Origin: an uncultured Chloroflexia bacterium
GTDB lineage: Bacteria > Chloroflexota > Limnocylindria > QHBO01
Assembly: GCA_963814375.1 (NCBI GenBank)
Contig: CAWFCQ010000003.1
Location: forward strand, 96,001-160,000
Reading direction: 5' to 3'
Length of the DNA stretch: 64,000 nucleotides
In this document: piece after piece, positions 1-64,000 of the stretch
How the letters are laid out: the number at the start of each line of letters is the position of its first letter
Numbering within the stretch: position 1 is the stretch's first letter
The notes under the pieces: model-generated
Told to the model about the DNA's origin: nothing
The model's input: only the letters and a program-made list of their open reading frames with translations
Database searches by the model: none
Position numbers and translations under genes: made by a program

Positions 1-759
1 CCCGGTGGCGCGCTCGATGAAGCGGCCCCACGCCGCGAGTGCGGCGTCCAGCTCCTCGACGGCGTCGGGGTCGGCGCCCTTCTGCGGCCCGTAGGTGGCG
101 GCGGCGCCCCGCGTTCCGCACAGCGGATTGTTGACGTCGGAGGCGACCACGATCCGGGTGCGCTGGAGCCGTTCGTCCAGCGCCGCGCCGGTGATCGGCC
201 CGACGCGCGCGAGCGCGACCCCGCCATCGGGCAGCTCCGCGCCGCCGTCGTCGAGCAGCACCAGGCCCAGCTGGCGAAGCAGTCCGCTGCCGCCGTCGGT
301 CGTGGCCGACCCGCCGAGGCCGATCGTGATGCGCTCGACGCCGGCATCGAGCGCCGCGCGGACCAGGTCGCCGGTCCCGCGAGTCGAGGCACGACGGGCG
401 GCGTCCGGCGTTCGTTCGTCGGGAGCCAGCCGTGCGAGTCCGGAGGCGGCCGCCATCTCGATGAAGGCCCCGGTCCCCCCGTCCAGGAGGAGCCAGTCGG
501 CCTCGATCGGTCGCCCGAGCGCATCGGTCGTGTCGACGCTGCGACGCTGCGCGCCGTCTCCGAGCGCTGCGGCAACAGCGGCGAGGGTTCCCTCACCCCC
601 ATCGGCCATCGGGCGCAGGTCGATCTCGTCGCCGGCCCGCACGCGTGACCATCCGGCGGCGATTGCCCGGGCCACGCCGATCGAGTCGAGCGCCCCGCCG
701 AAGGAGTCGGGCGCGATGACGACGCGAAGCGATCGGCCGAGCCCGCGTCCCAGGCTCAT
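1..759 (-). CDS. glxK: Glycerate kinase (GlxK family), runs off the window start
   Basis: My translation from ATG 759 gives VVIAPDSFGGAL...PMADGGEGT...IEMAAASGL...STRGTG...IGLGGSATTDGG...DVNNPLCG...YGPQKGA. ATGA overlap with the upstream gene stop. Confidence 0.93.
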   Translation of the reverse strand, partial: MSLGRGLGRSLRVVIAPDSFGGALDSIGVARAIAAGWSRVRAGDEIDLRPMADGGEGTLAAVAAALGDGAQRRSVDTTDALGRPIEADWLLLDGGTGAFIEMAAASGLARLAPDERTPDAARRASTRGTGDLVRAALDAGVERITIGLGGSATTDGGSGLLRQLGLVLLDDGGAELPDGGVALARVGPITGAALDERLQRTRIVVASDVNNPLCGTRGAAATYGPQKGADPDAVEELDAALAAWGRFIERATG

Positions 760-2732
760 CGGCCTTTCAGGGAGCGGCGTCGCTCGACGTAGGCCGGGAT
801 GGAGGTCATCGGCGGCCTGATCTCGTCGCCGATCTCCCGCACCTCGAGGTTGAAGTTCTCCTTGCCGGTGTTGATGAGCTTCATCCCGCGCCCGACCTCG
901 GTCAGCAGCTCGATCCGATGCCGCTCCTCCAGCTTGCGGATGGCGCCCTGGAGGATGACGTAGGCCATCTGGGACAGGTTCGGCAGCGGCTGGTTGCGAT
1001 GGATGCGCCGCTCGAGGTCGACCTGCCCCATCGCCGCGAGGCCGGCCTGGTCGAGGATGTCGATCAGCAGCCCGGTCTCGACCGCGTAGCCGGTGAAGAA
1101 CGGCAGGCGCTCGAGGAGGTCCCGCCGCCCGGCGTACTCGCCCGACAGGGGCTGGATCATTCCCGACAGCTCGGGGAAGAAGAGGTTGATGAGCGGTCGG
1201 GCCATGAGCTCGGTGACGCGCCCTCCGCCCTCGGCCTGGAGGATGTCGCCCTGCCGGATCGGGCGCTGGTAGAAGCCCTTGACGTACTTGAGCTGTGGCT
1301 CGCGGAGGAGCGGCCCCAGGAGGCCGAAGACGAAGCGCGGCTGGATGTTGCTGATGTCGGTGTCGATCCACGCCACGATGTCGCCGTCGAGCACGTGGAG
1401 GCTCTTCCACAGCGCCTCGCCCTTGCCGGTGAAGGAGCCGACCTCCGGCAGGATCTCGCTGTGCTTCACGACCGGCACGCCCAGCTCGGTGGCGATGGCG
1501 ACCGTGCGATCGGTGCTGTCGGAGTCGATCACCACCATCTGGTCGATGAGCGGCGCGCGATCCATCAGCGCTCCGCGGACGCGCTTGATGACCGTGCCGA
1601 TCGTCTTCTCCTCGTTGAGGGCTGGCAGGCCGACGCTGATCGTCAGGTTCTGACGCTCCTTGAGCGCGACGAGCTTGCGGATGTCGGCGAACTCGCTGGC
1701 GTGGAAGGTGTTCTCTGCGAACCACCTGTCGACGACCACCGGCAATGAGCGGCTGCGCTCCACGAAGGCATCGGCGTGGGCAAGCGTCCCCTCGCTCGCG
1801 CGCAGCTCCTCGAAGGTGGCGAGCCCCACCGACTGCTTCGTCTTGACGACGATCACCGTGGGCTTGGCCTTGCTGGCCACCGACTCGGCCAGGGTCCCGA
1901 ACAGGTAGCGGCCATCCGGGCTGGCATTGCTTGGCTGCGCCGATGCGCCCATCACCACCAGGTCGTGGTTCGCCGCCTCCCTGATGATCGCCTGCCGCAC
2001 CCCGCTCGCCTCCAGGATGAGGCCGGTCGCGCGCCTCGCTCCGGCATGCGTCCGCGTGAACGCGTCAAGCGCGGCCTGCTCGTGCTCGACGGCGCGGGCG
2101 CCGATCCCCTTCGGCACGACGTGGAGCACCACGATTCGCGCGCCGAACCGCTTGGCCAGGTCGCGGCTGATGCGCATCGCCAGCTCGGCGTGCGGGCCAC
2201 CCCGGACCGGCACGAGGATCGAGGCGACCTTCTCCATGCCTCGCTGCTTGACGACCGCGATGTCGCACGGAGACTCGCGGACGACCGCGTCGATGGTCGG
2301 CGAGAAGACGGCCCGTGGCAGCACGCTCTCGCCGGCGAGAACCATCTCCGTCGCCTCGGCCTCGGCCCGAACGACCTGCGCATTGGTGGGCGGCCCGCCC
2401 CAGCCGAAGATCACGAGGTCGGTGCCCTCCTCGCCGACGGCCTCGATCACCCCATCGGCGGCGTGGCGGCTGATGCGGACCAGCGTTCGCAGCTCGACGC
2501 TCTCCTCGTCGCCGAAGTCGAGGACACGCTGGAGGAGGCGGCGCGAGGTCCGCGCCTGGGTCGCGCCCTCGGAGAGGCTGACTCCCTCCGGCACCTCGAC
2601 GATGCCGAGCGCCGTGATCTCGGTCGCGCGCCCGTTGGCCACCCCCGCGCCGATGCGGACGAGGTCGCGCGCGGTGCGTGGGTTGGCCAGCGGCAGGAGG
2701 ATCCGGTACGGCGTGCGGCGTCGGGCGGCCAC
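756..2732 (-). CDS. gpgS: Tandem universal stress protein domains fused to glucosyl-3-phosphoglycerate synthase
   Basis: Probable GTG start at 2732, 5 nt after the upstream stop. Two USP domains (RILLPLAN...SPCDIAVVK; SILVPVRGGPHA...LFGTLAESVA). C-terminal GT81 motifs PALNEE, DSDSTD, GKGEALW, GGRVTEL, QPLSGEYA, RIHRNQ. Confidence 0.88.
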   Translation of the reverse strand: MAARRRTPYRILLPLANPRTARDLVRIGAGVANGRATEITALGIVEVPEGVSLSEGATQARTSRRLLQRVLDFGDEESVELRTLVRISRHAADGVIEAVGEEGTDLVIFGWGGPPTNAQVVRAEAEATEMVLAGESVLPRAVFSPTIDAVVRESPCDIAVVKQRGMEKVASILVPVRGGPHAELAMRISRDLAKRFGARIVVLHVVPKGIGARAVEHEQAALDAFTRTHAGARRATGLILEASGVRQAIIREAANHDLVVMGASAQPSNASPDGRYLFGTLAESVASKAKPTVIVVKTKQSVGLATFEELRASEGTLAHADAFVERSRSLPVVVDRWFAENTFHASEFADIRKLVALKERQNLTISVGLPALNEEKTIGTVIKRVRGALMDRAPLIDQMVVIDSDSTDRTVAIATELGVPVVKHSEILPEVGSFTGKGEALWKSLHVLDGDIVAWIDTDISNIQPRFVFGLLGPLLREPQLKYVKGFYQRPIRQGDILQAEGGGRVTELMARPLINLFFPELSGMIQPLSGEYAGRRDLLERLPFFTGYAVETGLLIDILDQAGLAAMGQVDLERRIHRNQPLPNLSQMAYVILQGAIRKLEERHRIELLTEVGRGMKLINTGKENFNLEVREIGDEIRPPMTSIPAYVERRRSLKGR

Positions 2733-2737
2733 CTGTA

Positions 2738-4045
2738 TCAGGCTCCGGCCTCGGCGCGCATCTCGCCCCAGCGGGTGACGAGGTACGGCTTGAGCTCCTC
2801 GAACTGGCGCGCCTGGTCGTCGATCACCCTCTCCGCCTGGTCGGTGTTGATCTCGAGCGTGTCGCTGATGAAGCCCGCGGTGCGCCCAAAGTACAGGGGG
2901 GTGAGGGCGGCCAGCAGCCGCTCGCGATCGATCCCGGGCCGGTGGAAGGCGACGAGCGAGTCGTAGAGGCATCGCACCCAGAGCTCGGCGCTGAAGTGGA
3001 AATCGGCCGGGTCGCCCTCGGTGTCCAGGCCCATGACCCGGTCCAGCTGCTCGGGGCTGAGCATCTCGGCCCACACCTCGCGCTGGGTCAGCCGCGCCTG
3101 GTCGAGGTTGTCGACCAGCTTGGCGTGGTTGACCTTGATCTCCTCCGGCGCGACGACCCGCTCGAAGCCGTACTCGGGAATCGGATGCGAGCCCTTCACG
3201 CGCAGCCATCGGTCCTCGTAGTGTCCGGCCAGCTTGAAGAGGGTGCCGACCACCTGGCGGAACATCGGCCCCAGGTCGGAGGCCGGATCCTTGGCGTCGT
3301 GGATCTTGGCGCCGAGCCGGGCCTGGCACACCGCGAAGCCCTCGTTGATGGCGCTGTGCGTCATCCAGATGTCGATCCCGAAGCGCGCCGACAGGTCGTC
3401 GAAGGTGTCGAGCTCGAGGTATCGGCTGACGAGATCGCCGGAGACCGCGAAGTCGCCGCCGATGGGCTGGCGGATGCGGGTGCCGTACAGCGCCCGGGTC
3501 AGTGGGTAGCTGATGTTGTTGGTGATCGTGCCGTCGTACTTGTAGCGCGCGTACATCGGCGCCACGAAGTCGTAGCCGCCCTTGAGGATCGGGCCGGCGA
3601 GGAGCTCCACCCACTCGGGCACGATCGAGCGCAGGTCGGAGTCGACCATGACCATCGCCTTGACCTTGAGCTCGTGGGCCACCTCGAAGAGGGCGCGGAC
3701 CGCGGTGCCCTTCCCGCTTATGCCCTGGTACGTGAAGCTGATGCGCTGGAGCTTGTGCTTGGGGCTGACGAGGATGACCTTCTCGAGGTAGTCGGGGCTC
3801 TCGGTGCTGACCGCAACCCTCGGGGTGTCGTCGGGGGAGCCACCGTCGCTGTTGACCAGGATCGGCTTGAGCTCGGGGAAGTACTGCACCATCCCGGCGG
3901 TCGTGGCACGGACCACGTAGCCGATGGTCTCAGCGTTGCCGAAGGACGGGATCCCGACCATGAGATCGGCGTTGCCCACGCGCCTGACCTCGGCCAGCCC
4001 ATCGGTATCGAGGGCCGATGGCGCCGTGGTGGGATTCGAGGTCAG
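2738..4045 (-). CDS. Glucosylglycerate synthase-like GT-A glycosyltransferase (Ggs/MgS-related)
   Basis: Motifs VGIPSFGNAETI, NSDGGSPD, GKGTA, DSDLRSI, RYKYDGTITN, RQPIGGDF, FGIDIW, KIHDAKDP. Start is CTG 4045 (GAGGAGG 6 nt upstream) or GTG 3979. Confidence 0.75.
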   Translation of the reverse strand: MTSNPTTAPSALDTDGLAEVRRVGNADLMVGIPSFGNAETIGYVVRATTAGMVQYFPELKPILVNSDGGSPDDTPRVAVSTESPDYLEKVILVSPKHKLQRISFTYQGISGKGTAVRALFEVAHELKVKAMVMVDSDLRSIVPEWVELLAGPILKGGYDFVAPMYARYKYDGTITNNISYPLTRALYGTRIRQPIGGDFAVSGDLVSRYLELDTFDDLSARFGIDIWMTHSAINEGFAVCQARLGAKIHDAKDPASDLGPMFRQVVGTLFKLAGHYEDRWLRVKGSHPIPEYGFERVVAPEEIKVNHAKLVDNLDQARLTQREVWAEMLSPEQLDRVMGLDTEGDPADFHFSAELWVRCLYDSLVAFHRPGIDRERLLAALTPLYFGRTAGFISDTLEINTDQAERVIDDQARQFEELKPYLVTRWGEMRAEAGA

Positions 4046-4126
4046 GGCGAGCCTCCTCGGTCGCTGGGGTGGGAGCTCAGGGGGTCACCGATGGTAGCAC
4101 TCGCCGTGATTCGGCCCGCCGGCACC

Positions 4127-4804
4127 TCAGTCGCGGATGCGGCGGATCCGCTCCCGGGAGCCGACGAGCCGGCCGATCATGCCGCGCGGGGTCTCGGCTC
4201 GCAGTGACAGCTTGAGCCAGTCGTCGTTGCGCTCGCCAGGGACGTAATGCGAGTTCTGGTGCTTCGCGAGGTAGTGGGTGAACCCGTTCGTGCGCCACCC
4301 GATGACCCAGCCGCCGAGCGGGTGCTTCACCACGGGGCTGAGACGAACCTGCACGCCCTCGTCGACGACCGACTCGAGTAGGCGGCGACGCTCCTGGAAC
4401 GGGACGTCGAAGAGGGGCTCATCGTCCAGCTCGACGAGGTCGACGGCCACGAAAGCGCGACGCCGCTCCGCCTCGAGCGGATCGGGCAGCTCGTCGGCCA
4501 GGCCCTCCTCGGCGATCGTGTCGGCCCAGGTGCGGGCGAGGCTGCCGTCCCCGACGAAGGGCTGCGCGGTCCAGACCCCGTCGATCACGGCGCGGTCGGC
4601 CAGGACCGCCGATGCCAGCAGCGACCCGGCCTCGGCGAGATCACCGCCAACCGGCTTGCCGAGCTCGTCGTTGACGGCCGCATCACCGCGATCGATCCGC
4701 GCCATCAGGCGCTCTCCGGGCCAGAGCGGCTCGAACAGCCACTCGACGCTCATGATCTCTGCGTTGGCGACGGTAGGGCGCTGCGGGAAGACCGGATCGG
4801 CCAT
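4127..4804 (-). CDS. ATP-dependent DNA ligase adenylation-domain homologue, catalytically degenerate
   Basis: LigD/LigC-like motif order EWLFEPLWPGER, VIDGV, FVAVDLV, PFQERRRLL, YLAKHQNSHYVPG...DWLKL. Motif I Lys absent and no OB domain. Confidence 0.75.
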   Translation of the reverse strand: MADPVFPQRPTVANAEIMSVEWLFEPLWPGERLMARIDRGDAAVNDELGKPVGGDLAEAGSLLASAVLADRAVIDGVWTAQPFVGDGSLARTWADTIAEEGLADELPDPLEAERRRAFVAVDLVELDDEPLFDVPFQERRRLLESVVDEGVQVRLSPVVKHPLGGWVIGWRTNGFTHYLAKHQNSHYVPGERNDDWLKLSLRAETPRGMIGRLVGSRERIRRIRD

Positions 4805-4838
4805 TCGCTACAGCCTACTGCCGACGGCTCGGATCGGT

Positions 4839-6107
4839 TCAGCCGCGGTCGTACAGGTTGAGCTGGCCCTCTTCGACGTTGGCGCCGACCTCGCTGCGGA
4901 TCGCCTCCCAGGCGTCGAGGTCCCACTCGCCGACGAAGGTGATGGCCGTCCCCTCGCGCCCCGCGCGACCGGTCCGCCCGATGCGGTGGACGTACGTATC
5001 CGCGTCCTCGGGGATGTCGAACGACAGCACGTAGGGCAGGTCGGTGATGTCGAGCCCGCGGCTGGCCACGTTCGTGGCGATGAGGAACTGGATCTTGCCG
5101 GCCTTGAAGGCGGCCAGCGTCCGGTCGCGCTCGCGCTGCGAGAGGCCGCCGTGCAGGGCGGCCACGTTCTTGCCGCGGCGCTTGAGCGTTGCGGCCAGGC
5201 GGTCGACCCCGATCTGGGTGTGGCGGAAGGTGAGGAGGCGGTCGAAGCCGTAGTGCTCGTTGAGCTCGACCAGGGCCGCGACCTTGTCCTGCTCGGCGAC
5301 GAAGTAGACGAGCTGGCGCACCGTCTCGACGGTCCGCAGGTCGGGGCGGACCGTCACGTGCGCGGGATCGCGCTTCATGAACCGATCGCAGATGCGCAGG
5401 ATGGCGTACGGCATCGTGGCGCTGAAGAGGGCGGTCTGGCGCTCGCGCGGGCAGCGCGAGAGGATCGTCTCGACGTCGACGATGAAGCCCATGTCGAGCA
5501 TGCGGTCCGCCTCGTCCAGGATGACGGTGTGGACCCGGTCGAGCGCGAGCTCGCGACGTCGGATCAGGTCGAGCACCCGACCCGGTGTCCCGACCACGAC
5601 CTGCGCGCCGCGCTTCAGCGCCTCGACCTGGCGATCCATCGACGCGCCGCCGTAGATCGCCACCGTGCTGACACCGCGGAATCGGCCGATGCGGGCGATC
5701 TCGTCGGTGACCTGCACGCACAGCTCGCGCGTCGGGGTCAGCACCAGGGCCTGGACGTGCACCGATGACGGATCGATCTTCTCGACGATCGGGATGCCGA
5801 ACGCGGCGGTCTTGCCGGTTCCCGTCTGCGCCTGGCCGATGAGGTCCTCGCCTCGCCGAAGCGGCGGGATCGCGCGGGCCTGGACCTCGGTCGGCGTGAC
5901 GAATCCCATCGATTCGATCGCGCGGGCGATGGTCGCGGGGACCTCGATGTCGCCGAAGCGGTAGCCGCGGGCGGCGGCGAGGACGGCCGTCTCGAACTCG
6001 GACGGCTCGTGGGCCGCGGCCGGGGAGACCTCGATGGCCACCGCGTCGGTGGCGTCGGGTCGATTGCGCGACCGGCGTCGGGCGCGGCTGGTTTCGGTAT
6101 CGGGCAA
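4839..6107 (-). CDS. DEAD-box RNA helicase
   Basis: Q motif, AQTGTGKT, PTREL, TPGR, DEAD, SAT, RGLD, HRIGRTGR. Probable TTG start after GGAG. Confidence 0.95.
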   Translation of the reverse strand: MPDTETSRARRRSRNRPDATDAVAIEVSPAAAHEPSEFETAVLAAARGYRFGDIEVPATIARAIESMGFVTPTEVQARAIPPLRRGEDLIGQAQTGTGKTAAFGIPIVEKIDPSSVHVQALVLTPTRELCVQVTDEIARIGRFRGVSTVAIYGGASMDRQVEALKRGAQVVVGTPGRVLDLIRRRELALDRVHTVILDEADRMLDMGFIVDVETILSRCPRERQTALFSATMPYAILRICDRFMKRDPAHVTVRPDLRTVETVRQLVYFVAEQDKVAALVELNEHYGFDRLLTFRHTQIGVDRLAATLKRRGKNVAALHGGLSQRERDRTLAAFKAGKIQFLIATNVASRGLDITDLPYVLSFDIPEDADTYVHRIGRTGRAGREGTAITFVGEWDLDAWEAIRSEVGANVEEGQLNLYDRG

Positions 6108-6230
6108 GCGGGACTCCAGATGGGGTGGGCGGCGGCGCCGGGGCGCCGAGAGCGGACGCAGAGAGGGCGCACCTGCTCGGCCGCTCTCGGATGCTACCAC
6201 GGCAAGGCGCCGGTCCCCCTCGTGGCGACC

Positions 6231-6271
6231 TTGACGGGTGGCGCTTCCTCCAGATGATACTCAGTCTCGTC
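6231..6271 (+). promoter_or_regulatory. Putative promoter with a Fur/Zur-box-like operator for the ZIP-Fur operon
   Basis: TTGACG at 6231. GATGATACTCAGTCTCGTC (6253-6271) resembles the Fur-family box AATGATAATCATTCTCATT and lies just upstream of a ZIP transporter plus Fur regulator. Confidence 0.5.
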
Positions 6272-6274
6272 CCC

Positions 6275-7030
6275 ATGCCTATTGCCGTCGCCGCCGTCCT
6301 CGTCTCGATCGGCGCCTTCGCCTCCGCCTTCGTCGGCGGTCTGCTCGCGCTGCGCGCGGTCACCCACGTCGGGCTGATCATCGCGGCGGGAGCCGGGATC
6401 CGCATCGGGGCCGCCTATTTCGACCTCATCCCGGAAAGCGTCGAGCATCTTGGCTCGCTCGATCTGGCGATGATCTTCACCGCCTTCGGCTTCCTCGCCT
6501 TCTATGCGGTCGAGAAGATGACCGCCCTGCACGTGGGACACGAGACGGCCACCGAGCTCGATCACGGCGAGGTCGAGCACCGCCACATCGGCATCCTGGG
6601 TGCCGCGGGGATGAGCCTCCACAGCTTCCTCGACGGCGTCGCGCTCGCCGCCGGCCTCGCGGTCGGCGGCGGCCTGGGCCTGGTGATCGCGGTCGTCGTG
6701 GTCGTGCACCGCTTCAGCGACGGCATCGGCATCGTCAGCCTCCTGCTGGCGAGCCGCACCCCGCGCAACGAGATCCTGCGCTGGGTGGCGCTGTCGGCGC
6801 TGGCGCCGGTGGTCGGCGTCGTCGTCGGCCTGCTGCTGCCGATCCCCGACAGCGTCCTCGGCGGCATGCTGGCGGTGTTCGCCGGCTTCTTCCTGTACAT
6901 CGGCGCCGCGGAGCTCCTGCCCGAGGCGCACCGCAGCGATCGCTCGCGCTGGGTCGTCGCGGCAACCCTGGCCGGGGTCGCGGCGATCTACGCCATATCC
7001 ATCTTCGCGGAGGCGGTGGCGGCACCGTGA
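6275..7030 (+). CDS. ZIP-family divalent metal transporter
   Basis: Hydrophobic protein with LIPES, His-containing loop, LHSFLDG, VVHRFSDG and ELLPEAH. ATG at 6275. Confidence 0.9.
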   Translation: MPIAVAAVLVSIGAFASAFVGGLLALRAVTHVGLIIAAGAGIRIGAAYFDLIPESVEHLGSLDLAMIFTAFGFLAFYAVEKMTALHVGHETATELDHGEVEHRHIGILGAAGMSLHSFLDGVALAAGLAVGGGLGLVIAVVVVVHRFSDGIGIVSLLLASRTPRNEILRWVALSALAPVVGVVVGLLLPIPDSVLGGMLAVFAGFFLYIGAAELLPEAHRSDRSRWVVAATLAGVAAIYAISIFAEAVAAP

Positions 7031-7452
7031 CCGGCGCATCGACGGCCGATCGGCTGCGCGGGGCGGGTGAACGCGTCACCCGGCAGCGTCTGCTGGTGGC
7101 GGATGCGCTCGGTGCCATGGGCCGGCAGGCCACCGCGCAGGAGCTGTACGACCACCTTCGGCGAAGCGATCCGAGCATCGGGCGCGCCACCGTCTTTCGC
7201 ACCCTGGAGTCGCTGGTGATCGCGGGCGTCGCTCGCCGCCTCGAGCTTGGCGGTCACGTCTACGGCTACGTCGCCTGCCGCCCGGAGCACCATCACCACC
7301 TTGCCTGCGACCGATGCGGGCGCGTCGAGGAGATCGGAGAGGCGTACATCGCTCCGGTTGCCGAGCGCGTGGCGGCCGACATCGGGTTCCGGATCGACGA
7401 CGCGCGGATGGACTTCTACGGCCTCTGTGCCGACTGCGCCCGGACGGCCTAG
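7027..7452 (+). CDS. Fur-family regulator (Zur-like)
   Basis: RVTRQR, ATVFRTL, HHHHLACDRCG, FYGLCADC. GTG overlaps the ZIP stop. Confidence 0.92.
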   Translation: MTGASTADRLRGAGERVTRQRLLVADALGAMGRQATAQELYDHLRRSDPSIGRATVFRTLESLVIAGVARRLELGGHVYGYVACRPEHHHHLACDRCGRVEEIGEAYIAPVAERVAADIGFRIDDARMDFYGLCADCARTA

Positions 7453-8489
7453 CCCGCCGAGCCTGCCACCTGTGCCGGGCGCAGGGTGCCTGCCCCGTTC
7501 GAGGCGGCATCGGCATAGCCGGTCGGATGCGCCTCGCGCCACGCCCATGCGTCGGCGAGCATGTGCTCGAGTGACGAGTGCGTCGGCTGCCATCCGAGCT
7601 CACGCCGCGCCCGCCGCGACGAGGCCACCAGCACCGGGGGATCCCCGACCCGACGCCGCACCGGGCGCGCCGGTATGGCGCGTCCGGTCACGCGCCGCGC
7701 CGCTTCCACCACTTCGCGCACGCTGAAGCCCGCCGCCGACCCGAGGTTGTAGACCTCGAGCGATGCATCGGCCTCACCCGTGGCCTCGAGCGCGAGCAGG
7801 TGCGCGTTCGCGATGTCGCGAACATGGAGGAAGTCGCGAATGCAGGTCCCGTCCGGCGTCGGGTAGTCCTGGCCGTGGATCTGAACGTGGGTCGCCTCGC
7901 CGGCGGCCACTCGAAGCACGAGCGGCATGAGGTGGGTCTCCGGGTCGTGGTCCTCGCCGTTGCGCTCGGTCGCGCCGGCCACGTTGAAGTAGCGCAGGCT
8001 GATGGCGCGGAAGTCGTGGGCCGCGCAGAACCAGCGCATCGCCCCCTCGAATGCGAGTTTCGTCTCGCCGTACGGATTGATCGGCTGGGTGCGATCCGCC
8101 TCCGCGATCGGGACACGCTTCGGCTCGCCGTAGACCGCGGCCGTCGAGCTGTACACCAGGCGCGTCACGCGTGCCTCACGCATCGCCTCGAGCAGCGCGA
8201 CCCCACCTGACACGTTGGTGCGGTAATAGAGGCCTGGCTCGAGCATCGACTCGCCGACGAGCGATCGCGCGGCACAGTGCAGCACGGCATCGACGCCGTT
8301 GGAGAGGATGCGCACCAGCCGCTGCTTGTCGCCGATGTCCCCGACGACGAGCCTCGCGCCGTCGGGCACCGCCGCGGCGTGGCCGCTCGAGAGGTTGTCG
8401 TAGACCACCACCCGATGACCGGCGTCGACGAAGCGCTCGACGCTGGTCGAGCCCACGTAGCCGGCGCCACCCACGACGAGGATCTTCAA
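7449..8489 (-). CDS. galE: UDP-glucose 4-epimerase
   Basis: GGAGYVGS, SSTAAVYG, PYGETK, LRYFNVAGA, DGTCIRDFLHV. Confidence 0.95.
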   Translation of the reverse strand: MKILVVGGAGYVGSTSVERFVDAGHRVVVYDNLSSGHAAAVPDGARLVVGDIGDKQRLVRILSNGVDAVLHCAARSLVGESMLEPGLYYRTNVSGGVALLEAMREARVTRLVYSSTAAVYGEPKRVPIAEADRTQPINPYGETKLAFEGAMRWFCAAHDFRAISLRYFNVAGATERNGEDHDPETHLMPLVLRVAAGEATHVQIHGQDYPTPDGTCIRDFLHVRDIANAHLLALEATGEADASLEVYNLGSAAGFSVREVVEAARRVTGRAIPARPVRRRVGDPPVLVASSRRARRELGWQPTHSSLEHMLADAWAWREAHPTGYADAASNGAGTLRPAQVAGSAG

Positions 8490-8508
8490 ACCGACGGCCC
8501 TCCGATGC

Positions 8509-9207
8509 CTAGACCGACGCGGCGCCGGCGAGCGCGCCGGGCTCTGCGAGCGATCGCGCCATGGTCGTGGTCAGGAGCGTCGAGATCCGCGTCGCGCCGG
8601 CGGCCACCGCCTCCGCGAGCTGATCCGTGCTGCGGAAGCGGCCGGAGGCCTTGACCCCGATGCGCGGTCCCACGCTGTCGCGCAGCAGCCGCGTGCCCGC
8701 CAGCGTGGCGGCCGCGCTGGCAGCGCCGTCGCCGGTGACGACATAGTCCGCTCCGGCGCGCTCGGCGAGGTTGCAGGCCCGGCGCACGAGGTCCTCGGCC
8801 AGGGAATCGGTGCTGACGATGACACCCGCCGACGCAAGCGCGGAGTGAGCCATATCGATGACAGCGAGCATGTCGTTGTAGACGGTCTCGTCATCGCCCG
8901 AGGCGAGGGCCCCGCCGTTGACGACGAAGTCGATCTGGGTCGCGCCCTGCTCGAGCGCCTTCGATGCCTCGAATGCCTTGACGCTCAACAGCTGCGATCC
9001 GTGGGGATAACCGACGACCGTCCCGAGCGTCACGCGCGAGCGCCCGAGCTGACGCTTGGCGGCCTTGACCAGCCAGGGGTTCACCGTCAGGGCCGCGAGT
9101 TCATGGTCGGCCGCCATCGTCACCGCCGCTGCCAGATCGGCGAGCGACGCGTTGGGTGTGGTGAGCCGGTGCTCGAGACGAAGGGCCCGACGCACGCTGG
9201 CGGTCAT
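8509..9207 (-). CDS. Deoxyribose-phosphate aldolase homologue, catalytically degenerate
   Basis: TVVGYPHG, KAFEA, GATQIDFV, GVKASG, GATRIST match DeoC. The Schiff-base motif ADFVKTSTG reads ADYVVTGDG. Confidence 0.8.
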   Translation of the reverse strand: MTASVRRALRLEHRLTTPNASLADLAAAVTMAADHELAALTVNPWLVKAAKRQLGRSRVTLGTVVGYPHGSQLLSVKAFEASKALEQGATQIDFVVNGGALASGDDETVYNDMLAVIDMAHSALASAGVIVSTDSLAEDLVRRACNLAERAGADYVVTGDGAASAAATLAGTRLLRDSVGPRIGVKASGRFRSTDQLAEAVAAGATRISTLLTTTMARSLAEPGALAGAASV

Positions 9208-9342
9208 CGGAGCACGATCCCTCCGGTCGTTGTCGGCGGTCGATGATGAGGGTGAAGGCATGGCCCGGACGGCCGATTGTAGCAGCGTCCTTTCGGGTAC
9301 CGACCACCTAGGGTCGAAGATCGGTCCAGGTGGTGCCGGTGG

Positions 9343-10732
9343 TCACCGCTGAGCGGCGGCCTGGCGGGCGATGTCCAGGAGCGCGTTTCGCTCATTGCGG
9401 GTCGGATCCTCCAGCACCGCCTCGACGAGTCGGTCGAGCATCCGCCCGATCTCCGGCCCGGCGGAAATGCCCAGCTCGCGCTGGAGGTCGTGGCCGTCGA
9501 CGGCCAGCCGGCTCCGGAGCGGCATGTCGGGTTGTCCCTCCAGCTCGGCGCGGATGCGCGCCTCGAGCCGATCCTGGTTCGCCTCGCCGGCGGCGCCAGC
9601 CCCGGAGGCACGGTTGTCGGCGCGCCGCAGGGCGAAGAGCAGCTCGCGGTCGATCCCCTCGAGGCGGTGGATGAAGCGGCGCACCGCCGCATCGGTCCAG
9701 GTCTCGTCGTAGGCGTACATGTGCTGCCGAATGACGTCGGGGATGCGCGCGTACGTCCCACCGATGCGCAGCCGCCGGAGAACGGCCGCGGCGAGATCGG
9801 CACCGACCAGCTCGTGGCCGATGAAGTGGCCATCTGCCCGCGTCGTCGCCTTGCCGAGGTCATGGAGGAGGGCGGCCAGTCTTACCGTGCCGTCGAGCGT
9901 CATCGGCGCCGCGTCGACAGCGGCGAGGGTGTGCTCCAGCGCGTCGCCCGACGTCGCCTTGTGCTGGGGGATCCCGCGCAGGGCCGCGAGCTCGGGGAGC
10001 AGCACGGCGAGAAGCCCGAAACGCTCCAGGAGCAAAAAGGCGTGCGACGGCCGCACGTCGAGCCGCAGGATGCGCAGCAGCTCGTCGCGGACCCGCTCGG
10101 CCGACACCGAGGCGACGGTCGGAGCGAGCTCCCCCAGCGCCGCAGCGGTGGCCGGATCGATCGTCATCTCGAAGCGTCCGGCGAACCGTGCAGCTCGGAC
10201 GAGCCGAAGGGCGTCCTCGGCGAAGCGCTCTCGCGCGTCCCCGACGGTGCGAAGCAGGCGCGCTTCGAGGTCGTCGCGGCCGCCGAACGGGTCGAGGACG
10301 ACTCCGGCACCCGCGTCCACGTCGCTCGGCAGCCAGGCGATGGCGTTGATGGTGAAGTCGCGTCGAGCCAGGTCGTCCGGTGAGCGAGACCCCGAAGCGG
10401 ACCTCGTCCGGGCGGCGCCGATCGCCGTACGCGCCCTCGGCGCGGTACGAGGTGACCTCCACCGGCGGCTCGCCGGCAATCGTCACCGTGCCGAATCGGT
10501 TCTCCCAGGTGGCGGCGGCGAAGAGCCCGGCAACGACCTCAGGCCGAGCCGAGGTCGCCGCGTCCCAGTCCCAGCCCCCCTCGCTGCCCAGAAGGCGATC
10601 TCTCACGCAGCCGCCGACCAGGGCGACCTCGTGCCCGGCGGCGGCGATCGCACGGAGCACCTCGGCCACCCGAGCCGGCATGGCCGGAAACGTGAGGTGC
10701 GATCCCCCGTCGGATGGTGGCGGACCCGCCAC
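9343..10732 (-). CDS. cca: CCA-adding tRNA nucleotidyltransferase with HD domain (one frameshift near 10380)
   Basis: LVGGCVRD, DWDAAT, EVTSYR in one frame; DLARRDFTINA, EDALRLVRAARF, LLHDLGK in the next. Probably a sequencing indel. Confidence 0.88.
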
Positions 10733-10734
10733 GG

Positions 10735-11274
10735 TCAGCCGACCGGCTGATGCGTGGCGATCGGCTCCAGGAAGAGGAAGGTACGCCAGGCGTCGTTGCG
10801 CTCGTCGGCCAGGTACGTGCCGAACAGGTAGCGGAGATCCGCGCGTGGCGCCCGCGGCTCGCGCAGGAGGTGCATCCGCGCCTCGGCGACCGTCTTGCCG
10901 CCCTTGCGGTGGTTGCAGGGCCGGCATGCGGCCACGAGGTTCTCCCACTCGTGGCGCCCGCCGCGGTGCTTCGGCGTGACATGGTCGAGGGTCAGGTCGC
11001 GGCTCACCTTGCCGCAGTACTGGCAGGTGTGGCGGTCCCGGCTGAAGACCTCACGACGGCTCAGCTTCACGCGCGGCTGCGGTCGCTTGACGTGGTACTG
11101 CAGCCGGATCACCGACGGCGCCGGGATCTCGATCGTCGGCGTGTGAATCACCTGGTGGTTCTTGGCCAGGAGCTCCGCCTTCGCAGCGCCGAGCAGCCGG
11201 AAGGCACGCCTGATGTCGCAGACGTTGAGGGGCTCGTAGTTCTGGTTCAGGACCAGTACCGGGACATTGAGCAT
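10735..11274 (-). CDS. HNH endonuclease (McrA/Rv2469c-like)
   Basis: VLVLNQNYEP, PSVIRL, RDRHTCQYCG, TLDHVTP, WENLVAACRPCNHRKG. Confidence 0.92.
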   Translation of the reverse strand: MLNVPVLVLNQNYEPLNVCDIRRAFRLLGAAKAELLAKNHQVIHTPTIEIPAPSVIRLQYHVKRPQPRVKLSRREVFSRDRHTCQYCGKVSRDLTLDHVTPKHRGGRHEWENLVAACRPCNHRKGGKTVAEARMHLLREPRAPRADLRYLFGTYLADERNDAWRTFLFLEPIATHQPVG

Positions 11275-11444
11275 CGTTCGTACGCCTTCCTGCGCCGGAT
11301 CATACCAATCAGGCGGCGCGTGCTGGCGCGGGGTGCTTTCTGCTGGACTCCCCTTGTGACACGGGCCTACGATGCGCGCGGCTTCACGTGCCGAGCAACG
11401 GAGGTGCAGAGCGTGACGTCCTCGCACGGGCGCGCCTCGCGACG

Positions 11445-12683
11445 ATGAGCAGCGCGTCCCCGAAGGCCCAGACCCGGGCCTTCCTGTTCGCCGACCTCAG
11501 GGGCTATTCCGCGTACACCGATCGGCATGGGGATGACGCGGCTCGACTCCTCATCCGCCGCTTCCGTGAGCTGGTCCGCGCGGAGATCGACGCCCATGAC
11601 GGCGCCGAGATCCGGACCGAGGGCGACTCCTTTTACGTCGTGTTCGACTCGATCAGCGACGCGGTGCTGGCAGGGCTCTCCATCCAGGACGCCGCCCGGA
11701 GCGCCGCCTCCGAGCCGGATAGCGTCCCGCTGCGCATCGGCATCGGCATCCACGCGGGCGAGGTCACGGACGGTGCCGAGGGGATCGTCAGCTCGGCGGT
11801 GAACACCGCCGCGCGGGTCTGCGCGATCGCCGAACCCGGCGAGGTCCTCGTCACCGACACCGTCCGCAGCCTCACACGGACCCTCCTGCCCAACGGCTTC
11901 ACCAGTCGCGGACGGCGACGGCTGAAGGGCATCGCCGAGCCGGTCGCGCTCTTCGCCGTGCGGCCCTCAGCGTCCGAGGATCGCTTGTTGCACACGCGTT
12001 CGCGGCGACCGCGGTTCGCGGTGGCGGGCGCGTTCGTGGCAGGCGTCGTCGTCATCGTCGGCGTGGCTCTCAGCGTCAGGGGACCGGCGCCGAGCGGTGG
12101 CGCCGAGACCACGCCGTCCGCGAGCACCACTGCGACCGAGCCGGAGGAGACGCACGACCTCGGCCGCTTCAACGACCCTGGGGAGTACCCCAACGGATTC
12201 GAGACGGCGTTGCTCGACCAGCTGCCGTCCGCCACGATCTCGAGCTGCGAGCGCGCCGATCCGTCGACGTATCCCGTCACCGTCATCGCGGCCGAAGATG
12301 CTGGCGTGTATGCGGCGGGGACGTACACGGCGGTCGTTCGCGCGGGCGTCACGTGCCTGACCGGCGGGAACCGCGCGACGTATCACCAGCTCGGCAGGCG
12401 TGGGGCCGGGTTCGCCCTGGACTCAGCCTTAGAGATCTTCCATAACGGCGTCTTTCGACGCTCCCTGGCGGAGGGCTCGTGCGAGGAGCGCACACGGGCG
12501 TACGCAGAATGGACCTCCGGCGGCCACACCGGCCACGTCATGTGCTTCATGCGGGATGGTGAGGCGGTCCTGGAGTGGACGTACCTCGACCCGAACATCT
12601 ACGCCATTGCGACGCGGCGTGACGGGGATCTGGCCGCGCTGTACGCCTGGTGGGAAGACTCCGGTCGGCGGCTGTCGAGATGA
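11445..12683 (+). CDS. Class III nucleotide cyclase + single TM + Cys-containing extracellular domain
   Basis: FLFADLRGYS, RTEGDSF, RIGIGIHAGE, VNTAARV, LKGI. Hydrophobic segment followed by a C-terminal domain ending LYAWW. Confidence 0.88.
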   Translation: MSSASPKAQTRAFLFADLRGYSAYTDRHGDDAARLLIRRFRELVRAEIDAHDGAEIRTEGDSFYVVFDSISDAVLAGLSIQDAARSAASEPDSVPLRIGIGIHAGEVTDGAEGIVSSAVNTAARVCAIAEPGEVLVTDTVRSLTRTLLPNGFTSRGRRRLKGIAEPVALFAVRPSASEDRLLHTRSRRPRFAVAGAFVAGVVVIVGVALSVRGPAPSGGAETTPSASTTATEPEETHDLGRFNDPGEYPNGFETALLDQLPSATISSCERADPSTYPVTVIAAEDAGVYAAGTYTAVVRAGVTCLTGGNRATYHQLGRRGAGFALDSALEIFHNGVFRRSLAEGSCEERTRAYAEWTSGGHTGHVMCFMRDGEAVLEWTYLDPNIYAIATRRDGDLAALYAWWEDSGRRLSR

Positions 12684-13971
12684 CTGACCAAACGCCGAGC
12701 CCATCCACGCCGCAGACACGCGGATTCCTCTTCGCGGATCTCCGCGGCTACTCGAAGTTCACCGACCAGCACGGCGACGCCGCGGCGGCCGAGCTCATCG
12801 GCCGCTATCGCGAGCTGGTCCGGACCGAGATCGCCGCCTTCCACGGCGCGGAGATCCGCACCGAGGGCGACAGCTTCTACGTCGTCTTCGGCGTCGGTCA
12901 GCGAGGCGGTCCAGGCCGGGCTGGCGATCCGAGACGCGGCGGCGACGGCATCGGCCGAGCCTGGTGCTTCCGCCGATCGACGTCGGGATCGGCATCCATG
13001 CCGGCGAGTCAACCGACGGCAGCCAGGGAATCGTCAGCTCGGCAGTCAACATCGCGGCTCGCGTCTGCGCGGTGGCGGAGCCGGGCGAGGTCCTCGTTAC
13101 GGACACCGTTCGCGGAGCTGACGCGGACCTTCCGGCCGAGTCGGATTCACATCGCGCGGGCGGCGACGGCTGAAGGGCATCGCGGAGCCGATGCGGCTGT
13201 CTCCGGCGTCGCCGTCGATCGCCCGATGGCCCTGCGCGGCTAGGCGGCGCGGGGCGCGTTCGATCGGCGCGCGGGTCGCGTTCGTTGGCGGCGATCGTCA
13301 TCGTCGCTGGCCGCGGCCGTCGTCGTCGCAGGGCGCGACTCGACACGCGCGACCACGGAGCCGTGGCCGACGATCACCCCTGGCCGTCCGTCATCGACCT
13401 CGGCGTCCAGCAGCTGCGGAGGCGACCCACGACCTCGGGCGATTCACGGACGCCCAAGGCGAGTTCCCGAACGCGGACGGAGACCGCTCTGATGGAGAAG
13501 CTGGCGAGCGGGCGTGACGTCGAGCTGACGACCGGGTAGATCCGTCGATCGTACCCGGCCGACTCCTATCCGAGCGAAACGGAAGCGACGAGCTCGCGTC
13601 AGGGTGCCGGAGTCGGCGCTCCGCGCGGGCATCAGGCTGCCTCACGCGGCGGCAACACTGCGACCTACCTCGCAGGTGGCCATCGCGGAGCTGCACCCAG
13701 GATCAACACCGCGAAGAGCTCTTCGGCAACCTGCTCTTCCGCCGCTCGATCAAGGAAGGCTGCGTGCACGGACGACGGCCGGGCGTACGAGGCATGGACC
13801 GTCGGAGCTCACGACCGGCCACGTCATGTGCTTCATGCGCGACGGCGAGGCGGTCGTTGAGAGTGGACCTACGTCGACGCAAACATCTACGCCATCGCCA
13901 CGCGCCGCGACGGTGATCTCGCCGCGCTGTACGCATGGTGGGAAGACGTCGGGCGGCGGCTGTCGAGGTGA
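12680..13971 (+). pseudogene. Tandem paralogue of the membrane cyclase, broken by multiple frameshifts
   Basis: The same motifs recur across changing frames: FADLRGYS, EIRTEGDSF, VNIAARVC, THDLGRF, TGHVMCFMRDGEAV, LAALYAWWED...RRLSR. May be intact in vivo (noisy consensus). Confidence 0.7.
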
Positions 13972-14082
13972 CTGACCGAGCGCCGAGCTCGCCCGTACCA
14001 CGGGGTGCATCCGTGCTCGAGTGGGACGGCCGATGTGGTCGATGGGCGGTGAGGCCGCCCCAGAGTAGAATTGGCGGCTGAT

Positions 14083-14973
14083 ATGACCACGATCGAACGA
14101 TCCACCTGGGCCACCAAGGTCGGGCTGGCCCGCATGCTCGCGGGCGGCGTGATCATGGACGTCGTGACCGCCGACCAGGCGAAGGTCGCCGAGGAGGCCG
14201 GCGCCGTGGCGGTCATGGCGCTCGAGCGCGTGCCTTCGGACATCCGCAAGTTCGGTGGCGTGGCGCGGATGAGCGACCCGCAGCTGATCAGCGAGATCAA
14301 GGCGGCGGTCAGCATCCCGGTCATGGCCAAGTGCCGCATCGGCCATTTCGCCGAGGCCCAGATCCTGGAGAGCCTCGAGGTCGACTACATCGACGAGTCG
14401 GAGGTCCTCACTCCGGCCGACGAGGAGCACCACATCGACAAGCACCGGTTCAAGGTGCCGTTCGTGTGCGGCTGCCGCGACCTGGGCGAGGCGCTGCGGC
14501 GCATCGGTGAGGGTGCGGCCATGATCCGCACCAAGGGCGAGGCGGGAACGGGCGACATCGTCGAGGCGGTGCGGCATATGCGCGCCGTCCAGAAGGGGAT
14601 CCGCGAGCTCAAGGGGATGCGGGAGGACGAGCTGTTCGCCGCCGCCAAGGAGCTCCGGGCGCCGCTGGACGTGGTGAAGCGCACCGCCGAGCTCGGCGCC
14701 CTGCCGGTGCCGAACTTCTCTGCGGGTGGCGTCGCCACTCCGGCAGATGCGAGCCTCATGCGCCAGCTCGGTGCCGAGGCCGTCTTCGTCGGCAGCGGCA
14801 TCTTCAAGAGCGAGTACCCCGAGCGATACGCGGCGGCGATCGTCAAGGCCGCGACCCACTACGACAATCCCGAGATCCTGGTCGAGGTCAGCACCGGCCT
14901 CGGCGAGCCGATGCGCGGACAGTCGTTGGGCGAGATCCCGCCGGAGGAGCGGCTCGCCGTCCGCGGCTGGTAG
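14083..14973 (+). CDS. pdxS: Pyridoxal 5'-phosphate synthase lyase subunit
   Basis: [49 protein letters not shown] at 14066. Confidence 0.97.
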
Positions 14974-14984
14974 CGACGCCACCG

Positions 14985-15593
14985 ATGGAAACCGAGCGCC
15001 GGCCCCGCATCGGGGTGCTCGCCGTCCAGGGCGCAGTGCGAGAGCACGTCACCGCCATCCAGGACGTCGGCGGAGAGGCGGTCGAAGTACGCCTCCCTCG
15101 CGATCTCGTGGGCCTGGATGCCCTCATCCTGCCCGGCGGCGAGTCCACCACGATGCGGCACCTGATCGACGCCTACAACCTGCGCGAGCCGATCGCCGCA
15201 CTGGCACGCGCCGGGGCGCCGATGCTCGGCACCTGCGCCGGGATGATCCTGCTCGCCGATCGCATCGCCGATGGTGACGGCCCGGTCTTCGGCCTGCTCG
15301 ACCTCGAGGTGCGCCGCAACGGCTACGGCCGGCAGCTCGACAGCTTCGAGGCAGACCTCGAGGCTCCCTCGCTCGGCACCGAGCCGCTCCATGGCGTCTT
15401 CATCCGCGCGCCGATGGTCACCGATGTCGGGCCCGGAGCGGAGGTCCTGGCGCGTGACCCGGACGGTCGGCCGGTGGCAGTGCGCCAGGGGCGGGTGATC
15501 GCGACCGCGTTCCACCCCGAGCTGACGGCCGATCGGCGGGTGCATCGGCTCCTCGTCGAGATGATCGGGGAGGAGGCGAGGCGACCGGCGTGA
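14985..15593 (+). CDS. pdxT: PLP synthase glutaminase subunit
   Basis: LPGGEST, GTCAG, RNGYGRQ, FIRAP, FHPEL. Confidence 0.97.
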   Translation: METERRPRIGVLAVQGAVREHVTAIQDVGGEAVEVRLPRDLVGLDALILPGGESTTMRHLIDAYNLREPIAALARAGAPMLGTCAGMILLADRIADGDGPVFGLLDLEVRRNGYGRQLDSFEADLEAPSLGTEPLHGVFIRAPMVTDVGPGAEVLARDPDGRPVAVRQGRVIATAFHPELTADRRVHRLLVEMIGEEARRPA

Positions 15594-16651
15594 TCGAGGC
15601 AGAACGGACGATCCGCAGCGCCGGCCTGACCGACCGCCAGGCGCTGGCCGACCTCTCGCGCCGGGTCCACTCGACCTTCGACGCTCATCGCCGCAGCCTC
15701 GGGGTGCCGGCACCCAGCACCGAGTCGCGGCGCATCAGCCTCTCGACCCTGATGCCCTCGTGGCTCCCGCTGCGGGCTCCGTCCGTTCACCTGGTGGCCG
15801 AGGTCGACGGTGAGCTGGTCGGCAGCTGCCGCGCGATCGAGGAGCCGCACCGGGAGGACTGGGTGATCACCGAGCTCGATGCGGTCGACGGTCCGCTGGC
15901 TGCCGAGATCCGATACGACCTTCTCAACGCGCTGGTCGAGGAGGGCCAGCGGCACGACGTCGCCCGCTTCCACGCTGCCTGCGCCGATGTGAGGGAGAAC
16001 CTCGAGCTCTTCGGCCAGCTCAGCTTCATGGCCTATGCACAGGAGGAGATCTGGTGGCGCGCTCCCGAGCCGATGCGCGGCCCGCGCTCGTGGCTGCGGT
16101 CGCTGGTCAGCCGTGACGGGCCGAGCTCGACGCGAGCCGAGGCCGGCGCGGACCTGCCGGACCTCCAGCCCGCGGGCGCCCCGGACGCCTGGCACCTCTT
16201 CGACCTGTGGACCCACGCCACGCCCCCGGCGATCGCGCGCATCGAGGGCTACGGCGCCGCCGACTGGAACGCCGTGGGACACGAGGCGATCGTGCCGCGT
16301 TCGTCGCTCAACCCGGTGCTCCACTTCAGCGAGGTTGCCGCGTGGCTGATGCCGTCCGAGCAGCGCGCCGGGGGCTTCGCGCAGCACGGGACCTGCCGCG
16401 GCGGGCCGCACTACCTGCGCTTCCTGGTGCGCGACGGAGCGGACGGCGCGCGCTTCCTGCGCGCTGTCCTGGCCCGCATCGGCAGTGATGCACTGGCTGC
16501 AGGCATCCTGTCGCCGGTGCGAACATATGAGTCGGCCGGCATGCGCGCGGCCGAGACATACGGCTTCGAGCCGATCGGCCGCGTGACCCTGCTCGTGCGC
16601 GAGGTGCGCGCGCAGGTCCGGCAGCCGGCGATGGTGGCGGTGACGCGATGA
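15590..16651 (+). CDS. Hypothetical protein, probable tandem GNAT-like fold
   Basis: Coupled to pdxT and the next gene. LVAEVDGELVG and GFEPIG segments resemble GNAT strands; no clear acetyl-CoA motif A. Confidence 0.55.
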   Translation: MIEAERTIRSAGLTDRQALADLSRRVHSTFDAHRRSLGVPAPSTESRRISLSTLMPSWLPLRAPSVHLVAEVDGELVGSCRAIEEPHREDWVITELDAVDGPLAAEIRYDLLNALVEEGQRHDVARFHAACADVRENLELFGQLSFMAYAQEEIWWRAPEPMRGPRSWLRSLVSRDGPSSTRAEAGADLPDLQPAGAPDAWHLFDLWTHATPPAIARIEGYGAADWNAVGHEAIVPRSSLNPVLHFSEVAAWLMPSEQRAGGFAQHGTCRGGPHYLRFLVRDGADGARFLRAVLARIGSDALAAGILSPVRTYESAGMRAAETYGFEPIGRVTLLVREVRAQVRQPAMVAVTR

Positions 16652-18501
16652 GCAGCGACGGGGAGGGCAGGACCAAGGTGCAGCGGCGCGAGACGACCGA
16701 CGACCTGGATGCGCTCATGGAGGCCCTGCCGCCGGAGATCGTGGCGCGCCTGGCCGGGCTGGCGAATCGGACGGATCTGCTCGAGGTGGTGATGGACCTC
16801 GGGCGGCGTCCCGAGGCGCGCTTCACGACCGGCGAGGAAGACCTCCTCGACCGCGAGGTCACTGACGCCGACATCGCCCACGTCATCGATCACATCGGCG
16901 TGTTCGGCGACGACAACCGGGCCGGCATCGAGCGCACCCTCCATCGCATCAGCGCCATCCGCAACCGCTCCGGCAAGGTCGTGGGCCTGACGTGCCGCAT
17001 CGGCCGAGCGGTGTTCGGGACGATCGACATCATCCGCGACATCACCGAGGCCGGACAGTCGCTGCTCATCCTCGGACGGCCCGGCGTCGGCAAGACGACG
17101 ATGCTGCGCGAGGTGGCCCGCGTCCTCGCCGACGACCTGGGCAAGCGCGTCGTGGTGGTCGATACGAGCAACGAGATCGCCGGCGACGGCGACATCCCGC
17201 ACCCGGGCATCGGCGATGCCCGGCGCATGCAGGTCCGCACTCCGACCGAGCAGCACGCGGTGATGATCGAGGCGGTCGAGAACCACATGCCGGAGGTGAT
17301 CGTCATCGACGAGATCGGGACCGAGCTCGAGGCCGGTGCAGCGCGCACCATCGCCGAGCGCGGTGTGCAGCTGGTCGGGACAGCCCACGGCAACACGCTC
17401 GACAACCTGATGCTGAACCCAACGCTGTCGGACCTCGTGGGCGGCATTCAGCCGGTGACCCTCGGCGACGAGGAGGCGCGCCGGCGCGGGACGCAAAAGA
17501 CCGTCCTTGAGCGCAAGGCGCCGCCGACGTTCGATGTCCTGGTCGAGATCGTCGAGCGCGACAACGTCATCGTCCACCGCAACGTAGCCGAGACGGTCGA
17601 CGCCATCCTCCGCGGGCACATGGTGCCTCCGGAAGCGCGCTACCGCGACGAGCGCGGTGACCTGAAGGCCGCGACGAAGTACGACTACCGGATCAGCGAG
17701 ACCTCGTCCGGCAACCCGGCATTCGCACCGCTCGAGCCGACAGGTGGCTTCGGCGCCTTCGGGCGCGGCCGCTCGGCCGGTGGAGGCGGCGGCGCGCGCT
17801 ACGAGCGCGCCGGATTGCGTCCGCTCCCCGGTGGCGGCTCCGGAAACTTCGGTGGTGAGGCGCGCGGAGCGCGAGCACTCCCCGGCGAGCGCCTCTCCGG
17901 CGCAGCGGCCGGCGGCGATGATCGCAATCCGCGACGCGAGCTGGAGCAGGCGCTGGCCGAGATGGACGATCGCGCCGCGCTCGACCGGCCGATCGGCGCG
18001 CAGCGACCGAAGGACGAGCGGGCGCAGGCGCATCGGCCGATGAGCGTCTTCGCCTTCGGCGTCAGCCGCAAGCGGCTGGAGCAGGCGGTTCGCGAGCTCG
18101 GTGTCCCCGTCAACGTGGCGCGCGACCTCGACGAGGCGGACGCGGTCGTGACCCTGCGCAACTACTACAAGCGCAAGCCGGCAGCGCTGCGCGACGCCGA
18201 GTCCAACGGCGTGCCGATCTATGTGCTCAAGACGAACACCACTCTCCAGATGGGGAGCATGCTCGCGTCGCTGTTCGACCTGGAGGCCGATCCGCAGGAG
18301 GCCGCGCTGCGCGAGACGGCCGAGGCGATCGGGCTGGTGCAGGCCTCCGGCCGGCCGGTCGAGCTCGCGCCGCAGAACGCCTACGTCCGCCGGCTCCAGC
18401 ACCAGATGGCCGAGCGCAACGCGCTCATGAGCCGATCGCGAGGCTCCGAGCCGAACCGGCGCGTCGAGCTGATCCCCGAGGACGGCGGGCGCTGGAGGTG
18501 A
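16648..18501 (+). CDS. Ycf45/SpoIIIAA-like AAA ATPase with C-terminal R3H domain
   Basis: DLGRRPEAR, GRPGVGKTT, DTSNEIAG, ENHMPEVIVIDEIG, TAHG. R3H motif PQNAYVRRLQH. Confidence 0.92.
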   Translation: MSSDGEGRTKVQRRETTDDLDALMEALPPEIVARLAGLANRTDLLEVVMDLGRRPEARFTTGEEDLLDREVTDADIAHVIDHIGVFGDDNRAGIERTLHRISAIRNRSGKVVGLTCRIGRAVFGTIDIIRDITEAGQSLLILGRPGVGKTTMLREVARVLADDLGKRVVVVDTSNEIAGDGDIPHPGIGDARRMQVRTPTEQHAVMIEAVENHMPEVIVIDEIGTELEAGAARTIAERGVQLVGTAHGNTLDNLMLNPTLSDLVGGIQPVTLGDEEARRRGTQKTVLERKAPPTFDVLVEIVERDNVIVHRNVAETVDAILRGHMVPPEARYRDERGDLKAATKYDYRISETSSGNPAFAPLEPTGGFGAFGRGRSAGGGGGARYERAGLRPLPGGGSGNFGGEARGARALPGERLSGAAAGGDDRNPRRELEQALAEMDDRAALDRPIGAQRPKDERAQAHRPMSVFAFGVSRKRLEQAVRELGVPVNVARDLDEADAVVTLRNYYKRKPAALRDAESNGVPIYVLKTNTTLQMGSMLASLFDLEADPQEAALRETAEAIGLVQASGRPVELAPQNAYVRRLQHQMAERNALMSRSRGSEPNRRVELIPEDGGRWR

Positions 18502-19145
18502 GCGCCCCCGGGCGCTTCATCACGCTCGAGGGACCCGAGGGCAGCGGCAAGACCACCGCCGCCCGCCACCTGGCGGAGTGGCTGCGCGGGCGCGGCATCG
18601 CCACCCTCCTCACGCACGAGCCCGGCGGGACGCCGCTCGGCGAGGAGGTGCGGCGGATCGTGCTTCACATGCGCGGCATGAGCGACGACCTCGACCCGCG
18701 GGCCGACGCGCTTCTCTACGCCGCCGGCCGCGCCCAGCACGTCGCGCGCGTCATTCGGCCGGCCCTCGCGCGTGGTGACTGGGTTGTCTGCGCGCGCTTC
18801 CTCGATTCCTCGCTCGCCTACCAGGGCGCGGGCTACGGCAACGAGATGGACGAGCTTCGGCACCTCCAGGAGTTCGCCACCGGCGGCCTTCTCCCCGACC
18901 TGACGATCCTGCTCGACGTCCCGGTCGAGGTCGGGCTCGAGCGCACCCGCCGCCGCGCCGAGTGGAACCGCTTCGAGGACACCGAGGAGGCAGCCTTCTT
19001 CGAGCGCGTGCGCTCCGCGTACCTTGCCCTGGCGGCGGCCGAGCCGGAGCGATTCCGGACGGTCGACGGATCGGGCGCGGTCGAGGCTGCCGACGACGCC
19101 ATCCGCGCAATCGTCGAGGAGCTCGTGCCCCAGGCATCGGTCTAG
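18498..19145 (+). CDS. tmk: Thymidylate kinase
   Basis: FITLEGPEGSGKTT, EPGGT, RAQH, SSLAYQG, PDLTILLD. Confidence 0.95.
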   Translation: MSAPGRFITLEGPEGSGKTTAARHLAEWLRGRGIATLLTHEPGGTPLGEEVRRIVLHMRGMSDDLDPRADALLYAAGRAQHVARVIRPALARGDWVVCARFLDSSLAYQGAGYGNEMDELRHLQEFATGGLLPDLTILLDVPVEVGLERTRRRAEWNRFEDTEEAAFFERVRSAYLALAAAEPERFRTVDGSGAVEAADDAIRAIVEELVPQASV

Positions 19146-19153
19146 TCGCTCGG

Positions 19154-20156
19154 CTACGGCCCGAGCGGAGGATCGATCGAGTCGACCCTATCGAAGGTGA
19201 GGTCCGGAACGCCCTCGGGCCTGGCCACGGTCGCAACGAGCTGATCCTGGTTGCTCTCGTCGACGGCGACGTTGATTTCGATATCCTCCGCCGCCCCTGA
19301 CTCCGCTCCGACCGTGAACGTGATCGTGTAGGCGACGGGCGTTCCGGCGGAGTCTCGCAGTGCGAATACCGATGCGGGGACCTCGTGCACCTCGCCGCTG
19401 CGCGTCAGGCACTCCGCGGGATTGCCGGGATCGGCAACCGCGCGCTCCCACCACCTGACCGACGCGGCACCTGCCGCGCTCGGGTCAGTTGGGTACGAGG
19501 TCTCGTCGAGGTCGAGCACCAGGCAGGGTCCGTCGGTATTGAACGGGCCGCGGAGCAGGTAGAGGCCGTTGGGCTGGAGCGCGGTGACGGCCGGGGTCGG
19601 CAGCGGATCCAGCGGCGGATCGATCACCTCGACGCGGTCGAAGACGAGGCCCTCTCCGGCACCGGCGATCGCCTGGATGAGCTCCGGCGTGCTTCGGGCT
19701 GCCAGGATCGTGACCTCGATGTTCGGGTCCCCGGCCGGCGTCGGAAGTGAGAAGCCCACGACGTATCCGACCGTCTCGTCCGGCGCATCGTCGTCTGCGA
19801 GTCGCGTCACGGACGCGGTGACCTCCTCGACCTCGCCGGTCCGGGTGTCGCAGCCGGTCATCCCGCGCTCCCAGTGCAGGACGGTCGCGACGCCATCGGG
19901 CGCGTCGGTGCCGACCGGGATACGAACTCGGCTCCAGCTGGAGCGCCAGGCACGGGCCGAAGAACGCCTCGCGCAGCCGATACAGGCCGATGGGCGGAAT
20001 CTGGGCATCCGTCGAGGGGGAGGGTTCGGGCGTCGCCGTGGCCACCGCCACCGGGGCCGCCTGCGGCAGCAGCGGCGCGGCCAGCATCAGGCCGAGAAGG
20101 ACCGCCGAGAGGACGGCCGCGACGGCGACGCCGGCGTCGAGGATGCGGGAGCCCAT
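19154..20156 (-). CDS. Membrane-anchored protein with two internal ~140-aa repeats (frameshift near 19920)
   Basis: N-terminal hydrophobic anchor and Pro/Thr linker, then two copies of GLY.LR..F.GPCL.L.L...SYP...WER...C.TR.GEV...FDRV..IDPPL. Confidence 0.7.
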
Positions 20157-20314
20157 CGGCACAGGATGCCCGAAGTTGTCGGTGAGCGGAACGCGCTCGA
20201 TGGCAGGGCTGGCGAAGGAGCCGCGGGGCGCGCGACGGGTGGCCCTCGGCTGCTCCCCTGCGCCATACTGAACGCCTTCGTTGCAGCGCCCCATCCTTGT
20301 AGGAGCCGCCGCCC

Positions 20315-20644
20315 ATGAAGCTGGTTACCGCGATCGTCCATAACGAGGACGCCGGGACGCTCGTCGACGCACTGCTCGAGAAGGAGTACCGCGCAACGCG
20401 GGTCAACTCGTCGGGCGGATTTCTGAAGCAGGGAAATGCCACGATCCTCGTCGGGGTCGAGGACGACCAGGTCGATTCGGTGCTCGAGCTCATCAGCGCC
20501 AACTGCACGAGCCGCAAGCAGTTCGTGAACCCGATGCCGCCGATCATGGAGCCGGGCGAGTTCTACATGCCCTACCCGGTCGAGGTGGAGGTCGGCGGTG
20601 CGACGGTGTTCGTCCTGCCGGTGGAGCGCTTCGAGCGCCTCTGA
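20315..20644 (+). CDS. darA: Cyclic-di-AMP receptor, PII-like (DarA/PstA/YaaQ)
   Basis: MKLVTAIV..ED, SSGGFLKQGNATILVG, VEVGGATVFVLPVERF. Sits near tmk, as in Firmicutes. Confidence 0.92.
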   Translation: MKLVTAIVHNEDAGTLVDALLEKEYRATRVNSSGGFLKQGNATILVGVEDDQVDSVLELISANCTSRKQFVNPMPPIMEPGEFYMPYPVEVEVGGATVFVLPVERFERL

Positions 20645-20647
20645 GGC

Positions 20648-20873
20648 TCGGCCCGCGTAGCAGCGCACGATGTGGCGAGCGAAATGCGCGCGAGGGCCGT
20701 CGAGCGTGTCAATTTCGCGGTAGATCGAGCGCGAGGGTGCGTAACGGGCGCCCACAGGCGCGGCTCGTGCGCATCGGTGCTCGACCCGGCGTGCAATTCG
20801 CGCCTGTCGAGCCGCCCTGGTGGAGATCGCCCGATTGATCGAGCGCCACGTCAGCTGCCGGCACGCGGCCGAG
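20648..20873. repeat. Long imperfect palindrome (rod-like hairpin)
   Basis: Arms CTCGGCCCGCGT...GTGGCG / CGCCACGT...ACGCGGCCGAG; inner TCGAGCGC / GTGCTCGA; apex near GGCGCCCACAGGCGC. Confidence 0.6.
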
Positions 20874-20885
20874 GATAATTCGGCC

Positions 20886-21497
20886 GTGAGCACGAACACC
20901 CCTGCCTGGGCCATCGATCTGGAGCGTGATGCGCCAGACGTCGTCGTCTGCTGGCACGCGCTCGACAACACATTCTCCGGCCTGAAGGCGCTTCGCCGAG
21001 AGCTCCGCGCCAGGGTCGCCACCGGCGACGCGTCCCGGATCCTGGCGCAGCAGGAGGCCGCGGGCGACGCCCTCGAGCGGGTGTTGCGCGCCATGCCCGA
21101 GCCGCTGCTGCGCGCCCCGGGCGGCGAGGAGGATTGGAACGTGGCGCAGGCCTTCGCGCACACCACCGCCGCCCGGCGGTTCCTCGGGACGTGGGCCGCG
21201 CTCGACGCGGGCGGCGAGTGGCCCGCAGAGCGCGCCCCGACCGTGACCCCGTCTGTGCCGGGCCGCCCTGACGCCACCCGCGAGGAGCTGTTGGTCCTGC
21301 TCGACAAGTCGAGGCGAGCGATCAGGGAGGCGGCGGAGCGCATCGAGGGCAACGAACGCCAGCGCTGCGGCATGCAGCACCCGCTGGTGGGCCGTCTGCG
21401 CTGCGGGGAGTGGCTCCTCTTCCTGGGCATCCACGACTGCATGCATCTCGAGCAGCTCCACGGCCTCCTCGCAGCGCACGGACGCGCCGATGCCTGA
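20886..21497 (+). CDS. DinB/YfiT-family protein
   Basis: WNVAQAFAH and IHDCMHLEQL His triad. GTG lies 6 nt after GATAAT (leaderless). Confidence 0.8.
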   Translation: MSTNTPAWAIDLERDAPDVVVCWHALDNTFSGLKALRRELRARVATGDASRILAQQEAAGDALERVLRAMPEPLLRAPGGEEDWNVAQAFAHTTAARRFLGTWAALDAGGEWPAERAPTVTPSVPGRPDATREELLVLLDKSRRAIREAAERIEGNERQRCGMQHPLVGRLRCGEWLLFLGIHDCMHLEQLHGLLAAHGRADA

Positions 21498-22620
21498 GCG
21501 CCCGGCGCCCCTCGTCCTGGTCACGACCCCGCCCGAGGGCCAGCCGTTCGGGTCGCATGCCGCCGTCGCGGCCGACGGGCAGCGGCTCCTGGCCACCGAT
21601 CTCTCCCGACGGCTCGGCCGCCTCGGGGCGGCGGTCGCGCCGTTGCCGCCCGGCGCGCCGGACGCCGGCGAGCCCTTCCATTGGGGCCGATGGTTCACCG
21701 CGGCGGCCCGCCGGTCCCTCGCCGACGCGGCCGAACCGCTCGACGCCATCGGCTATGCCGGTGGCTCTGCGCTCTCGCTGGTCGCCGACGATGACCTGGA
21801 TGCGCTTCTCTCGCCGATCCCCGGCGAGGTCGTGGCCAACAACCGCTTCAGCGCCGATGCGTTCGTCGTGGCCGGCGAGCTCGACGCAGCCTTGGGGGCG
21901 CTCGAGGGTTGCCCGAGTGACAACGCCGCACCACGCCGGCTGAGCGAGGCGGGATTCGCCTGGCGCGATCTTGGCGAGGCGGCGTGGGCCCGGTTCGACG
22001 TGGACACGACCCTCGACCTGGCGTTGCTCCGGCTCGCCACCCGCCTGCCCGGCACGCGCTCTCCGGAGCCATCGGTGGCGGCATTCCTGGAGATGGCGCG
22101 CGTGCCCGGCGACCGGCCGCTCGAGGTGCCGAACCTCGCGCCCATCGGCGAGGTCATCCGCGATCAACGTGCCGAGCTGGTGGTGGCGGGTCGGGTCCCG
22201 GGCTCGACCCAGCAGCACCTCGAGACCGAGACGGCCTGCCGCGTCCGATCCATCGTCGAGGAGCGCGGGATGCGCTCGGCGCGGGAAGGGCGGCCACCTC
22301 GCTCCATCCTGTCGGCGCTCATGGAGCGATCCTCACCCGCTGAGCTCATCGGCGAGCTTGCGCGTCTCGGCGACGCGGTCGTGCTCGACACGCGAGTGCT
22401 GATGGCGGCGGTGGCTGAGTCGGCGGAGGCCTCGGCCTGGCCGCTGGAGGAGGATCGCTTCGCGTCCGACTTCGGCGATCACGCGCGCATCTCGACGCCG
22501 TGGCTGAGGGATCTGACCGAGGCGGCCGCGGACGCGCAGGTGCCCTTCCTGTTCGGCGGCCACGCCCTCGTCAGCGATGGCCTGCGACTGATCGTGGCCG
22601 CTGCATGGCAGGGCCGTTGA
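21490..22620 (+). CDS. Hypothetical protein, CofC/nucleotidyltransferase-like fold
   Basis: NNRFSAD, DNAAP, RFDVDTTLDL (cf. CofC DVDTPxDL), EERGMR, FGGHALVSDGL. Confidence 0.5.
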   Translation: MPERPAPLVLVTTPPEGQPFGSHAAVAADGQRLLATDLSRRLGRLGAAVAPLPPGAPDAGEPFHWGRWFTAAARRSLADAAEPLDAIGYAGGSALSLVADDDLDALLSPIPGEVVANNRFSADAFVVAGELDAALGALEGCPSDNAAPRRLSEAGFAWRDLGEAAWARFDVDTTLDLALLRLATRLPGTRSPEPSVAAFLEMARVPGDRPLEVPNLAPIGEVIRDQRAELVVAGRVPGSTQQHLETETACRVRSIVEERGMRSAREGRPPRSILSALMERSSPAELIGELARLGDAVVLDTRVLMAAVAESAEASAWPLEEDRFASDFGDHARISTPWLRDLTEAAADAQVPFLFGGHALVSDGLRLIVAAAWQGR

Positions 22621-22770
22621 TGTGGCGGGATGAGCGTGGATCGGCGCCAGGGTCCCCCTGCTAGACTGTGATCGAGGCGCCCGCCTCGTGCAGCGTCTCG
22701 CCAACGATTGACAACATCGCGGACCGCGAGGTCCGCTCAGCAATCACCGCGCGTTGCGACCGGAGTGGAG

Positions 22771-23130
22771 ATGGATCACACCGGACTGCTCTACGTCATC
22801 GGTTTCGGGTTCGCCGCGACGACGTTCGTCTTCGGGACGATCCTGTTCAGCTGGCTGATCACCCATCGGCGCCGCAGCCCTCAGAAGGGCCTCCCGTACG
22901 AGTCGGGCGTCGACACCATCGGTGACACCTGGAGCCGGTTCGGACTGGCCTTCTATCTGTACGCCCTGCTCTTCGTGGCCTTCGACGTCGAGATCATCTT
23001 CGTCTACCTGTGGGCCATCACGGTGCGGGCCATCGAGTTCCAGGGGATCGTCCTGATCGGCATCTTCCTTGCGATCTTGATGTTCGGCGAGCTGTACGCG
23101 TGGAAGAAGGGGGACCTGCGATGGCAATAG
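22771..23130 (+). CDS. nuoA: Complex I subunit A
   Basis: [35 protein letters not shown] -10 at 22662. Confidence 0.95.
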
Positions 23131-23801
23131 ACCGAACGCCTCCGAGCGGCCACACCGAACCGCCCACGTCCGGAACCGAGCTCGTCGCCAACGACGGCGG
23201 GGGGCAGATCATCATCCCCGAGGGCGCGGGCGACGCCGATCTGCTGCGCCCGTTCGGGATGGAGGAGCATCCGCAGGGCGGGTTCCACGGCCTGCTCGAG
23301 GTGATTCCGACCAAAGCCGACCTCATCCTCGACCTGATCCGGGCGAACTCGCTATGGCCGCTCCTCTCGGGCCTGTCGTGCTGCGCGATCGAGATGATGA
23401 GCACGGCCACGAGCGTCAACGACATCGACCGATTCGGCTCGTTTCCGTTCCGTGCCAGCCCGCGACAGGCCGATGTTCTGATCGTGGCGGGGACACTCAC
23501 GACCAAGATGGCCGGGCCGCTCGTGCGCCTCTGGGAGCAGATGCCCGAGCCGAAATGGGTCGTGGCGATGGGGACCTGCACGACATCCGGCGGCCGCTTC
23601 AAGCGCTCCTACTCGGTCGTCCAGGGAGTCGACCGGGTCATGCCCGTCGATGTCTACGTGCCGGGCTGCCCGCCGCGCCCGGAGGGCCTCATCTACGGGA
23701 TGATGAAGCTCCACGAGCTCGTGAAGCAGCGGCGCGGCGAATGGAGCACGTTCGTCGACCGCGGACCGCAGCGGACGCGCTGGGAAGGAGACGTTCGCTG
23801 A
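23121..23801 (+). CDS. nuoB: Complex I subunit B
   Basis: [33 protein letters not shown]. Confidence 0.96.
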
Positions 23802-24439
23802 GCACGCCCGCGACCGCAGGCTCGCTCGTCCGAACCCTCACCGAGCGCCTGGGCCCCGACGTCGGCGACCTCTGGACCGATGAGGACACCGTCGAGTTCT
23901 CGATCGACGGTGCGCGCAACCTCGAGGTCCTGGCGCAGCTGCGCGACGATCCCGACCTCGGCTTCTTCATGCTGGCCGACGAGGCTGCCGTGGACTACGG
24001 CGTCGGCGCCCACTTCGAGGTGGTGTATCACCTGTTCAGCTGGAAGCACCCCGCCTGGCTTCGCGTGCGCGCCAAGGTCGACCGCGCCGACCCGCGCATC
24101 CGCTCCGTTACCCACCTGTGGGAGGGCGCGATGTTTCACGAGCGCGAGGCCTACGACATGATGGGCATCGTGTTCGAAGGCAACCGCGACCTGCGCCGGA
24201 TCTACATGTCGCCCGACTACCGCAGCTTCCCGCAGCGTCGCGACTTCATCCTGCCCGACGACGCCGCCGACTCGCCCGCCGCCGGCGTCAATCCGCTGGA
24301 GCGACCGGAGACGTGGGACCTTGCCCGCTTCCGTGACGCGCCGGCGGTGACGTATCCACCCGCGTCCGAGCGTGAGGACGCGCCGGCCGAGCGGGTCGAG
24401 TCTGGCGAGACGCTGGCCGATCGGAGCCGGCCGCGATGA
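23798..24439 (+). CDS. nuoC: Complex I subunit C (probable CTG start)
   Basis: [31 protein letters not shown] overlaps the nuoB TGA, with AAGGAG 7 nt upstream. Confidence 0.9.
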
Positions 24440-25719
24440 CGACGACTGATCCGGAGGTCCGCATCCCGGACCCGATCGAGCTCGACCGGGCCGAGGAGGC
24501 CCGCCTGCGTGCCGCCTCCGGTTTGACGCCGCCCGTCGAGCGGCGGCCCGAGTACGCCGGCTTCGAGTCGGTCGGGATCCCGGACCGGCCGCCGCAGACG
24601 GACCGCGAGCGAGACGTCTACAGCCTCGAGGAGGGCGAGATGCTCCTCAACATGGGGCCACAGCATCCGTCCACCCACGGTGTCATGCGCCTGGTCGTGA
24701 AGGTGCGCGGCGAGGTCATCATCGACATCGACCCGGTGCTCGGCTACCTCCATCGCGGGATCGAGAAGCTGTGCGAGAACGCGACCTACACGACCGTGCT
24801 CACCTACGTCGACCCGATGGACTACCTCGGCACGATGCACAACGAACACGCCCCGGCCATCGCCTTCGAGAAGCTGTACGGCATCCGGCCGCCGAAGCGG
24901 GCCGAGTACATCCGCGCGCTGGTGGTGGAGCTGAACCGCATCTTCAGCCACGGCCTGATGATGGGCTTCCTGGCGCTCGACATGGGCGGGCTGACCCCGA
25001 TCCTCTACAGCTTCATCAACCGCGACGAGATCGTCGACATGCTGTCGGCCATCAGCGGACAGCGGATGCTCTTCAACTTCTTCCGCGTCGGCGGCGTGAA
25101 CTGGGACACCAACGACGAGTTCCTCTCGCGGCTGGGGACGTGGCGCGGCACCGTCATGAAGAACATCGAGATGAACGAGCGGATGATCACGGAGAACGAG
25201 ATCTTCACCGCCCGGACGCGCGGGATGGGCGTCCTGACCGGCGACGAGGCCATCTCGCTCGGTGTCACCGGCCCGAACCTGCGAGCGTCCGGCGTGCCGT
25301 TCGACGTGCGCAAGGCCCACCCGTACTCGATCTACCACGAGCTCGAGTTCGACGTCATCACCCACCAGACCGGCGACTCGTACGCCCGCTACCTCCAGCG
25401 CATCGCCGAGGTCAAGCAGAGCATCCACCTCATCGACCAGATCGTGGACCGCATGCCGCACGGCGCGGTGCAGGCCCAGGTGCCGGGCATCATTCGCCCC
25501 AAGCCGGGCCGCGCCTACGGCGCCGTCGAGTCGCCGCGCGGGCTCTACAGCGTCTACGCCATCAGCGATGGCGGGCCCAACCCGTATCGGTTCCGAATGC
25601 GCGACCCGTCGTTCATCAGCCTCCAGGCGCTGCCCAAGGTCATGCCAGGCAAGCTCATCGCCGACACGATGGCGGTGATGGCCAGCTTCGACCCGGTCAT
25701 GGGCGGCGTGGACAAGTAG
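24436..25719 (+). CDS. nuoD: Complex I subunit D
   Basis: NMGPQHPSTHG, GYLHRGIEK, ESPRG, DPVMGGVDK. No NiFe-binding CxxC pairs. Confidence 0.96.
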   Translation: MTTTDPEVRIPDPIELDRAEEARLRAASGLTPPVERRPEYAGFESVGIPDRPPQTDRERDVYSLEEGEMLLNMGPQHPSTHGVMRLVVKVRGEVIIDIDPVLGYLHRGIEKLCENATYTTVLTYVDPMDYLGTMHNEHAPAIAFEKLYGIRPPKRAEYIRALVVELNRIFSHGLMMGFLALDMGGLTPILYSFINRDEIVDMLSAISGQRMLFNFFRVGGVNWDTNDEFLSRLGTWRGTVMKNIEMNERMITENEIFTARTRGMGVLTGDEAISLGVTGPNLRASGVPFDVRKAHPYSIYHELEFDVITHQTGDSYARYLQRIAEVKQSIHLIDQIVDRMPHGAVQAQVPGIIRPKPGRAYGAVESPRGLYSVYAISDGGPNPYRFRMRDPSFISLQALPKVMPGKLIADTMAVMASFDPVMGGVDK

Positions 25720-25746
25720 CCGATGGCCCCATAGATGGCTGTATAG

Positions 25747-26757
25747 ATGGACTGGGAGCTCGTCCTCGGCCTCGGGCGCTTCGTGCTTGCCACGACGCTG
25801 ATCCTGCTGCTCACCGTGCCGACCGCGTTCGTGATCATCCAGATGGAGATGAAGATCATCGCCCAGCTGGCGCTGCGCTTCGGGCCGAACCGGATCGGTC
25901 CGCGCGGCATTTTCCAGAGCACCATCCACGGCTTCAAGGTGCTCGCCAAGGAGGACACCGTCCCCGACCAGGCCGACCGGGTCGCCTTCACGATGGCCCC
26001 CTGGATGGTGTACATGGCGGCGGCGATGAGCATGCTCGTCATGCCCTTCGCGCCCGGGGCGATCGCGGCCGACATGAACATCGGCATCGTCTACTTCTTC
26101 GCCGTCCTCGGTCTCTCGGTGGTCGGCCTGCTCGTGGCCGGGTGGGCCAGCTACAACAAGTACTCGCTGCTCGGCGGGCTGCGCTCCGCGGCGCAGATGG
26201 TGAGCTACGAGATCCCGCTGACCCTGTCCATCGTCGGGGCGGTCGTCCTGGCCGGGACCCTCAGCTTCAGCGAGCTCATCGCCTGGCAGCTGGAGCACGG
26301 CTGGCTGCTCTGGTGGCAGCCGGTCGGCCTCGCCATCTTCTACGTCGCCAGCCTGGCCGAGATCAACCGCACTCCGTTCGACATGGTCGAGGCCGACAGC
26401 GAGCTGGTGGCGGGCCCGTTCACCGAGTACTCCGGGATGCGCTTCGGCTTCTTCTTCTTCGCTGAGTACGTCGCGCTGTTCATCATGAGCGGCATCCTCA
26501 TCAGCCTCTTCTTCGGCGGCTGGCTGGCGCCGTGGCCATTTCCGGCCCAGCTGGGCGGGTTCGCCGGGACGCTGTACGGCATCTTTTGGTTCTTCCTCAA
26601 GACCTACATCTTCGTGGCGATCGCGGTCTGGCTGCGCGGCACCCTGCCCCGCGTCCGGGTCGACCAGCTGATGGGCATGGCCTGGAAGGTCCTGCTGCCG
26701 CTGGCGCTCATCAACCTGTTCGTCACGGCCATCGCGGTCGTCGTCTTCGAGCTGTAG
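25747..26757 (+). CDS. nuoH: Complex I subunit H
   Basis: GPNRIG, KYSLLGGLRSAAQMVSYE, NRTPFD...EADSELVAG, PRVRVDQLM. Confidence 0.96.
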   Translation: MDWELVLGLGRFVLATTLILLLTVPTAFVIIQMEMKIIAQLALRFGPNRIGPRGIFQSTIHGFKVLAKEDTVPDQADRVAFTMAPWMVYMAAAMSMLVMPFAPGAIAADMNIGIVYFFAVLGLSVVGLLVAGWASYNKYSLLGGLRSAAQMVSYEIPLTLSIVGAVVLAGTLSFSELIAWQLEHGWLLWWQPVGLAIFYVASLAEINRTPFDMVEADSELVAGPFTEYSGMRFGFFFFAEYVALFIMSGILISLFFGGWLAPWPFPAQLGGFAGTLYGIFWFFLKTYIFVAIAVWLRGTLPRVRVDQLMGMAWKVLLPLALINLFVTAIAVVVFEL

Positions 26758-26769
26758 GAGGACGGACCG

Positions 26770-27609
26770 ATGGCGTTCCCCGGTGCCGGCATCGCCAAGG
26801 GCATGGCCACGACATTCCGCAACTTCTTCGCGCCCAAGGTGACGCGCCAGTACCCCGAGGAGCGGCCCCAGATCCCCGATCGCTGGCGCGGTCGGCTCGA
26901 CCTGATCTACGACCCCTTCGGCGAGCACAAGTGCGAGGTCTGCTTCCAGTGCGCGCAGGTCTGCCCGGTCGAGGCCATCGACATGAGCGGATTCGACTCG
27001 ACCGGGAACCGGATCCGATACGGCCTGCCCGAGATCTACGACGAGCGCAAGGACGCCAACGCCTACCGCCGAGCGGGTCTGCCGGCTCGGCCGATGCGCA
27101 ACGCCGCGCGCTGGGATGAGGCCGTCGACACGCCGTGGGTCGACGAGACGATCGACGCCTTCGGCGGCCGATCCGAGGCTCTGGTCGCGATCTTCCGGGC
27201 CGTCCAGGATCGCTACGGCTACCTGCCCGAGCATGCGCTGCGTCGGATCAGCGATCGGCTGACGATCCACTGGGCACAGGTCTTCGGCGCCGCCGGGCTG
27301 GGCGGCTTCCGCCTGCTCCCGGCCGGCGGCCACGTCATCACCGTGTGTGACTGTGCCGCCTGCCGCTTCGCGGGCGGCAGCGCGGTCCTGGCGGCGGTCG
27401 AGAGCGAGCTCGGCATCCGGGCGGGCGAGGAGACCCCGGACGGGACCTTCAGCCTGGAGCGCGGCACCGATGTCGGCGCGGGCTCGCTGAGCCCGGCGAT
27501 CCGCATCGACACCCTCGTATTCGGGCCGGTCGACGCCGCCAAGGCTCGGCACATCGTCGGAGAGCGCCGCGCCACCGCAGCGCGCCCTGCGAGCGGGGCC
27601 GTCAGCTGA
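26770..27609 (+). CDS. Fusion of the NuoI N-terminal half with a degenerate NuoE-like domain
   Basis: TRQYPEE...RWRG...CEVCFQCAQVCPVEAI carries only one ferredoxin motif. NuoE part: VQDRYGYLP, VCDCAAC, TPDGTFSL; the second CxxxC reads DVGAG. Confidence 0.85.
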   Translation: MAFPGAGIAKGMATTFRNFFAPKVTRQYPEERPQIPDRWRGRLDLIYDPFGEHKCEVCFQCAQVCPVEAIDMSGFDSTGNRIRYGLPEIYDERKDANAYRRAGLPARPMRNAARWDEAVDTPWVDETIDAFGGRSEALVAIFRAVQDRYGYLPEHALRRISDRLTIHWAQVFGAAGLGGFRLLPAGGHVITVCDCAACRFAGGSAVLAAVESELGIRAGEETPDGTFSLERGTDVGAGSLSPAIRIDTLVFGPVDAAKARHIVGERRATAARPASGAVS

Positions 27610-28961
27610 TGGCCAGCACGATCTCCCCCCAGATCAGCATTCTGCCCGGCGGCGAGCACCGCCTGCTGACCGACATCGGTCGGGTCGACCCTACGAGCCT
27701 CGCCAGCTATCGCGAGCGCGGCGGGTACGGCGGCCTCGAGCGTGCGGTCACACGCCTCGCTCCAGAGGAGGTCATCGGTGAAATCGAGGCAGCCGGGCTA
27801 CGCGGCCGCGGAGGCTCCGGCTACTCGACCGGCGCGAAGTGGCGCGTCGCGCGGGAGGCGCCCGGCGACCGCACGATCGTCGTCGCCAACCTCATGGGCG
27901 CGGATCCGAGCGCCCTCGGCGATCGGGCCCTGGCCGAGGGCAATCCGCACCTGGTCGTCGAGGGCGCGCTGATCGCCGCCTATGCCGTCGGAGCAACCGA
28001 GGCGATCATCGCCGTCCGCCGCGACTGGACCGATGCGATCGCGCGGCTCCGGGCCGCCGCGGCCGAGGCGACCGAGGCGCACCTGGCCGGCTACCTCGTG
28101 CTTGGCACCGACACGAGCATCCAGCTCAGCGTGTGGGAAGGGTCCGGGGCGTACGTCGCGGGAGAGGAGACAGCGCTGCTGAACGCCCTGGCCGGCGACC
28201 GCGGCATGCCGGCCATTCGTCCGCCGTATCCGGCCACGCGCGGCCTGGGAGACGCACCGACCGTCGTCCAGAACGGCGAGACCCTGGCGCATGTCGCGTG
28301 GATCCTGTCGCACTCGGCGGAGGCGTTCGCATCGGTCGGCAGCGCGGCCAGCCGGGGCACGAAGCTGGTCACGGTCATGGGGCGGGTCGGCGAGCCCGGC
28401 CTGGTCGAGGTCCCGCTGGGCACCTCGCTGCTCGACATCGTAACCCTCGCCGGCGGCGGCACCGGCGCGAGCAAGGCGGCCTTCGTGGGCGGGCCGGGCG
28501 GTGGCGCGATCGAGTCCGGCGCGTTCAGCGGCACGCCATACGACTACGAGGCGCTCGAGGCCGCCGGCGCGATCATCGGCTCGGGCGCCGTCCTCGTGGT
28601 GGATGCGGCAACCTGCATGGTCGACAGCGCTCGATTCTTCGTCGACTTCAGCGCCCGAGAGGCGTGCGGCAAGGCCGTCCCGTGCCGCATCGGTACCAAG
28701 CGCCTGGTCGAGGGGCTCGACCGCATCCTGGCCGGGACGCCCCGACCGAACGACTTCAATCTTCTCCGCGAGCTCTCGCGCAAGATGAGCGACACGGCGC
28801 TGTGCAAGCTCGAGCGCCTGGCGCCGGGACCGATCCTCACGACGCTCGATCGGTTCGGCGACGAGTACCGGGCGCATGCCGAGCGCGGCGAGTGCCTGGC
28901 CGGCGCCTGCGCCACCGGCGGGCTGCCGCCCCTCATCTCCCCGTTGGCCGGGCTAGAGTAG
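27609..28961 (+). CDS. nuoF: NuoF/HydB-like flavoprotein subunit with degenerate motifs
   Basis: GLRGRGGSGY, GAYVAGEETAL, PPYPA, NGETL, CGKAVPCRIG, C-terminal H...CLAGAC. Confidence 0.85.
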   Translation: MASTISPQISILPGGEHRLLTDIGRVDPTSLASYRERGGYGGLERAVTRLAPEEVIGEIEAAGLRGRGGSGYSTGAKWRVAREAPGDRTIVVANLMGADPSALGDRALAEGNPHLVVEGALIAAYAVGATEAIIAVRRDWTDAIARLRAAAAEATEAHLAGYLVLGTDTSIQLSVWEGSGAYVAGEETALLNALAGDRGMPAIRPPYPATRGLGDAPTVVQNGETLAHVAWILSHSAEAFASVGSAASRGTKLVTVMGRVGEPGLVEVPLGTSLLDIVTLAGGGTGASKAAFVGGPGGGAIESGAFSGTPYDYEALEAAGAIIGSGAVLVVDAATCMVDSARFFVDFSAREACGKAVPCRIGTKRLVEGLDRILAGTPRPNDFNLLRELSRKMSDTALCKLERLAPGPILTTLDRFGDEYRAHAERGECLAGACATGGLPPLISPLAGLE

Positions 28962-28967
28962 GCCGCG

Positions 28968-31355
28968 ATGAGCTTCGGCACGACGAACGGCCACCCCACC
29001 AACGGCAATGGCGCCGGTGACGGCAAGGTCACCGACTACACGCCTATCTGGCCGATGGTGCCCGGGACCCGGAAGATCGCCGTCACCATCAACGGCGCCC
29101 AGGTCGAGGCCGAGGAGGGCCAGACCATCCTCCAGGCCTGCCGGGTGCTCGGCATCGAGGTCCCGACGCTGTGCTACGAGCCGAAGCTGGCGCCCTACGG
29201 GGCATGCCGCATCTGCGCGGTTGAGGTCGAGGGCCAGGACGACACGCCGATCTCGTGCGGTACCGCGATCACCGAGGGGATGGTCATCACCACCCACTCC
29301 GACCGGGTCGTCGAGAACCGTCGGATGGTGCTCGAGCTCATCTTCAGTGACCACGACGCGTACTGCCTGCCGCCCTGCCAGTTCAAGTGCCCGACCCGGG
29401 TCGACATTCCGGGCTACCTGAAGCAGAACACCCTGGGCAACTGGGAGGAGGCGACGCGCATCCTGAAGCGCTCCCTCCCGTTCCCGGCCATCCTCGGCCG
29501 CGTCTGCCCGGCGCCGTGCGAGACGCACTGCCGGCGCGAGGAAGTCGACACCGCCATCGCCATCCGCGACTCGCATCGGTACTGCGCCGACCGTGTGCTC
29601 GAAGTCGACGCTCCCGCGCCGATCCCGTGGCCGAAGGAGCCGGACACCGGGCGTCGAGTCGCGGTCATCGGCGCCGGCCCGGCCGGCATGAGCGTCGCCT
29701 ACTATCTCCAGCTGCGCGGGCACCACTGCGACGTCTTCGAGGCCGATCCTGAGCAGGGCGGCATGCTCCGCTACGGGATCCCGCAGTACCGCCTGCCGAA
29801 GGGCTGGATGGACCGCGAGCTCAACCACGTGTGGGAGCTGGGCGCGACCTTCCGCCCGAACATGCGGCTCGGGCGCGACTTCCATCTCGGCGACATCATC
29901 GACGAGTACGACGCGATCTACGTCGGCATCGGCTGCTACAAGCCGAACGAGCTCGGGATCCCGGGCGAGGAAGCCGACGGCATGGTCAACGCGTTGGAGA
30001 ACCTCTACAACTCGACGCGCGGAATTCCCGTGCCGCGGCTGAAGGGCGCGCGGGTGGTCGTCATCGGCGGGGGCTTCACGGCCATCGACTGCACGCGGAC
30101 CTCGGTGCGTCAGGGCGCCGCGGAGGTGACGCTCGTCTACCGCCGCGACCTGAAGGACATGCCCGCCGCGGACGAGGCGCACGAGGCGATCGAGGAGGGA
30201 GCGCGCCTCATCTTCCAGGCGGCGCCTACACGCATCGTCACCGACAACAAGAACAAGGTCACCGGCGTCGAGTTCCAGCGCATGAAGCTGGGCGAGCCGG
30301 ACGCCCAGGGCCGCCGCCGACCGGAGCCGATGCCGGGCACCGAGTTCATCGTCGAGTGCGACACCGTCCTCGGCGCCATCGGCCAGGGTCCGGAGCTGTC
30401 CTGGATCGAGTCGGAGCCCGACGAGCTCAAGGCCGGCCTCGAGGTCGACCGCCGCGGCAACCTCGTCAGCGAGGAGCACATCTTCCGCACCAACGTGCCG
30501 AAGATCTTCGCCTCCGGCGACGTGCGCACCGGCGCCGCCACCGTGGTGGAAGCGATCGGCGAGGGTCGCCGCGCCTCGTACGCGATGGACTACTGGCTGC
30601 GCGGCCACGACCTCGACGACCCGCAGGTGCGGCGCATCGTCACCGAGCCGCAGCCCAACTTCCTCACGATCGTGCCCTTCACCGACGACGTGAAGGAGCC
30701 GCGGGCGATCATGGGCAAGCAGGAGGCGGACGAGCGCAAGGGCAACTTCAACGAGTACGAGTTCGGCTACACCGGCGACCAGGCCATGGCCGAGGCGTCG
30801 CGCTGCCTCCAGTGCACCTGTGAGGCGATCGGCCACTGCGACCTGCGCGAGGCGGCGATCGAGTACGAGACGACGCTCAACATGGCGATCGACGAGCGCT
30901 CGATCCAGGACAACCCGTACGTCGGCGTCAACCACGGCTACGGCCGCGACGAGACCCACTCCTTCATCCTGCGCGACTACTCGCGCTGCATCGACTGCGG
31001 TCGATGCGCCCAGGTGTGCAAGGAGATCGTCGGCGCCGGCTGCTATGACTTCATCGGCAAGGGCTTCGACTCGCTGGTCACCACCGCCGACTACGTCAGC
31101 CTCAACGAGACGCCGTGCGTTTCCTGCGGCCGATGCGCGGAGACCTGCCCCGTCGGCGCCCTCATGCCGCGCCCGCGCATCCTCGAGACCTACCAGCTCG
31201 ACGTGTCGCGCTGCATCTTCTGCGGCATCTGCGCCGATGCCTGCCCGTACGACGCCCTGCGCTGCGGCCCCGAGTTCGAGTTCAGCGAGTATCAGCGCGA
31301 CCTGCCCATGCTCGACATCCTCGAGATGTCCGACCGGGAGCGACCTACCCGCTAG
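28968..31355 (+). CDS. NuoG-N/GltD (StnC/NsoC-like) FAD-NADPH Fe-S flavoprotein fused to the NuoI C-terminal half
   Basis: 2Fe-2S (PTLCY...GACRIC...SC); SDH...CLQCTC...CDL; GltD domain (PCQFKCP, GRVCPAPCE, GAGPAG, GGGFTA, YRR, GDV); 2x[4Fe-4S]; tail YQLDVSRCIFCGICADACPYDAL...EFEFSEYQR. Confidence 0.88.
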   Translation: MSFGTTNGHPTNGNGAGDGKVTDYTPIWPMVPGTRKIAVTINGAQVEAEEGQTILQACRVLGIEVPTLCYEPKLAPYGACRICAVEVEGQDDTPISCGTAITEGMVITTHSDRVVENRRMVLELIFSDHDAYCLPPCQFKCPTRVDIPGYLKQNTLGNWEEATRILKRSLPFPAILGRVCPAPCETHCRREEVDTAIAIRDSHRYCADRVLEVDAPAPIPWPKEPDTGRRVAVIGAGPAGMSVAYYLQLRGHHCDVFEADPEQGGMLRYGIPQYRLPKGWMDRELNHVWELGATFRPNMRLGRDFHLGDIIDEYDAIYVGIGCYKPNELGIPGEEADGMVNALENLYNSTRGIPVPRLKGARVVVIGGGFTAIDCTRTSVRQGAAEVTLVYRRDLKDMPAADEAHEAIEEGARLIFQAAPTRIVTDNKNKVTGVEFQRMKLGEPDAQGRRRPEPMPGTEFIVECDTVLGAIGQGPELSWIESEPDELKAGLEVDRRGNLVSEEHIFRTNVPKIFASGDVRTGAATVVEAIGEGRRASYAMDYWLRGHDLDDPQVRRIVTEPQPNFLTIVPFTDDVKEPRAIMGKQEADERKGNFNEYEFGYTGDQAMAEASRCLQCTCEAIGHCDLREAAIEYETTLNMAIDERSIQDNPYVGVNHGYGRDETHSFILRDYSRCIDCGRCAQVCKEIVGAGCYDFIGKGFDSLVTTADYVSLNETPCVSCGRCAETCPVGALMPRPRILETYQLDVSRCIFCGICADACPYDALRCGPEFEFSEYQRDLPMLDILEMSDRERPTR

Positions 31356-31370
31356 ACCGGTGCGGCGGGC

Positions 31371-31446
31371 GGCGTTGATGGGCTCCCGGAAGTGTCGGCG
31401 GCTCGCGCTTCGCTAGCTCGCCGGCGACCCTTCCGGCCGCTGCCCG
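31371..31446. terminator. Hairpin between convergent genes, possible bidirectional terminator or REP-like element
   Basis: CGGGCGGCG/CGCTGCCCG, CCGGAAG/CTTCCGG and GTCGGCG/CGCCGGC nested pairings. Confidence 0.45.
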
Positions 31447-31555
31447 AACCGCTTGGAGATCGTGTTTTATTCGATGGCGGCCGTGAGCCACCAGGTCCGC
31501 CACCGCCGTGCGCCGACCCGCGGTCCTGCGAGTAGGGGCGCGCGGGCGACTGTTC

Positions 31556-31927
31556 TCAGAACTTGTTCAGGTTGACCTGCCACTCGTCGCAGTCGCTGAC
31601 GACGGTGATGGTGTACTCGCCCTCGATCAGGTCGTTCACGAACGAGGTCGTGACGCGCTGCTGCTGCTCGTAGGTGAAGCCACCGTCGACCGAGGTGATC
31701 GAGACGACGACGTCCTCGCAGGTTGGTGCGGTGTACGAGAGGCGGTAGCGACCTGCCTGAAGCGGGAACGTCGTCCCCTCCTCGTCCTCCGACGTCGCTC
31801 TCGCGGCCTCGGGAAATTCCGAGGCGCCGTCATCGCCGCCTCCGCCACCACCACCTCCGCCGCACGCGGCGAGAAGCACGGTCAACGAAAGGAGCGCGAG
31901 CAGCGTGGTCCGTCTCAGCATCTCCAC
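31556..31927 (-). CDS. Small lipoprotein of unknown function
   Basis: AGGAGG RBS, signal peptide with lipobox LAAC, Gly linker and a beta-rich domain with two Cys. Confidence 0.8.
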   Translation of the reverse strand: MEMLRRTTLLALLSLTVLLAACGGGGGGGGGDDGASEFPEAARATSEDEEGTTFPLQAGRYRLSYTAPTCEDVVVSITSVDGGFTYEQQQRVTTSFVNDLIEGEYTITVVSDCDEWQVNLNKF

Positions 31928-32109
31928 GGGTCCTCCTACCCTCCAGAGCTCGGGGTTGGTCCGTTACGGGGAACCGCTTTGCTGTTGTGTGCGCGCTACC
32001 TTAGGCGAGCCCTCGACCGCCGCGCAATGGATTCGGCCGCTACGCTAGAATCGAGCGCGGCCCAGGATCGGGCCGCGAACGCTCGAACCTTCCTGTGGGA
32101 GCCACGGCC

Positions 32110-32619
32110 CTGGACATCTCCAGCGTTCTTTTTTACCTGCTCGCGATCGGCGTCGTGGGCGCCGGGCTCGCGGTGGTCACGCTGCGCAACATCATCCACT
32201 CGGCCGTGGCGATGATGGTCTGCTTCGGTTCACTGGCTGGCATGTACGCCCTCCTGGGTGCTCCGATCGTGGCTGCCGCGCAGGTGCTCATCTACCTCGG
32301 CGCGATCAGCGTCCTGATCCTCTTCGCCATCATGCTCACCCAGGCGGGCGACGCGAACCTGCCCGCGCCGTTCCACCGACAGCTGCCGATCGCGGTCGTG
32401 GTCGCCCTTGCGGTCACCGGCCTGGTCGGATGGGCGGTGGTCCAGACCGACTGGCAGATGGCCGCCGAGGTCACCGGCGCCGCGGTCGAGGCCATTGCGA
32501 CGGCTGTCTTCACGACCTATGCGCTGCCGTTCGAGATCATCAGCCTGCTTCTCCTCGTCGCGATCATCGGTGCCATCTTCCTGGCGCGCCGCCCGGAAGA
32601 GGACGAGCGCGCGAACTGA
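32110..32619 (+). CDS. nuoJ: Complex I subunit J (CTG 32110 or GTG 32095 start)
   Basis: NIIHSAV, AQVLIYLGAISVL, PFEIISLLLLVAIIGA. Own -10 TAGAAT at 32046. Confidence 0.93.
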   Translation: MDISSVLFYLLAIGVVGAGLAVVTLRNIIHSAVAMMVCFGSLAGMYALLGAPIVAAAQVLIYLGAISVLILFAIMLTQAGDANLPAPFHRQLPIAVVVALAVTGLVGWAVVQTDWQMAAEVTGAAVEAIATAVFTTYALPFEIISLLLLVAIIGAIFLARRPEEDERAN

Positions 32620-32622
32620 CCG

Positions 32623-32928
32623 ATGGGGATCCAGGGCTATCTCATCGTCTCGGCGCTGCTGTTCGGCATCGGCGCGTTCGGGTTCATGGTGCGCCGCAAC
32701 GCGATCCTCATGCTCATCAGCATCGAGCTCATGTTCAACGCGGTGAACCTGAGCCTCGTGGCCTTCAACGCCTATCTCCCGCCCGATGCGAATGCCGGCG
32801 CCGTCTTCGCGCTCATGATCATGGCCGTCGCCGCCGCCGAGGTGACGGTCGGGCTGGCCCTCGTGATCGCGATCATCCGTACGCGCCAGACGGCCGAGGT
32901 CGACCAGTACGCCGATCTGAAGGAGTAG
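32623..32928 (+). CDS. nuoK: Complex I subunit K
   Basis: RRNAI..LISIELMFNAVN, VAAAEVTVGLA. Confidence 0.96.
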   Translation: MGIQGYLIVSALLFGIGAFGFMVRRNAILMLISIELMFNAVNLSLVAFNAYLPPDANAGAVFALMIMAVAAAEVTVGLALVIAIIRTRQTAEVDQYADLKE

Positions 32929-32932
32929 CCCG

Positions 32933-35131
32933 ATGCCCATCGAGCTGCTGATCGCCCTCATTCCGGCGCTGCCCCTCGCCGGGTTCCTGTTCGCCGTGCT
33001 CGTCGGGCCGCGCATCGACCGCGTCCCGTCCCACGGTCACGACGAGCATCACGACGACGGCCACGCGAGCCACGATGATCACGGGCCGATCGACGACTCG
33101 AGCTTCCGCGGCATCCCGACCGAGGAGGAGCAGGCGGCGACCAGCCCGCACGCCGGGCACGCCGACGATCTCGCCAATGCCGAGGGCGCCGCCGGCGTCA
33201 TTCCCGCCGACATGAACGACGGCCTCGGGCAGGCCGGGCACGTGACCCCGGGCGGCCCGAAGCCTCGCTACCTGTCGTGGATCGTGCCGACCGGCCTGGT
33301 CGGGATCGGCTGGGTCATCAGCATGATCGTCGTCGCCGACGTGATCTTCGGCGGCAACGAGTACGAGGTGACGCTCTACGAGTGGATCGCATCGGGCGAC
33401 TTCCACGTCGAGATCAGCTTCCTCGTTGACAGCCTCACGGCGATGCTCCTGCTGGTCGTGAGCACGGTCGGGTTCCTCGTGCACGTCTACAGCATCGGCT
33501 ACATGGACGGCGACCGCGGGTTCTGGCGCTTCTTCGCCTACCTCAACCTGTTCATGTTCTCGATGCTGCTCCTCATCCTGGGCGACAACTTCCTGATGCT
33601 GTACGTCGGCTGGGAGGCGGTCGGCCTGTGCAGCTACGCGCTCATCGGCTTCTGGTACAAGAAGCCGTCGGCGGCGGGAGCCGCCAAGAAGGCGTTCGTC
33701 GTCAACCGCATCGGCGACCTGGGCTTCGGCCTGGGCGTGATGATGATCTGGGTCAACCTCGGCACGCTGAGCTTCCACGAGGTTTTCGAGACCATCGGCA
33801 CGCTCGACGAGGGCACGGTGACGGTCATCGCCCTCCTGCTCTTCGCCGGCGCCGTGGGCAAGTCAGCCCAGTTTCCGCTCCACGTCTGGCTGCCGGATGC
33901 CATGGAAGGGCCGACCCCCGTCAGCGCCCTCATCCACGCCGCGACGATGGTCAACGCCGGCGTGTACATGGTCGCTCGCGCCAACCCGATCTTCGCCGAG
34001 GCGCCGACCGCGATGCTGACCGTCGCCACCATCGGCGCATTCACCGCCATCTTCGCCGCGGCCATCGCACTGACCCAGAACGACATCAAGAAGGTCCTCG
34101 CCTACAGCACCGTCAGCCAGCTGGCCTACATGTTCCTGGCGCTCGGTGTCGGAGCCTGGGTCTCGGCCATCTTCCACCTCGTCAGCCACGGCTTCTTCAA
34201 GGGCCTGCTGTTCATGGGCTCCGGCTCCGTCATCCACGGGGCCGGCGGCGAGCAGGACATGCGGTACATGGGCAACCTGCGGGCGAGGATGCGCTGGACC
34301 TACGTGACGATGGTCATCGGCTCGCTGGCCCTGGCCGGCATCCCGCTCTTCGCCGGCTTCTTCAGCAAGGACGAGATCCTGGCCGAGACCTTCAACCGCG
34401 GCTACTACGTCTTCTACCTGATCGGCGTGATCGTGGCCTTCATGACCGCCTTCTACACGTTCCGGATGATCTTCATGACGTTCTGGGGTGAGTGGCGCGG
34501 GCCGGCCGCGATCTGGGAGCACGTCCACGAGAGCGCGGTGACCATGGTCGCGCCGCTCGTGCTCCTGTCGGTGCCCACGATCTTCGCCGGGCTTCTGCTG
34601 GGCATCCCGCCGGAGGGCGGCGTCATCCACACCTGGCTGGAGGAGGTCTTCCACGCTTCGGAGGAGGCCGGAGCGGGCATCCAGCCGGGCTCGATCGCAG
34701 CGACGAGCCACGAGGGGTTCCAGCTCCTCGGCTTCGGCGGCCTGCTGCTCGGCAGCGGCGCGCTGGTGGCGGCGCTCGGCGTCTGGCTGGCCTATCGCTG
34801 GTACGTCCGTGATCCCGAGGCGCCGGCCCGCTTCGTCGAGCGCTTCCCAGCCGGGCTCGGCCCGGGGATGTATCGGGCCAGCGTCAACAAGTACTACGTC
34901 GACGACATTTACGGGCTCGTGTTTGCCCGTGGCGGCGTCCTGCTGGCCGAGGCGCTGTGGTGGTTCGACGCGAGGATCATCGACGGCATCGTGAACGGCG
35001 CCGGCTGGCTGGCCTCGACCATCGGTGGTGGCCTGCGCAAGGTCCAGACCGGACGGGTCGAGAACTACGGGCTCGGCATCGCGGCCGGGCTGGCCGTGGT
35101 GCTCCTCGCCTACGCGACGGTGGTGCGCTGA
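32933..35131 (+). CDS. nuoL: Complex I subunit L with a His/acidic insertion after TM1
   Basis: YSIGYM, GWEAVGLCSY, NRIGD, GKSAQFPLHVWLPDAMEGPTPVSALIHAATMV, AYSTVSQ. Confidence 0.96.
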   Translation: MPIELLIALIPALPLAGFLFAVLVGPRIDRVPSHGHDEHHDDGHASHDDHGPIDDSSFRGIPTEEEQAATSPHAGHADDLANAEGAAGVIPADMNDGLGQAGHVTPGGPKPRYLSWIVPTGLVGIGWVISMIVVADVIFGGNEYEVTLYEWIASGDFHVEISFLVDSLTAMLLLVVSTVGFLVHVYSIGYMDGDRGFWRFFAYLNLFMFSMLLLILGDNFLMLYVGWEAVGLCSYALIGFWYKKPSAAGAAKKAFVVNRIGDLGFGLGVMMIWVNLGTLSFHEVFETIGTLDEGTVTVIALLLFAGAVGKSAQFPLHVWLPDAMEGPTPVSALIHAATMVNAGVYMVARANPIFAEAPTAMLTVATIGAFTAIFAAAIALTQNDIKKVLAYSTVSQLAYMFLALGVGAWVSAIFHLVSHGFFKGLLFMGSGSVIHGAGGEQDMRYMGNLRARMRWTYVTMVIGSLALAGIPLFAGFFSKDEILAETFNRGYYVFYLIGVIVAFMTAFYTFRMIFMTFWGEWRGPAAIWEHVHESAVTMVAPLVLLSVPTIFAGLLLGIPPEGGVIHTWLEEVFHASEEAGAGIQPGSIAATSHEGFQLLGFGGLLLGSGALVAALGVWLAYRWYVRDPEAPARFVERFPAGLGPGMYRASVNKYYVDDIYGLVFARGGVLLAEALWWFDARIIDGIVNGAGWLASTIGGGLRKVQTGRVENYGLGIAAGLAVVLLAYATVVR

Positions 35132-36651
35132 TGGACGGCGTCCCCCTGCTCACCCTGATCGTCTTCATGCCCGCACTCGGCGCGCTCCTCCTGCTGTTCG
35201 TGCCGGCCGACAACCATCGCGCCATCCGATGGATCGCCCTCGCCACGGCGCTGCTCACCTTTGCGCTCAGCCTGGTCCTGCTCGGCTACAACCCCGACGG
35301 CAGCGAGTTCCAGTTCCGCGAGGACCTCGAGTGGATCGACTTCTTCGGCATGCGCTACACGCTCGGCGTGGACGGCATCAGCGTCGTGCTGGTGATCCTG
35401 ACCACGCTGCTGAGCGTCGTGGCCATCCGCTACAGCTGGGAGCCGATCCAGACGAAGGTGCGGGCCTACTACGCCACGATGCTGGTGCTGATGGTCGGCA
35501 TGCTCGGCGTGTTCGTCGCCCTCGACCTCTTCCTCTTCTACGTCTTCTGGGAAGTCAGCCTCTTCCCGATGTACTTCGTCATCGGCGTCTGGGGCGGCCC
35601 GCGTCGCATCTACGCCACGGTGAAGTTCGTCATCTACACCCTGGTCGGCTCGCTGCTCATGCTCGTCGCCATCCTGGCCGTGGCGATCGCGTACGCATCG
35701 GCCGGCAACCCGTTCACCTTCAGCTACGAGGCGCTCCGCGGCTTCGCCTACGCCGATTCGCTCCAGGCCGTCGCATTCATCGCCTTCTTCCTCGCCTTCG
35801 CCATCAAGGTGCCGATGTGGCCGCTCCACACCTGGCTGCCCGATGCGCACGTCGAGGCCCCCACCGCCGGCTCGATCATCCTGGCTGGCGTGCTGCTCAA
35901 GCTCGGCGGCTACGGCTTCCTGCGCTACAACCTGCCGCTCCTGCCCGATGCCGCCGTGACCTTCGCGCCGATCATCATCGGGTTGAGCATCATCGCCATC
36001 ATCTACGGCGGCCTGGTGGCGATGGTGCAGCCCGACATGAAGAAGCTGGTGGCGTACTCGAGCGTGAGCCACATGGGCTTCGTCATGCTCGGCGCGTTCG
36101 TCTTCAACACCCAGGGCCTCCAGGGCGCCGTCTACCAGATGATCAGCCACGGCATCACGACCGGTGCGCTGTTCCTGCTGGTGGGCATCATCTACGAGCA
36201 GACCCACGATCGCGAGATCTCGCACATGGGCGGCCTCAACGCCCGGCTGCCCCACTACGCGGCCATGTTCGGCCTCTTCACCTTCGCCAGCATCGGGCTG
36301 CCTGGGCTGTCGGGGTTCATCGGCGAGTTCCTCGTCATCTTGGGCGCCTTCGAGTCGAACGGCTTCGTGGCGGCGGCGGCGATGGTGGTGGTCATCATCA
36401 GCGCGGTCTACATGCTGTGGATGTTCCAGCGCGTCTTCTTCACTGTGCCATCCGATTGGATGCGCCGATGGTGGCCGTCGCTGCGCGACATGAGCAGCGG
36501 CGAGTGGCAGTCGCTCGCGCCGCTGGTGGTGCTGGTCGTGGCGCTGGGGGTCTATCCCGGACCGATCCTCGAGATCATCAGCGCGCCGGTCGAGCGAATC
36601 ATCGAGGCGGTCAACGGCGCCGGGCTCACCGGCCTCGGGCCGCTGTGGTGA
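35131..36651 (+). CDS. nuoM: Complex I subunit M
   Basis: DLFLFYVFWE, IKVPMWPLHTWLPDAHVEAPT, AYSSVSHMG, GLPGLSGFIGE. Confidence 0.96.
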   Translation: MDGVPLLTLIVFMPALGALLLLFVPADNHRAIRWIALATALLTFALSLVLLGYNPDGSEFQFREDLEWIDFFGMRYTLGVDGISVVLVILTTLLSVVAIRYSWEPIQTKVRAYYATMLVLMVGMLGVFVALDLFLFYVFWEVSLFPMYFVIGVWGGPRRIYATVKFVIYTLVGSLLMLVAILAVAIAYASAGNPFTFSYEALRGFAYADSLQAVAFIAFFLAFAIKVPMWPLHTWLPDAHVEAPTAGSIILAGVLLKLGGYGFLRYNLPLLPDAAVTFAPIIIGLSIIAIIYGGLVAMVQPDMKKLVAYSSVSHMGFVMLGAFVFNTQGLQGAVYQMISHGITTGALFLLVGIIYEQTHDREISHMGGLNARLPHYAAMFGLFTFASIGLPGLSGFIGEFLVILGAFESNGFVAAAAMVVVIISAVYMLWMFQRVFFTVPSDWMRRWWPSLRDMSSGEWQSLAPLVVLVVALGVYPGPILEIISAPVERIIEAVNGAGLTGLGPLW

Positions 36652-36662
36652 GGGGCTGACGG

Positions 36663-38123
36663 ATGGACATGGTCGACGACCTCGTCACTCTCCTGCCGGA
36701 GCTGATCCTGACGGTGCTCGTCCTCGTCATCATCACCACGGACCTCTTCATCTCGCGCGCGAACAAGTGGCTGCTGACCCCGCTCACCGTGGCCGGCCTC
36801 ATCCTGGCCGGGGCGGCGTGCTTCGTGGTGTGGGACGTCAACGAGACGGTGTACGGCGGCTTCTACGTCGTCGACGACCTGTCGGTGTTCCTGAAGGGCG
36901 CCACCATCCTGATCGGCATCCTCTCCGCCCTCTTCGCGCCGGCCTACCTCCTCGTCCGACGCATCCCGCTCGGCGAGTTCAACACGATCCTGGTGACCGC
37001 GCTCATCGGCATGTGCGTGCTGGCCTCGAGCAGCGACTTCATCACCCTCTTCCTGGGCCTCGAGCTGATGACGATGCCGTCCTACCTGCTGACCGGGCTC
37101 CACAAGACCGACCGATACAGCAACGAGGGCGGGCTCAAGTACTTCCTGCTCGGCAGCTTCGCCAGCGCCATCCTCCTGTTCGGCGTAGCCTGGATGTACG
37201 GCCTCACCGGCACCACGAACATCGGCGCCATCGCGGCGTCGCTCGACGGCCAGATGAGCGCCGGCATCCTGGTGGCGGTCGGGTTCCTGACCGTGGGCGC
37301 GACCTTCAAGATCGCGGCGGTGCCGTTCCACTACTGGACGCCGGACGCCTACCAGGGCGCCCCGACACCCATCACCGGATTCCTCTCGGTCGGCCCCAAG
37401 CTCGGCGCCTTCGCGCTCGTGATCCGGATCTTCGTCGAGGCCCTGGCCCCGTTGCGGACCGATTGGCTGGCGGTGTTCCTGGTCCTGACGGTGCTGACCA
37501 TGACGATCGGCAACGTGGTGGCGCTGACGCAGACCAACGTCAAGCGGATGCTGGCCTACTCGAGCATCGCCCACACCGGCTACATCATGGCCGGCCTCGC
37601 CGCGTACGCGAACGCGACCGATCCGGAGGCCGCGGCCCAGGGCATCCAGGCGGTCCTCTTCTACCTCCTCGCCTACGCGGTCATGAACATCGCGGCCTTC
37701 GCGATGGTGGCGATGCTCCAGCGCGACACGGGCCGCTTCGGTGGGCTCAACTCCTTCGCCGGCCTCGCCTCGCGCGCCCCGTGGCACGCCGCCGCGATGA
37801 CCGTGCTGCTGCTGAGCCTGACCGGAATTCCCCCTACCGTCGGCTTCTTCGCGAAGCTCCTCATCCTGCTCGCCACGGTCGAGTCCGGGCTCATCTGGCT
37901 GGCGGTCGTCGTCGCGCTCAACGCGGCGCTGGCGGCGTTCTACTACCTGCGCGTCGTGGTCTACATGTACATGCGCGATCCCGAGCCGGAGCCCGCTCCG
38001 ATCGACACCAACCCGTTCGGCTCGGTGGCCCTGGCCGTCTCGGTGGCCGGCGTGATCGCGCTCGGGATCTTCCCGGGAGCCATCCTGCGCCTGGTCGAGG
38101 TCTCTGCGGCCAGTATCTTCTAG
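36663..38123 (+). CDS. nuoN: Complex I subunit N
   Basis: EGGLKYF, FKIAAVPFHYWTPDAYQGAP, KRMLAYSSIAH, GIPPTVGF. Confidence 0.96.
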   Translation: MDMVDDLVTLLPELILTVLVLVIITTDLFISRANKWLLTPLTVAGLILAGAACFVVWDVNETVYGGFYVVDDLSVFLKGATILIGILSALFAPAYLLVRRIPLGEFNTILVTALIGMCVLASSSDFITLFLGLELMTMPSYLLTGLHKTDRYSNEGGLKYFLLGSFASAILLFGVAWMYGLTGTTNIGAIAASLDGQMSAGILVAVGFLTVGATFKIAAVPFHYWTPDAYQGAPTPITGFLSVGPKLGAFALVIRIFVEALAPLRTDWLAVFLVLTVLTMTIGNVVALTQTNVKRMLAYSSIAHTGYIMAGLAAYANATDPEAAAQGIQAVLFYLLAYAVMNIAAFAMVAMLQRDTGRFGGLNSFAGLASRAPWHAAAMTVLLLSLTGIPPTVGFFAKLLILLATVESGLIWLAVVVALNAALAAFYYLRVVVYMYMRDPEPEPAPIDTNPFGSVALAVSVAGVIALGIFPGAILRLVEVSAASIF

Positions 38124-38127
38124 GCGG

Positions 38128-39645
38128 ATGGCGACCCCCGACGCCGAGGCCCTGGCCGATGCGGAGCTCGCCGCCGCAGCCTCGCGGCTGCTCGGCGACC
38201 GGCGACTGATCATCGCCACGAACCGAGGTCCGGTCACCTTCACGACGACCGCCGGCGGCGATCTGCGGCCGCGCCGCGGCTCGGGAGGGCTCGTCACGGC
38301 GCTGGGCCAGGTCGGCCGGCACGTGCCGATCACCTGGGTCGCCGCGGCCATGAGCGAGGGCGACCGACGCGCCGCCGCCGACCCGCGTCTCATGCGCAGC
38401 GTGGAGGTCGGCGGCGAGTCGCTCCGCCTCCGATTCGCATCCGTCGAGCGGACGGTGTACGAGCAGGCATACAACGTCATCGCCAACCCGCTGCTGTGGT
38501 TCCTCCAGCACCAGATGTGGAACCTGCCCGAGCGGCCGGTCATCGATGCCGGTGTCATGCGCGCCTGGCAGCGTGGCTACCTCCCGCTCAACGAGGCCTT
38601 CGCGCGTGCGGTCCTTGCCCAGGCACGGGGGGACCGGCGCCCGCGGATCATGCTCCACGACTACCACCTCTACCTCGCCGCCGAGCCGATCCGGCGGGCG
38701 CGTCCCGGCGCCGTGCTTAGCCATTTCACCCACATCCCGTGGCCGCCCTCTTCGATATGGCAGACGATCGCGCCGCCCATCCGCGAGGGCATCGCTCGAG
38801 GGCTCCTCGCCAACGACGTCGTCGGATTCCAGACGGAGCGCTACGCGCACAACTTCCTGCGGACGGTCGAGTCGTTCGTGCCGGAGGCGCGGGTCGACTA
38901 CGACGAGAGCGTCGTGCGCTGGCGGCGCCGAACGACCCGCGTGCGCTCGTACCCGATCAGCATCGACGTCGAATCGACGCGCCGCCTCGCCGAGTCGCGC
39001 GCCGCACGGCGCCGGGCGGACCAGCTCCAGGGCGGGGCGCGCGAGCTCGTCCTCGTCCGCGTCGACCGGCTCGAGCCGTCGAAGAACATCCTGCGCGGCT
39101 TCCTCGCCTACGAGGCGCTCCTCCAGCGCACGCCGCGCCTCCGCGGCCGGATCAGCTTCCTCGCCTTCCTCGTCCCGTCGCGCACCGGCCTGCGTGAGTA
39201 CGGGCACTACGGCCGCGAGGTGCAGAACGCTGTCGACCGCATCAACGCCCGATTCGGCCGGGCCGGATGGCGCCCGATCCAGCTCTTCTACGAGAACGAT
39301 TACGCCCAGGCCCTGGCAGGGCTGGCCATCGCCGACGTGGTGCTCGTCAATCCCCTCGTCGACGGTATGAACCTCGTCGCCAAGGAGGCGGTCGTCGTCT
39401 CGCGCCGCGACGCGGTGCTGGTCCTGTCCGAGACCGCCGGCGCCTTCGACCAGATGTCGGCGGGCGCGCTCCCGGTTGCGCCCGCCGACGTGGTGGGCAC
39501 CGCCGATGCCCTGGCGACCGCCCTCGCCATGGCACCCGACGAGCGGCGGAAACGGCTGGCGGGTATGCGCCGGGGGGTGGAGGCGGAGGACATCACGTGG
39601 TGGCTGCGCCGCCAGCTCGAGGATCTCGCCGACCTGGTGGAGTGA
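38128..39645 (+). CDS. otsA: Trehalose-6-phosphate synthase (GT20)
   Basis: NRGP, GGLVTAL, HDYHL, FTHIPWP, RVDRLEPSKN, DGMNLVAKE. Confidence 0.9.
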   Translation: MATPDAEALADAELAAAASRLLGDRRLIIATNRGPVTFTTTAGGDLRPRRGSGGLVTALGQVGRHVPITWVAAAMSEGDRRAAADPRLMRSVEVGGESLRLRFASVERTVYEQAYNVIANPLLWFLQHQMWNLPERPVIDAGVMRAWQRGYLPLNEAFARAVLAQARGDRRPRIMLHDYHLYLAAEPIRRARPGAVLSHFTHIPWPPSSIWQTIAPPIREGIARGLLANDVVGFQTERYAHNFLRTVESFVPEARVDYDESVVRWRRRTTRVRSYPISIDVESTRRLAESRAARRRADQLQGGARELVLVRVDRLEPSKNILRGFLAYEALLQRTPRLRGRISFLAFLVPSRTGLREYGHYGREVQNAVDRINARFGRAGWRPIQLFYENDYAQALAGLAIADVVLVNPLVDGMNLVAKEAVVVSRRDAVLVLSETAGAFDQMSAGALPVAPADVVGTADALATALAMAPDERRKRLAGMRRGVEAEDITWWLRRQLEDLADLVE

Positions 39646-39660
39646 CGTGGCCCCGCCACT

Positions 39661-39839
39661 CGCGATATGTCGCGGCCGATGCACCAGAGGCGATCCCGAG
39701 GTGCTGTTCCCACGATGTTTCGCGGCCCGGCACGCCTGAGCAGCACCTCCGGGTGGCGCTCAGGCATGGCAGCCGCGCGATGGATCGCGAGAATGCAACC
39801 CGCGGACGCCTTCTGGTGAAGTGGCCGCGATCAATCGCG
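39661..39839. repeat. ~180-bp imperfect palindrome between convergent otsA and otsB
   Basis: CGCGATATGTCGCGGCC...CACCAGAGGCG / CGCCTTCTGGTG...GGCCGCGATCAATCGCG; apex stem GCCTGAGC/GCTCAGGC. Confidence 0.65.
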
Positions 39840-40671
39840 TCAGACCGGGGCCAGCTCCGCTAACAGCAGCGCCACCTGGGCCGGCGTGGCGAGCACCACG
39901 TCGGCCGCTGCGAGAACCGACTCGGGCACCTCGCGATCGGCTCCGCCCACGCCGATGATCGCGGCGTGCAGCTTCCCCGCCGCCCGCAGATCGGCGACGG
40001 CGTCGAACATGTCGAGGTCGGTGACGTCGTCGCCCATGACCACCACGCCCGCGAAGGCCGAACCGATCGATCACGGCGCGCGCCGCGCTGCCCTTGTCGC
40101 CGAGCCCGACCGGTCGCAGCTCGACGCTCATGCGGCCCTCCCGCACCTCGAGGTCGGCGGGTACCGAGCCGATGGCGTCCATGATCGCGGCACGGGCAAC
40201 CACGGGGTCCGCGGCATTGCGGTAATGGACCGTGGCCGACAGGCCCTTCGCCTCGACCGACGCCTCACGAACCGCCCGAACGCGCGCGACGACCTCGGCC
40301 AGCGCGGCTCGGACCGAGTCAGCGGCGGGGGTAGCGGCCGGCTCGGCCGCTACGGCCTCGAGCCACTCCGTGCCATGGTTGCCGACGATCACCAGCCCGG
40401 GCACGCCGACCATGCGTCGCGCGTCGAGCGGAGCGCGTCCGGTGATGACGGCCACCACCGCCAGATCGGCGGCAAGCGCGGCCAGGGGAGCCTCCGCGCC
40501 GCCCGCGAGCCCGGCGGCGGCCGGATCGGCGACGATCGGTGAGAGAGTGCCGTCGAAGTCGGTCAGGAGCCCAGCCGGTGCGTGCGCCAATGCCGATCGG
40601 GCCAGCTCGATGGCACGCGTCAGCGACTCATCGGTGCGGCGTCTAGACTCCGGCCGTGAAGCGTCTCTCAT
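39840..40671 (-). CDS. otsB: Trehalose-6-phosphate phosphatase (frameshift near 40050; start uncertain)
   Basis: TDFDGTL, ITGR, GNHG, HYR, DKGSA, then GDDVTDLDMF in the shifted frame. Confidence 0.85.
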
Positions 40672-41381
40672 CGTGGGCGCTCCCGCTCATCCTGGGGGTG
40701 ACGGGGGTGGCGCTCATTATCATCGGGTCGGTCGACTTCGAGTCCGATCCCGCGCCGAGCCTGGCGCCGATCGTCACGCCCACGCCGGTCGCGCTGGCCT
40801 CGCCAACGCCGTCATCGACCGAGACTGCCACCGCCGAGCCGACCCCTGTGCCAACCGCGACCCCGGTGCCGACGCCATTGCCCGACAGCGTGGTCGCCGC
40901 GCAGCTCGAGGTACCTTCGGTCGGGATCAACGTGCTGGTCAGGCAGTCGACGAGCGCCGAGACCGACGGCTTCCCGCCCTCGGACGCCGCCTACATCCTG
41001 CGCTCGGGGACCCAGCCGGGGCGCAACACGAACTCGTTCATCTTCGCCCACGCCCTCAACTCGCTCTTCAAGCCGCTGTGGAACGTGCAGATCGGCGCCG
41101 AGGTGCTGATCCGGATGTCGGACGACAGCGTGCTCCGCTACATCGTCACCGAGGTTCGACCCAACGTCGCCTGCCCCGATCCCAACGCCGACCCCGCCCT
41201 CAACCCGCCGAACCCGCCGCTGGCGCTCCAGATCCACGACGACTGCACCGAGGCCGTCTCGTGGACCACGCCGACCGATCACGAGCGGGTCACGCTCCAG
41301 ACGTCGCAGGGATACAACCGCAACTGGGGCGAGCTGGTCATCGTCGCCCAGCCCGCGAGCCGGGTGGAGGCAGGAGGCTAG
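40656..41381 (+). CDS. Sortase-like protein with TLQTS in place of TLxTC
   Basis: N-terminal TM, Pro/Thr linker, LEVPSVGI, PG...IFAHA, LFKPL, YIVT, VTLQTS, LVIVA. Confidence 0.75.
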   Translation: MKRLSSWALPLILGVTGVALIIIGSVDFESDPAPSLAPIVTPTPVALASPTPSSTETATAEPTPVPTATPVPTPLPDSVVAAQLEVPSVGINVLVRQSTSAETDGFPPSDAAYILRSGTQPGRNTNSFIFAHALNSLFKPLWNVQIGAEVLIRMSDDSVLRYIVTEVRPNVACPDPNADPALNPPNPPLALQIHDDCTEAVSWTTPTDHERVTLQTSQGYNRNWGELVIVAQPASRVEAGG

Positions 41382-42946
41382 CCCCGGCCCCGCACGAACC
41401 AGGCGAACGGGATGGTTGCCACCGCCACGACGAGCGCGATCGAGAAGACGAGCGCCAGGACGCCCGCCGCCTCGCCCTGCGACCACGCCTCGAGCACGTC
41501 GACCAGGGCGAGCGACGTGTTCGGATCCACCCCGACGAACTCGGGATGCCCGAGCTCGACGACGAGCACGTCCCGGCGAGCGGGGTCGAGAATCAGCCCG
41601 GAGAGCTCGTCGATCCGGTTCTGGCCGAGCGCGGTGAGCAGCGCCAGCCCGACGCTCATGCCAATCGTGCGGGTCACCTGGAGCATCGCGCTGGCAACCC
41701 CGTACGCGCCGGCGCCGGCCGCCTCGACCGCCGCGGTGGCGCGCGGCGAGACGGTCAGGCCGAAGCCGACGCCGAAGATGGCGAGGTCGCGCATCAGCCG
41801 GTCGAGATCGGTCTCGACCCCCCAGCCGATGGCGAGCCACAGCCCCACCGCCGATGCGCCGACCCCGACGAGGGTCACGATCCGCTCGCCGACGACCCCG
41901 GCGAGCAGCCCACCCGCGAGCGCCCCGACGGCGATCGCGAGGGTGAGGGCTGTCAGGGCGGCGGCGGACTGCGCATCGGTCCCGAACAGCACGCGGTTGA
42001 CGAAGACCGGGCCCCCGATGACCGCCGTCGCCAGCGTGTAGCCGGTCAGGAGGCTCACGACGTTGGCCGAGGTGAAGGCGCGGTCGCGGAAGAGGCGGAG
42101 GTCGATGAGCGGCGAGCGCGACCGCAGCTCGAGCCATACGAACGCCGCGAAGGCGACGGCCGACACCGCCAGCCCGGCAATCACCGGCGGGCTCGCCCAG
42201 CCACCGGTGCCGGAGAGGGTGATCGCGCCGATGCCGGCCACGAGCGCCAGCGACAGCAGCAGCGCACCGCCGATGTCGAGCCCGCCACGGACCCGTGGCG
42301 TCTCGATGCCTCCGGCGACAACGTAGATCAGCAGGAGCGTCACGATCCCGATCGGAACGTTGAGCAGGAAGATCCACTGCCACGGCGCGATGTCGAGGCC
42401 GGGCAGCGGCAGCGAGAAGCTGAGCAGCACCCAGGCCCCGTAGGCGGGGCCGATGGCCATCCCGACATACGTTGCCGCCCCCTCGACGCCGAGCGCCGCG
42501 GCACGGGCGCGGCCGGTGAAGAGGTGGCTGGCGAGGGCCATCGACAGTGGCACTAGGGCGCCGCCGCCGAAGCCCTGGACGACCCGCGCGGCGATGAGCC
42601 AGGTGAGCCCGTCCTCTGGCCCGGCCAGCGGCGACAGGCCGGCCGCGGCCGAGCCGATCACGAACAGTGCGAGGGCGATGACGTAGAGCCGCATGGCTCC
42701 CCACAGGTCGGCGCCTCGACCCGCCAGCGGCATGGCGATCACGTAGGCCAGCAGGTAGGCGTTGATGATCCAGCTGACGCGGCCCAGGTCGGCCCAGCCG
42801 CCGAAGTCGGCCACGATCGAGGGCAGGGCGATCGCCACAACCATCAGCTCGGCCCCGCCGAGGAGCACGCCGAGGCTGGCAAAGGCGAGCGCCGACCACG
42901 CCGCTACCGGGTGGAGGCGCTGCGCCGGCGCCTGAACGGCAGTCAC
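41378..42946 (-). CDS. MFS transporter, DHA2/EmrB-like 14-TM
   Basis: WIINAYLL, GRGADLWG, RVVQGFGGG, WIFLLNVPIG, PLIDLRLF. Confidence 0.92.
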   Translation of the reverse strand: MTAVQAPAQRLHPVAAWSALAFASLGVLLGGAELMVVAIALPSIVADFGGWADLGRVSWIINAYLLAYVIAMPLAGRGADLWGAMRLYVIALALFVIGSAAAGLSPLAGPEDGLTWLIAARVVQGFGGGALVPLSMALASHLFTGRARAAALGVEGAATYVGMAIGPAYGAWVLLSFSLPLPGLDIAPWQWIFLLNVPIGIVTLLLIYVVAGGIETPRVRGGLDIGGALLLSLALVAGIGAITLSGTGGWASPPVIAGLAVSAVAFAAFVWLELRSRSPLIDLRLFRDRAFTSANVVSLLTGYTLATAVIGGPVFVNRVLFGTDAQSAAALTALTLAIAVGALAGGLLAGVVGERIVTLVGVGASAVGLWLAIGWGVETDLDRLMRDLAIFGVGFGLTVSPRATAAVEAAGAGAYGVASAMLQVTRTIGMSVGLALLTALGQNRIDELSGLILDPARRDVLVVELGHPEFVGVDPNTSLALVDVLEAWSQGEAAGVLALVFSIALVVAVATIPFAWFVRGRG

Positions 42947-43611
42947 AGATCGGCGCGCTCGAATGCGAGGCGTGCGCCGACGAGCAGGACGCCCGTCAGC
43001 GCCAGCCCGCCGCCGATGGCCCGCAGGGTCGCACCGAGGTCATCGCCGGCGCCGGACAGCGATGGGAAGACGCCGCCGGTGACGATCCCGGCCGCGACAA
43101 CCAGGGCTGCGGCCGCGAGCACGACGACACTCACCGCGATCGACGGCCGCAGGAGGGAACCCGCCCACAGGCCGGCGGCGATGCCGATCGCGGCGGCGAT
43201 GGCGACGATGGCGATGGCGATGGCGTAGTCGATCGGGCTGGCCCCGACCGCGGCCGAGGCGAGCGCCAGCCAGCCGAGGAAGACACCGGCCGCGATCCCC
43301 GCGGCCGCGATGGCCGCCAGCGCGGCGAACCAGCCGCCCAGGTAGGTGCTGCGGGACACGGATCGCGTGACGAGCCACCCGGCGCGCCCGGAGCCCCGCT
43401 CGAGAGCCAGCGACACGGCAGTGACCGCGCTCGTGACGACGGTCGCCAGCCCGAATCCGGCGGCGAGGCGCGCCGGCGTGCCCGTCGGATCGGGTGGGAG
43501 GAACGCCACCACCGCTCCGGCGCCGACGTAGGCGGCCAGCACGACGAACAGCCGGAGGGTGACCCACAGCTCACGGACCGCGAGGCGGGTGACCGTTCGC
43601 GCCTGGCTCAT
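42943..43611 (-). CDS. ABC-2-type permease-like membrane protein
   Basis: About 6 hydrophobic segments and ERGSGRAGWLVTRSVSR (cf. E..GT...LL..P.SR). Coupled to the ATPase-like gene. Confidence 0.7.
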   Translation of the reverse strand: MSQARTVTRLAVRELWVTLRLFVVLAAYVGAGAVVAFLPPDPTGTPARLAAGFGLATVVTSAVTAVSLALERGSGRAGWLVTRSVSRSTYLGGWFAALAAIAAAGIAAGVFLGWLALASAAVGASPIDYAIAIAIVAIAAAIGIAAGLWAGSLLRPSIAVSVVVLAAAALVVAAGIVTGGVFPSLSGAGDDLGATLRAIGGGLALTGVLLVGARLAFERADL

Positions 43612-44412
43612 CGGGCCATGGCCACCGGTTCGGGCTCGTACGCGCCATCGGCTCCCGCGCGACGATCGGCCAGCTCGGCGATCCCTCGCAGGGACAACGA
43701 CAGCCCGGCCGCATCGATGTCCCCGACGGGAGCGACGAGCGCGATCCGGCCACCGCGAACGAGCGCGACGTGGCTGGCCAGCCCCGCATCCGCGGCCGGG
43801 TACCGGCTCGCGATCACGACCGTCCGCCGGTCGCCCGGGAGGTCGAGCAGACCTGCGCGCTCCTCGGCTTCCAACGCGCGAAGCGGCTCGTCGAGCAGGA
43901 GGACCTCGGGGTCGCCCAGCAGCGCCGCCGCCAGCCCGGTGCGCTGGAGGATCGGTGGTCCTCCGCGACCGACCGAGCGGTCGCTCGCGTCGGATGGGAT
44001 GCCCGCCCCAGCCAGGGCCCGGTCGATCCGTTCGTCCGCATCTGCCGCATCCAGCTCCAGCAGCCGGTCGGCGAGCACGAGGGCCTCTCGAGGCGTCATC
44101 CACGAGTGAATGCCGGGCTCAGGTCCGAGGAAGGCGGCACGGCGGCCGAAGCCGGCGCGCGACGGGTCCGAGAGGCCCGGCGATCTCGATCCGGCCGTGG
44201 TTTGGGCGGCTGAGCCCGGCGAGAACTCGCACCAGGGCGGATGCGCTCGCCTCGGGCTCGCCGACGATGAGGAGCCGCGTGCCCACCGGCACCGTCAGCG
44301 AGCATCGGTTCAGAAGGGAGCCGTGGCTGACCTCGCGACACGTGACCGCGGCGGGCTGAAGGAGGCGGAGAGCCGGAGATCCCCATAGCGCGTCGGGGGT
44401 CGAGCGGGTCAG
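43608..44412 (-). CDS. Degenerate ABC ATP-binding protein (CTG start; +1 frameshift near 44175)
   Basis: My reconstruction: SLTVPVGTRLLIVGEPEASASALVRVLAGL.RP.HGRIEIAG...WMTPRE...LAAALLGDPEVLLLDEP. Walker A lacks GKT. Confidence 0.65.
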
Positions 44413-44469
44413 CGGCGCACCTCCTGGCAGCGGCCTCCTCCCAGCCGCGGGCCGATCCTAGCAGACCCC

Positions 44470-44545
44470 TTGACACGGCCTCGCGTCGCATTAAGATAAG
44501 CAACTCTACATATAAACTCGCATTTGATAAAGAATCGCTCTTGAT
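44470..44545 (+). promoter_or_regulatory. Sigma70 promoter with putative ArsR operator
   Basis: TTGACA(44470)-16 nt-TAAGAT(44492). AT-rich island with two GATAAG copies and imperfect palindrome ATAAGA-atcgc-TCTTGAT. Confidence 0.6.
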
Positions 44546-44903
44546 GACTCCAACCCCGGACACCCCGGGCGAGAACGACCTGCGACGGCTCCGCACCCTC
44601 TACCGCGCTCTCGGCGACGAGACGCGGCTGCGCATGATCGGCCTCCTCGCCGAGATCGGACCGATGCCGGTCAACGAGCTCTCGTCACGCGTCGGTCTCT
44701 CGCAGCCGCTGATCAGCTGGCACCTGCGCATCCTGCGTCTGGCGGGCATCGTCGACACGCAGCGCCAGGGCCGGACGACGATCTGCCGGCTCCGCGTCGC
44801 CGCATTCGAAGAGCTGCACGACGCAGAGGCGCGCCTCGTTGCCGGGACGGCCGGCGTCGTCAACCGCGGCGGCGCGCAGGGAACGGTGCCCGATGTCCGC
44901 TAG
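44544..44903 (+). CDS. ArsR/SmtB-family regulator
   Basis: RALGDETRLRM, SQPLISWHLRILR.AGIV...RQG. Confidence 0.92.
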   Translation: MTPTPDTPGENDLRRLRTLYRALGDETRLRMIGLLAEIGPMPVNELSSRVGLSQPLISWHLRILRLAGIVDTQRQGRTTICRLRVAAFEELHDAEARLVAGTAGVVNRGGAQGTVPDVR

Positions 44904-45561
44904 CCAGCATGCCCCGGACCTTCGCGCGAAGCCGGTGGTGCCGGCCCGCTTCAAGCAGGCCGGTCGCGCGCTCCTGTCCCCGCTCGTGCGGCTGGCGATG
45001 GCGCTCCACCTGACACCCAACACGATCACCGTCATCGGCCTCGGCATCACGATCGTTGCGGCGCTGCTCATCGCGAACGACCTTCTGCTCATCGGCGCGG
45101 CCGTGCTCGTCTTCGGGTCGATCCTCGACGCTGTTGACGGCGGGCTCGCTCGAGCCCAGGGCACCGGCACCGCCTTCGGCGGCTTCCTCGACTCCACGCT
45201 CGACCGCACCGGCGAGGCGGTGGCCTACATCGGCATCGGCGTCTGGCTGCTGAGCAGCATGAGCGACCCGACCTGGCCGATGCTCGCCCTCATGCTGGCA
45301 TTGGCCGGATCCTTCCTCGTCAGCTACGCCCACGCCCGAGCGCAGGGCATCGGCCTGTCGGCCGACGTCGGCCTGGCGCCCCGCACCGAGCGGCTCATCC
45401 TCGTGATCGTGGGTGTGGCACTTGCAGGGTTCGGGTTCGAGGCCGGCCTCGTCGCCATCCTCGGCATCCTGGCGGTCCTGACCGCGATCACCGTCATCCA
45501 GCGCATCTGGCACGTCTGGCGCCTCACCGCGTCCGGCGCTCTCGACAGCAAGGAGAACTGA
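44893..45561 (+). CDS. pgsA: CDP-alcohol phosphatidyltransferase, phosphatidylinositol-phosphate synthase type
   Basis: [15 protein letters not shown]...[23 protein letters not shown]. Adjacent to ino1. Confidence 0.85.
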
Positions 45562-45565
45562 ACAC

Positions 45566-46789
<1,224 letters not shown>

Positions 46790-46821
46790 TCGCGCTCGCG
46801 CGCGTCCGTTACCTTCAACGG

Positions 46822-47802
46822 GTGAAACGCCCATCGGACGGTGAAACGGCAAGCGAGCGGAAGCGGGAGCTCGTCACCTACTGGCTGTACCGCGCCGGCG
46901 AGGCCGTCATCAACGCCGTCCCGCGCCGCCTCGCCATGCCCGCCGCGGCGGCCGTCGGCAACGTGGCCTACGACCTGGCCGGCTCCAAGCGCGACCTCAT
47001 CCAGGCCAACCTCGCTAGGCCGATGGGCCTGGCGCCGGACGACGCTCGCGTTCGCCACGCCGCGCGGCGCGCCTTCCGCAACTACGCCAAGTACCTCGTC
47101 GACATGATGCGGATCGCCGAGACGAGCGAGGCGCAGGCCGCGGCGATGGTCGAGATCGGCAACTTCGAGCTCCTGGCCGAGGCGCAGTCGGAGGGCAAGG
47201 GCGTGCTGCTGTGCACCGTCCACGTCGGCGGCATGGATCTCATCGGGCCTGCCGTGAAGCGGCTCGGCGAATCGCTGCACGTGGTCGCGGACGACACCAC
47301 CTACGGCCGCCTGTACGACCACCTGGCCGATGCTCGAGCGCGTCAGAACATCTTCCTGATCGGGTGGCGGAACCTGCGGGACCTCTTCCGCGCGCTGCGA
47401 GAGGGCCACAACCTCGTGCTCTTCTGCGACGGTGGATACCGGTCGGGTGACGTGCCGATCGAGCTGCACGGCGAGGCCACCACCTTTCCGATCGGCCCTG
47501 CGACGCTCGCCGCCAAGACCGGCGCCCCGATGCTTCCTGTAGCGTGCCGCAGGCTGCCGGACGACCGCTTCGAGGTGCGTGGGCTGCCGCTCGTACATTG
47601 CGAGAGCACCGAGCCGGCCGAGATCCAGCGCGCCACCCAGGCGATTGCCGACGCGCTGGCCGGGGTGATCGCGGAGGACCCGGGCCAGTGGTACCTCTTC
47701 CGCCCGGTGTGGCCCACCACCGATGCCGATCGCGCGCGGGCGCGAGCCGCGCTCGCCGCCGCCCGCAACGGCGAGGACTGGACCAAGATCCCGGCGGCCT
47801 GA
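46822..47802 (+). CDS. PatA/LpxL-family acyltransferase 1
   Basis: NYAKY, HVGGMD (Hx4D), FPIGPATLA, PGQWYLFRPVW. GTG lies 6 nt after TACCTT. Confidence 0.85.
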   Translation: MKRPSDGETASERKRELVTYWLYRAGEAVINAVPRRLAMPAAAAVGNVAYDLAGSKRDLIQANLARPMGLAPDDARVRHAARRAFRNYAKYLVDMMRIAETSEAQAAAMVEIGNFELLAEAQSEGKGVLLCTVHVGGMDLIGPAVKRLGESLHVVADDTTYGRLYDHLADARARQNIFLIGWRNLRDLFRALREGHNLVLFCDGGYRSGDVPIELHGEATTFPIGPATLAAKTGAPMLPVACRRLPDDRFEVRGLPLVHCESTEPAEIQRATQAIADALAGVIAEDPGQWYLFRPVWPTTDADRARARAALAAARNGEDWTKIPAA

Positions 47803-48677
47803 TGCTCGCCCGCATCGGTCTCGAGATCGCCGACCGCGTCGCGGCGGCGCTGCCGGCCCCGGTCGCGTACGGCCTGGCCGACCTGGCCGGCGACGCATGG
47901 CACCGATTCGCGCCGGGGAGGCGCCGCCTCGTCGCCGCCAACCTCGCCCGCGTGTGCGAGGCCACCGGGCGGCCATCGCGGGGCCGCGCCTTCCGCGCCC
48001 TGGTGCGGTCGGCATTCCGCAACCACGCGCGCTACTACCTCGAGCTGCTGCGCGGCCCGCACTACCAGCCAGGGCAGATCGACGAGATCGTCGACGTTCC
48101 CGAGTGGGCGAAATTCGAGAGCGTCCTGCGGTCAGGTCCGACCGTCCTGATCAGCTCGCATCTCGGCAACTTCGAGCCGTTCGGTGCGTTCCTGGCGGCG
48201 CACGGCTTCGTCGCCCTCTCGCCGATTGAGGAGATCGAGCCACGCGCGCTGTACGAGTTCCTCGCCGCGCGGCGCGGCACGGGCCGCATCGATCTCGTGC
48301 CGCTGCGCGATGCCCGGACGGCGATCGGCCGGCGGCTGCGCGGTGGCGGCCTGGTCGGGATCATCGGCGACCGGCTGGTCGCCGGCGGCGGGCAGACGGT
48401 GAGCTTCTTCGGCCATCCCGCCAGCGTTCCGACCGGTCCGGCGGCCCTGGCGCTCCAGCACGGAGCGTCGGTGATCGTGGGTCGCAGCCTGCGCGCCGGG
48501 CCGGACCGATACATCGTCGAGGGTGAGGTGCTCGAGATCCCGAGCTCCGGCGATCGGCGAGCCGATACGCTCGCGCTGACCGAGCGGATCGCGGCGCGCT
48601 TCGAACGCGATGTGGCGGCCGCACCTGAACAGTGGTGGGGCGCCTTCCAGGCGTACTGGCCGGACCTCGAGGCATGA
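47802..48677 (+). CDS. PatA/LpxL-family acyltransferase 2
   Basis: NHARYYLE, HLGNFE (Hx4E), GDR, FFG, PTGPAALA, PEQWW. Confidence 0.85.
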   Translation: MLARIGLEIADRVAAALPAPVAYGLADLAGDAWHRFAPGRRRLVAANLARVCEATGRPSRGRAFRALVRSAFRNHARYYLELLRGPHYQPGQIDEIVDVPEWAKFESVLRSGPTVLISSHLGNFEPFGAFLAAHGFVALSPIEEIEPRALYEFLAARRGTGRIDLVPLRDARTAIGRRLRGGGLVGIIGDRLVAGGGQTVSFFGHPASVPTGPAALALQHGASVIVGRSLRAGPDRYIVEGEVLEIPSSGDRRADTLALTERIAARFERDVAAAPEQWWGAFQAYWPDLEA

Positions 48678-49417
48678 CCCGCAATGGCGGCACCCTTGGC
48701 AAGGCTGACATGCATCTCCACACGCTCTACTCGGACGGGACGGCGTCGGTCCAGGCGCTTCTCGATCACGTCGAGCGCGCCACGGATCTCGACCTCATCG
48801 CCGTCACCGATCACGAGCGGATCGACGGCGCGCTCCGGGCGCGGGAGATGCACGCTGCCGGCGACTATTCGTACCAGCTGGTGGTCGGCGAGGAGATCAC
48901 CACCCGGCGCGGCCACGTACTCGCGCTCTTCCTCACCGAGCGCGTGCCGGCGCTGCGCCCGTTGCCCGAGACGCTCGAACGGATTCACGACCAGGGAGCG
49001 ATCGCCATCGCGGCTCACCCGCTTGCGCCGCTCACGCCGTCGCTCGGGAGTGGCTCGTTGCGCTGGTCTCACGGCGCCACCGATCCCCGGCATCACCTCG
49101 ACGCGATCGAGCTCATGAATCCGTCCACCGCCGGACGAGCGCGCCGATCGGCGCGCGAGGCGCTCCATGCCGAGCTGGCCGGCCCGGCGGCGGTCGGCAA
49201 CTCCGACGCCCACGTGCTCGAGGGCGTCGGCTCCGCCTGGACATGGTTCCCCGGCTCGAGCGCCGGCGACTACCGCGCCGCCATCGCGGCGGCCACCACC
49301 CGCCCCGACGGCGCCTACTGGAGCCACCTCCACAACGTCGACGTCTACCGCCGTCAGCTGAGAGCCAAGGTCAGGCACCTGCGCCATACTCTGCGGCCAA
49401 CGGGAGAGTGGCGGTGA
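48674..49417 (+). CDS. PHP-domain metal-dependent phosphoesterase
   Basis: DMHLHT..SDG, VTDH, GEE, GH, AHP, NSDAH. Confidence 0.88.
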   Translation: MTRNGGTLGKADMHLHTLYSDGTASVQALLDHVERATDLDLIAVTDHERIDGALRAREMHAAGDYSYQLVVGEEITTRRGHVLALFLTERVPALRPLPETLERIHDQGAIAIAAHPLAPLTPSLGSGSLRWSHGATDPRHHLDAIELMNPSTAGRARRSAREALHAELAGPAAVGNSDAHVLEGVGSAWTWFPGSSAGDYRAAIAAATTRPDGAYWSHLHNVDVYRRQLRAKVRHLRHTLRPTGEWR

Positions 49418-50598
49418 CAACCGGAGAGTCGGCGGTGGTGGACGTGTCAGTCCCTCCAACGCCTGCCAGGCCGCCCCTACGGATCGGGATCGTGAGCCCG
49501 TACGGCTACCCCCATCCGGGCGGGGTCAACGAGCACGTTCGCTTCACCTACGAGGCGATGAGCCGGTTGGGCCACGACGTCTGGATCATCACCAGCAAGT
49601 ACGGCCGTGAGCGCGAGAGCGAGGGCCACATCATCCGCCTCGGCACCGGCTGGGCGGCGCCGGCCAACGGCAGCGTCGGCCGCGTCACACTGGGGCTACG
49701 CTTCAAGCACCAGGCACGCGAGATCCTCGAAGCGCAGCGCTTCGACATCCTCCACTTCCACGAGCCGCTTGTGCCCTTCCTGTCCCCCACCATGCTCGAC
49801 GCCAGCGATACCGTGAATATCGGCACCTTCCACGCCTTCGGCGGCTTCAGCCCCAGCTACTGGATCGGCAGCCGATTCGCACGCCACCTGGCCGACAAGC
49901 TGGACGGCCGGATCGCCGTCTCGGGGGCGGCGCGCCACTTCATCAGCCGATACTTCCCCGGCGACTATCAGATCATCCCGAACGGCGTCGAGATCGACCG
50001 ATTCACTGAGGCCGAGCCGTATGAGGAGCTGCGGGACGGCACCCTGAACATCCTCTTCGTCGGCCGGTTCGAGGAGCGCAAGGGCCTGATTCACCTGCTC
50101 AAGGCCTACCACCGCCTCCGCAAGCGCAAGGTCGACGCGCGGCTGCTCGTCATCGGCTCCGGACCGAAGCTGCGCGAGTACCGCCGCTTCATCGGCCTGC
50201 GCGGCATTCGCGACGTCGAGTTCCTCGGACGCGTCAGCGACGAGGAGAAGGTCCGCTATTTCGCCTCGGCCGACATCTACTGCGCGCCAAACACCGGCCA
50301 GGAGTCGTTCGGGATCGTGCTGCTCGAGGCGATGGCCGCCGGCGTGCCGATCGTCGCTTCGGACATCCACGGCTTCAAGCGCGTCGTCGAGCGCAACGTG
50401 CAGGGCATCCTCTTCGAGCCCCGCAACCATCGCGCGCTGGCCGCGGCGCTCTACAAGCTGGCGCGCGATCCCGATCTGCGCCACGAGATGGGCGAAGCGG
50501 GCCGCCAGCGCGCCCCCGAGTTCAGCTGGGACCGGGTCACCGAGCAGATCGTCGATTACTACTACGAGGTCCGCGAACGGGTCAGCGCGGCGTCCTGA
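49414..50598 (+). CDS. pimA: GT4 glycosyltransferase, phosphatidylinositol mannosyltransferase PimA-like
   Basis: IGIVSPY...PGGVNEH, NGSV, HFHEP, TFH, RIAVS, IPNGV, ERKG, PNTGQESFGIVLLEAMA. Confidence 0.82.
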   Translation: MTTGESAVVDVSVPPTPARPPLRIGIVSPYGYPHPGGVNEHVRFTYEAMSRLGHDVWIITSKYGRERESEGHIIRLGTGWAAPANGSVGRVTLGLRFKHQAREILEAQRFDILHFHEPLVPFLSPTMLDASDTVNIGTFHAFGGFSPSYWIGSRFARHLADKLDGRIAVSGAARHFISRYFPGDYQIIPNGVEIDRFTEAEPYEELRDGTLNILFVGRFEERKGLIHLLKAYHRLRKRKVDARLLVIGSGPKLREYRRFIGLRGIRDVEFLGRVSDEEKVRYFASADIYCAPNTGQESFGIVLLEAMAAGVPIVASDIHGFKRVVERNVQGILFEPRNHRALAAALYKLARDPDLRHEMGEAGRQRAPEFSWDRVTEQIVDYYYEVRERVSAAS

Positions 50599-50629
50599 TC
50601 GGACGGTGGAACGCCGTCGGCGCGACCGG

Positions 50630-53600
50630 CTAGCCGGATGCTCCGGCTGTCTGAACGAGGTGCGACTCTGCCTCTTCGACCCTCGAATGAAATCCGAAGG
50701 ACGCAAACAGATCCCGCGCCTCGGTCAGCACGGCCCGTGCCTCCGGCTCGCCCAGGTCCACGAGGCACCGTCCAAGGCCGAGGAGGCTGTAGGCAAGCTC
50801 CCGAACGTAGCCGAGGGCCCTCATTCGCTCCGACGCGTCCACATACATGGGCAGCGCCGCCCGACTTCCGTCAGTGATCTCCGTGACGGCCGCGCGCGCT
50901 GAGGTGGCCGCGGCCACGTGCATGTCATACGTAGGTGTGATGCCGTCGATCAGCCGCGCCGCGAGCTCCACGTCGTCCAGCGCAAGGGCCGTCCGCACCG
51001 CAATTGGAAGCGCAAGGCAGTAGAAGAGGCTCTGGCGCGCGAACGGCACGTCGGAGACGGCATTGAGCGTGCGCCTGGCCCGCTCAGGGTCCCCTGATCG
51101 GAGCCATACGAGCGCCAGCCGGCCTTGCAGGATCTCGAGGTCGAGCGATTCGACCTCGTCGATGTGAGAGGCGGCCGTCGTTGCGCGTTCCACCGCCTCG
51201 CCGAGCTCGCCGCGCTCCGCGAGGAAATGGCCGATGCACGTCGACGCGTCAACAAGGTCGAACATGTCTCCGAGCTGCAGGGAAGCGTCGGCGTGCTCGC
51301 GCCAGATGCTGATCCCTTCGTCGAGGCGACCTCGGTCGACGAGGATCTCGGCCGAGTTGCTGCGAATCAGCTCGGCAAGGGCGCTCATGTTGCGTTTGCG
51401 CGCGAAGGCGATCCCGTCGTCTAGGGCATCCAACGTCAACGCGGGCCCGTAAATGACCCACCGCAGAAGGGCGAGGTTATTCATCATGTTGGCGGCCAGG
51501 CGCCCAGCGCCACCCGCGATGAGCGCATCGACAGCTCGATCTGCCTCATCGATCCCATCTCTCTCCCCGCTCTCGGCCCGAGCCAGACCTCGGTAGCCAT
51601 GGGCCTTGAGAGGCGGATCCAGGCCGGCCGCATCGGCCAGGGCAATCGCCTGGTCGGCGGTCTCGATCGCGGTCTGCTGCGATCCAGTGAGCCACTGGCA
51701 TCGCGAGAGCTCACTCAGGGCCTGCACCCGGAGCCGGGGGTCATGACCCTCGGCGAGCAGCGCCACGGCCTCCGCGGCCAGATCGAGCGGGCTACCACCA
51801 CCAATGCTGCGGGACACCTCGGTCTCCAGGATGAGAGCCTCGGCGAGCAGGTCGTAGCGCCCGGCTGCGCGGAGCGCCGCCTTGGCCGCCCCCAGCGCAT
51901 CCGCGGCCTCGCGCAGCCGCATCTCCTGAAACGCAGCCTCGGCCCAGCGGATGAGGAGCTCCGGCCGATCCCAGTGTCCCTCCGGCGTCAGCTCCAGCGC
52001 ACGCGTGAGGCGGGCCTCGGCCTGCGAAGCGTCGAGGCCCATGGCTCGTTCGCCGGCCATGCGCAGGTAGCGCCGCGACGCGTCAGTGAGGCGCTCGGTC
52101 GCCGATGCGTCACCCGCTCCCCGCGCGAGCTCGAGCGCGGCAAGCGCGTGATGCGCGAGAAGCTCGGCCATGTCCTCCACCCGCCCGGCCGCTCGTGCCT
52201 CGATCCAACCTGCCGCCGCCTCGTGCCGCCGCGCGCGCTCGGCTCGCGGGATCTGCTGGTACGCCACGTCACGGACAAGCCCGTGCCAGAAGGCATACTC
52301 GGCCTCCCCTTCCATCGTGCTGAGCCGTGACGGGCGAACGAGCTCCTTCCGCGAGAGCTCGTGCAGATCCTGCTGCACGTCCGCCGAAGGGCGACCGGCC
52401 ATCTCCGCGAGGGCTCCCGCCCAGAAGACCTTGCCGATGACCGCAGCGTCCTGGAGCAAGCTCTTGCGGACGGGTGGCAGGGTGTCGAGCCGGGCGGCGA
52501 TAAGCGCCTGCACATTGTCGGGAAACTCCCATCCGACGCCGATCCGGCTGTCGGCGATGAGTCGGACAAACTCCTCAGCGTACAGGGGGTTCCCGCCTGC
52601 CCGATCGACGATCGTCTGGCGCACGTCATCAGCACTGGACGATCGCTCCAGCAGCGCGATCACGAGCTCGTTGGTCTCGCCCGTCGTCAGTGGCGCCAGA
52701 TTGATGGTGTGGGCGTTTCGGATTCCGCTGGTCCAGTCGGGGTTCGCCTCGAACAGCTCCGGTCGCGTGGTGCAGACGACGAGCAGTGGGACGCCCTCAG
52801 CCCACTCGGCGAGGTGCGCGATGAACTCGAGAAGGGCGCTATCCGCCCAGTGCAGATCCTCGAAGACGAGCACTGCCGGCGCATCGGACGCCATGGACTC
52901 GAGGAAGGTCTGCCACGCGCTGAAGCTCTCTTCGCGAGTGGTCGCCACGCCAGAGTCGATGCCTAGCAGCGGAAGGAGCCTGGCGCGGAGGAACGCGCGC
53001 TGCTCGACCTCGGGGAGAGATGCCTCGAGCTTTTCGGCCGCGACATCGGGGGAATCGGTCTCGAAGATGCCCGCCTGCGCCTTGACGATCTCGCCGAGCG
53101 CCCAGAACGTGATGCCGTCGCCGTATGGCAGGCAACGGCCCTGGCGCCAAGTGATGAGATCGGGCAACTCGTCAATATGGGCGAACAGCTCGGCGCACAG
53201 CCGGCTCTTGCCCGCGCCGGGCTCGCCCACCAGGGTCACGAGCTGTGTCCGCGAGTCGCGCGCGCATCGGTCGAAGAGGCTGGTGAGCATCGCCCGTTCG
53301 GCCACACGACCGACGAACGGCGAGTCGTGGGTGCGGATGAGGTCGGTGCCGAAACGAGCCCGTGCCTCGACCGCACGGAACAACTCGACCGGCTCGGCCT
53401 TGCCCTTGAGCTCGACCGGTGGAAGCGGCTCATACACGAAGACTCGCTCCGTCTGGCGCTGCGTCTCCTCCGAGACGGCGACGCCGTCGATCGGCGCGGC
53501 TCCCTGGATCCGGGATGCGGTATTGACCACGTCGCCGGCGACGAACCCCTCGCCGAGGTCGGGCCGCGCTCCGAGGGTGACGAGGGCCTCGCCCGTGTTG

Positions 53601-54013
53601 ATGCCGACTCGGACTCGGAACCCGAGGGTGGCATCGGCCGCGTTCAGCTCCGCCAGGCTCTCGATGATCCGCAGGCCAGACCGCACCGCGCGCTCCGCAT
53701 CATCCTCGTGGGTGACCGGTGCGCCAAAGACGGCCATGACCGCGTCGCCGATGAATTTCTCGACGGTGCCGCCGAAGTGCTCGATGTCGGCCCGCAGCCG
53801 CTCGTGGTAGGGCCGGATGCGCGCCCGCACGTCCTCCGGATCAGCGCCCTCGGACGCGGCGGTGAATCCGACGAGATCGCAGAATAGGACGGAGACGACC
53901 TTGCGCTCCTCGTGCGCGGGCGTCGCGGCCTGAGGAGCGAGAGGCGCGCCGCACCGTCCACAGAAGGTGAAGCCGTCCGGGTTCTCCCCGGCGCAGCTCG
54001 GGCACTGCACCAC
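50630..54013 (-). CDS. Zinc-ribbon + class III cyclase + AAA (STAND-like) + TPR protein
   Basis: CPSC...CGRCG, FCDLVGFT, EKFIGDAV, VNTASR, GEPGAGKSRL, FEDLHWAD, GGNPLY and a helical repeat tail. Confidence 0.92.
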   Translation of the reverse strand: MVQCPSCAGENPDGFTFCGRCGAPLAPQAATPAHEERKVVSVLFCDLVGFTAASEGADPEDVRARIRPYHERLRADIEHFGGTVEKFIGDAVMAVFGAPVTHEDDAERAVRSGLRIIESLAELNAADATLGFRVRVGINTGEALVTLGARPDLGEGFVAGDVVNTASRIQGAAPIDGVAVSEETQRQTERVFVYEPLPPVELKGKAEPVELFRAVEARARFGTDLIRTHDSPFVGRVAERAMLTSLFDRCARDSRTQLVTLVGEPGAGKSRLCAELFAHIDELPDLITWRQGRCLPYGDGITFWALGEIVKAQAGIFETDSPDVAAEKLEASLPEVEQRAFLRARLLPLLGIDSGVATTREESFSAWQTFLESMASDAPAVLVFEDLHWADSALLEFIAHLAEWAEGVPLLVVCTTRPELFEANPDWTSGIRNAHTINLAPLTTGETNELVIALLERSSSADDVRQTIVDRAGGNPLYAEEFVRLIADSRIGVGWEFPDNVQALIAARLDTLPPVRKSLLQDAAVIGKVFWAGALAEMAGRPSADVQQDLHELSRKELVRPSRLSTMEGEAEYAFWHGLVRDVAYQQIPRAERARRHEAAAGWIEARAAGRVEDMAELLAHHALAALELARGAGDASATERLTDASRRYLRMAGERAMGLDASQAEARLTRALELTPEGHWDRPELLIRWAEAAFQEMRLREAADALGAAKAALRAAGRYDLLAEALILETEVSRSIGGGSPLDLAAEAVALLAEGHDPRLRVQALSELSRCQWLTGSQQTAIETADQAIALADAAGLDPPLKAHGYRGLARAESGERDGIDEADRAVDALIAGGAGRLAANMMNNLALLRWVIYGPALTLDALDDGIAFARKRNMSALAELIRSNSAEILVDRGRLDEGISIWREHADASLQLGDMFDLVDASTCIGHFLAERGELGEAVERATTAASHIDEVESLDLEILQGRLALVWLRSGDPERARRTLNAVSDVPFARQSLFYCLALPIAVRTALALDDVELAARLIDGITPTYDMHVAAATSARAAVTEITDGSRAALPMYVDASERMRALGYVRELAYSLLGLGRCLVDLGEPEARAVLTEARDLFASFGFHSRVEEAESHLVQTAGASG

Positions 54014-54045
54014 GGGCGGAGTCTACGGTGGCCCGGGTGGCGTGC

Positions 54046-55049
54046 CTACCCCTCGAGCGGCTTGCGCCAGGTGCCGAACGTCTTCTCGGGCACGAACCCG
54101 AGGGACCGATACAGATCGGTCGCGCCGGTCAGGCTGGTGGCGTCGACGCCGAGGCCGGCCGAGGTGTAGCCGTCCTCGCGTGCGGCAACGAGGGAGGCCG
54201 ACAGCAGCGCGCGGGCGAGACCCCGACGGCGCCAGGCCCGGCGCACCGAGACCCCGGCTACATAGACGCGCGAGCGGCCGTACAGCGTGTTCTCCTCGGT
54301 CGGGACGGTCGTCATGATCACGCCGGCGATCTGGTCGCCGTCCCAGCCGATGCGCCAGTAGCGCGGATCGACGTTCTGCGGATCGGCCTGGAAGCGCTTC
54401 CAGTCCTCGTCGGTCGGCGGGCTGTGGCCCCACTCGTCGCGGAACGCCTCGTTCGCGGCGTCCCACAGCGCGCGGTACTGATCGCGCGTCGTCGGTCGAA
54501 CCTCGAGACCATCCGGCATGCGGAGCCGCCTCGAGCCCTTCGAGCGTCGGGGCAACCATGTCGAACCAGTAGCGCACCGGCTCGTAGCCGTTGGCACGCA
54601 GGAGGGCGACGTTGCCGGCATCGGTCTCGACGCCCTCGGAGCCGAACCACTTCGGCGCGACGCCGTCGTGCTCGGCGGCGATCTCGCGCAGCCGTGCCTC
54701 GTTGTGGCGGAGCAGTGCCGAGGCGATGCCCCGACGCCGCCAGTCGGGATGCACGAAGCCGAACAGCTCGTACGAGCGCCCGCCCTCCAACAGCTCCTGC
54801 CAGAAGACGCGAGCGTAGGCAACGAGCGTGCCGTCCACCTCCGCCAGGATGATGTCGCGCTCCGGGTCGCAGTTCACCAACGTGGCGTAGCTGCGCCGCA
54901 TGTCGTCGAGCGTCTGGACCTCCTCGAGGCCGTCCGCCTGCGTGGACCGCCATCCAGACCGCGAGCATGCCGGCGAGGTCCTCGTCGCCACGGAAGCGGC
55001 GGAACCGCAGGCCCGGAATGGCCGGCGCGGCTGCCAGTGCGACGGTCAT
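54046..55049 (-). CDS. Tandem-GNAT acetyltransferase paralogue 3 (frameshifts near 54945 and 54525)
   Basis: VHPDWRRRGIASAL, VRRAWRRRGLARALL, LGVD...GATDLY..LGF. Confidence 0.8.
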
Positions 55050-56038
55050 GAGGACGCTTCCTCCATCGGCTTGCGCCAGGCGTTGAACCGATCGGCGACG
55101 GCGAAGCCCGCCGCCTCGTACAGGCCGAAGGCGCCCTGGTTGTTGTCGCCGTCGACGCCCAGCGCGGCGCTCGTCATGCCGCGCTCGCGCAGCAGGAGCA
55201 GGGATCGGGCGATCAGGGCGCGAGCCAGCCCACGCCGCCGCCAGGCGCGTCGCGTGAAGACCGAGTCGAGCCAGCCGCGCTGGATGCCGAGCGCCTCGTT
55301 CTCGGCGGGGTAGATGGCGTTGACCACGCCGCCGGCAATCTCGTCACCGTCGAAGGCGATCAGCCACAGCGACGGATCCGCCTCGGGCGCCTCCAGGAAT
55401 CGGCGCATGGCGGCCTCCGACTCGTCGGACCCGCCCCAGTGATCGCGGAAGGACTCGCGGTTCGCACGCCACAGCTGCTGGTGGAGATCGGGCGTGATCG
55501 GCCGCAGCTCGAGGCCGTCGGGCAGCGGCAGCTCCTCGATGGCGTCGAGATCGGGCCGGACCATGTCGAAGAACCAGCGCACCACCTCGTAGCCGCTTCG
55601 CTCCAGCAGGAAGGCGCCCGATCGCTCCTCGCCGGCGAACGAGCTGAACGCTCGCTGGCGGTCGGTCTCGTGGGTGGCGGCCAGCTCTCGCGCGCGGCGC
55701 TCGTTGTCAGCCAGCAGCGCCGAACCGATGCCCCGACGTCGATGGGCGGGATCGACGGCGCCCCACAGGCGGTGCTCGCGTCGCTGCCCGTCGCGCGTGT
55801 CGATCCAGTCCTGGCCTGCGAACCCCACCGGCTCCCCGTCGAGCTCGGCGATGACGAAGTCGCGCGCCGCGTCGAACTGCTCGGATGGATGCTCGAGGTG
55901 GGCGCGCTCGCCCTCCTCGGTGGTGCGCTCGTCGATGTCGTCGGCGGCGTTCTCCGCGTTCACGATGCGGGCGATCGCCTCGACGTCTGTGGCGATGTCG
56001 AATGGCCGGATCCGGAGCCCGGCGGGTGCGGAGATCAC
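55046..56038 (-). CDS. Tandem-GNAT acetyltransferase paralogue 2 (intact)
   Basis: VDPAHRRRGIGSAL, FRDHWG, TRRAWRRRGLARAL, LGVD..N..GAFGLY..AGF. Confidence 0.9.
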   Translation of the reverse strand: MISAPAGLRIRPFDIATDVEAIARIVNAENAADDIDERTTEEGERAHLEHPSEQFDAARDFVIAELDGEPVGFAGQDWIDTRDGQRREHRLWGAVDPAHRRRGIGSALLADNERRARELAATHETDRQRAFSSFAGEERSGAFLLERSGYEVVRWFFDMVRPDLDAIEELPLPDGLELRPITPDLHQQLWRANRESFRDHWGGSDESEAAMRRFLEAPEADPSLWLIAFDGDEIAGGVVNAIYPAENEALGIQRGWLDSVFTRRAWRRRGLARALIARSLLLLRERGMTSAALGVDGDNNQGAFGLYEAAGFAVADRFNAWRKPMEEASS

Positions 56039-57067
56039 GAGCGCTCCTCCATCGGCTTGCGCCAGGCGGTCGCGCGCTCGGTCACGGCGAACCCGAACTT
56101 CTCGTACAGCTGCAGCGCACCGCTGGGATTGTCGGCGTCGACCCCGAGCGCCGCCGCACTCCATCCCGCGCTCTGCCAGCACGTGCAGGCTGCGCGCGAT
56201 GAGGGCCGAGGCGAGCCCGCGCTTGCGCCACGCCCGGCGGGTGAAGACGCTGTCCAGCCAGCCGCGCTTGCGACCGATCGCCGCGTTCTCGTGCGGGTAG
56301 ATGGTGTTGACGACGGCCGCGGCGACCTCGTCGCCCTCCCAGGCGACGACCCACATCGACGGGTCGAACTCGGGCGAGTCCCGGTAGCGCGCGAACGCGT
56401 CCTCGGACTCGTCGCCGCCACCCCAGTGGTCGCGGAAGGCCTCGACGTCCGCGCGCCAGATGGTCAGCAGCTCGGACTCCGCGACCGGGCGCACCTCGAT
56501 CCCGTCCGGCAACGCCGTGATCTCCGGCAGGTCCCGATCGAGCCCGGGACGCTCCATGTCGAAGAACCAGCGCACCTGCGCATACCCGGAGCGCTGCGCC
56601 AGTGCGTTGGCACCGACGTTGCGCTCGTCGCACCACAGGCCGTGGACGAGCGGTCGGTCGGTCGTCCTGCGACGCCGCCAGCTCGCGCTGGATGCACGTG
56701 GTTGGCGCGCAGCAGAGTCGTCCCGATCCCACGTCGTCGGTAGGCGGGATCGACCGCGCAGCCGCTGCGGTACTCACGCAGCCCGTCGTTGGTGTCGACC
56801 CAGTCGCGGTTCGCGTGCGCCACGACGCGGCCGTCGAGCTCGGCGATGGTCACGTCACGCTCGGGGCGGAAGCTCGTCGGATGGATGCGCGTAGTGAGCC
56901 ACCCGCTCTTCCACCGTCTCGCGGTAGGTCTGGCCATCGGCCTCCCACTGCGCGTTCTGGATACGCACCATCTCGGGGATGTCGGCCTCGCCCGCGTACG
57001 GACGCAGGACGAGGCCCGGGATGTCGGCCGCCGCAGCGGCCGCATCGGTCTGCATGTCTGCCTTCAT
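56035..57067 (-). CDS. Tandem-GNAT acetyltransferase paralogue 1 (several frameshifts)
   Basis: VDPAYRRRGIGTTL, FRDHWG, TRRAWRKRGLASAL, LGVDADNPSGALQLYEKFGF, spread over three frames. Confidence 0.8.
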
Positions 57068-57867
57068 CAGCCCACCCTCTTGAGCTTGCCGGTGCGCTTC
57101 GCGTAGCGCTCGGCGATGCCGAAGACGTAGACCCCGAGCGGGATGAGCACGATGCCCATCACCACCAGCGGCCAGACGTCGTGCCACAGGGCGGTGACCG
57201 ACGTGCCCTTGATCAGGCCCTCGCGGATACCGTCGAGGACGTAGGTGCCCGGCGAGAACTGGGCGACGAACTGCATCCACTCCGGCAGCGTCTCGACCGA
57301 GTAGTACACCCCGCTGAAGAGCAGGATCACCGACTGGATCACGAAGACCATCTGGTCGCCCCGCTCGACGTACAGCAGCGGCAGGATGGCGGCCATCATG
57401 CCGACCCCGACGAAGCTGATCGAGCCCAGCGCCAGGAAGACGCCTGCCGTCAGGAAGTTGCCGCCGCTGAACTCCAGGTCGAAGAAGAGCAGCATCACGC
57501 CCAGGATGATCACCATCTGGATCACCGCGTAGGCCACCGCGAAGGCGGTCGAGCCGACGAGCTGCGTGTAGCGGCGCACCGGCGCCATGAAGGTGTACTC
57601 GAGCGTTCCCTCCCAGCGCTCCCAGGTGACCGTCTCGCCGATGAAGCCGAAGACGATCGAGAGGAAGTTCCAGAAGATCGTGCCGATCACGAGCACCTGG
57701 AGCAGCGCCTGGTCGTCCTGGGCCACGCCGATGAAGGCCACCGACAGGGCAGCCGCCAGCGAGTAGACGAGCCATGCGACTTCCCAGCCCCAGTAACGCT
57801 TGGTCAGGTTGAAGTTGCGCTCCACGAAGGCGAGGCTCGCCCGCAGCTCGCGCGTTGCGATCGTCAT
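57067..57867 (-). CDS. ABC-2 type permease
   Basis: WERWEGTLEY, SGVYY...LPEWMQ, PGTY. Confidence 0.92.
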   Translation of the reverse strand: MTIATRELRASLAFVERNFNLTKRYWGWEVAWLVYSLAAALSVAFIGVAQDDQALLQVLVIGTIFWNFLSIVFGFIGETVTWERWEGTLEYTFMAPVRRYTQLVGSTAFAVAYAVIQMVIILGVMLLFFDLEFSGGNFLTAGVFLALGSISFVGVGMMAAILPLLYVERGDQMVFVIQSVILLFSGVYYSVETLPEWMQFVAQFSPGTYVLDGIREGLIKGTSVTALWHDVWPLVVMGIVLIPLGVYVFGIAERYAKRTGKLKRVG

Positions 57868-57878
57868 CGGTTCATCCC

Positions 57879-58796
57879 TTAGTCGTCGTCGTTCTCTTCG
57901 TCCTCGTCGACATCGTCGTCGAGGCTCTTGCCGGTGAACGTCATGAACACGCTCTCCAGCGTCGGCTCCTTGCCGTAGTCACGAGCGACCATCGCCTTCA
58001 GCTCGTCCGGCGTTCCCTCCGCCACCATCCGTCCGTCGTTGATGAGCGCGATCCGGTCGCACAGCCGCTCGGCCTCGGCGAGATCGTGCGTCGTCAGCAC
58101 GATCGTCGCGTCGTGCGTGTCGCGGACCTCCTCGATGAAGGTCTGCACGTCGAGCTTCGACCGCGGATCCAGCCCGGTGGTCGGCTCGTCGAGGAGCAGC
58201 ACGGTGGGGCTCGTCAGCAGCGCCCGCGCGATCGCGACCTTCTGCTGCATGCCACGGCTCATCTGCTCGACCGGCCGGTCCAGCCGCTTCTCGCCCACGC
58301 CGAGCCGGTTCAGGATCGCGACGACCTGGACCCTCGCCTTCTTCGCATCCATCCCGTACAGCCGGGCCGCATAGGCCAGGTTCTCGTGCGGGCTGAGCTT
58401 CTTGAAGAAGGCCGCGTCCACGCTCACCCGGTTGATGAGCTGCTTGACGGCCATCTCCTCGCGCTCGACGTCGTGCCCCAGGACCTCGACCCGGCCGCCG
58501 TCCAGGGTCAGCAGCGTGCTGACCAGGCGAATGAGCGTGCTCTTGCCGGACCCGTTGGCGCCGAGGATCCCGTAGATCTCTCCACGCCGGATCGACATGC
58601 TCACGTCGTTCACGGCCACCACCGACTTCTTCTTGCGACCGACCACGAATCGCTTCGTGGCGCCGTCGAGAAGCAGCGCCGGCAGCTCGCCCGCCGGCGG
58701 AGGACCCACGCGGCGCAACGGCTCGCGCGCCGGGAGCTGCGTCGGGTCTGCGGTCGGCATCGGTGCCGTCTTCGGTTCAGTCATGACCTCGGTCAT
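57879..58796 (-). CDS. ABC exporter ATP-binding subunit (DrrA-like)
   Basis: GANGSGKST, MSRGMQQK, LLLDEPTTGLD, TTH. Confidence 0.95.
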   Translation of the reverse strand: MTEVMTEPKTAPMPTADPTQLPAREPLRRVGPPPAGELPALLLDGATKRFVVGRKKKSVVAVNDVSMSIRRGEIYGILGANGSGKSTLIRLVSTLLTLDGGRVEVLGHDVEREEMAVKQLINRVSVDAAFFKKLSPHENLAYAARLYGMDAKKARVQVVAILNRLGVGEKRLDRPVEQMSRGMQQKVAIARALLTSPTVLLLDEPTTGLDPRSKLDVQTFIEEVRDTHDATIVLTTHDLAEAERLCDRIALINDGRMVAEGTPDELKAMVARDYGKEPTLESVFMTFTGKSLDDDVDEDEENDDD

Positions 58797-58926
58797 CGTT
58801 CGTTCCGTTTCGCTTCGTTCGATTCGTTCGCTCGTCGTTCGGGCCACCAGATGGGAAGAGCCGCGACCCGTTGGCTCCGGGTCCGCGGCTCTTGCTTTCG
58901 CCCCCCGTAAGCCGATACGGGGCAAC

Positions 58927-58956
58927 AAAAAACCGTGGACCCGATCCGGCCCACGG
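58927..58956 (-). terminator. Intrinsic terminator (attenuator) in the 5' leader of the ABC-GNAT operon
   Basis: Minus strand CCGTGGGCC-GGATCG-GGTCCACGG followed by TTTTTT. Confidence 0.85.
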
Positions 58957-58990
58957 CTCCGGTGGCTTCGGCGGCTTCACCGCCGTTGCT

Positions 58991-59077
58991 CTACCTCGAC
59001 CAGGGCACAGATCTCCCGTCGGCAGCGCTGCCGGTAGGCGCGCTCCCGTGCGTCATGAAGGCGCAGATGAGATTCAT
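58991..59077 (-). CDS. Putative 28-aa leader peptide MNLICAFMTHGSAPTGSAADGRSVPWSR
   Basis: Preceded by GAGGAG and lies between a strong promoter and the terminator. Confidence 0.6.
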   Translation of the reverse strand: MNLICAFMTHGSAPTGSAADGRSVPWSR

Positions 59078-59157
59078 CGCCGTCAGATCGCTCCTCGTTC
59101 GTTGATGGTCGCCGGACACCGCCGGGCAGCGTCGGCTGCAGTTGGTGGTGCCGGCGG

Positions 59158-59187
59158 AGTCTACGACCGGCCCGAGACGAGTGTCAA
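59158..59187 (-). promoter_or_regulatory. Sigma70-type promoter of the ABC-GNAT operon
   Basis: TTGACA(59187-59182)-18 nt-TAGACT(59163-59158). Confidence 0.75.
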
Positions 59188-59280
59188 GGTTTCTACGTCG
59201 TTTGTCTCATACCGTGAGGCGTTGGCCCTCGGCACAAGGCCGGGTATCGTGGATGCCCATCGAGCGGGAGAGCAGAACCC

Positions 59281-60243
59281 TTGCAGGTCAACCGCGGACT
59301 CGTCTTCTGGGGCGTGGCGCTCATCAGCGCGGGGGCGGTCGCGCTCGCGATCCAGGCGGGGATCATCGACGACGAGGTGGCGCGCCGGCTGTGGCAGTAC
59401 TGGCCGGTCGTGCTCATCGTCATCGGCATCTCGATCCTGGCCGCGCGCACGGCGTTCGCGCTGGTGGCGACGCTGGTGGCGGCCGTGGTGGTCGGCGGGA
59501 TGGTCGGCACGCTGGCGGCGGGCTGGCCGGACGGCATCGGCATCGGATGCGGCGGCGAGGCGGGCCAGGTCGTAACCGAGCGCGGCTCCTTCGACGATGC
59601 TGCCGATGTCGAGCTGGACTTCAACTGCGGCGACCTGTCGGTGGCCATGGCGGAGGGCGCCGACTGGTCGGTCGAGGCGCGCCATGGCGGCGACGCGACG
59701 CCGGAGATCACCTCGAGTGGCAGCTCGCTGCGCGTGACCGCCGAGGATGTCAGCGTGTTCGGCTTCAGCGACGCGCGCCAGGAGTGGGACGTGACGCTGC
59801 CGACCGAGGCCAGCATCGCACTGTCGGTGGAGGCCAACGCGGCCTCGAGCAACCTCGACCTCGCCGGTGGCGACCTGTCGGAGCTGGGCATCGACGCCAA
59901 CGCCGGTGAGGTGAACCTCGGGCTCGCGGGCGCGTCGGTCGACGAGCTCTCGATCGACGCCAATGCCGGGTCGCTGTCGATCGATGCCGATGACGGGACC
60001 ACACTGGACGGGTCGGTCGAGATGAACGCGGGATCGCTCGAGCTGTGCGTGCCGGACGGGGTCACCCTCGCCATCACGCTGGCCGACGACAACATCACCT
60101 TCAGCCACAACCTCGACGAGAGCGGCCTCTCTCAGCAGGGCGACACGTGGTCGACGGGCGGCGACTCCGCGCCGACCATCACGCTCCGCGTCGACGGAAA
60201 CGCGGCGAGCTTCACCCTGAACCCTGAAGAGGGATGCGCATGA
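59281..60243 (+). CDS. LiaF/LiaG-like membrane protein (DUF5668-like TM + DUF4097-like beta repeats)
   Basis: GLVFWGVALI...WQYWPVVLIVIGI, then repeated IDANAG beta units. Confidence 0.75.
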   Translation: MQVNRGLVFWGVALISAGAVALAIQAGIIDDEVARRLWQYWPVVLIVIGISILAARTAFALVATLVAAVVVGGMVGTLAAGWPDGIGIGCGGEAGQVVTERGSFDDAADVELDFNCGDLSVAMAEGADWSVEARHGGDATPEITSSGSSLRVTAEDVSVFGFSDARQEWDVTLPTEASIALSVEANAASSNLDLAGGDLSELGIDANAGEVNLGLAGASVDELSIDANAGSLSIDADDGTTLDGSVEMNAGSLELCVPDGVTLAITLADDNITFSHNLDESGLSQQGDTWSTGGDSAPTITLRVDGNAASFTLNPEEGCA

Positions 60244-60689
60244 ACCGGCGCCTGTACCGATCCCGCACCGACACGATCCTCGGCGGCGTCGCCTCCGGCC
60301 TCGCGACCTACCTGAATGCCGATCCGGCACTCGTTCGAATCGGCTGGGCGATTCTCGTGCCGCTGACCGGCGGAATTGCCCTCGTCGTCTACGTCATCGC
60401 CTGGATCGTCGTCCAGGAGGAGCCGGTTGGCTCGGCGGCGAGGCCATCGGTGACCGACCCCGTCACCGGGGTGGTGGTGGAGCCGGCCGGAGGTGATTCG
60501 CTGCCGGAGCCGGTCGGCCGCGCGAGTGATGGACGCGCGGGCATCGTGGTCGGCATCGGCCTCGTGCTGCTCGGACTCTGGTTCCTGCTGCGCGACTACC
60601 TGCCCGACATCGACTGGAGCCTCGTCTGGCCGCTCGTCATCGTGGGCATAGGTGCCGCCATCCTCGTCATCTCGATGCGACGGCGGTAG
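60240..60689 (+). CDS. pspC: PspC-domain protein with C-terminal DUF5668-like TM hairpin
   Basis: RLYRSRTDTILGGVASGLA.Y...DPALVRI...YVIAWIV. Confidence 0.88.
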   Translation: MNRRLYRSRTDTILGGVASGLATYLNADPALVRIGWAILVPLTGGIALVVYVIAWIVVQEEPVGSAARPSVTDPVTGVVVEPAGGDSLPEPVGRASDGRAGIVVGIGLVLLGLWFLLRDYLPDIDWSLVWPLVIVGIGAAILVISMRRR

Positions 60690-60692
60690 GCG

Positions 60693-63600
60693 TCAGCCGC
60701 CCTCGGGCATCGGTCCGGTGGCAACCTCGGGCTCGCGTTCGCGCAGGCGCTCCCACCAGCGGCGGCCGCTAATCGCGAACCAGCCGGCGGCGACGGCGGC
60801 CATCACGCCCACCGCGGCCTTGAGCGCCCCCACTGACACGAGCTCCTCGCGTGACCCGGTCGGGGGGTCGGGAAACTGGAAGCCGAAGTTCCACGGCGGC
60901 AGCGCGCGAGCCGCGTTGATATACCAGTCCGGCATCGGCAGGGCGGAGCCCAGCGGGAAGATGGCGATCCCGACGATCACCGCCAGCGCCAGGTAGCCGA
61001 GCGCCACGTCACGCCACGCGGGGCGGCGCAGCAGCTCGTCGACGATGTAGGCGACAGCGATCATCGCGAAGATCACCGCCGTGAGGTAGTGGTAGGCGAA
61101 GGTGGCGCGCTCGATCCGGATCCACGGCACGAACTGGAAGGCGAAGGCCGCCACCACCAGCACCAGCGCCGGCGAGCGGCGCTTCCAGGCCAGCACGGTG
61201 CACGCGGCGAGCGCGGGAATGCCGGCCCAGAACAGGACGGGGTTGCCACCGTTGTAGATGACCGCCAGCAGCTCGTTGTCGAACGAGCCGGAGTAGAACC
61301 AGGTCGGCTTCAGCGCCAGCGGCCAGCTCCACCACGGCGAGGCGCTGTCGTGGCCCGCGGTCAGGTTGAAGTGGTAGCCGAACATCTGCGCGTGCAGCTC
61401 GTCGATCGACCAGCCGTAGCCGGGGCCGCCGCCGATGGCCCAGTCGTGGCCGAGCTGGAGATACGGGATGTAGGTGAGCCCGTAGACGACGAGCGGGATG
61501 ACGATCAGGCAGGCGCCCACCCACGGCCAGGCGAAGCCGCCCATCTCGGCGGGTCCATACCAGCGCGCGTCGGAGCGCGGGTCACGCAGCGAGCGCCACG
61601 CCCGCCACGCGACGAGCATTCCCGCGACGCCGATCATGATCCAGACCGGCCAGCCGACCTGGGCGCCGCGCGCGAGGAGCCCGAACAGCAGCTCCACCGC
61701 GCCGTTCGGTTCCCGCGCATCGGGCACCTGGTCGAACGCGATCACGAAGGCCAATCCAACCCCGGCGAAGACCGCGATGCTGGCCGGGATCGCGGTCAGC
61801 ACCTCGCGGCGATCGAGGCGAATCGGCCGCACCCAGGTGATCGTCAGCGCCAGCGCGGTCAGGCCGACCATGACGAGCAGGAACGGCCACGGCGCCCCCA
61901 CCCCGCCGACGACGGTCGCCAGCGCCACGAGCGCCACCAGGAACAGCCGCCCGAGGTTGGATCTCGCCAGGACGAGCACCAGGAGGCCCGCCAGGGCATA
62001 GAAGCCGACCCACTTCGTCGAGGCCGCCAGGCCGATGAGGACGCCGGTCAGCGGCAGCGCCCACCACGCGCTGCGCGCCCATCGGCCTGACCAGATCTGC
62101 CAGAAGAGCAGGTACGCGGCGACGATGAAGGTCGCCACGAAGATGTCGTTCATGCTGATCCGGCTCATGACGTAGCTCATCGGGTCGAGAGCGACGAAGG
62201 CGGCGGCCAGGATCGCGATGCGGCGGCGGCCGAACATGGTGGCGACGAGCAGGTAGACGAGCGCGACCAGCGCGACCCCGAAGAGGACGCCGGCGAGGCG
62301 CCACGCGAACGCGTTGCTGCCCGCGTCGATCGCGACGAGCGAGGCGGCGCCATCCTCGGCGGCGGTGCTGACCAGCAGGCGCCCGGCGTCGTCATCCTGC
62401 GAGGTGGTGGCGATGTCGAACGCCATGGAGAGCGGCGTGCCCGGCAGCTCGGTGGCGTCGAAGGCGGCGAGACCAATCGTCCCGTCGCCTCGCGTCTCGG
62501 CGTGCGGCTCGAGCGTCCACGTCTCGGGGACGCCCGCCGCCGTCGTGCCCGCGATGTAGGTCAGCCCGGCGACCCGCTGCTCGGCGATGAGCAGCGGCGC
62601 ACCCGGCAGCGGGACGAGGCCGAGTGTGCACGGGTCGCCGCTGCAGCGACCGTTGCTGCCGTCCGCGTCCAGGAAGGCGAGGCCGCCGATCGTGGCGGGA
62701 TGCTCGGCTGTCGCGGCCAGCGGACCGGTGAGGGCCAGCACCTCCTGTGAGTCGCCTCGATCGCGCACGAGGATCGGACCGATGAGAGGCGCCTCGACCG
62801 GTTCCGCCTCGTACTCCGGGCGCGGCTCCAGCGTGCTCGCATCGAGATACTCGACGGTGTTGCGCGCCGGGTCGGAGACGACCACCCAGTCCGGCTCCTC
62901 CTCCTCGACCCCCACGACGAGGCCGATGCCGCCGTACATGCCCTCGGCGCTCGCGAGGACCTCGTCGGTGGCCCGCTCGATGACGGCCACGCCGTCCGTC
63001 CCGCGCAGCAGGATCGGATCGCTCGCCTCGGACGGCACGAGTACCTGGTTCACGGTCTCCAGCCCGGACTCGATCGATGGACCGGCCGGCGGCGCGCGGC
63101 CGTCCGGCGACGCCAGCAGACCGGCGAGCTCATAGGTCTCGACCGTTCCGCTGTCAGCGCGGCCAACGAGGAGGCGGTAGGCCTCGGCGTCATACGCCAG
63201 CGAGGCGATCGGGCCGCCGGCGCTCCAGCTCGCGACCTCCTCGCCCGTATCGGCGTCCATCGCGGTGATCGTCGCGCCCCCAGCCGCAAGGAGGGCGATG
63301 GAGCGATCGTGGCCGACGGACGCGCGCCGGGGCGCGACGGTCAGCGCGCTCGAGGCGGATTCCAGCTCGGTGCTGCCGACGACGCGGTTCGGATCGGCGG
63401 CGACGATGCCGCCTGCGATGAGGTACTTCGCCAGCATCGGGTGGGTCCACTCGTACACGTCGCGCGTCCAGTCGTTGTTCCAGTTGGCGAGGAACTCGGC
63501 GGCCGAGCGCGCGTGGTAGACCTCGTCGAAGTGCTGGCTGCGCGGGGTGTCGAGGCGCCAGAGGCGGAAGACGAGCGCGAACACCACGAGCGCCAGCAGG

Positions 63601-64000
63601 GCGAGCGCGTCGCGCCGGTCGAGGCGGCGTGACGGCTCGTGCAGGTAGGCGTCGGCGGGATTCGGGGCGAGCCACACGGCACCGGCAGCCGCCCGTCGTG
63701 GCTCTCGGCCGGCGAGGGCGACAGGCGGCGCGGCGGCGCTCTCCGGCGCGAGCTGCATCGGCTGCTCGCGCGGCTCGAGGCTCAGCCGCAGCGCAAGCCA
63801 CGCCACGACCGCCAGCGCCACGGTGATCAGCAGCGCCAGCAGCCAGATGCCGCCGTCGGTCAGCAGCGTCGAGGTGAGCAGCTCGCTCTGCGGCATCGGC
63901 GCGCCGTTGACACCGGGGTTGATGATGCGCGGCCCGGCGAACGACCAGTCCTCGGTATAGACCCAATAGATGTTCGCGAAGAACGAGACCGACAGGGCGG
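60693..64000 (-). CDS. Large polyprenol-phosphate-dependent (PMT/GT39-like) glycosyltransferase with an extracellular insertion; 5' end outside the window
   Basis: HFDEVYHA, THPMLAK, SRISMND, STKW, HDSASPWWSWP, GNPV, FAYHY. The frame is open to the window end. Confidence 0.85.
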   Translation of the reverse strand, partial: ALSVSFFANIYWVYTEDWSFAGPRIINPGVNGAPMPQSELLTSTLLTDGGIWLLALLITVALAVVAWLALRLSLEPREQPMQLAPESAAAPPVALAGREPRRAAAGAVWLAPNPADAYLHEPSRRLDRRDALALLALVVFALVFRLWRLDTPRSQHFDEVYHARSAAEFLANWNNDWTRDVYEWTHPMLAKYLIAGGIVAADPNRVVGSTELESASSALTVAPRRASVGHDRSIALLAAGGATITAMDADTGEEVASWSAGGPIASLAYDAEAYRLLVGRADSGTVETYELAGLLASPDGRAPPAGPSIESGLETVNQVLVPSEASDPILLRGTDGVAVIERATDEVLASAEGMYGGIGLVVGVEEEEPDWVVVSDPARNTVEYLDASTLEPRPEYEAEPVEAPLIGPILVRDRGDSQEVLALTGPLAATAEHPATIGGLAFLDADGSNGRCSGDPCTLGLVPLPGAPLLIAEQRVAGLTYIAGTTAAGVPETWTLEPHAETRGDGTIGLAAFDATELPGTPLSMAFDIATTSQDDDAGRLLVSTAAEDGAASLVAIDAGSNAFAWRLAGVLFGVALVALVYLLVATMFGRRRIAILAAAFVALDPMSYVMSRISMNDIFVATFIVAAYLLFWQIWSGRWARSAWWALPLTGVLIGLAASTKWVGFYALAGLLVLVLARSNLGRLFLVALVALATVVGGVGAPWPFLLVMVGLTALALTITWVRPIRLDRREVLTAIPASIAVFAGVGLAFVIAFDQVPDAREPNGAVELLFGLLARGAQVGWPVWIMIGVAGMLVAWRAWRSLRDPRSDARWYGPAEMGGFAWPWVGACLIVIPLVVYGLTYIPYLQLGHDWAIGGGPGYGWSIDELHAQMFGYHFNLTAGHDSASPWWSWPLALKPTWFYSGSFDNELLAVIYNGGNPVLFWAGIPALAACTVLAWKRRSPALVLVVAAFAFQFVPWIRIERATFAYHYLTAVIFAMIAVAYIVDELLRRPAWRDVALGYLALAVIVGIAIFPLGSALPMPDWYINAARALPPWNFGFQFPDPPTGSREELVSVGALKAAVGVMAAVAAGWFAISGRRWWERLREREPEVATGPMPEGG

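Follow-up and report, generated by a model that had tools for sequence, protein, structure and literature searches.

A complex I operon in which nuoI is split around an Nfn/Stn-related module

A soil Chloroflexota bacterium encodes its single respiratory complex I without an intact nuoI gene. The NuoI sequence is present as two complementary halves, each fused to a different protein of an Nfn/Stn-related module: the N-terminal half to a NuoE-like protein (P0001), and the C-terminal half to an NfnA/StnC-like protein (P0003). Both fusions are conserved in related genomes. A literature search gave no published description of this architecture, as the original prediction had supposed. The enzyme is probably an NAD(P)H:quinone complex I that does not bifurcate electrons and whose clusters N6a and N6b are ligated by two polypeptides.

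The operon

Coordinates refer to the window, the whole 64,000-nucleotide stretch of DNA that was analysed; the host MAG comprises 2.52 Mb in 8 contigs and is 89% complete. All genes of the complex lie on the plus strand in the order A-B-C-D-H-[IN::E]-F-[G'::IC]-J-K-L-M-N, which is that of an 11-subunit nuo operon with an E-F-G' cassette within nuoI. The upstream part comprises nuoA (22708..23130; NCBIfam NuoA models, E 3.5e-20; ORF limits, true start uncertain), nuoB (23010..23801; TIGR01957, 221 bits, over cut-off; ORF limits), nuoC (23354..24439; TIGR01961, E 9.7e-32; ORF limits, HMM match from residue 184), nuoD (24436..25719; NF004739, 415 bits, over cut-off), and nuoH (25747..26757; NF004741, 314.8 bits, over cut-off). 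The HMM matches nuoB only from residue 98 onward, which makes a later true start probable. The downstream part comprises nuoJ (32095..32619; PF00499, E 1.1e-34), nuoK (32623..32928; NF004320, 106 bits, over cut-off), nuoL (32933..35131; NF005141, 725 bits, over cut-off), nuoM (34957..36651; PF00361, E 6.7e-76; ORF limits), and nuoN (36663..38123; TIGR01770, 444 bits, over cut-off). Here too, the nuoM ORF overlaps nuoL, so its true start is probably later. Together, NuoA, B, C, D, H, and J-N make up an ordinary membrane arm and quinone module, and a motif check found all four N2 cluster Cys positions of NuoB kept (the tandem CC, the C in GTC..GG, and GCPP). In the host genome, nuoD and nuoH are each present once, as is a NuoF-like gene (that for P0002); this locus encodes the organism's only respiratory complex I.

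Three genes occupy the interval between nuoH and nuoJ: P0001 (26770..27609; 279 aa), a NuoI N-half::NuoE/BfuC-like fusion; P0002 (27609..28961; 450 aa), a NuoF/BfuB-like flavoprotein core; and P0003 (28968..31355; 795 aa), in which 730 NfnA/StnC-like N-terminal residues are fused to the NuoI C-half. P0001 begins 12 bases after nuoH and overlaps P0002 by one base (stop/start), and 6 bases separate P0002 from P0003. The ORFs and their order had been predicted correctly, but the operon is not seamless in this genus: a gap of 739 bases precedes nuoJ, and holds a minus-strand ORF (31556..31927; 123 aa) for a lipoprotein-like product that lies outside the complex. No Pfam family was found for this ORF, and the relative locus L022 carries a weak homologue at the equivalent position.

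The two halves of NuoI

The NuoI model, NCBIfam TIGR01971, has 121 positions and a cut-off of 113.05 bits. A scan of both fusion proteins gave complementary half-matches, as anticipated for a nuoI split between the ORFs that start at 26770 and 28968: profile positions 1-70 match P0001 residues 11-81 (26800..27012, plus strand; 57.0 bits), and positions 71-112 match P0003 residues 737-778 (31176..31301, plus strand; 54.0 bits). Each protein alone falls below the cut-off, the two scores sum to approximately its 113 bits, and jointly the matches cover positions 1-112 of 121. The halves also occupy the nuoI position between nuoH and nuoJ: the N-half is in the first gene after nuoH, and the C-half ends the final coding sequence before nuoJ on the plus strand. 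In solved structures, the N-half aligns with Escherichia coli NuoI residues 23-82 and Thermus thermophilus Nqo9 residues 6-71, and the C-half with NuoI 90-128 and Nqo9 86-126. Among PDB matches to the N-half, the best 36 of 40 are NuoI/TYKY/NDUFS8/NdhI-type chains. The top single-stretch matches to the C-half are NuoI chains; polyferredoxins stand above them by whole-sequence E-value because they contain many repeats.

A regular-expression count finds the CxxCxxCxxxCP motif once in P0001 (residue 55) and three times in P0003 (residues 674, 717, and 749). By alignment with solved NfnA, the first two P0003 motifs belong to the A2/A4 ferredoxin-like domain, which leaves one orphan motif per protein; neither polypeptide holds two NuoI-type motifs. 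Both orphans are strictly conserved: C55, C58, C61, C65, and P66 of P0001 are invariant in 20 sequences, down to 27% identity, and C749, C752, C755, C759, and P760 of P0003 in 11 sequences, down to 47% identity. This motif arithmetic and conservation suggest joint folding of the halves and shared ligation of N6a and N6b. The C-half motif also fits the generic ferredoxin pattern well, and Pfam Fer4_7 fits P0003 motifs 2 and 3 as one dicluster domain (residues 717-763), so intramolecular pairing is compatible with the sequence.

No intact nuoI above the TIGR01971 cut-off occurs in the whole host MAG, where the model's matches are confined to the two halves and generic ferredoxins. At 89% completeness, a nuoI on unassembled DNA would be possible for this genome taken alone. 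Five further high-quality genomes of the class, from families f2-f5 and 92-97% complete, likewise lack an intact gene (5/5), which agrees with the prediction that the operon has no other nuoI.

Recurrence

Of the 24 genomes from the same genus, 22 encode a full-length P0001-type fusion; another has it as two contig-end pieces, and the last, 63% complete, lacks it. All eight f3/f4 genomes carry it, as do all eight f2/f5 genomes in a shorter form. P0003-type proteins that extend into the NuoI C-half are present in 37 of 40 relatives, from five families of the class. The predicted pair of fusions thus recurs in related MAGs, and the full split-nuoI operon order was found in all six fetched f1/f3/f4 loci and in all eight inspected Thermoleophilia loci. 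The halves are complementary elsewhere too: TIGR01971 matches cover positions 1-66 and 69-111 in an f2 relative, and 2-66 and 70-114 in a Thermoleophilia relative.

Because the source is a MAG, such a split might in principle stem from contig chimerism, a frameshift, or the loss of a stop codon. Among 78 loci recovered with P0150, about 70 of which are titled Thermoleophilia or Actinomycetota, the reading frame is indeed broken in 4 between the N-half and the NuoE part, and in 8 between the NfnA part and the C-half. However, 58 of the 78 loci keep the first of these junctions in a single frame and 43 the second (16 and 27, respectively, could not be judged), and hundreds of metagenome proteins contain the fusions as well. 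Both junctions are also spanned by short contigs that come from other studies (X1 record 2, 26931-27311; X3 record 22, 30822-31202). Recurrence in dozens of independent genomes from two phyla excludes the chimeric assembly that had been named as a danger to the prediction, and the chance that the split is an artefact of assembly or gene calling is negligible.

The inserted module

The best solved relatives of the cassette are 9bov, 8oh5 (Sporomusa ovata StnABC), and 9n5u. P0003 residues 35-759 align with 9bov_A residues 2-699 (E 1.5e-167), with further matches to 8oh5_C and 9n5u_A, and comprise three of the domains of NfnA/StnC. A [2Fe-2S] domain, the A1/N1b equivalent (residues 35-111; 29070..29300, plus strand; PF13510 Fer2_4, E 2.3e-19), has invariant C69, C80, C83, and C97. 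A GltD/NfnL-like domain for FAD and NAD(P)H (residues 134-546; 29367..30605, plus strand; PF14691 Fer4_20 and PF07992 Pyr_redox_2) contains two [4Fe-4S] motifs and aligns with the GltD domain of NfnA/StnC. The HydA/NuoG-type ferredoxin-like domain (residues 667-732; 30966..31163, plus strand; PF22117 Fer4_Nqo3, positions 4-66 of 67) holds Cys motifs 1 and 2, the A2/A4 equivalents, and aligns to the corresponding 9bov_A domain. All Cys motifs of this FAD arm are intact and invariant. The inactive Fdh/NuoG-like molybdopterin domain with A5 is absent: P0003 ends 36 residues past the NuoI motif, and NfnA and StnC (1178 and 1172 residues) extend about 470 residues farther.

The other arm is less complete. 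The NuoE/BfuC-like thioredoxin-type domain of P0001 (residues 125-264; 27142..27561, plus strand; PF01257, E 3e-25) has two of the four Cys of the [2Fe-2S] site C1, and the second pair aligns with D and G. The same two-of-four count for C1 holds in each of the class's five families, and f2 is without the entire thioredoxin-like part. P0002 residues 19-435 align with residues 106-524 of 9bov_B, the 584-residue NfnB. Missing from P0002 are both extra domains of BfuB, thioredoxin-like at the N-terminus and 2x[4Fe-4S] at the C-terminus, and with them sites B2-B5; Pfam finds neither a Fer4 nor a PF01257 domain in it. Its N3/B1 motif retains three of four Cys, so the flavobicluster [B1-FMN-C1] is incomplete at both clusters. 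The second B1 Cys is Ala in P0002; of 11 aligned sequences, 6, P0002 among them, have Ala or Thr there. All six have Glu at the fourth-Cys site, in a C-x-x-E motif, and this Glu is a possible replacement ligand. All four B1 Cys are kept in family f2 and in one f3 member. The second FMN loop of P0002 has diverged from that of canonical NuoF/BfuB, and the glycine-rich loop and GEE motif are kept or conservatively replaced. The NADH-contact residues named in PMC11829005 (Gly156, Phe159, Lys164, Glu274, and Phe294) correspond to G, Y, K, E, and Y by alignment to 9bov_B. By sequence, then, the NADH site is kept.

These features qualify two earlier claims. The cassette is Stn-like, but here a reduced derivative and not a bifurcating Stn, because its NuoE-like [2Fe-2S] site has two of four Cys, and the NuoF-like protein has lost the Bfu end domains and one cluster Cys. 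The proposed NADPH input stands insofar as the FAD/NADPH-type site is kept, and homology makes NADPH the likely substrate of the P0003 FAD site; the FMN/NADH-type site is kept too, and with two dinucleotide sites, NADPH input is only half the picture.

Function

In Nfn and Stn, electrons follow the path FAD-A7-A6-A3-A2-A1-[B1-FMN-C1], and A2-A4-A5 is a remnant branch, according to PMC11829005 and PMC10482914. We favor a model in which this dead-end branch serves as the exit, the Fdh-like domain having been replaced by the NuoI C-half. The two NuoI halves would reassemble into one 2x[4Fe-4S] fold, with N6a and N6b each bound by three Cys of one polypeptide and a fourth supplied by its partner, and the reassembled NuoI would fix the Nfn/Stn-derived module onto NuoB/NuoD. 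Electrons from NADPH would pass through FAD in the GltD-like domain and its two [4Fe-4S] clusters to the Y-junction clusters, and thence through the A2/A4 ferredoxin-like domain, N6a/N6b, and N2 to quinone. NADH would enter probably through the NuoF-like FMN site and then A1. This lineage has lost what allows Nfn/Stn to bifurcate, namely cluster C1 ([2Fe-2S]) and the BfuB end domains, which include the ferredoxin site; the enzyme is therefore expected to act simply as an NAD(P)H:quinone oxidoreductase.

NADH entry is made uncertain by partial erosion of the FMN arm (B1 Cys to Ala, C1 site lost, FMN loop changed). Perhaps the trans-assembled NuoI is kept and the NuoE- and NuoF-like parts are structural relics, leaving an NADPH-only quinone reductase that works through the GltD-like FAD. 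The incomplete C1 ligands in all five families, the f2 proteins without a thioredoxin-like part, the substituted B1 Cys2, and the diverged FMN loop speak for this, in contrast to the invariant Cys motifs of the FAD arm; the genome also encodes PntB, which can connect the NADH and NADPH pools independently of this complex. Yet the five contact residues listed above, the GEE motif, and the glycine-rich loop are kept or conservatively replaced; four B1 Cys persist in f2 and one f3 member; the Cys2-less sequences carry the possible Glu ligand; and P0002 is the sole NuoF-like gene product of the genome. We give relic status a modest chance, well short of an even one. Far less probable is that the halves never pair, and that P0001-P0003 make up a soluble, Nfn-like transhydrogenase (NADPH:NAD+) whose genes happen to lie in the operon, with half-motifs that are decaying or non-binding. 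The nearest solved relatives are soluble transhydrogenases and each half scores below the TIGR01971 cut-off, but complex I requires the NuoI clusters for electron transfer to N2, and this organism's only complex I has no other nuoI. Moreover, the ten motif residues are invariant in the aligned Limnocylindria, the half-matches recur in Thermoleophilia, and the ferredoxin-reducing parts required for Nfn/Stn chemistry are absent. Also absent is the Fdh-like domain, which PMC10482914 links to stability or assembly of soluble Stn.

The complex might instead run mainly in reverse, with quinol and the proton motive force (pmf) reducing NADP+ (and NAD+), or act as a coupled transhydrogenase in which the FAD...FMN wire exchanges hydride between NADPH and NAD+. 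Reverse electron flow is established for complex I, and two dinucleotide sites here share a single Fe-S wire. The Nfn/Stn relatives are reversible, as stated in PMC11829005 and PMC10482914. On the other side, the genome context that was examined gives no pointer to quinol-generating lithotrophy, and pmf-driven NADPH formation is already provided by PntB. We regard this mode as very improbable, and retain the NAD(P)H:quinone model.

Relation to known systems

Canonical 14-subunit complex I (NuoA-N; T. thermophilus Nqo1-14, E. coli Nuo) shares with the present enzyme the membrane arm, quinone module, N2 ligands, NuoF-type flavoprotein, NuoG-type N-terminal [2Fe-2S] domain, and NuoI-type clusters. 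It differs as follows: NuoI is one polypeptide rather than two; the E-F-G' genes lie between nuoD and nuoH rather than inside nuoI; and NuoG has a molybdopterin-like body, absent here, where a GltD-type domain for FAD and NAD(P)H is an addition. Like the present enzyme, F420-dependent Fpo and ferredoxin-dependent NDH-1 combine an 11-subunit core with a lineage-specific electron-input device, but their donors dock on an intact subunit I (FpoI or NdhI). We know of no split subunit I among complex I relatives with alternative input modules. The canonical chain runs N4-N5-N6a (PMC8880783); with NuoI fused beside the A4-type cluster, NuoI here would dock on the other Y-junction branch.

Membrane complexes named Nuo-Bfu and Mbh-Bfu have been predicted (Schut et al. 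2022; PMC9304861); in them too, a BfuABC module amid a complex-I-type cluster takes the place of the NADH module. The description gives 14 subunits, A-N, in Deferribacteres, Proteobacteria, Planctomycetes, and Nitrospirae; the text contains none of the words "fused," "fusion," or "split," and mentions no GltD domain for Nuo-Bfu. Mbx-like operons, as presented by Degli Esposti (2015; PMC4758237), share a GltD-type NAD(P)H flavoprotein at the NuoI position. There, the gltD-related flavoprotein substitutes for NuoI and an acceptor is reduced, whereas here both halves persist in a full quinone-reducing nuo operon.

The electron-bifurcating transhydrogenases Nfn-Bfu and StnABC (9bov, 8oh5, and 9n5u) have the same domain order (2Fe-2S, GltD/NfnL, ferredoxin-like) and the same gene order (E-like, F-like, A-like). 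They are soluble, whereas the host module sits in a nuo operon with the NuoI C-half in place of the Fdh-like C-terminal domain of about 470 residues. The host also lacks the C1 ligands, BfuB N-terminal domain, and C-terminal ferredoxin domain (B3/B4), which the Thermoleophilia relatives keep: L029 encodes a 641-residue protein with both BfuB end domains. The four-Cys sets of C1 and B1 are complete by sequence in P0147, P0150, P0166, P0177, and L029. In-gene insertion is a plausible history for the split nuoI. The architecture is not a one-off, and a second phylum carries a fuller version of it.

NuoI in two halves

The nuo operon (22.7-38.1 kb of the window, forward strand) reads nuoA-B-C-D-H, three unusual ORFs, and nuoJ-K-L-M-N. 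The three ORFs, also on the forward strand, encode P0001 (26770-27609, 279 aa), P0002 (27609-28961, 450 aa), and P0003 (28968-31355, 795 aa). They are tightly packed: 12 bases separate nuoH from P0001, P0001 and P0002 overlap by 1 base, and 6 bases separate P0002 from P0003. The source metagenome-assembled genome (G000; 2.52 Mb in 8 contigs, 89% complete) belongs to the Chloroflexota, 'Candidatus Limnocylindria', judging by the names on near-identical proteins.

The original prediction held that nuoI is interrupted by an electron-input module, and that the two flanking fusion proteins would give complementary matches to the NuoI profile TIGR01971 (121 positions). Both matches were found: residues 11-81 of P0001 cover profile positions 1-70 (57.0 bits), and residues 737-778 of P0003 cover positions 71-112 (54.0 bits). 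Neither half alone reaches the cut-off of 113.05 bits. Among solved structures, the best 36 of 40 matches to the N-half are chains of the NuoI/TYKY/NDUFS8/NdhI type, including Nqo9 and the NuoI homologue of MBH; the alignment spans residues 23-82 of E. coli NuoI and 6-71 of Nqo9. NuoI chains are also the best single-stretch matches to the C-half (E. coli NuoI 90-128; Nqo9 86-126), with polyferredoxins placed above them solely through the summing of many weak repeats.

P0003 is separated from nuoJ by a 739-base gap, which contains a reverse-strand ORF (31556-31927, 123 aa); its product has a lipoprotein-like signal, a Cys ahead of a run of Gly, and matches no Pfam family. At the same place in one same-genus locus (L022) lies a weak homologue (34% over 97 aa), and a gap of this kind is absent from the loci of other families. 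Next to nuoN lies a trehalose-6-phosphate synthase-type gene (PF00982; 38128-39645, forward strand), followed on the opposite strand by a trehalose-phosphatase-type gene (PF02358; 39760-40671).

A reduced cassette of the Nfn/Stn type

P0001 continues into a NuoE-type thioredoxin-like domain (residues 125-264); P0002 comprises NuoF FMN, SLBB, and 4Fe-4S domains; and in P0003 a [2Fe-2S] domain is followed by a GltD-type Fer4_20/Pyr_redox_2 unit and then by a HydA/NuoG-type ferredoxin-like domain. The nearest solved relatives of P0003 and P0002 are the A and B subunits of 9bov, 8oh5 (S. ovata StnABC), and 9n5u (chains named NfnA and NfnB). P0003 residues 35-759 align with 9bov chain A 2-699 (E 1.5e-167), and P0002 residues 19-435 with chain B 106-524. 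The residue numbers of 9bov chain B match those of NfnB in the available text of PMC11829005, and 9bov is therefore taken to be the C. saccharolyticus Nfn enzyme of that paper.

Electrons in Nfn and Stn enzymes follow the path FAD-A7-A6-A3-A2-A1-[B1-FMN-C1], and their A2-A4-A5 side branch, which lies in an inactive Fdh-like domain, is termed an evolutionary remnant (available text of PMC11829005 and PMC10482914). P0003 retains all of NfnA/StnC up to the A2/A4 domain, including a fully conserved FAD arm; in contrast, the NuoI C-half stands where the Fdh-like domain of ~470 residues would start. P0002 is equivalent to residues 106-524 of NfnB alone. In all Limnocylindria families the NuoE-like cluster lacks its second Cys pair, and family f2 has lost the entire thioredoxin-like part of the NuoE-like protein. 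At the second Cys position of the N3/B1 motif, 6 of 11 sequences, P0002 itself among them, have Ala or Thr.

All six of these P0002-type sequences have C-x-x-E at the fourth-Cys motif, and the other five have C-G-x-G (window and L018-L027), a correlation among 11 related sequences rather than an independent count. The Glu may serve as a replacement cluster ligand.

Bifurcation is associated with a BfuBC core and the [B1-FMN-C1] flavobicluster in the available text of PMC9304861 and PMC11829005. By that description the window enzyme, having lost ligands and domains of this assembly, should be non-bifurcating. The original prediction of a Stn-like module agrees with the Nfn/Stn A and B subunits being the best structural relatives; a working bifurcating Stn in this genome is rejected on the same losses.

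Proposed pairing of the halves

P0001 contains one CxxCxxCxxxCP motif and P0003 three. In the alignment with solved NfnA, motifs 1 and 2 of P0003 (C674-C684 and C717-C727) fall on the A2/A4 domain, and their match to Fer4_Nqo3 covers positions 4-66 of 67. Their assignment to the A2/A4 domain leaves one orphan motif each on P0003 and P0001. Every cluster in the 2x[4Fe-4S] ferredoxin fold takes three Cys from one motif and the fourth from the other, so neither orphan motif can bind clusters without the other. The eight Cys and two Pro of the orphan motifs are all invariant, in 20 sequences of the P0001 type (lowest identity 27%) and in 11 of the P0003 type (lowest 47%). We infer that the orphan motifs should pair in trans as one NuoI-type fold.

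A predicted complex of P0001 1-112, P0003 733-795, and two 4Fe-4S clusters, modelled with an alignment for each protein, scored 0.29 against a mark of 0.32, a result that weighs on neither side of the question of binding. The AlphaFold2 model of P0001 (mean pLDDT 63.8) is confident for the NuoE-like part and falls below 50 over residues 22-115; that of P0003 (mean 52.8) falls below 50 over residues 560-795, a stretch that takes in the well-established ferredoxin-like domain too. Both models rest on shallow alignments and lack clusters, so their low confidence in the half-motifs is uninformative.

Distribution in Limnocylindria

The original prediction looked to related genomes for the same two fusions, and both recur among 40 relatives from families f1-f5 of the class. 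Within the window's own genus, 22 of 24 genomes (the unpublished G006 among the 24) have the P0001-type fusion at full length; in one of the other two it is divided between two contig ends, and the last, 63% complete, lacks it. All eight f3 and f4 genomes contain the fusion, and all eight f2 and f5 genomes contain a shorter form. The P0003-type protein extends to the NuoI C-half in 37 of the 40. Operon order is as in the window in each of six fetched f1, f3, and f4 loci. A draw of 301 genomes across the phylum gave, among the matches listed (251 weaker ones lie besides), both-part matches only in this class (f1, f3, and f4; 33 genomes); a further row, genome G322 (query residues 51-257), is interrupted by two stops. 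The draw includes the unpublished G180, which has matches listed, and G258, whose single match falls outside those listed. Neither is among the listed both-part rows, and no claim is made on G006, G180, or G258 alone.

These counts bear on the simpler explanations. Joined reading frames might arise as an assembly artefact, which is rejected on the recurrence of the fusions in relatives' genomes of two phyla. Short independent contigs, mostly from relatives, bridge both fusion junctions; the largest share of sampled words in any public sequencing run was 0.27; and contigs from one metatranscriptomic library (X15) cover the region, which is contig coverage and not proof of transcription. A peculiarity of one genus is likewise rejected, given the presence of the fusion across other families and in Thermoleophilia. 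An intact nuoI might be hidden elsewhere in the genome; the original prediction was that this operon has no other, and a whole-genome search of G000 indeed gave no NuoI match over the cut-off. Five further f2-f5 genomes (92-97% complete) contain complementary halves only, again with no NuoI over the cut-off, and the hidden-gene explanation is rejected. So is a second complex I in G000, which has a single nuoH and a single nuoD, along with one NuoF-like gene.

Several loci depart from the common layout. In all four f2 loci (L020, L021, L024, and L025) the fusions belong to a five-gene cluster, nuoB, nuoD, the N-half fused to a reduced NuoE-like part, the NuoF-like gene, and the NfnA-like part fused to the C-half; nuoA, nuoC, nuoH, and nuoJ-N are absent from beside it, and the B1 site retains its four Cys. 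The three f2/f5 genomes examined have nuoH elsewhere (on another contig in the f2 genomes checked). One f2 contig (G039:C21, ~90-97 kb) contains an apparent canonical nuo operon ~20 kb from the split-type cluster, with a separate NuoI-like match, a NuoE-like match, a NuoG N-terminus, nuoH, and a second nuoD. One same-genus genome contains a second P0001-P0003 cassette (G022:C2:52666-57289), with many broken frames and 65-98% identity to the window proteins; possible explanations are a duplicate in decay, contamination, and faulty assembly.

A complete version in Thermoleophilia

A search of 1.8 billion representative proteins identified distant fusion clusters (P0147, P0150, P0163, P0166, and P0177) of 30-37% identity. 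More than 1,000 metagenome homologues exist. The metagenome proteins P0147, P0163, and P0166 stand for additional NuoI-N::NuoE fusion clusters (at 50% identity), and share 30-37% identity with P0001; all four [2Fe-2S] Cys are present in P0147 and P0166, and three in P0163. With P0150 as the starting point, 78 loci were found, of which ~70 belong to Thermoleophilia/Actinomycetota genomes, and the operon order is that of the window in all eight inspected. Across the 78, the N-half and NuoE part share one frame in 58 and are broken in 4 (16 not judgeable), and the NfnA part and C-half share one frame in 43 and are broken in 8 (27 not judgeable); the loci not judgeable are truncated or gave no match. 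TIGR01971 matches are complementary here (2-66 and 70-114), as in f2 (1-66 and 69-111). A class-level draw around one Thermoleophilia genome found the full-length fusion in 23 of 151. Two of three Thermoleophilia genomes checked contain an intact NuoI elsewhere; the third is without any.

Whereas the Limnocylindria cassette is reduced, that of Thermoleophilia is of the complete Bfu type. Its NuoE-like protein has four [2Fe-2S] Cys. Its BfuB (641 aa) is thioredoxin-like at the N-terminus and has a 2x[4Fe-4S] domain at the C-terminus, together with canonical FMN/NADH motifs and the B1 motif CxxCxxC. A tree of 46 NfnA::NuoI-C proteins (11 Limnocylindria, 35 Thermoleophilia; 792 columns, FastTree LG+gamma, midpoint root) places the two phyla cleanly apart. 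(Six of 41 Thermoleophilia ORFs, without three Cys motifs in the last 200 residues, were dropped.) The tree has no outgroup, and so gives neither donor nor direction.

Proposed electron path

We propose that the window enzyme would be an NAD(P)H:quinone oxidoreductase that pumps protons. The GltD-like FAD would be the entry point of NADPH, and the FMN probably that of NADH; both paths would join at the Y-junction, exit via the A2/A4 domain, and continue through the trans-assembled N6a/N6b and N2 of NuoB to quinone. In canonical complex I, with the chain N4-N5-N6a (available text of PMC8880783), exit is via the A3-type branch; here, by contrast, that branch leads to the GltD domain, and the NuoI C-half is fused next to the A4-type cluster. 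This domain order suggests that the window enzyme uses the other arm of the junction.

The main rival is a possible enzyme fed by NADPH only, a reading consistent with the presence of PntB in G000. As to NADH, its contacts in NfnB (Gly156, Phe159, Lys164, Glu274, and Phe294; available text of PMC11829005) correspond to G, Y, K, E, and Y in P0002, and the pocket looks usable.

Relation to known systems

Alternative input modules on the 11-subunit core are known. The available text of PMC9304861 predicts, for other phyla, a 'Nuo-Bfu' with a BfuABC module in the nuo cluster, and that of PMC4758237 describes Mbx-like operons with a gltD-type flavoprotein in place of NuoI. The full-text literature (supplements aside) yielded no description of a split NuoI or of an Nfn/Stn module inside nuoI; supplementary clade tables or figures of PMC9304861 might list such operons.

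Three aspects are new. NuoI itself is split, with one half joined to the first and the other to the last protein of an Nfn/Stn-type cassette; the remnant branch apparently serves as the exit; and, in the Limnocylindria examined, an enzyme of the split type is the only complex I of a class widespread in soil. The two fusion proteins are at present annotated as 'NADH:ubiquinone oxidoreductase subunit E', 'formate dehydrogenase major subunit', or 'FAD-dependent oxidoreductase', and pathway callers will therefore score nuoI as missing.

The arrangement is of high interest to specialists in complex I and bifurcation. If the halves pair, two polypeptides naturally share a single ferredoxin fold with its two clusters, and this shared fold bolts the new module onto complex I. 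The complex I input module would be exchangeable by insertion of a cassette into a subunit gene. Direct entry of NADPH into complex I would result, with a bearing on NADH/NADPH balance in abundant soil bacteria: the class Limnocylindria, which we take to be the former Ellin6529 group, and many Thermoleophilia. The fuller Thermoleophilia version would make the proposed idea of a bifurcating/confurcating complex I (Nuo-Bfu; available text of PMC9304861) testable on a defined architecture.

A second cassette

The split 2x[4Fe-4S] ferredoxin, at the BfuC N-terminus and the BfuA C-terminus, could conceivably be a general docking device that wires Nfn-type BfuC-B-A cassettes into partner enzymes. 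This tentative idea, on balance somewhat doubtful, is suggested by a second cassette in a pyruvate:ferredoxin oxidoreductase (POR) cluster. If it is true, the complete Thermoleophilia cassette within nuoI would yield a complex I coupling NADH, NADPH, ferredoxin, and quinone (bifurcation/confurcation at a proton pump), and the Limnocylindria enzyme would be the aerobic, simplified end point of the series.

The POR cluster has the same design (L106, G332:C44:17000-36000; minus strand, ~6702-14799), and lies in a Thermoleophilia genome that also holds a split-type locus (L029), the cassette being the second of its kind there. Its genes encode, in order, POR gamma, POR alpha, P0418, a full BfuB, and a protein of ~1063 aa. 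P0418, of the P0177 family, consists of a CxxCxxCxxxCP half and a NuoE-like domain with four Cys; the ~1063-aa protein contains 2Fe-2S, GltD-type, and Fer4_Nqo3 domains, a third Fer4 motif, and a fused PorB (TPP_enzyme_C). NuoI models give the top score for both ferredoxin halves.

Follow-up and report, generated by a model that had tools for sequence, protein, structure and literature searches.

The window, the whole 64,000-nucleotide stretch of DNA that was analyzed, carries a complex I operon in which an Fe-S flavoprotein of the NfnA/StnC type (P0001) holds the place of NuoG and in which the coding sequence of NuoI is divided between two fusion genes, I_N::E (P0002) and G'::I_C (P0001). The genes and the small ORF that interrupts them are as follows.

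22708..23130, + strand: nuoA (Pfam Oxidored_q4, E 1.6e-29)
23118..23801, + strand: nuoB (Pfam Oxidored_q6, E 8.3e-29; start approximate, the first Met within a longer GTG ORF from 23010)
23800..24439, + strand: nuoC (Pfam Complex1_30kDa, E 6.3e-35, ORF residues 184-301; start approximate, within ORF 23354-24439)
24436..25719, + strand: nuoD (Pfam Complex1_49kDa, E 6.7e-84)
25747..26757, + strand: nuoH (Pfam NADHdh, E 1e-106)
26770..27024, + strand: N-terminal half of NuoI, fused in frame to NuoE (P0002 residues 1-85 of 279; first CxxCxxCxxxCP motif)
27136..27564, + strand: NuoE/HydC/NfnC-type thioredoxin-like domain of P0002 (residues about 123-265; whole gene 26770-27609)
27609..28961, + strand: NuoF-like FMN subunit of the BfuB type (450 aa; assigned from PDB scores)
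28968..31355, + strand: P0001, an NfnA/StnC-like Fe-S flavoprotein ending in the C-terminal half of NuoI (795 aa)
31556..31927, - strand: small ORF of 123 aa between G'::I_C and nuoJ, outside the complex
32095..32619, + strand: nuoJ (Pfam Oxidored_q3, E 1.1e-34)
32623..32928, + strand: nuoK (NCBIfam NuoK, E 1.3e-31)
32933..35131, + strand: nuoL (Pfam Proton_antipo_M and Proton_antipo_N; ORF limits)
34957..36651, + strand: nuoM (TIGR01972, E 2.1e-183; ORF limits, start probably later)
36663..38123, + strand: nuoN (Pfam Proton_antipo_M, E 6.5e-73)

Complex I core subunits A, B, C, D, H, I, J, K, L, M, and N are all encoded, NuoI in split form only. In translation, NuoB carries the N2 cluster motifs CC...C...CP, and NuoD carries the quinone-site motifs QHPSTHG and GYLHRG (His/Tyr) and lacks the NiFe cysteines. 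This is the one NuoD found in the whole genome, which is 89% complete and also encodes PntB. The opposite-strand ORF has a homologue in the corresponding position in 4 of 33 related loci, and because it interrupts the operon, co-transcription of nuoJ-N with the genes of the module upstream is not assured.

Domain organization of P0001

P0001 reads from an ATG at 28968 to a stop at 31355, and its translation contains the elements listed here.

29070..29300, + strand: [2Fe-2S] domain of the N1b/A1 type, residues 35-111 (C69, C80, C83, C97; Pfam Fer2_4)
29352..29531, + strand: H129-x3-C133-x3-C137-x3-C141-P, K167, and C180-x3-C184-x3-C188 (Pfam Fer4_20; alignment to 9bov_A and 8oh5_C)
29649..30602, + strand: GltD/NfnL-type FAD and NADPH Rossmann domains, residues 228-545 (GAGPAG, GGGFTA, YRR; Pfam Pyr_redox_2)
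30804..30839, + strand: C613-x2-C616-x-C618-x5-C624 (CLQCTC...CDL), the return from the GltD insertion to the NuoG-type fold
30966..31163, + strand: HydA/NuoG-type ferredoxin-like domain of the A2/A4 type with two complete 4Fe-4S motifs, C674-C684 and C717-C727 (Pfam Fer4_Nqo3, Fer4_7, Fer4_21; alignment to 9bov_A)
31176..31301, + strand: C-terminal half of NuoI, residues 737-778 (C749, C752, C755, C759-P, then GPEFEF)

Pfam matches cover residues 35-111 (Fer2_4, E 2.3e-19), 134-212 (Fer4_20, E 1.6e-19, limited to profile positions 29-110), 230-533 (Pyr_redox_2, E 3.2e-28), and 667-765 (Fer4 dicluster domains). In a PDB search, residues 35-759 align with NfnA of C. saccharolyticus (9bov_A, E 1.5e-167), 36-760 with StnC (8oh5_C, E 1.7e-152), and 36-740 with NfnA of T. 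sibiricus (9n5u_A, E 4.6e-141), a likeness that, judged from these alignments, far exceeds chance. Gene placement, Pfam matches, and PDB alignments agree with the view in an earlier note on this DNA that a flavoprotein of the StnC type fills the NuoG position. The likeness to Thermococcus NsoC that the note drew is stated in PMC10482914. The motifs that it named are present in the translation, the SDH...CLQCTC...CDL series as S127-D128-H129 and C613-L-Q-C616-T-C618...C624-D-L, and those of a complete GltD domain as GAGPAG at 235-240, GGGFTA at 367-372, and VYRR at 390-393. The C-terminal molybdopterin-fold domain is missing, as it had said: P0001 has no Pfam match to such a domain, PF00384 and PF01568 included, and ends at residue 795. 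Its count of two further 4Fe-4S motifs has to be raised, with three CxxCxxCxxxC motifs following CLQC (C674-C684, C717-C727, and C749-C759).

All of the Fe-S Cys residues, H129, K167, GxGxxG, and Y391-R392-R393 are invariant among 17 sequences from four families of the class to which the genome belongs. GAGPAG, GGGFTA, and YRR (391-393) are also identical in the NADPH-using 9bov_A, 8oh5_C, and 9n5u_A. The Arg pair after the second beta-strand, YRR in P0001, is presumably the one said to bind the 2'-phosphate of NADPH. K167 aligns with a Lys of both 9bov_A and 8oh5_C, and the FAD-proximal cluster is described as having three Cys ligands and one Lys, K170 in StnC and at cluster A7 in NfnA (PMC10482914, PMC11829005). 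The ligands from H129 to C188, together with C613-C624, would hold three [4Fe-4S] clusters of types A3, A6, and A7, paired with their ligands by homology under the cluster scheme of PMC11829005. A single-chain AlphaFold2 model from the 17-row alignment has a mean pLDDT of 59, falls below 50 at residues 560-795, and is confident in the GltD domain only.

With NfnA/StnC, P0001 shares the 2Fe-2S domain, the His-x3-Cys element, the inserted GltD/NfnL-type FAD/NADPH domain with its Lys-ligated cluster, the CxxCxC...C return motif, and the ferredoxin-like dicluster domain, colinear with residues 2-699 of 9bov_A, as well as partner genes of the NfnB and NfnC type. The alignment to the NfnA/StnC chains, of 1172-1178 residues, stops near residue 700; beyond it these have an Fdh/molybdopterin-like C-terminal domain, whereas P0001 has half of NuoI instead and is about 420 residues shorter. 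In NfnA/StnC, the Fdh/molybdopterin-like domain mediates tetramer formation. Likeness to NuoG (Nqo3, 75-kDa subunit) lies in the 2Fe-2S and N4-type ferredoxin-like domains and in the placement of the gene after nuoF. Residues 35-137 match NuoG structures with E of about 1e-19 to 1e-24, and the whole protein scores 98.5 bits against the NuoG model TIGR01973, for which the cut-off is 470. The contiguous H-x3-C-x2-C-x5-C of NuoG is broken in P0001 after C133 by about 480 residues of GltD domain; P0001 further differs in having the second cluster of the ferredoxin-like domain and in lacking the molybdopterin-like domain. Its FAD/NADPH Rossmann domains and two 4Fe-4S clusters are those of GltD, NfnB (NfnL), and the N-terminus of dihydropyrimidine dehydrogenase (residues 134-547, E 3e-89 to 2e-31; 3e-89 to 2e-69 for the GltD region against NfnB and GltD structures), but those proteins are free-standing or otherwise fused and lack NuoG- and NuoI-type parts, both of which P0001 has.

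Division of NuoI between two genes

The N-terminus of P0002 matches positions 1-70 of the 121 in the NCBIfam model TIGR01971 (E 1.4e-15) and the N-terminal halves of NuoI/TYKY in the PDB, such as residues 24-82 of 7awt_I (E 2.5e-11). The C-terminus of P0001 matches TIGR01971 positions 71-112 (E 1.2e-14) and positions 59-128 of the 180 in PRK05888. The two halves, P0002 then P0001, therefore abut exactly at positions 70/71, and each alone falls below the TIGR01971 cut-off (57 and 54 bits vs 113). A reading of the third Cys motif of P0001 as a remnant of the NfnA A5 site was rejected, since NuoI models match through GPEFEF and the segment complements the N-terminal half at 70/71. In common with NuoI (Nqo9, TYKY, NDUFS8), the halves have both CxxCxxCxxxCP motifs with their flanks and a place between nuoH and nuoJ; NuoI is normally one polypeptide of about 120-180 aa, whereas here it is two chains, their coding segments separated by about 4.2 kb of other coding DNA. 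The eight Cys residues, C55, C58, C61, and C65 of P0002 and C749, C752, C755, and C759 of P0001, are invariant across the class, and the C-terminal half is 47-61% identical in relatives. No intact nuoI was found in the 89% complete genome, and no other NuoI in the loci examined. The gene order, nuoH-[I_N::E]-F-[G'::I_C]-nuoJ, has the appearance of a nuoI interrupted by a cassette of three genes.

Complex prediction with residues 655-795 of P0001 and 1-100 of P0002 gave a score of 0.36, against 0.00 for the best of three controls; the runs share at least 85% of contacts, and partner pLDDT is at least 64. Of 80 solved complexes, 58 reach that mark, as do 2 of 110 mismatched pairs, and the passes scoring 0.60 or below comprise 7 of the 80 solved complexes and both mismatches. 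The prediction lends weak support to pairing of the halves, and because NuoI is a solved structure, the pass may reflect likeness to known structures. In NfnABC of C. saccharolyticus, the N-terminal domain of NfnC occupies a cleft of the NfnA Fdh-like domain (PMC11829005), so that the chain ends that bear the NuoI halves here are neighbours in the ancestral complex.

Partner subunits and distribution of the module

The NuoE part of P0002 (Pfam 2Fe-2S_thioredx, E 3e-25) has its closest PDB matches in HydC, NfnC, and StnA. The NuoF-like subunit scores 408 bits against 9bov_B and 396 against both 8oh5_B and 9n5u_B, compared with at most 271 against genuine complex I NuoF. Its alignment is restricted to residues 106-524 of the 584 in NfnB/StnB, so it lacks both the N-terminal thioredoxin-like and the C-terminal 2x[4Fe-4S], ferredoxin-reducing domains that NfnB/StnB carry. 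On PDB bit scores of P0001, NuoF, and NuoE, by which the origin of the module was judged, NuoE and NuoF are of Bfu/Nfn origin as well. The exchange is thus larger than the swap of NuoG alone that had been proposed, taking in a whole three-gene module that lies inside the split nuoI. Both partner genes are under purifying selection, with a median dN/dS of 0.19 for nuoF and for I_N::E, set beside 0.13 for the P0001 gene, 0.18 for nuoD, and 0.23 for nuoN (14-16 pairs per gene). NuoE and NuoF are the faster-evolving, at a dN of 0.11-0.13 vs 0.05 for P0001.

The layout occurs in all 46 sampled genomes of Ca. Limnocylindria (Chloroflexota), and a search of 355 other Chloroflexota did not find it. 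Gene order is unchanged across all 33 related loci longer than 20 kb, and loci from two further families share it. With P0002 as query, the fused I_N::E was recovered in 44 of the 46 genomes; the other two, of family f4, have a B-D-[I_N::E]-F-[G'::I_C] cluster, a single NuoD each, and NuoH elsewhere. In 7 of the 27 fused matches of families f2 and f3, one or two in-frame TGA codons lie within the match. Sequencing runs numbering 24, of which 19 are recorded as RNA, contain 6-11% of the sampled words, a level of matching that does not bear on expression or habitat. A search of 1.84 billion representatives returned full-span I_N::NuoE fusions at 30-38% identity (P0135, P0146, P0149, P0162, P0165, and P0176). 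An assembly artefact was rejected as the source of the layout, given that all 33 independent long loci, some on contigs of more than 1 Mb, share the order. Apparent spread to other phyla, in loci 87-93% identical and labelled Dormiibacterota, Zixiibacteriota, Binatia, Steroidobacteraceae, Pleomorphomonadaceae, and Angelobacter, is probably due to binning errors.

Proposed electron entry and alternative readings

In its usual description, complex I has one conserved NADH-input module, NuoEFG, docked by the His-ligated cluster of NuoG onto an intact NuoI. The present operon probably encodes a cassette-rebuilt, proton-pumping complex I, an NAD(P)H:quinone oxidoreductase that takes in electrons at two sites, from NADPH at FAD and from NADH at FMN. 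An 11-subunit core (NuoA, B, C, D, H, I, J, K, L, M, and N) would have gained a three-gene cassette inside nuoI, derived from a soluble transhydrogenase of the NfnABC/StnABC type (Bfu family). Insertion at that point would leave the first half of NuoI on the NuoE-like N-terminus and the second on the NfnA/StnC-like C-terminus. The halves would rejoin as one 2x[4Fe-4S] NuoI domain. Each of its clusters would have three Cys ligands on one chain and the fourth on the partner chain, and the rejoined domain would clamp the module onto NuoB/NuoD. By homology, electrons from NADPH would pass from FAD to A7 (three Cys and Lys167), A6, A3 (the His129-type cluster), and A2, and those from NADH through FMN, B1/N3, and the 2Fe-2S cluster to the same A2; from there they would continue by way of A4 and split NuoI (N6a/N6b) to N2 in NuoB and on to quinone, with proton pumping by NuoH/L/M/N. 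In NfnABC of C. saccharolyticus, the path is described as FAD-A7-A6-A3-A2-A1-B1-FMN, and A4/A5 as a side branch that enters the Fdh-like domain and goes unused (PMC11829005). Exit to NuoI from P0001 is likely to follow this A4 branch, unlike that from NuoG, which uses its His-ligated cluster.

NADPH input is a reasonable reading of the sequence because P0001 is of the StnC/NfnA type and its GltD-type FAD/NADPH domain is intact; the FAD of Stn is described as non-bifurcating and as oxidizing NADPH (PMC10482914). To this extent the earlier proposal of an NADPH-fed complex I stands. That NADPH is the sole donor is unlikely with a NuoF homologue still present, and it is probably a second donor, because NuoF keeps its FMN loop and GEE motif under purifying selection. 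An enzyme of the NADPH-only kind, with NuoF and FMN structural or regulatory and all electrons entering by the GltD-type FAD, would agree with a conservation of the NADPH/FAD domain that exceeds that of every other large part of the module (dN 0.048, invariant motifs) and with the state of its partners. The NADEGDPG stretch of NuoF is without its D-E; it reads NLMGADPS in this protein, and other families have NGYEADPG or NAYDADPA. In the N3/B1 motif, Ala takes the place of the middle Cys here, and Ala or Thr does so in three of four families. In alignments, NuoE of P0002 has CxCxxC as its first motif and D...G in place of the second CxxxC pair, a loss of two of the four cluster Cys residues, and the NuoE domain of f4 is truncated and Cys-free. 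FMN or NADH binding could be impaired by these changes. Against this stand the glycine-rich FMN loop and GEE that NuoF retains, a dN/dS (0.19) equal to that of nuoD, and the nature of the substitutions themselves. Families f1-f3, in which the N3 Cys is lost, have a Glu three residues past the fourth Cys, whereas f4 retains the Cys and the usual Gly; this resembles ligand replacement, and the only known role of the cluster is to link FMN to the chain. The replacement in NuoE of the first Cys of the second pair by Asp or His, with an extra Cys in the first motif, points the same way.

Operation mainly in reverse, with the proton-motive force driving quinol electrons to NADP+ (and NAD+) for biosynthetic NADPH, is improbable. 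Complex I is reversible, which favors it, as does the Stn/Nfn FAD site, which is described as reducing NADP+ when those enzymes run in their physiological direction (PMC10482914). The PntB membrane transhydrogenase encoded in the genome, however, already makes NADPH from NADH, and the sole complex I of the genome should serve forward respiration too, so that NADPH production by reverse electron transport, which the earlier note had offered, is possible and not indicated.

Retention of the bifurcating or confurcating activity of the Nfn/Stn ancestors, with complex I replacing one acceptor, has a very low probability. The minimal Bfu site [B1-FMN-C1], as given in PMC11829005, is present in outline, and the BfuB C-terminal ferredoxin domain persists alongside the NuoI half in a related fusion protein of 1473 aa, but in the window the BfuB C-terminal B3/B4 domain (the ferredoxin site) and N-terminal domain are absent, the B1 and C1 ligands are altered, and there is no evident ferredoxin-docking part. 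NfnABC/StnABC are soluble, tetrameric, and ferredoxin-bifurcating; from the sequence, such activity is not expected of a module inside a complex I operon. With the ferredoxin-bifurcation parts of the soluble relatives missing, a plain two-site NAD(P)H:quinone oxidoreductase would be left. Least probable of all is that the NuoI pieces are relics and that a soluble Nfn-like enzyme merely sits in the nuo operon of an independent complex I: the f4 module does lie apart from the membrane-subunit genes, but it still adjoins nuoB and nuoD, and complex I requires the N6a/N6b clusters, for which the genome and loci examined offer no NuoI other than halves whose eight Cys residues are invariant.

A related published arrangement is found in Mbx-like operons of Thermotoga and some proteobacteria, which, as described in PMC4758237, likewise set a GltD-type NAD(P)H flavoprotein on a complex-I-like membrane module. 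There, according to that paper, the GltD-related flavoprotein replaces NuoI, whereas the present operon retains NuoI, though in two halves, alongside subunits of the NuoE/NuoF type. Searches of the literature yielded no description of a split NuoI or of a complex-I-integrated Nfn/Stn module; the supplementary phylogenies of PMC12018979 and PMC10482914, which lie outside the text covered, could include such sequences.

It appears that a whole class of uncultured bacteria, common in metagenomes from soil and freshwater, has swapped NuoEFG for a soluble bifurcating-transhydrogenase module and has attached it differently, with NuoI divided between two fusion proteins. If the enzyme works as proposed, it would be a natural NADPH-accepting, proton-pumping complex I, of which the only other examples, to our knowledge, are engineered forms of the E. 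coli enzyme. It would also provide a two-cluster ferredoxin fold divided in nature over two polypeptides and a clear case of modular evolution joining Bfu enzymes and respiratory complexes. More tentatively, the operon may represent a second, independent wiring of an NAD(P)H dehydrogenase to the complex I core, possibly NADPH-specific in vivo, in which the NuoG-type Fe-S junction uses all three arms simultaneously (FMN/NADH, FAD/NADPH, and split NuoI). As a natural proton-pumping NADPH:quinone oxidoreductase, the enzyme would then allow NADPH, the more reducing pool, to fuel respiration in these abundant soil and freshwater bacteria.

In hydrogenases and formate dehydrogenases, the third arm of the NuoG-type junction leads to the catalytic metal site. 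As the genes are now annotated, nuoI would be counted missing in these genomes. Present labels include 'formate dehydrogenase major subunit', 'glutamate synthase beta subunit-like', and 'FAD-dependent oxidoreductase', and I_N::E is annotated 'NADH-quinone oxidoreductase subunit E'.

A StnC/NfnA-type flavoprotein carrying half of NuoI

The coding capacity of ORF 28968-31355, in a window of about 70% G+C, is summarized below.

28968-31355, + strand: P0001, ATG to stop, 795 aa, directly downstream of a nuoF homologue
P0001 residues 35-111: 2Fe-2S domain (Pfam)
P0001 residues 134-212: 4Fe-4S part of the GltD/DPD family, profile positions 29-110 only (Pfam)
P0001 residues 230-533: pyridine-nucleotide oxidoreductase domain (Pfam)
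P0001 residues 667-765: dicluster ferredoxin domains (Pfam)

The motifs on which an earlier note had based its assignment of a StnC-like flavoprotein are all present in the translation: SDH (127-129), GAGPAG (235-240), GGGFTA (367-372), VYRR (390-393), and CLQCTC...CDL (613-626). Pfam returns no match to the molybdopterin domain, which that note had described as missing. Residues 35-760 are colinear with solved StnC from Sporomusa ovata (8oh5_C, E 1.7e-152) and with NfnA from Caldicellulosiruptor saccharolyticus (9bov_A, E 1.5e-167) and Thermococcus sibiricus (9n5u_A, E 4.6e-141), the large subunits of soluble Nfn/Stn transhydrogenases of the Bfu family. Free-standing NfnB/GltD structures cover only residues 134-547, and NuoG/HydA structures only 35-137 and 655-758. 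Because motifs, Pfam domains, and StnC/NfnA alignments agree, the original observation is confirmed. One count requires correction, in that three CxxCxxCxxxC motifs, rather than two, follow the CLQC motif. The first two constitute a HydA/NuoG-type ferredoxin-like domain; the third (C749-C759-P, with GPEFEF next) matches NuoI in its C-terminal half (TIGR01971 71-112 of 121, E 1.2e-14).

The N-terminal half of NuoI opens P0002, the product of ORF 26770-27609 two genes upstream (TIGR01971 1-70, E 1.4e-15; PDB NuoI/TYKY matches span residues 8-77), and is followed by a linker of ~40 residues and a NuoE/HydC-type thioredoxin-like domain. The junction of the two pieces falls exactly between profile positions 70 and 71. 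Searched as a whole, the genome (2.52-Mb MAG, 8 contigs, 89% complete) yielded no second NuoI and a single NuoD. Outside the window, a 666-703-aa open frame at 40904-41146 of contig C3 in the same genome carries 4Fe-4S motifs and gives weak NuoI-model matches; it appears to be a different Fe-S protein.

In the two-cluster ferredoxin fold, each cluster is bound by three Cys of one motif and one of the other, and the NuoI halves would therefore have to pair to bind either cluster. Complex prediction with P0001 655-795 and P0002 1-100 scored 0.36 versus 0.00 for the best control, with contact agreement of at least 85% and partner pLDDT of at least 64. Of 80 solved complexes, 58 attained that mark, as did 2 of 110 mismatched pairs; at ≤0.60 only seven of the solved complexes passed, together with both mismatches. 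The prediction lends weak support to the pairing, and its score may stem from resemblance to solved NuoI structures. The single-chain model of P0001 is too poor in its Fe-S half for use.

The genes run in the order nuoA-B-C-D-H-[I_N::E]-F-[G'::I_C]-(gap)-J-K-L-M-N, with I_N::E encoding P0002 and G'::I_C encoding P0001, and read as an 11-subunit complex I operon with a three-gene cassette placed inside nuoI. The translated NuoB carries the tandem-Cys N2 motifs, NuoD has the quinone-site motifs QHPxxHG and GYLHRG and lacks NiFe cysteines, and the full set of membrane subunits is present (Pfam, NCBIfam), all of which predict a genuine quinone-reducing complex I. The gap contains a 123-aa ORF (31556-31927, strand opposite to the operon) with a hydrophobic N-terminus followed by a Cys and a Gly run, lipoprotein-like, that has a homologue at the same position in 4 of 33 related loci. 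Across the 33 loci, the distance from G'::I_C to nuoJ ranges from ~70 nt to 4.7 kb; the junction is thus an insertion hot spot, and nuoJ-N may form a separate transcription unit. In the nuoL ORF (32933-35131), ~100-150 residues precede the first Pfam domain and relatives from other families align only from residue 108 on; either the protein is extended at its N-terminus or the ORF was called too long. Directly after nuoN lies a family-20 glycosyltransferase gene of the trehalose-6-phosphate synthase type (38128-39645, +; Pfam E 2.4e-100), found there in 22 of the 33 loci.

Ancestry of the cassette and its altered clusters

All three cassette proteins have their closest relatives among Nfn-type Bfu enzymes. 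NuoF scores 396-408 bits against the FMN subunits NfnB/StnB and 350-388 against HydB, versus at most 271 against genuine complex I NuoF, and the NuoE part of P0002 has HydC, NfnC, and StnA as its nearest structures. Parts associated with bifurcation in the relatives are missing or altered. Of the 584-aa NfnB/StnB, only residues 106-524 are covered by NuoF, which hence has neither the thioredoxin-like domain at the N-terminus nor the B3/B4 ferredoxin domain at the C-terminus, the latter being the site of ferredoxin reduction (PMC10482914, PMC11829005). P0001 is likewise devoid, by alignment to solved NfnA/StnC, of the Fdh-like domain that mediates tetramer formation in Stn and Nfn (PMC10482914, PMC11829005).

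Cluster ligands also differ among the four families of Candidatus Limnocylindria (f1-f4, this genome belonging to f1). In a four-family alignment, f1 has Ala and f2/f3 have Thr in place of the middle Cys of the N3/B1 motif, which is canonical in f4 only; where that Cys is lost, Glu replaces the usual Gly three residues past the fourth Cys. The NuoE domain has lost its second Cys pair, the first of which is now Asp (f1) or His (f2, f3), and its first motif has an extra Cys (CxCxxC); the f4 domain is truncated and contains no Cys. These changes are derived, because the distant I_N::NuoE fusions P0146, P0149, P0165, and P0176 retain the canonical CxxxxC...CxxxC. Pairwise comparison with 14-16 relatives gives dN/dS values of 0.19 for both nuoF and I_N::E, within the range of nuoD (0.18) and nuoN (0.23), and the ligand changes are therefore read as replacement and not decay. 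Among the large genes, the one for P0001 is under the strongest constraint (dN 0.048, dN/dS 0.13).

Proposed electron path and alternatives

In C. saccharolyticus NfnABC, electrons follow FAD-A7-A6-A3-A2-A1-B1-FMN, A4 and A5 lie on an unused branch that runs into the Fdh-like domain, and a cleft between that domain and NfnB houses the NfnC N-terminal domain (PMC11829005). StnC is portrayed similarly: its FAD serves NADPH without bifurcating, and its first cluster has a Lys ligand (PMC10482914). By alignment, the NuoI half of P0001 begins ~20 residues past the A4-type motif (C717-C727), where NfnA has its A5 motif. Because the A5 position of P0001 and the N-terminus of the NfnC-like P0002 carry the halves, the NuoI-bearing chain ends would have been neighbours in the ancestral complex. 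NuoI rebuilt from two halves would then take the place of the lost Fdh-like domain, and its pairing would lock the input module onto the complex I core. Electrons from NADPH (at FAD) and NADH (at FMN) would converge at the A2-type cluster and exit via A4 and NuoI to N2 and quinone. In canonical complex I, by contrast, NuoI is fed by His-ligated N5, a cluster that here would face the GltD domain.

The main rival is an enzyme oxidizing NADPH only, consistent with the altered NuoF and NuoE sites. Purifying selection on nuoF and I_N::E argues against it, as does the apparent substitution of a ligand in N3, which serves only FMN. The glycine-rich loop for FMN and the GEE motif persist in NuoF, but its NADEGDPG stretch is changed, so that NADH oxidation at its FMN is likely but not certain. 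The dual-input complex might also run in reverse to produce NADPH, a possible mode, but the genome encodes PntB. Retention of bifurcation is unlikely, since the window's module lacks the ferredoxin-reducing domain, although a fusion from another lineage (P0296) combines that domain with a NuoI half.

Every domain of P0001 is of a known type, yet the protein falls outside strict NfnA/StnC (no Fdh-like domain, trimmed partner), NuoG (98.5 bits vs 470), and NuoI (one half only). Mbx-like operons are a precedent for a GltD-type flavoprotein attached to complex-I-like modules (PMC4758237). Full-text literature searches yielded no description of a split NuoI or of a complex-I-integrated Nfn/Stn module. 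The proposed design would change the accepted view of how an abundant bacterial class builds and fuels the input module of its complex I.

Distribution in and beyond the class

Nearly all of the 80 loci from a related-locus search carry Chloroflexota or Candidatus Limnocylindria in their titles, and gene order is identical in all 33 exceeding 20 kb. Homologues 47-61% identical keep all Fe-S ligands, H129, K167, the FAD motif, YRR, and the NuoI half. Broken HSPs in some long-read assemblies resemble frameshift errors. Seven loci 87-93% identical to the P0001 gene (L020, L022, L036, L061, L066, L068, L087) bear other-phylum titles (Dormiibacterota, Angelobacter, Binatia, Steroidobacteraceae, Pleomorphomonadaceae, and Zixiibacteriota MAGs), which are probably binning errors in the records.

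Among 401 sampled genomes of the phylum (46 of the class, 355 outside), a match spanning the NuoI half and the NuoE domain occurs in 44 of the 46: 17/17 in f1 (this genome included), 23/23 in f2, and 4/4 in f3, with in-frame TGA codons inside 7 of 27 f2/f3 matches. No spanning match was found in the 355 others, six of them flagged unpublished. In the f4 pair (L094/L095, genomes G325 and G317), five genes lie together as nuoB-nuoD-[I_N::E remnant]-nuoF-[G'::I_C], with unrelated phosphatase and transglutaminase-like genes on their flanks; each genome has one NuoD, with NuoH on a separate contig. Counting f4, the design is present in 46/46 sampled class genomes.

The split of NuoI may extend beyond the class and predate it, as suggested by I_N::NuoE fusions of 30-37% identity (P0146, P0149, P0162, P0165, P0176), most of which have canonical NuoE cluster cysteines. 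P0296 (1473 aa) joins in a single polypeptide a BfuB-type flavoprotein, which keeps its N-terminal thioredoxin-like and C-terminal 2x[4Fe-4S] domains, and an NfnA-like part that closes with the C-terminal half of NuoI (TIGR01971 70-115, E 6e-22). Its sequence has YRG versus YRR of P0001 and DEA versus GEE of NuoF. P0296 may represent a version linked to complex I in which the ferredoxin site is retained.
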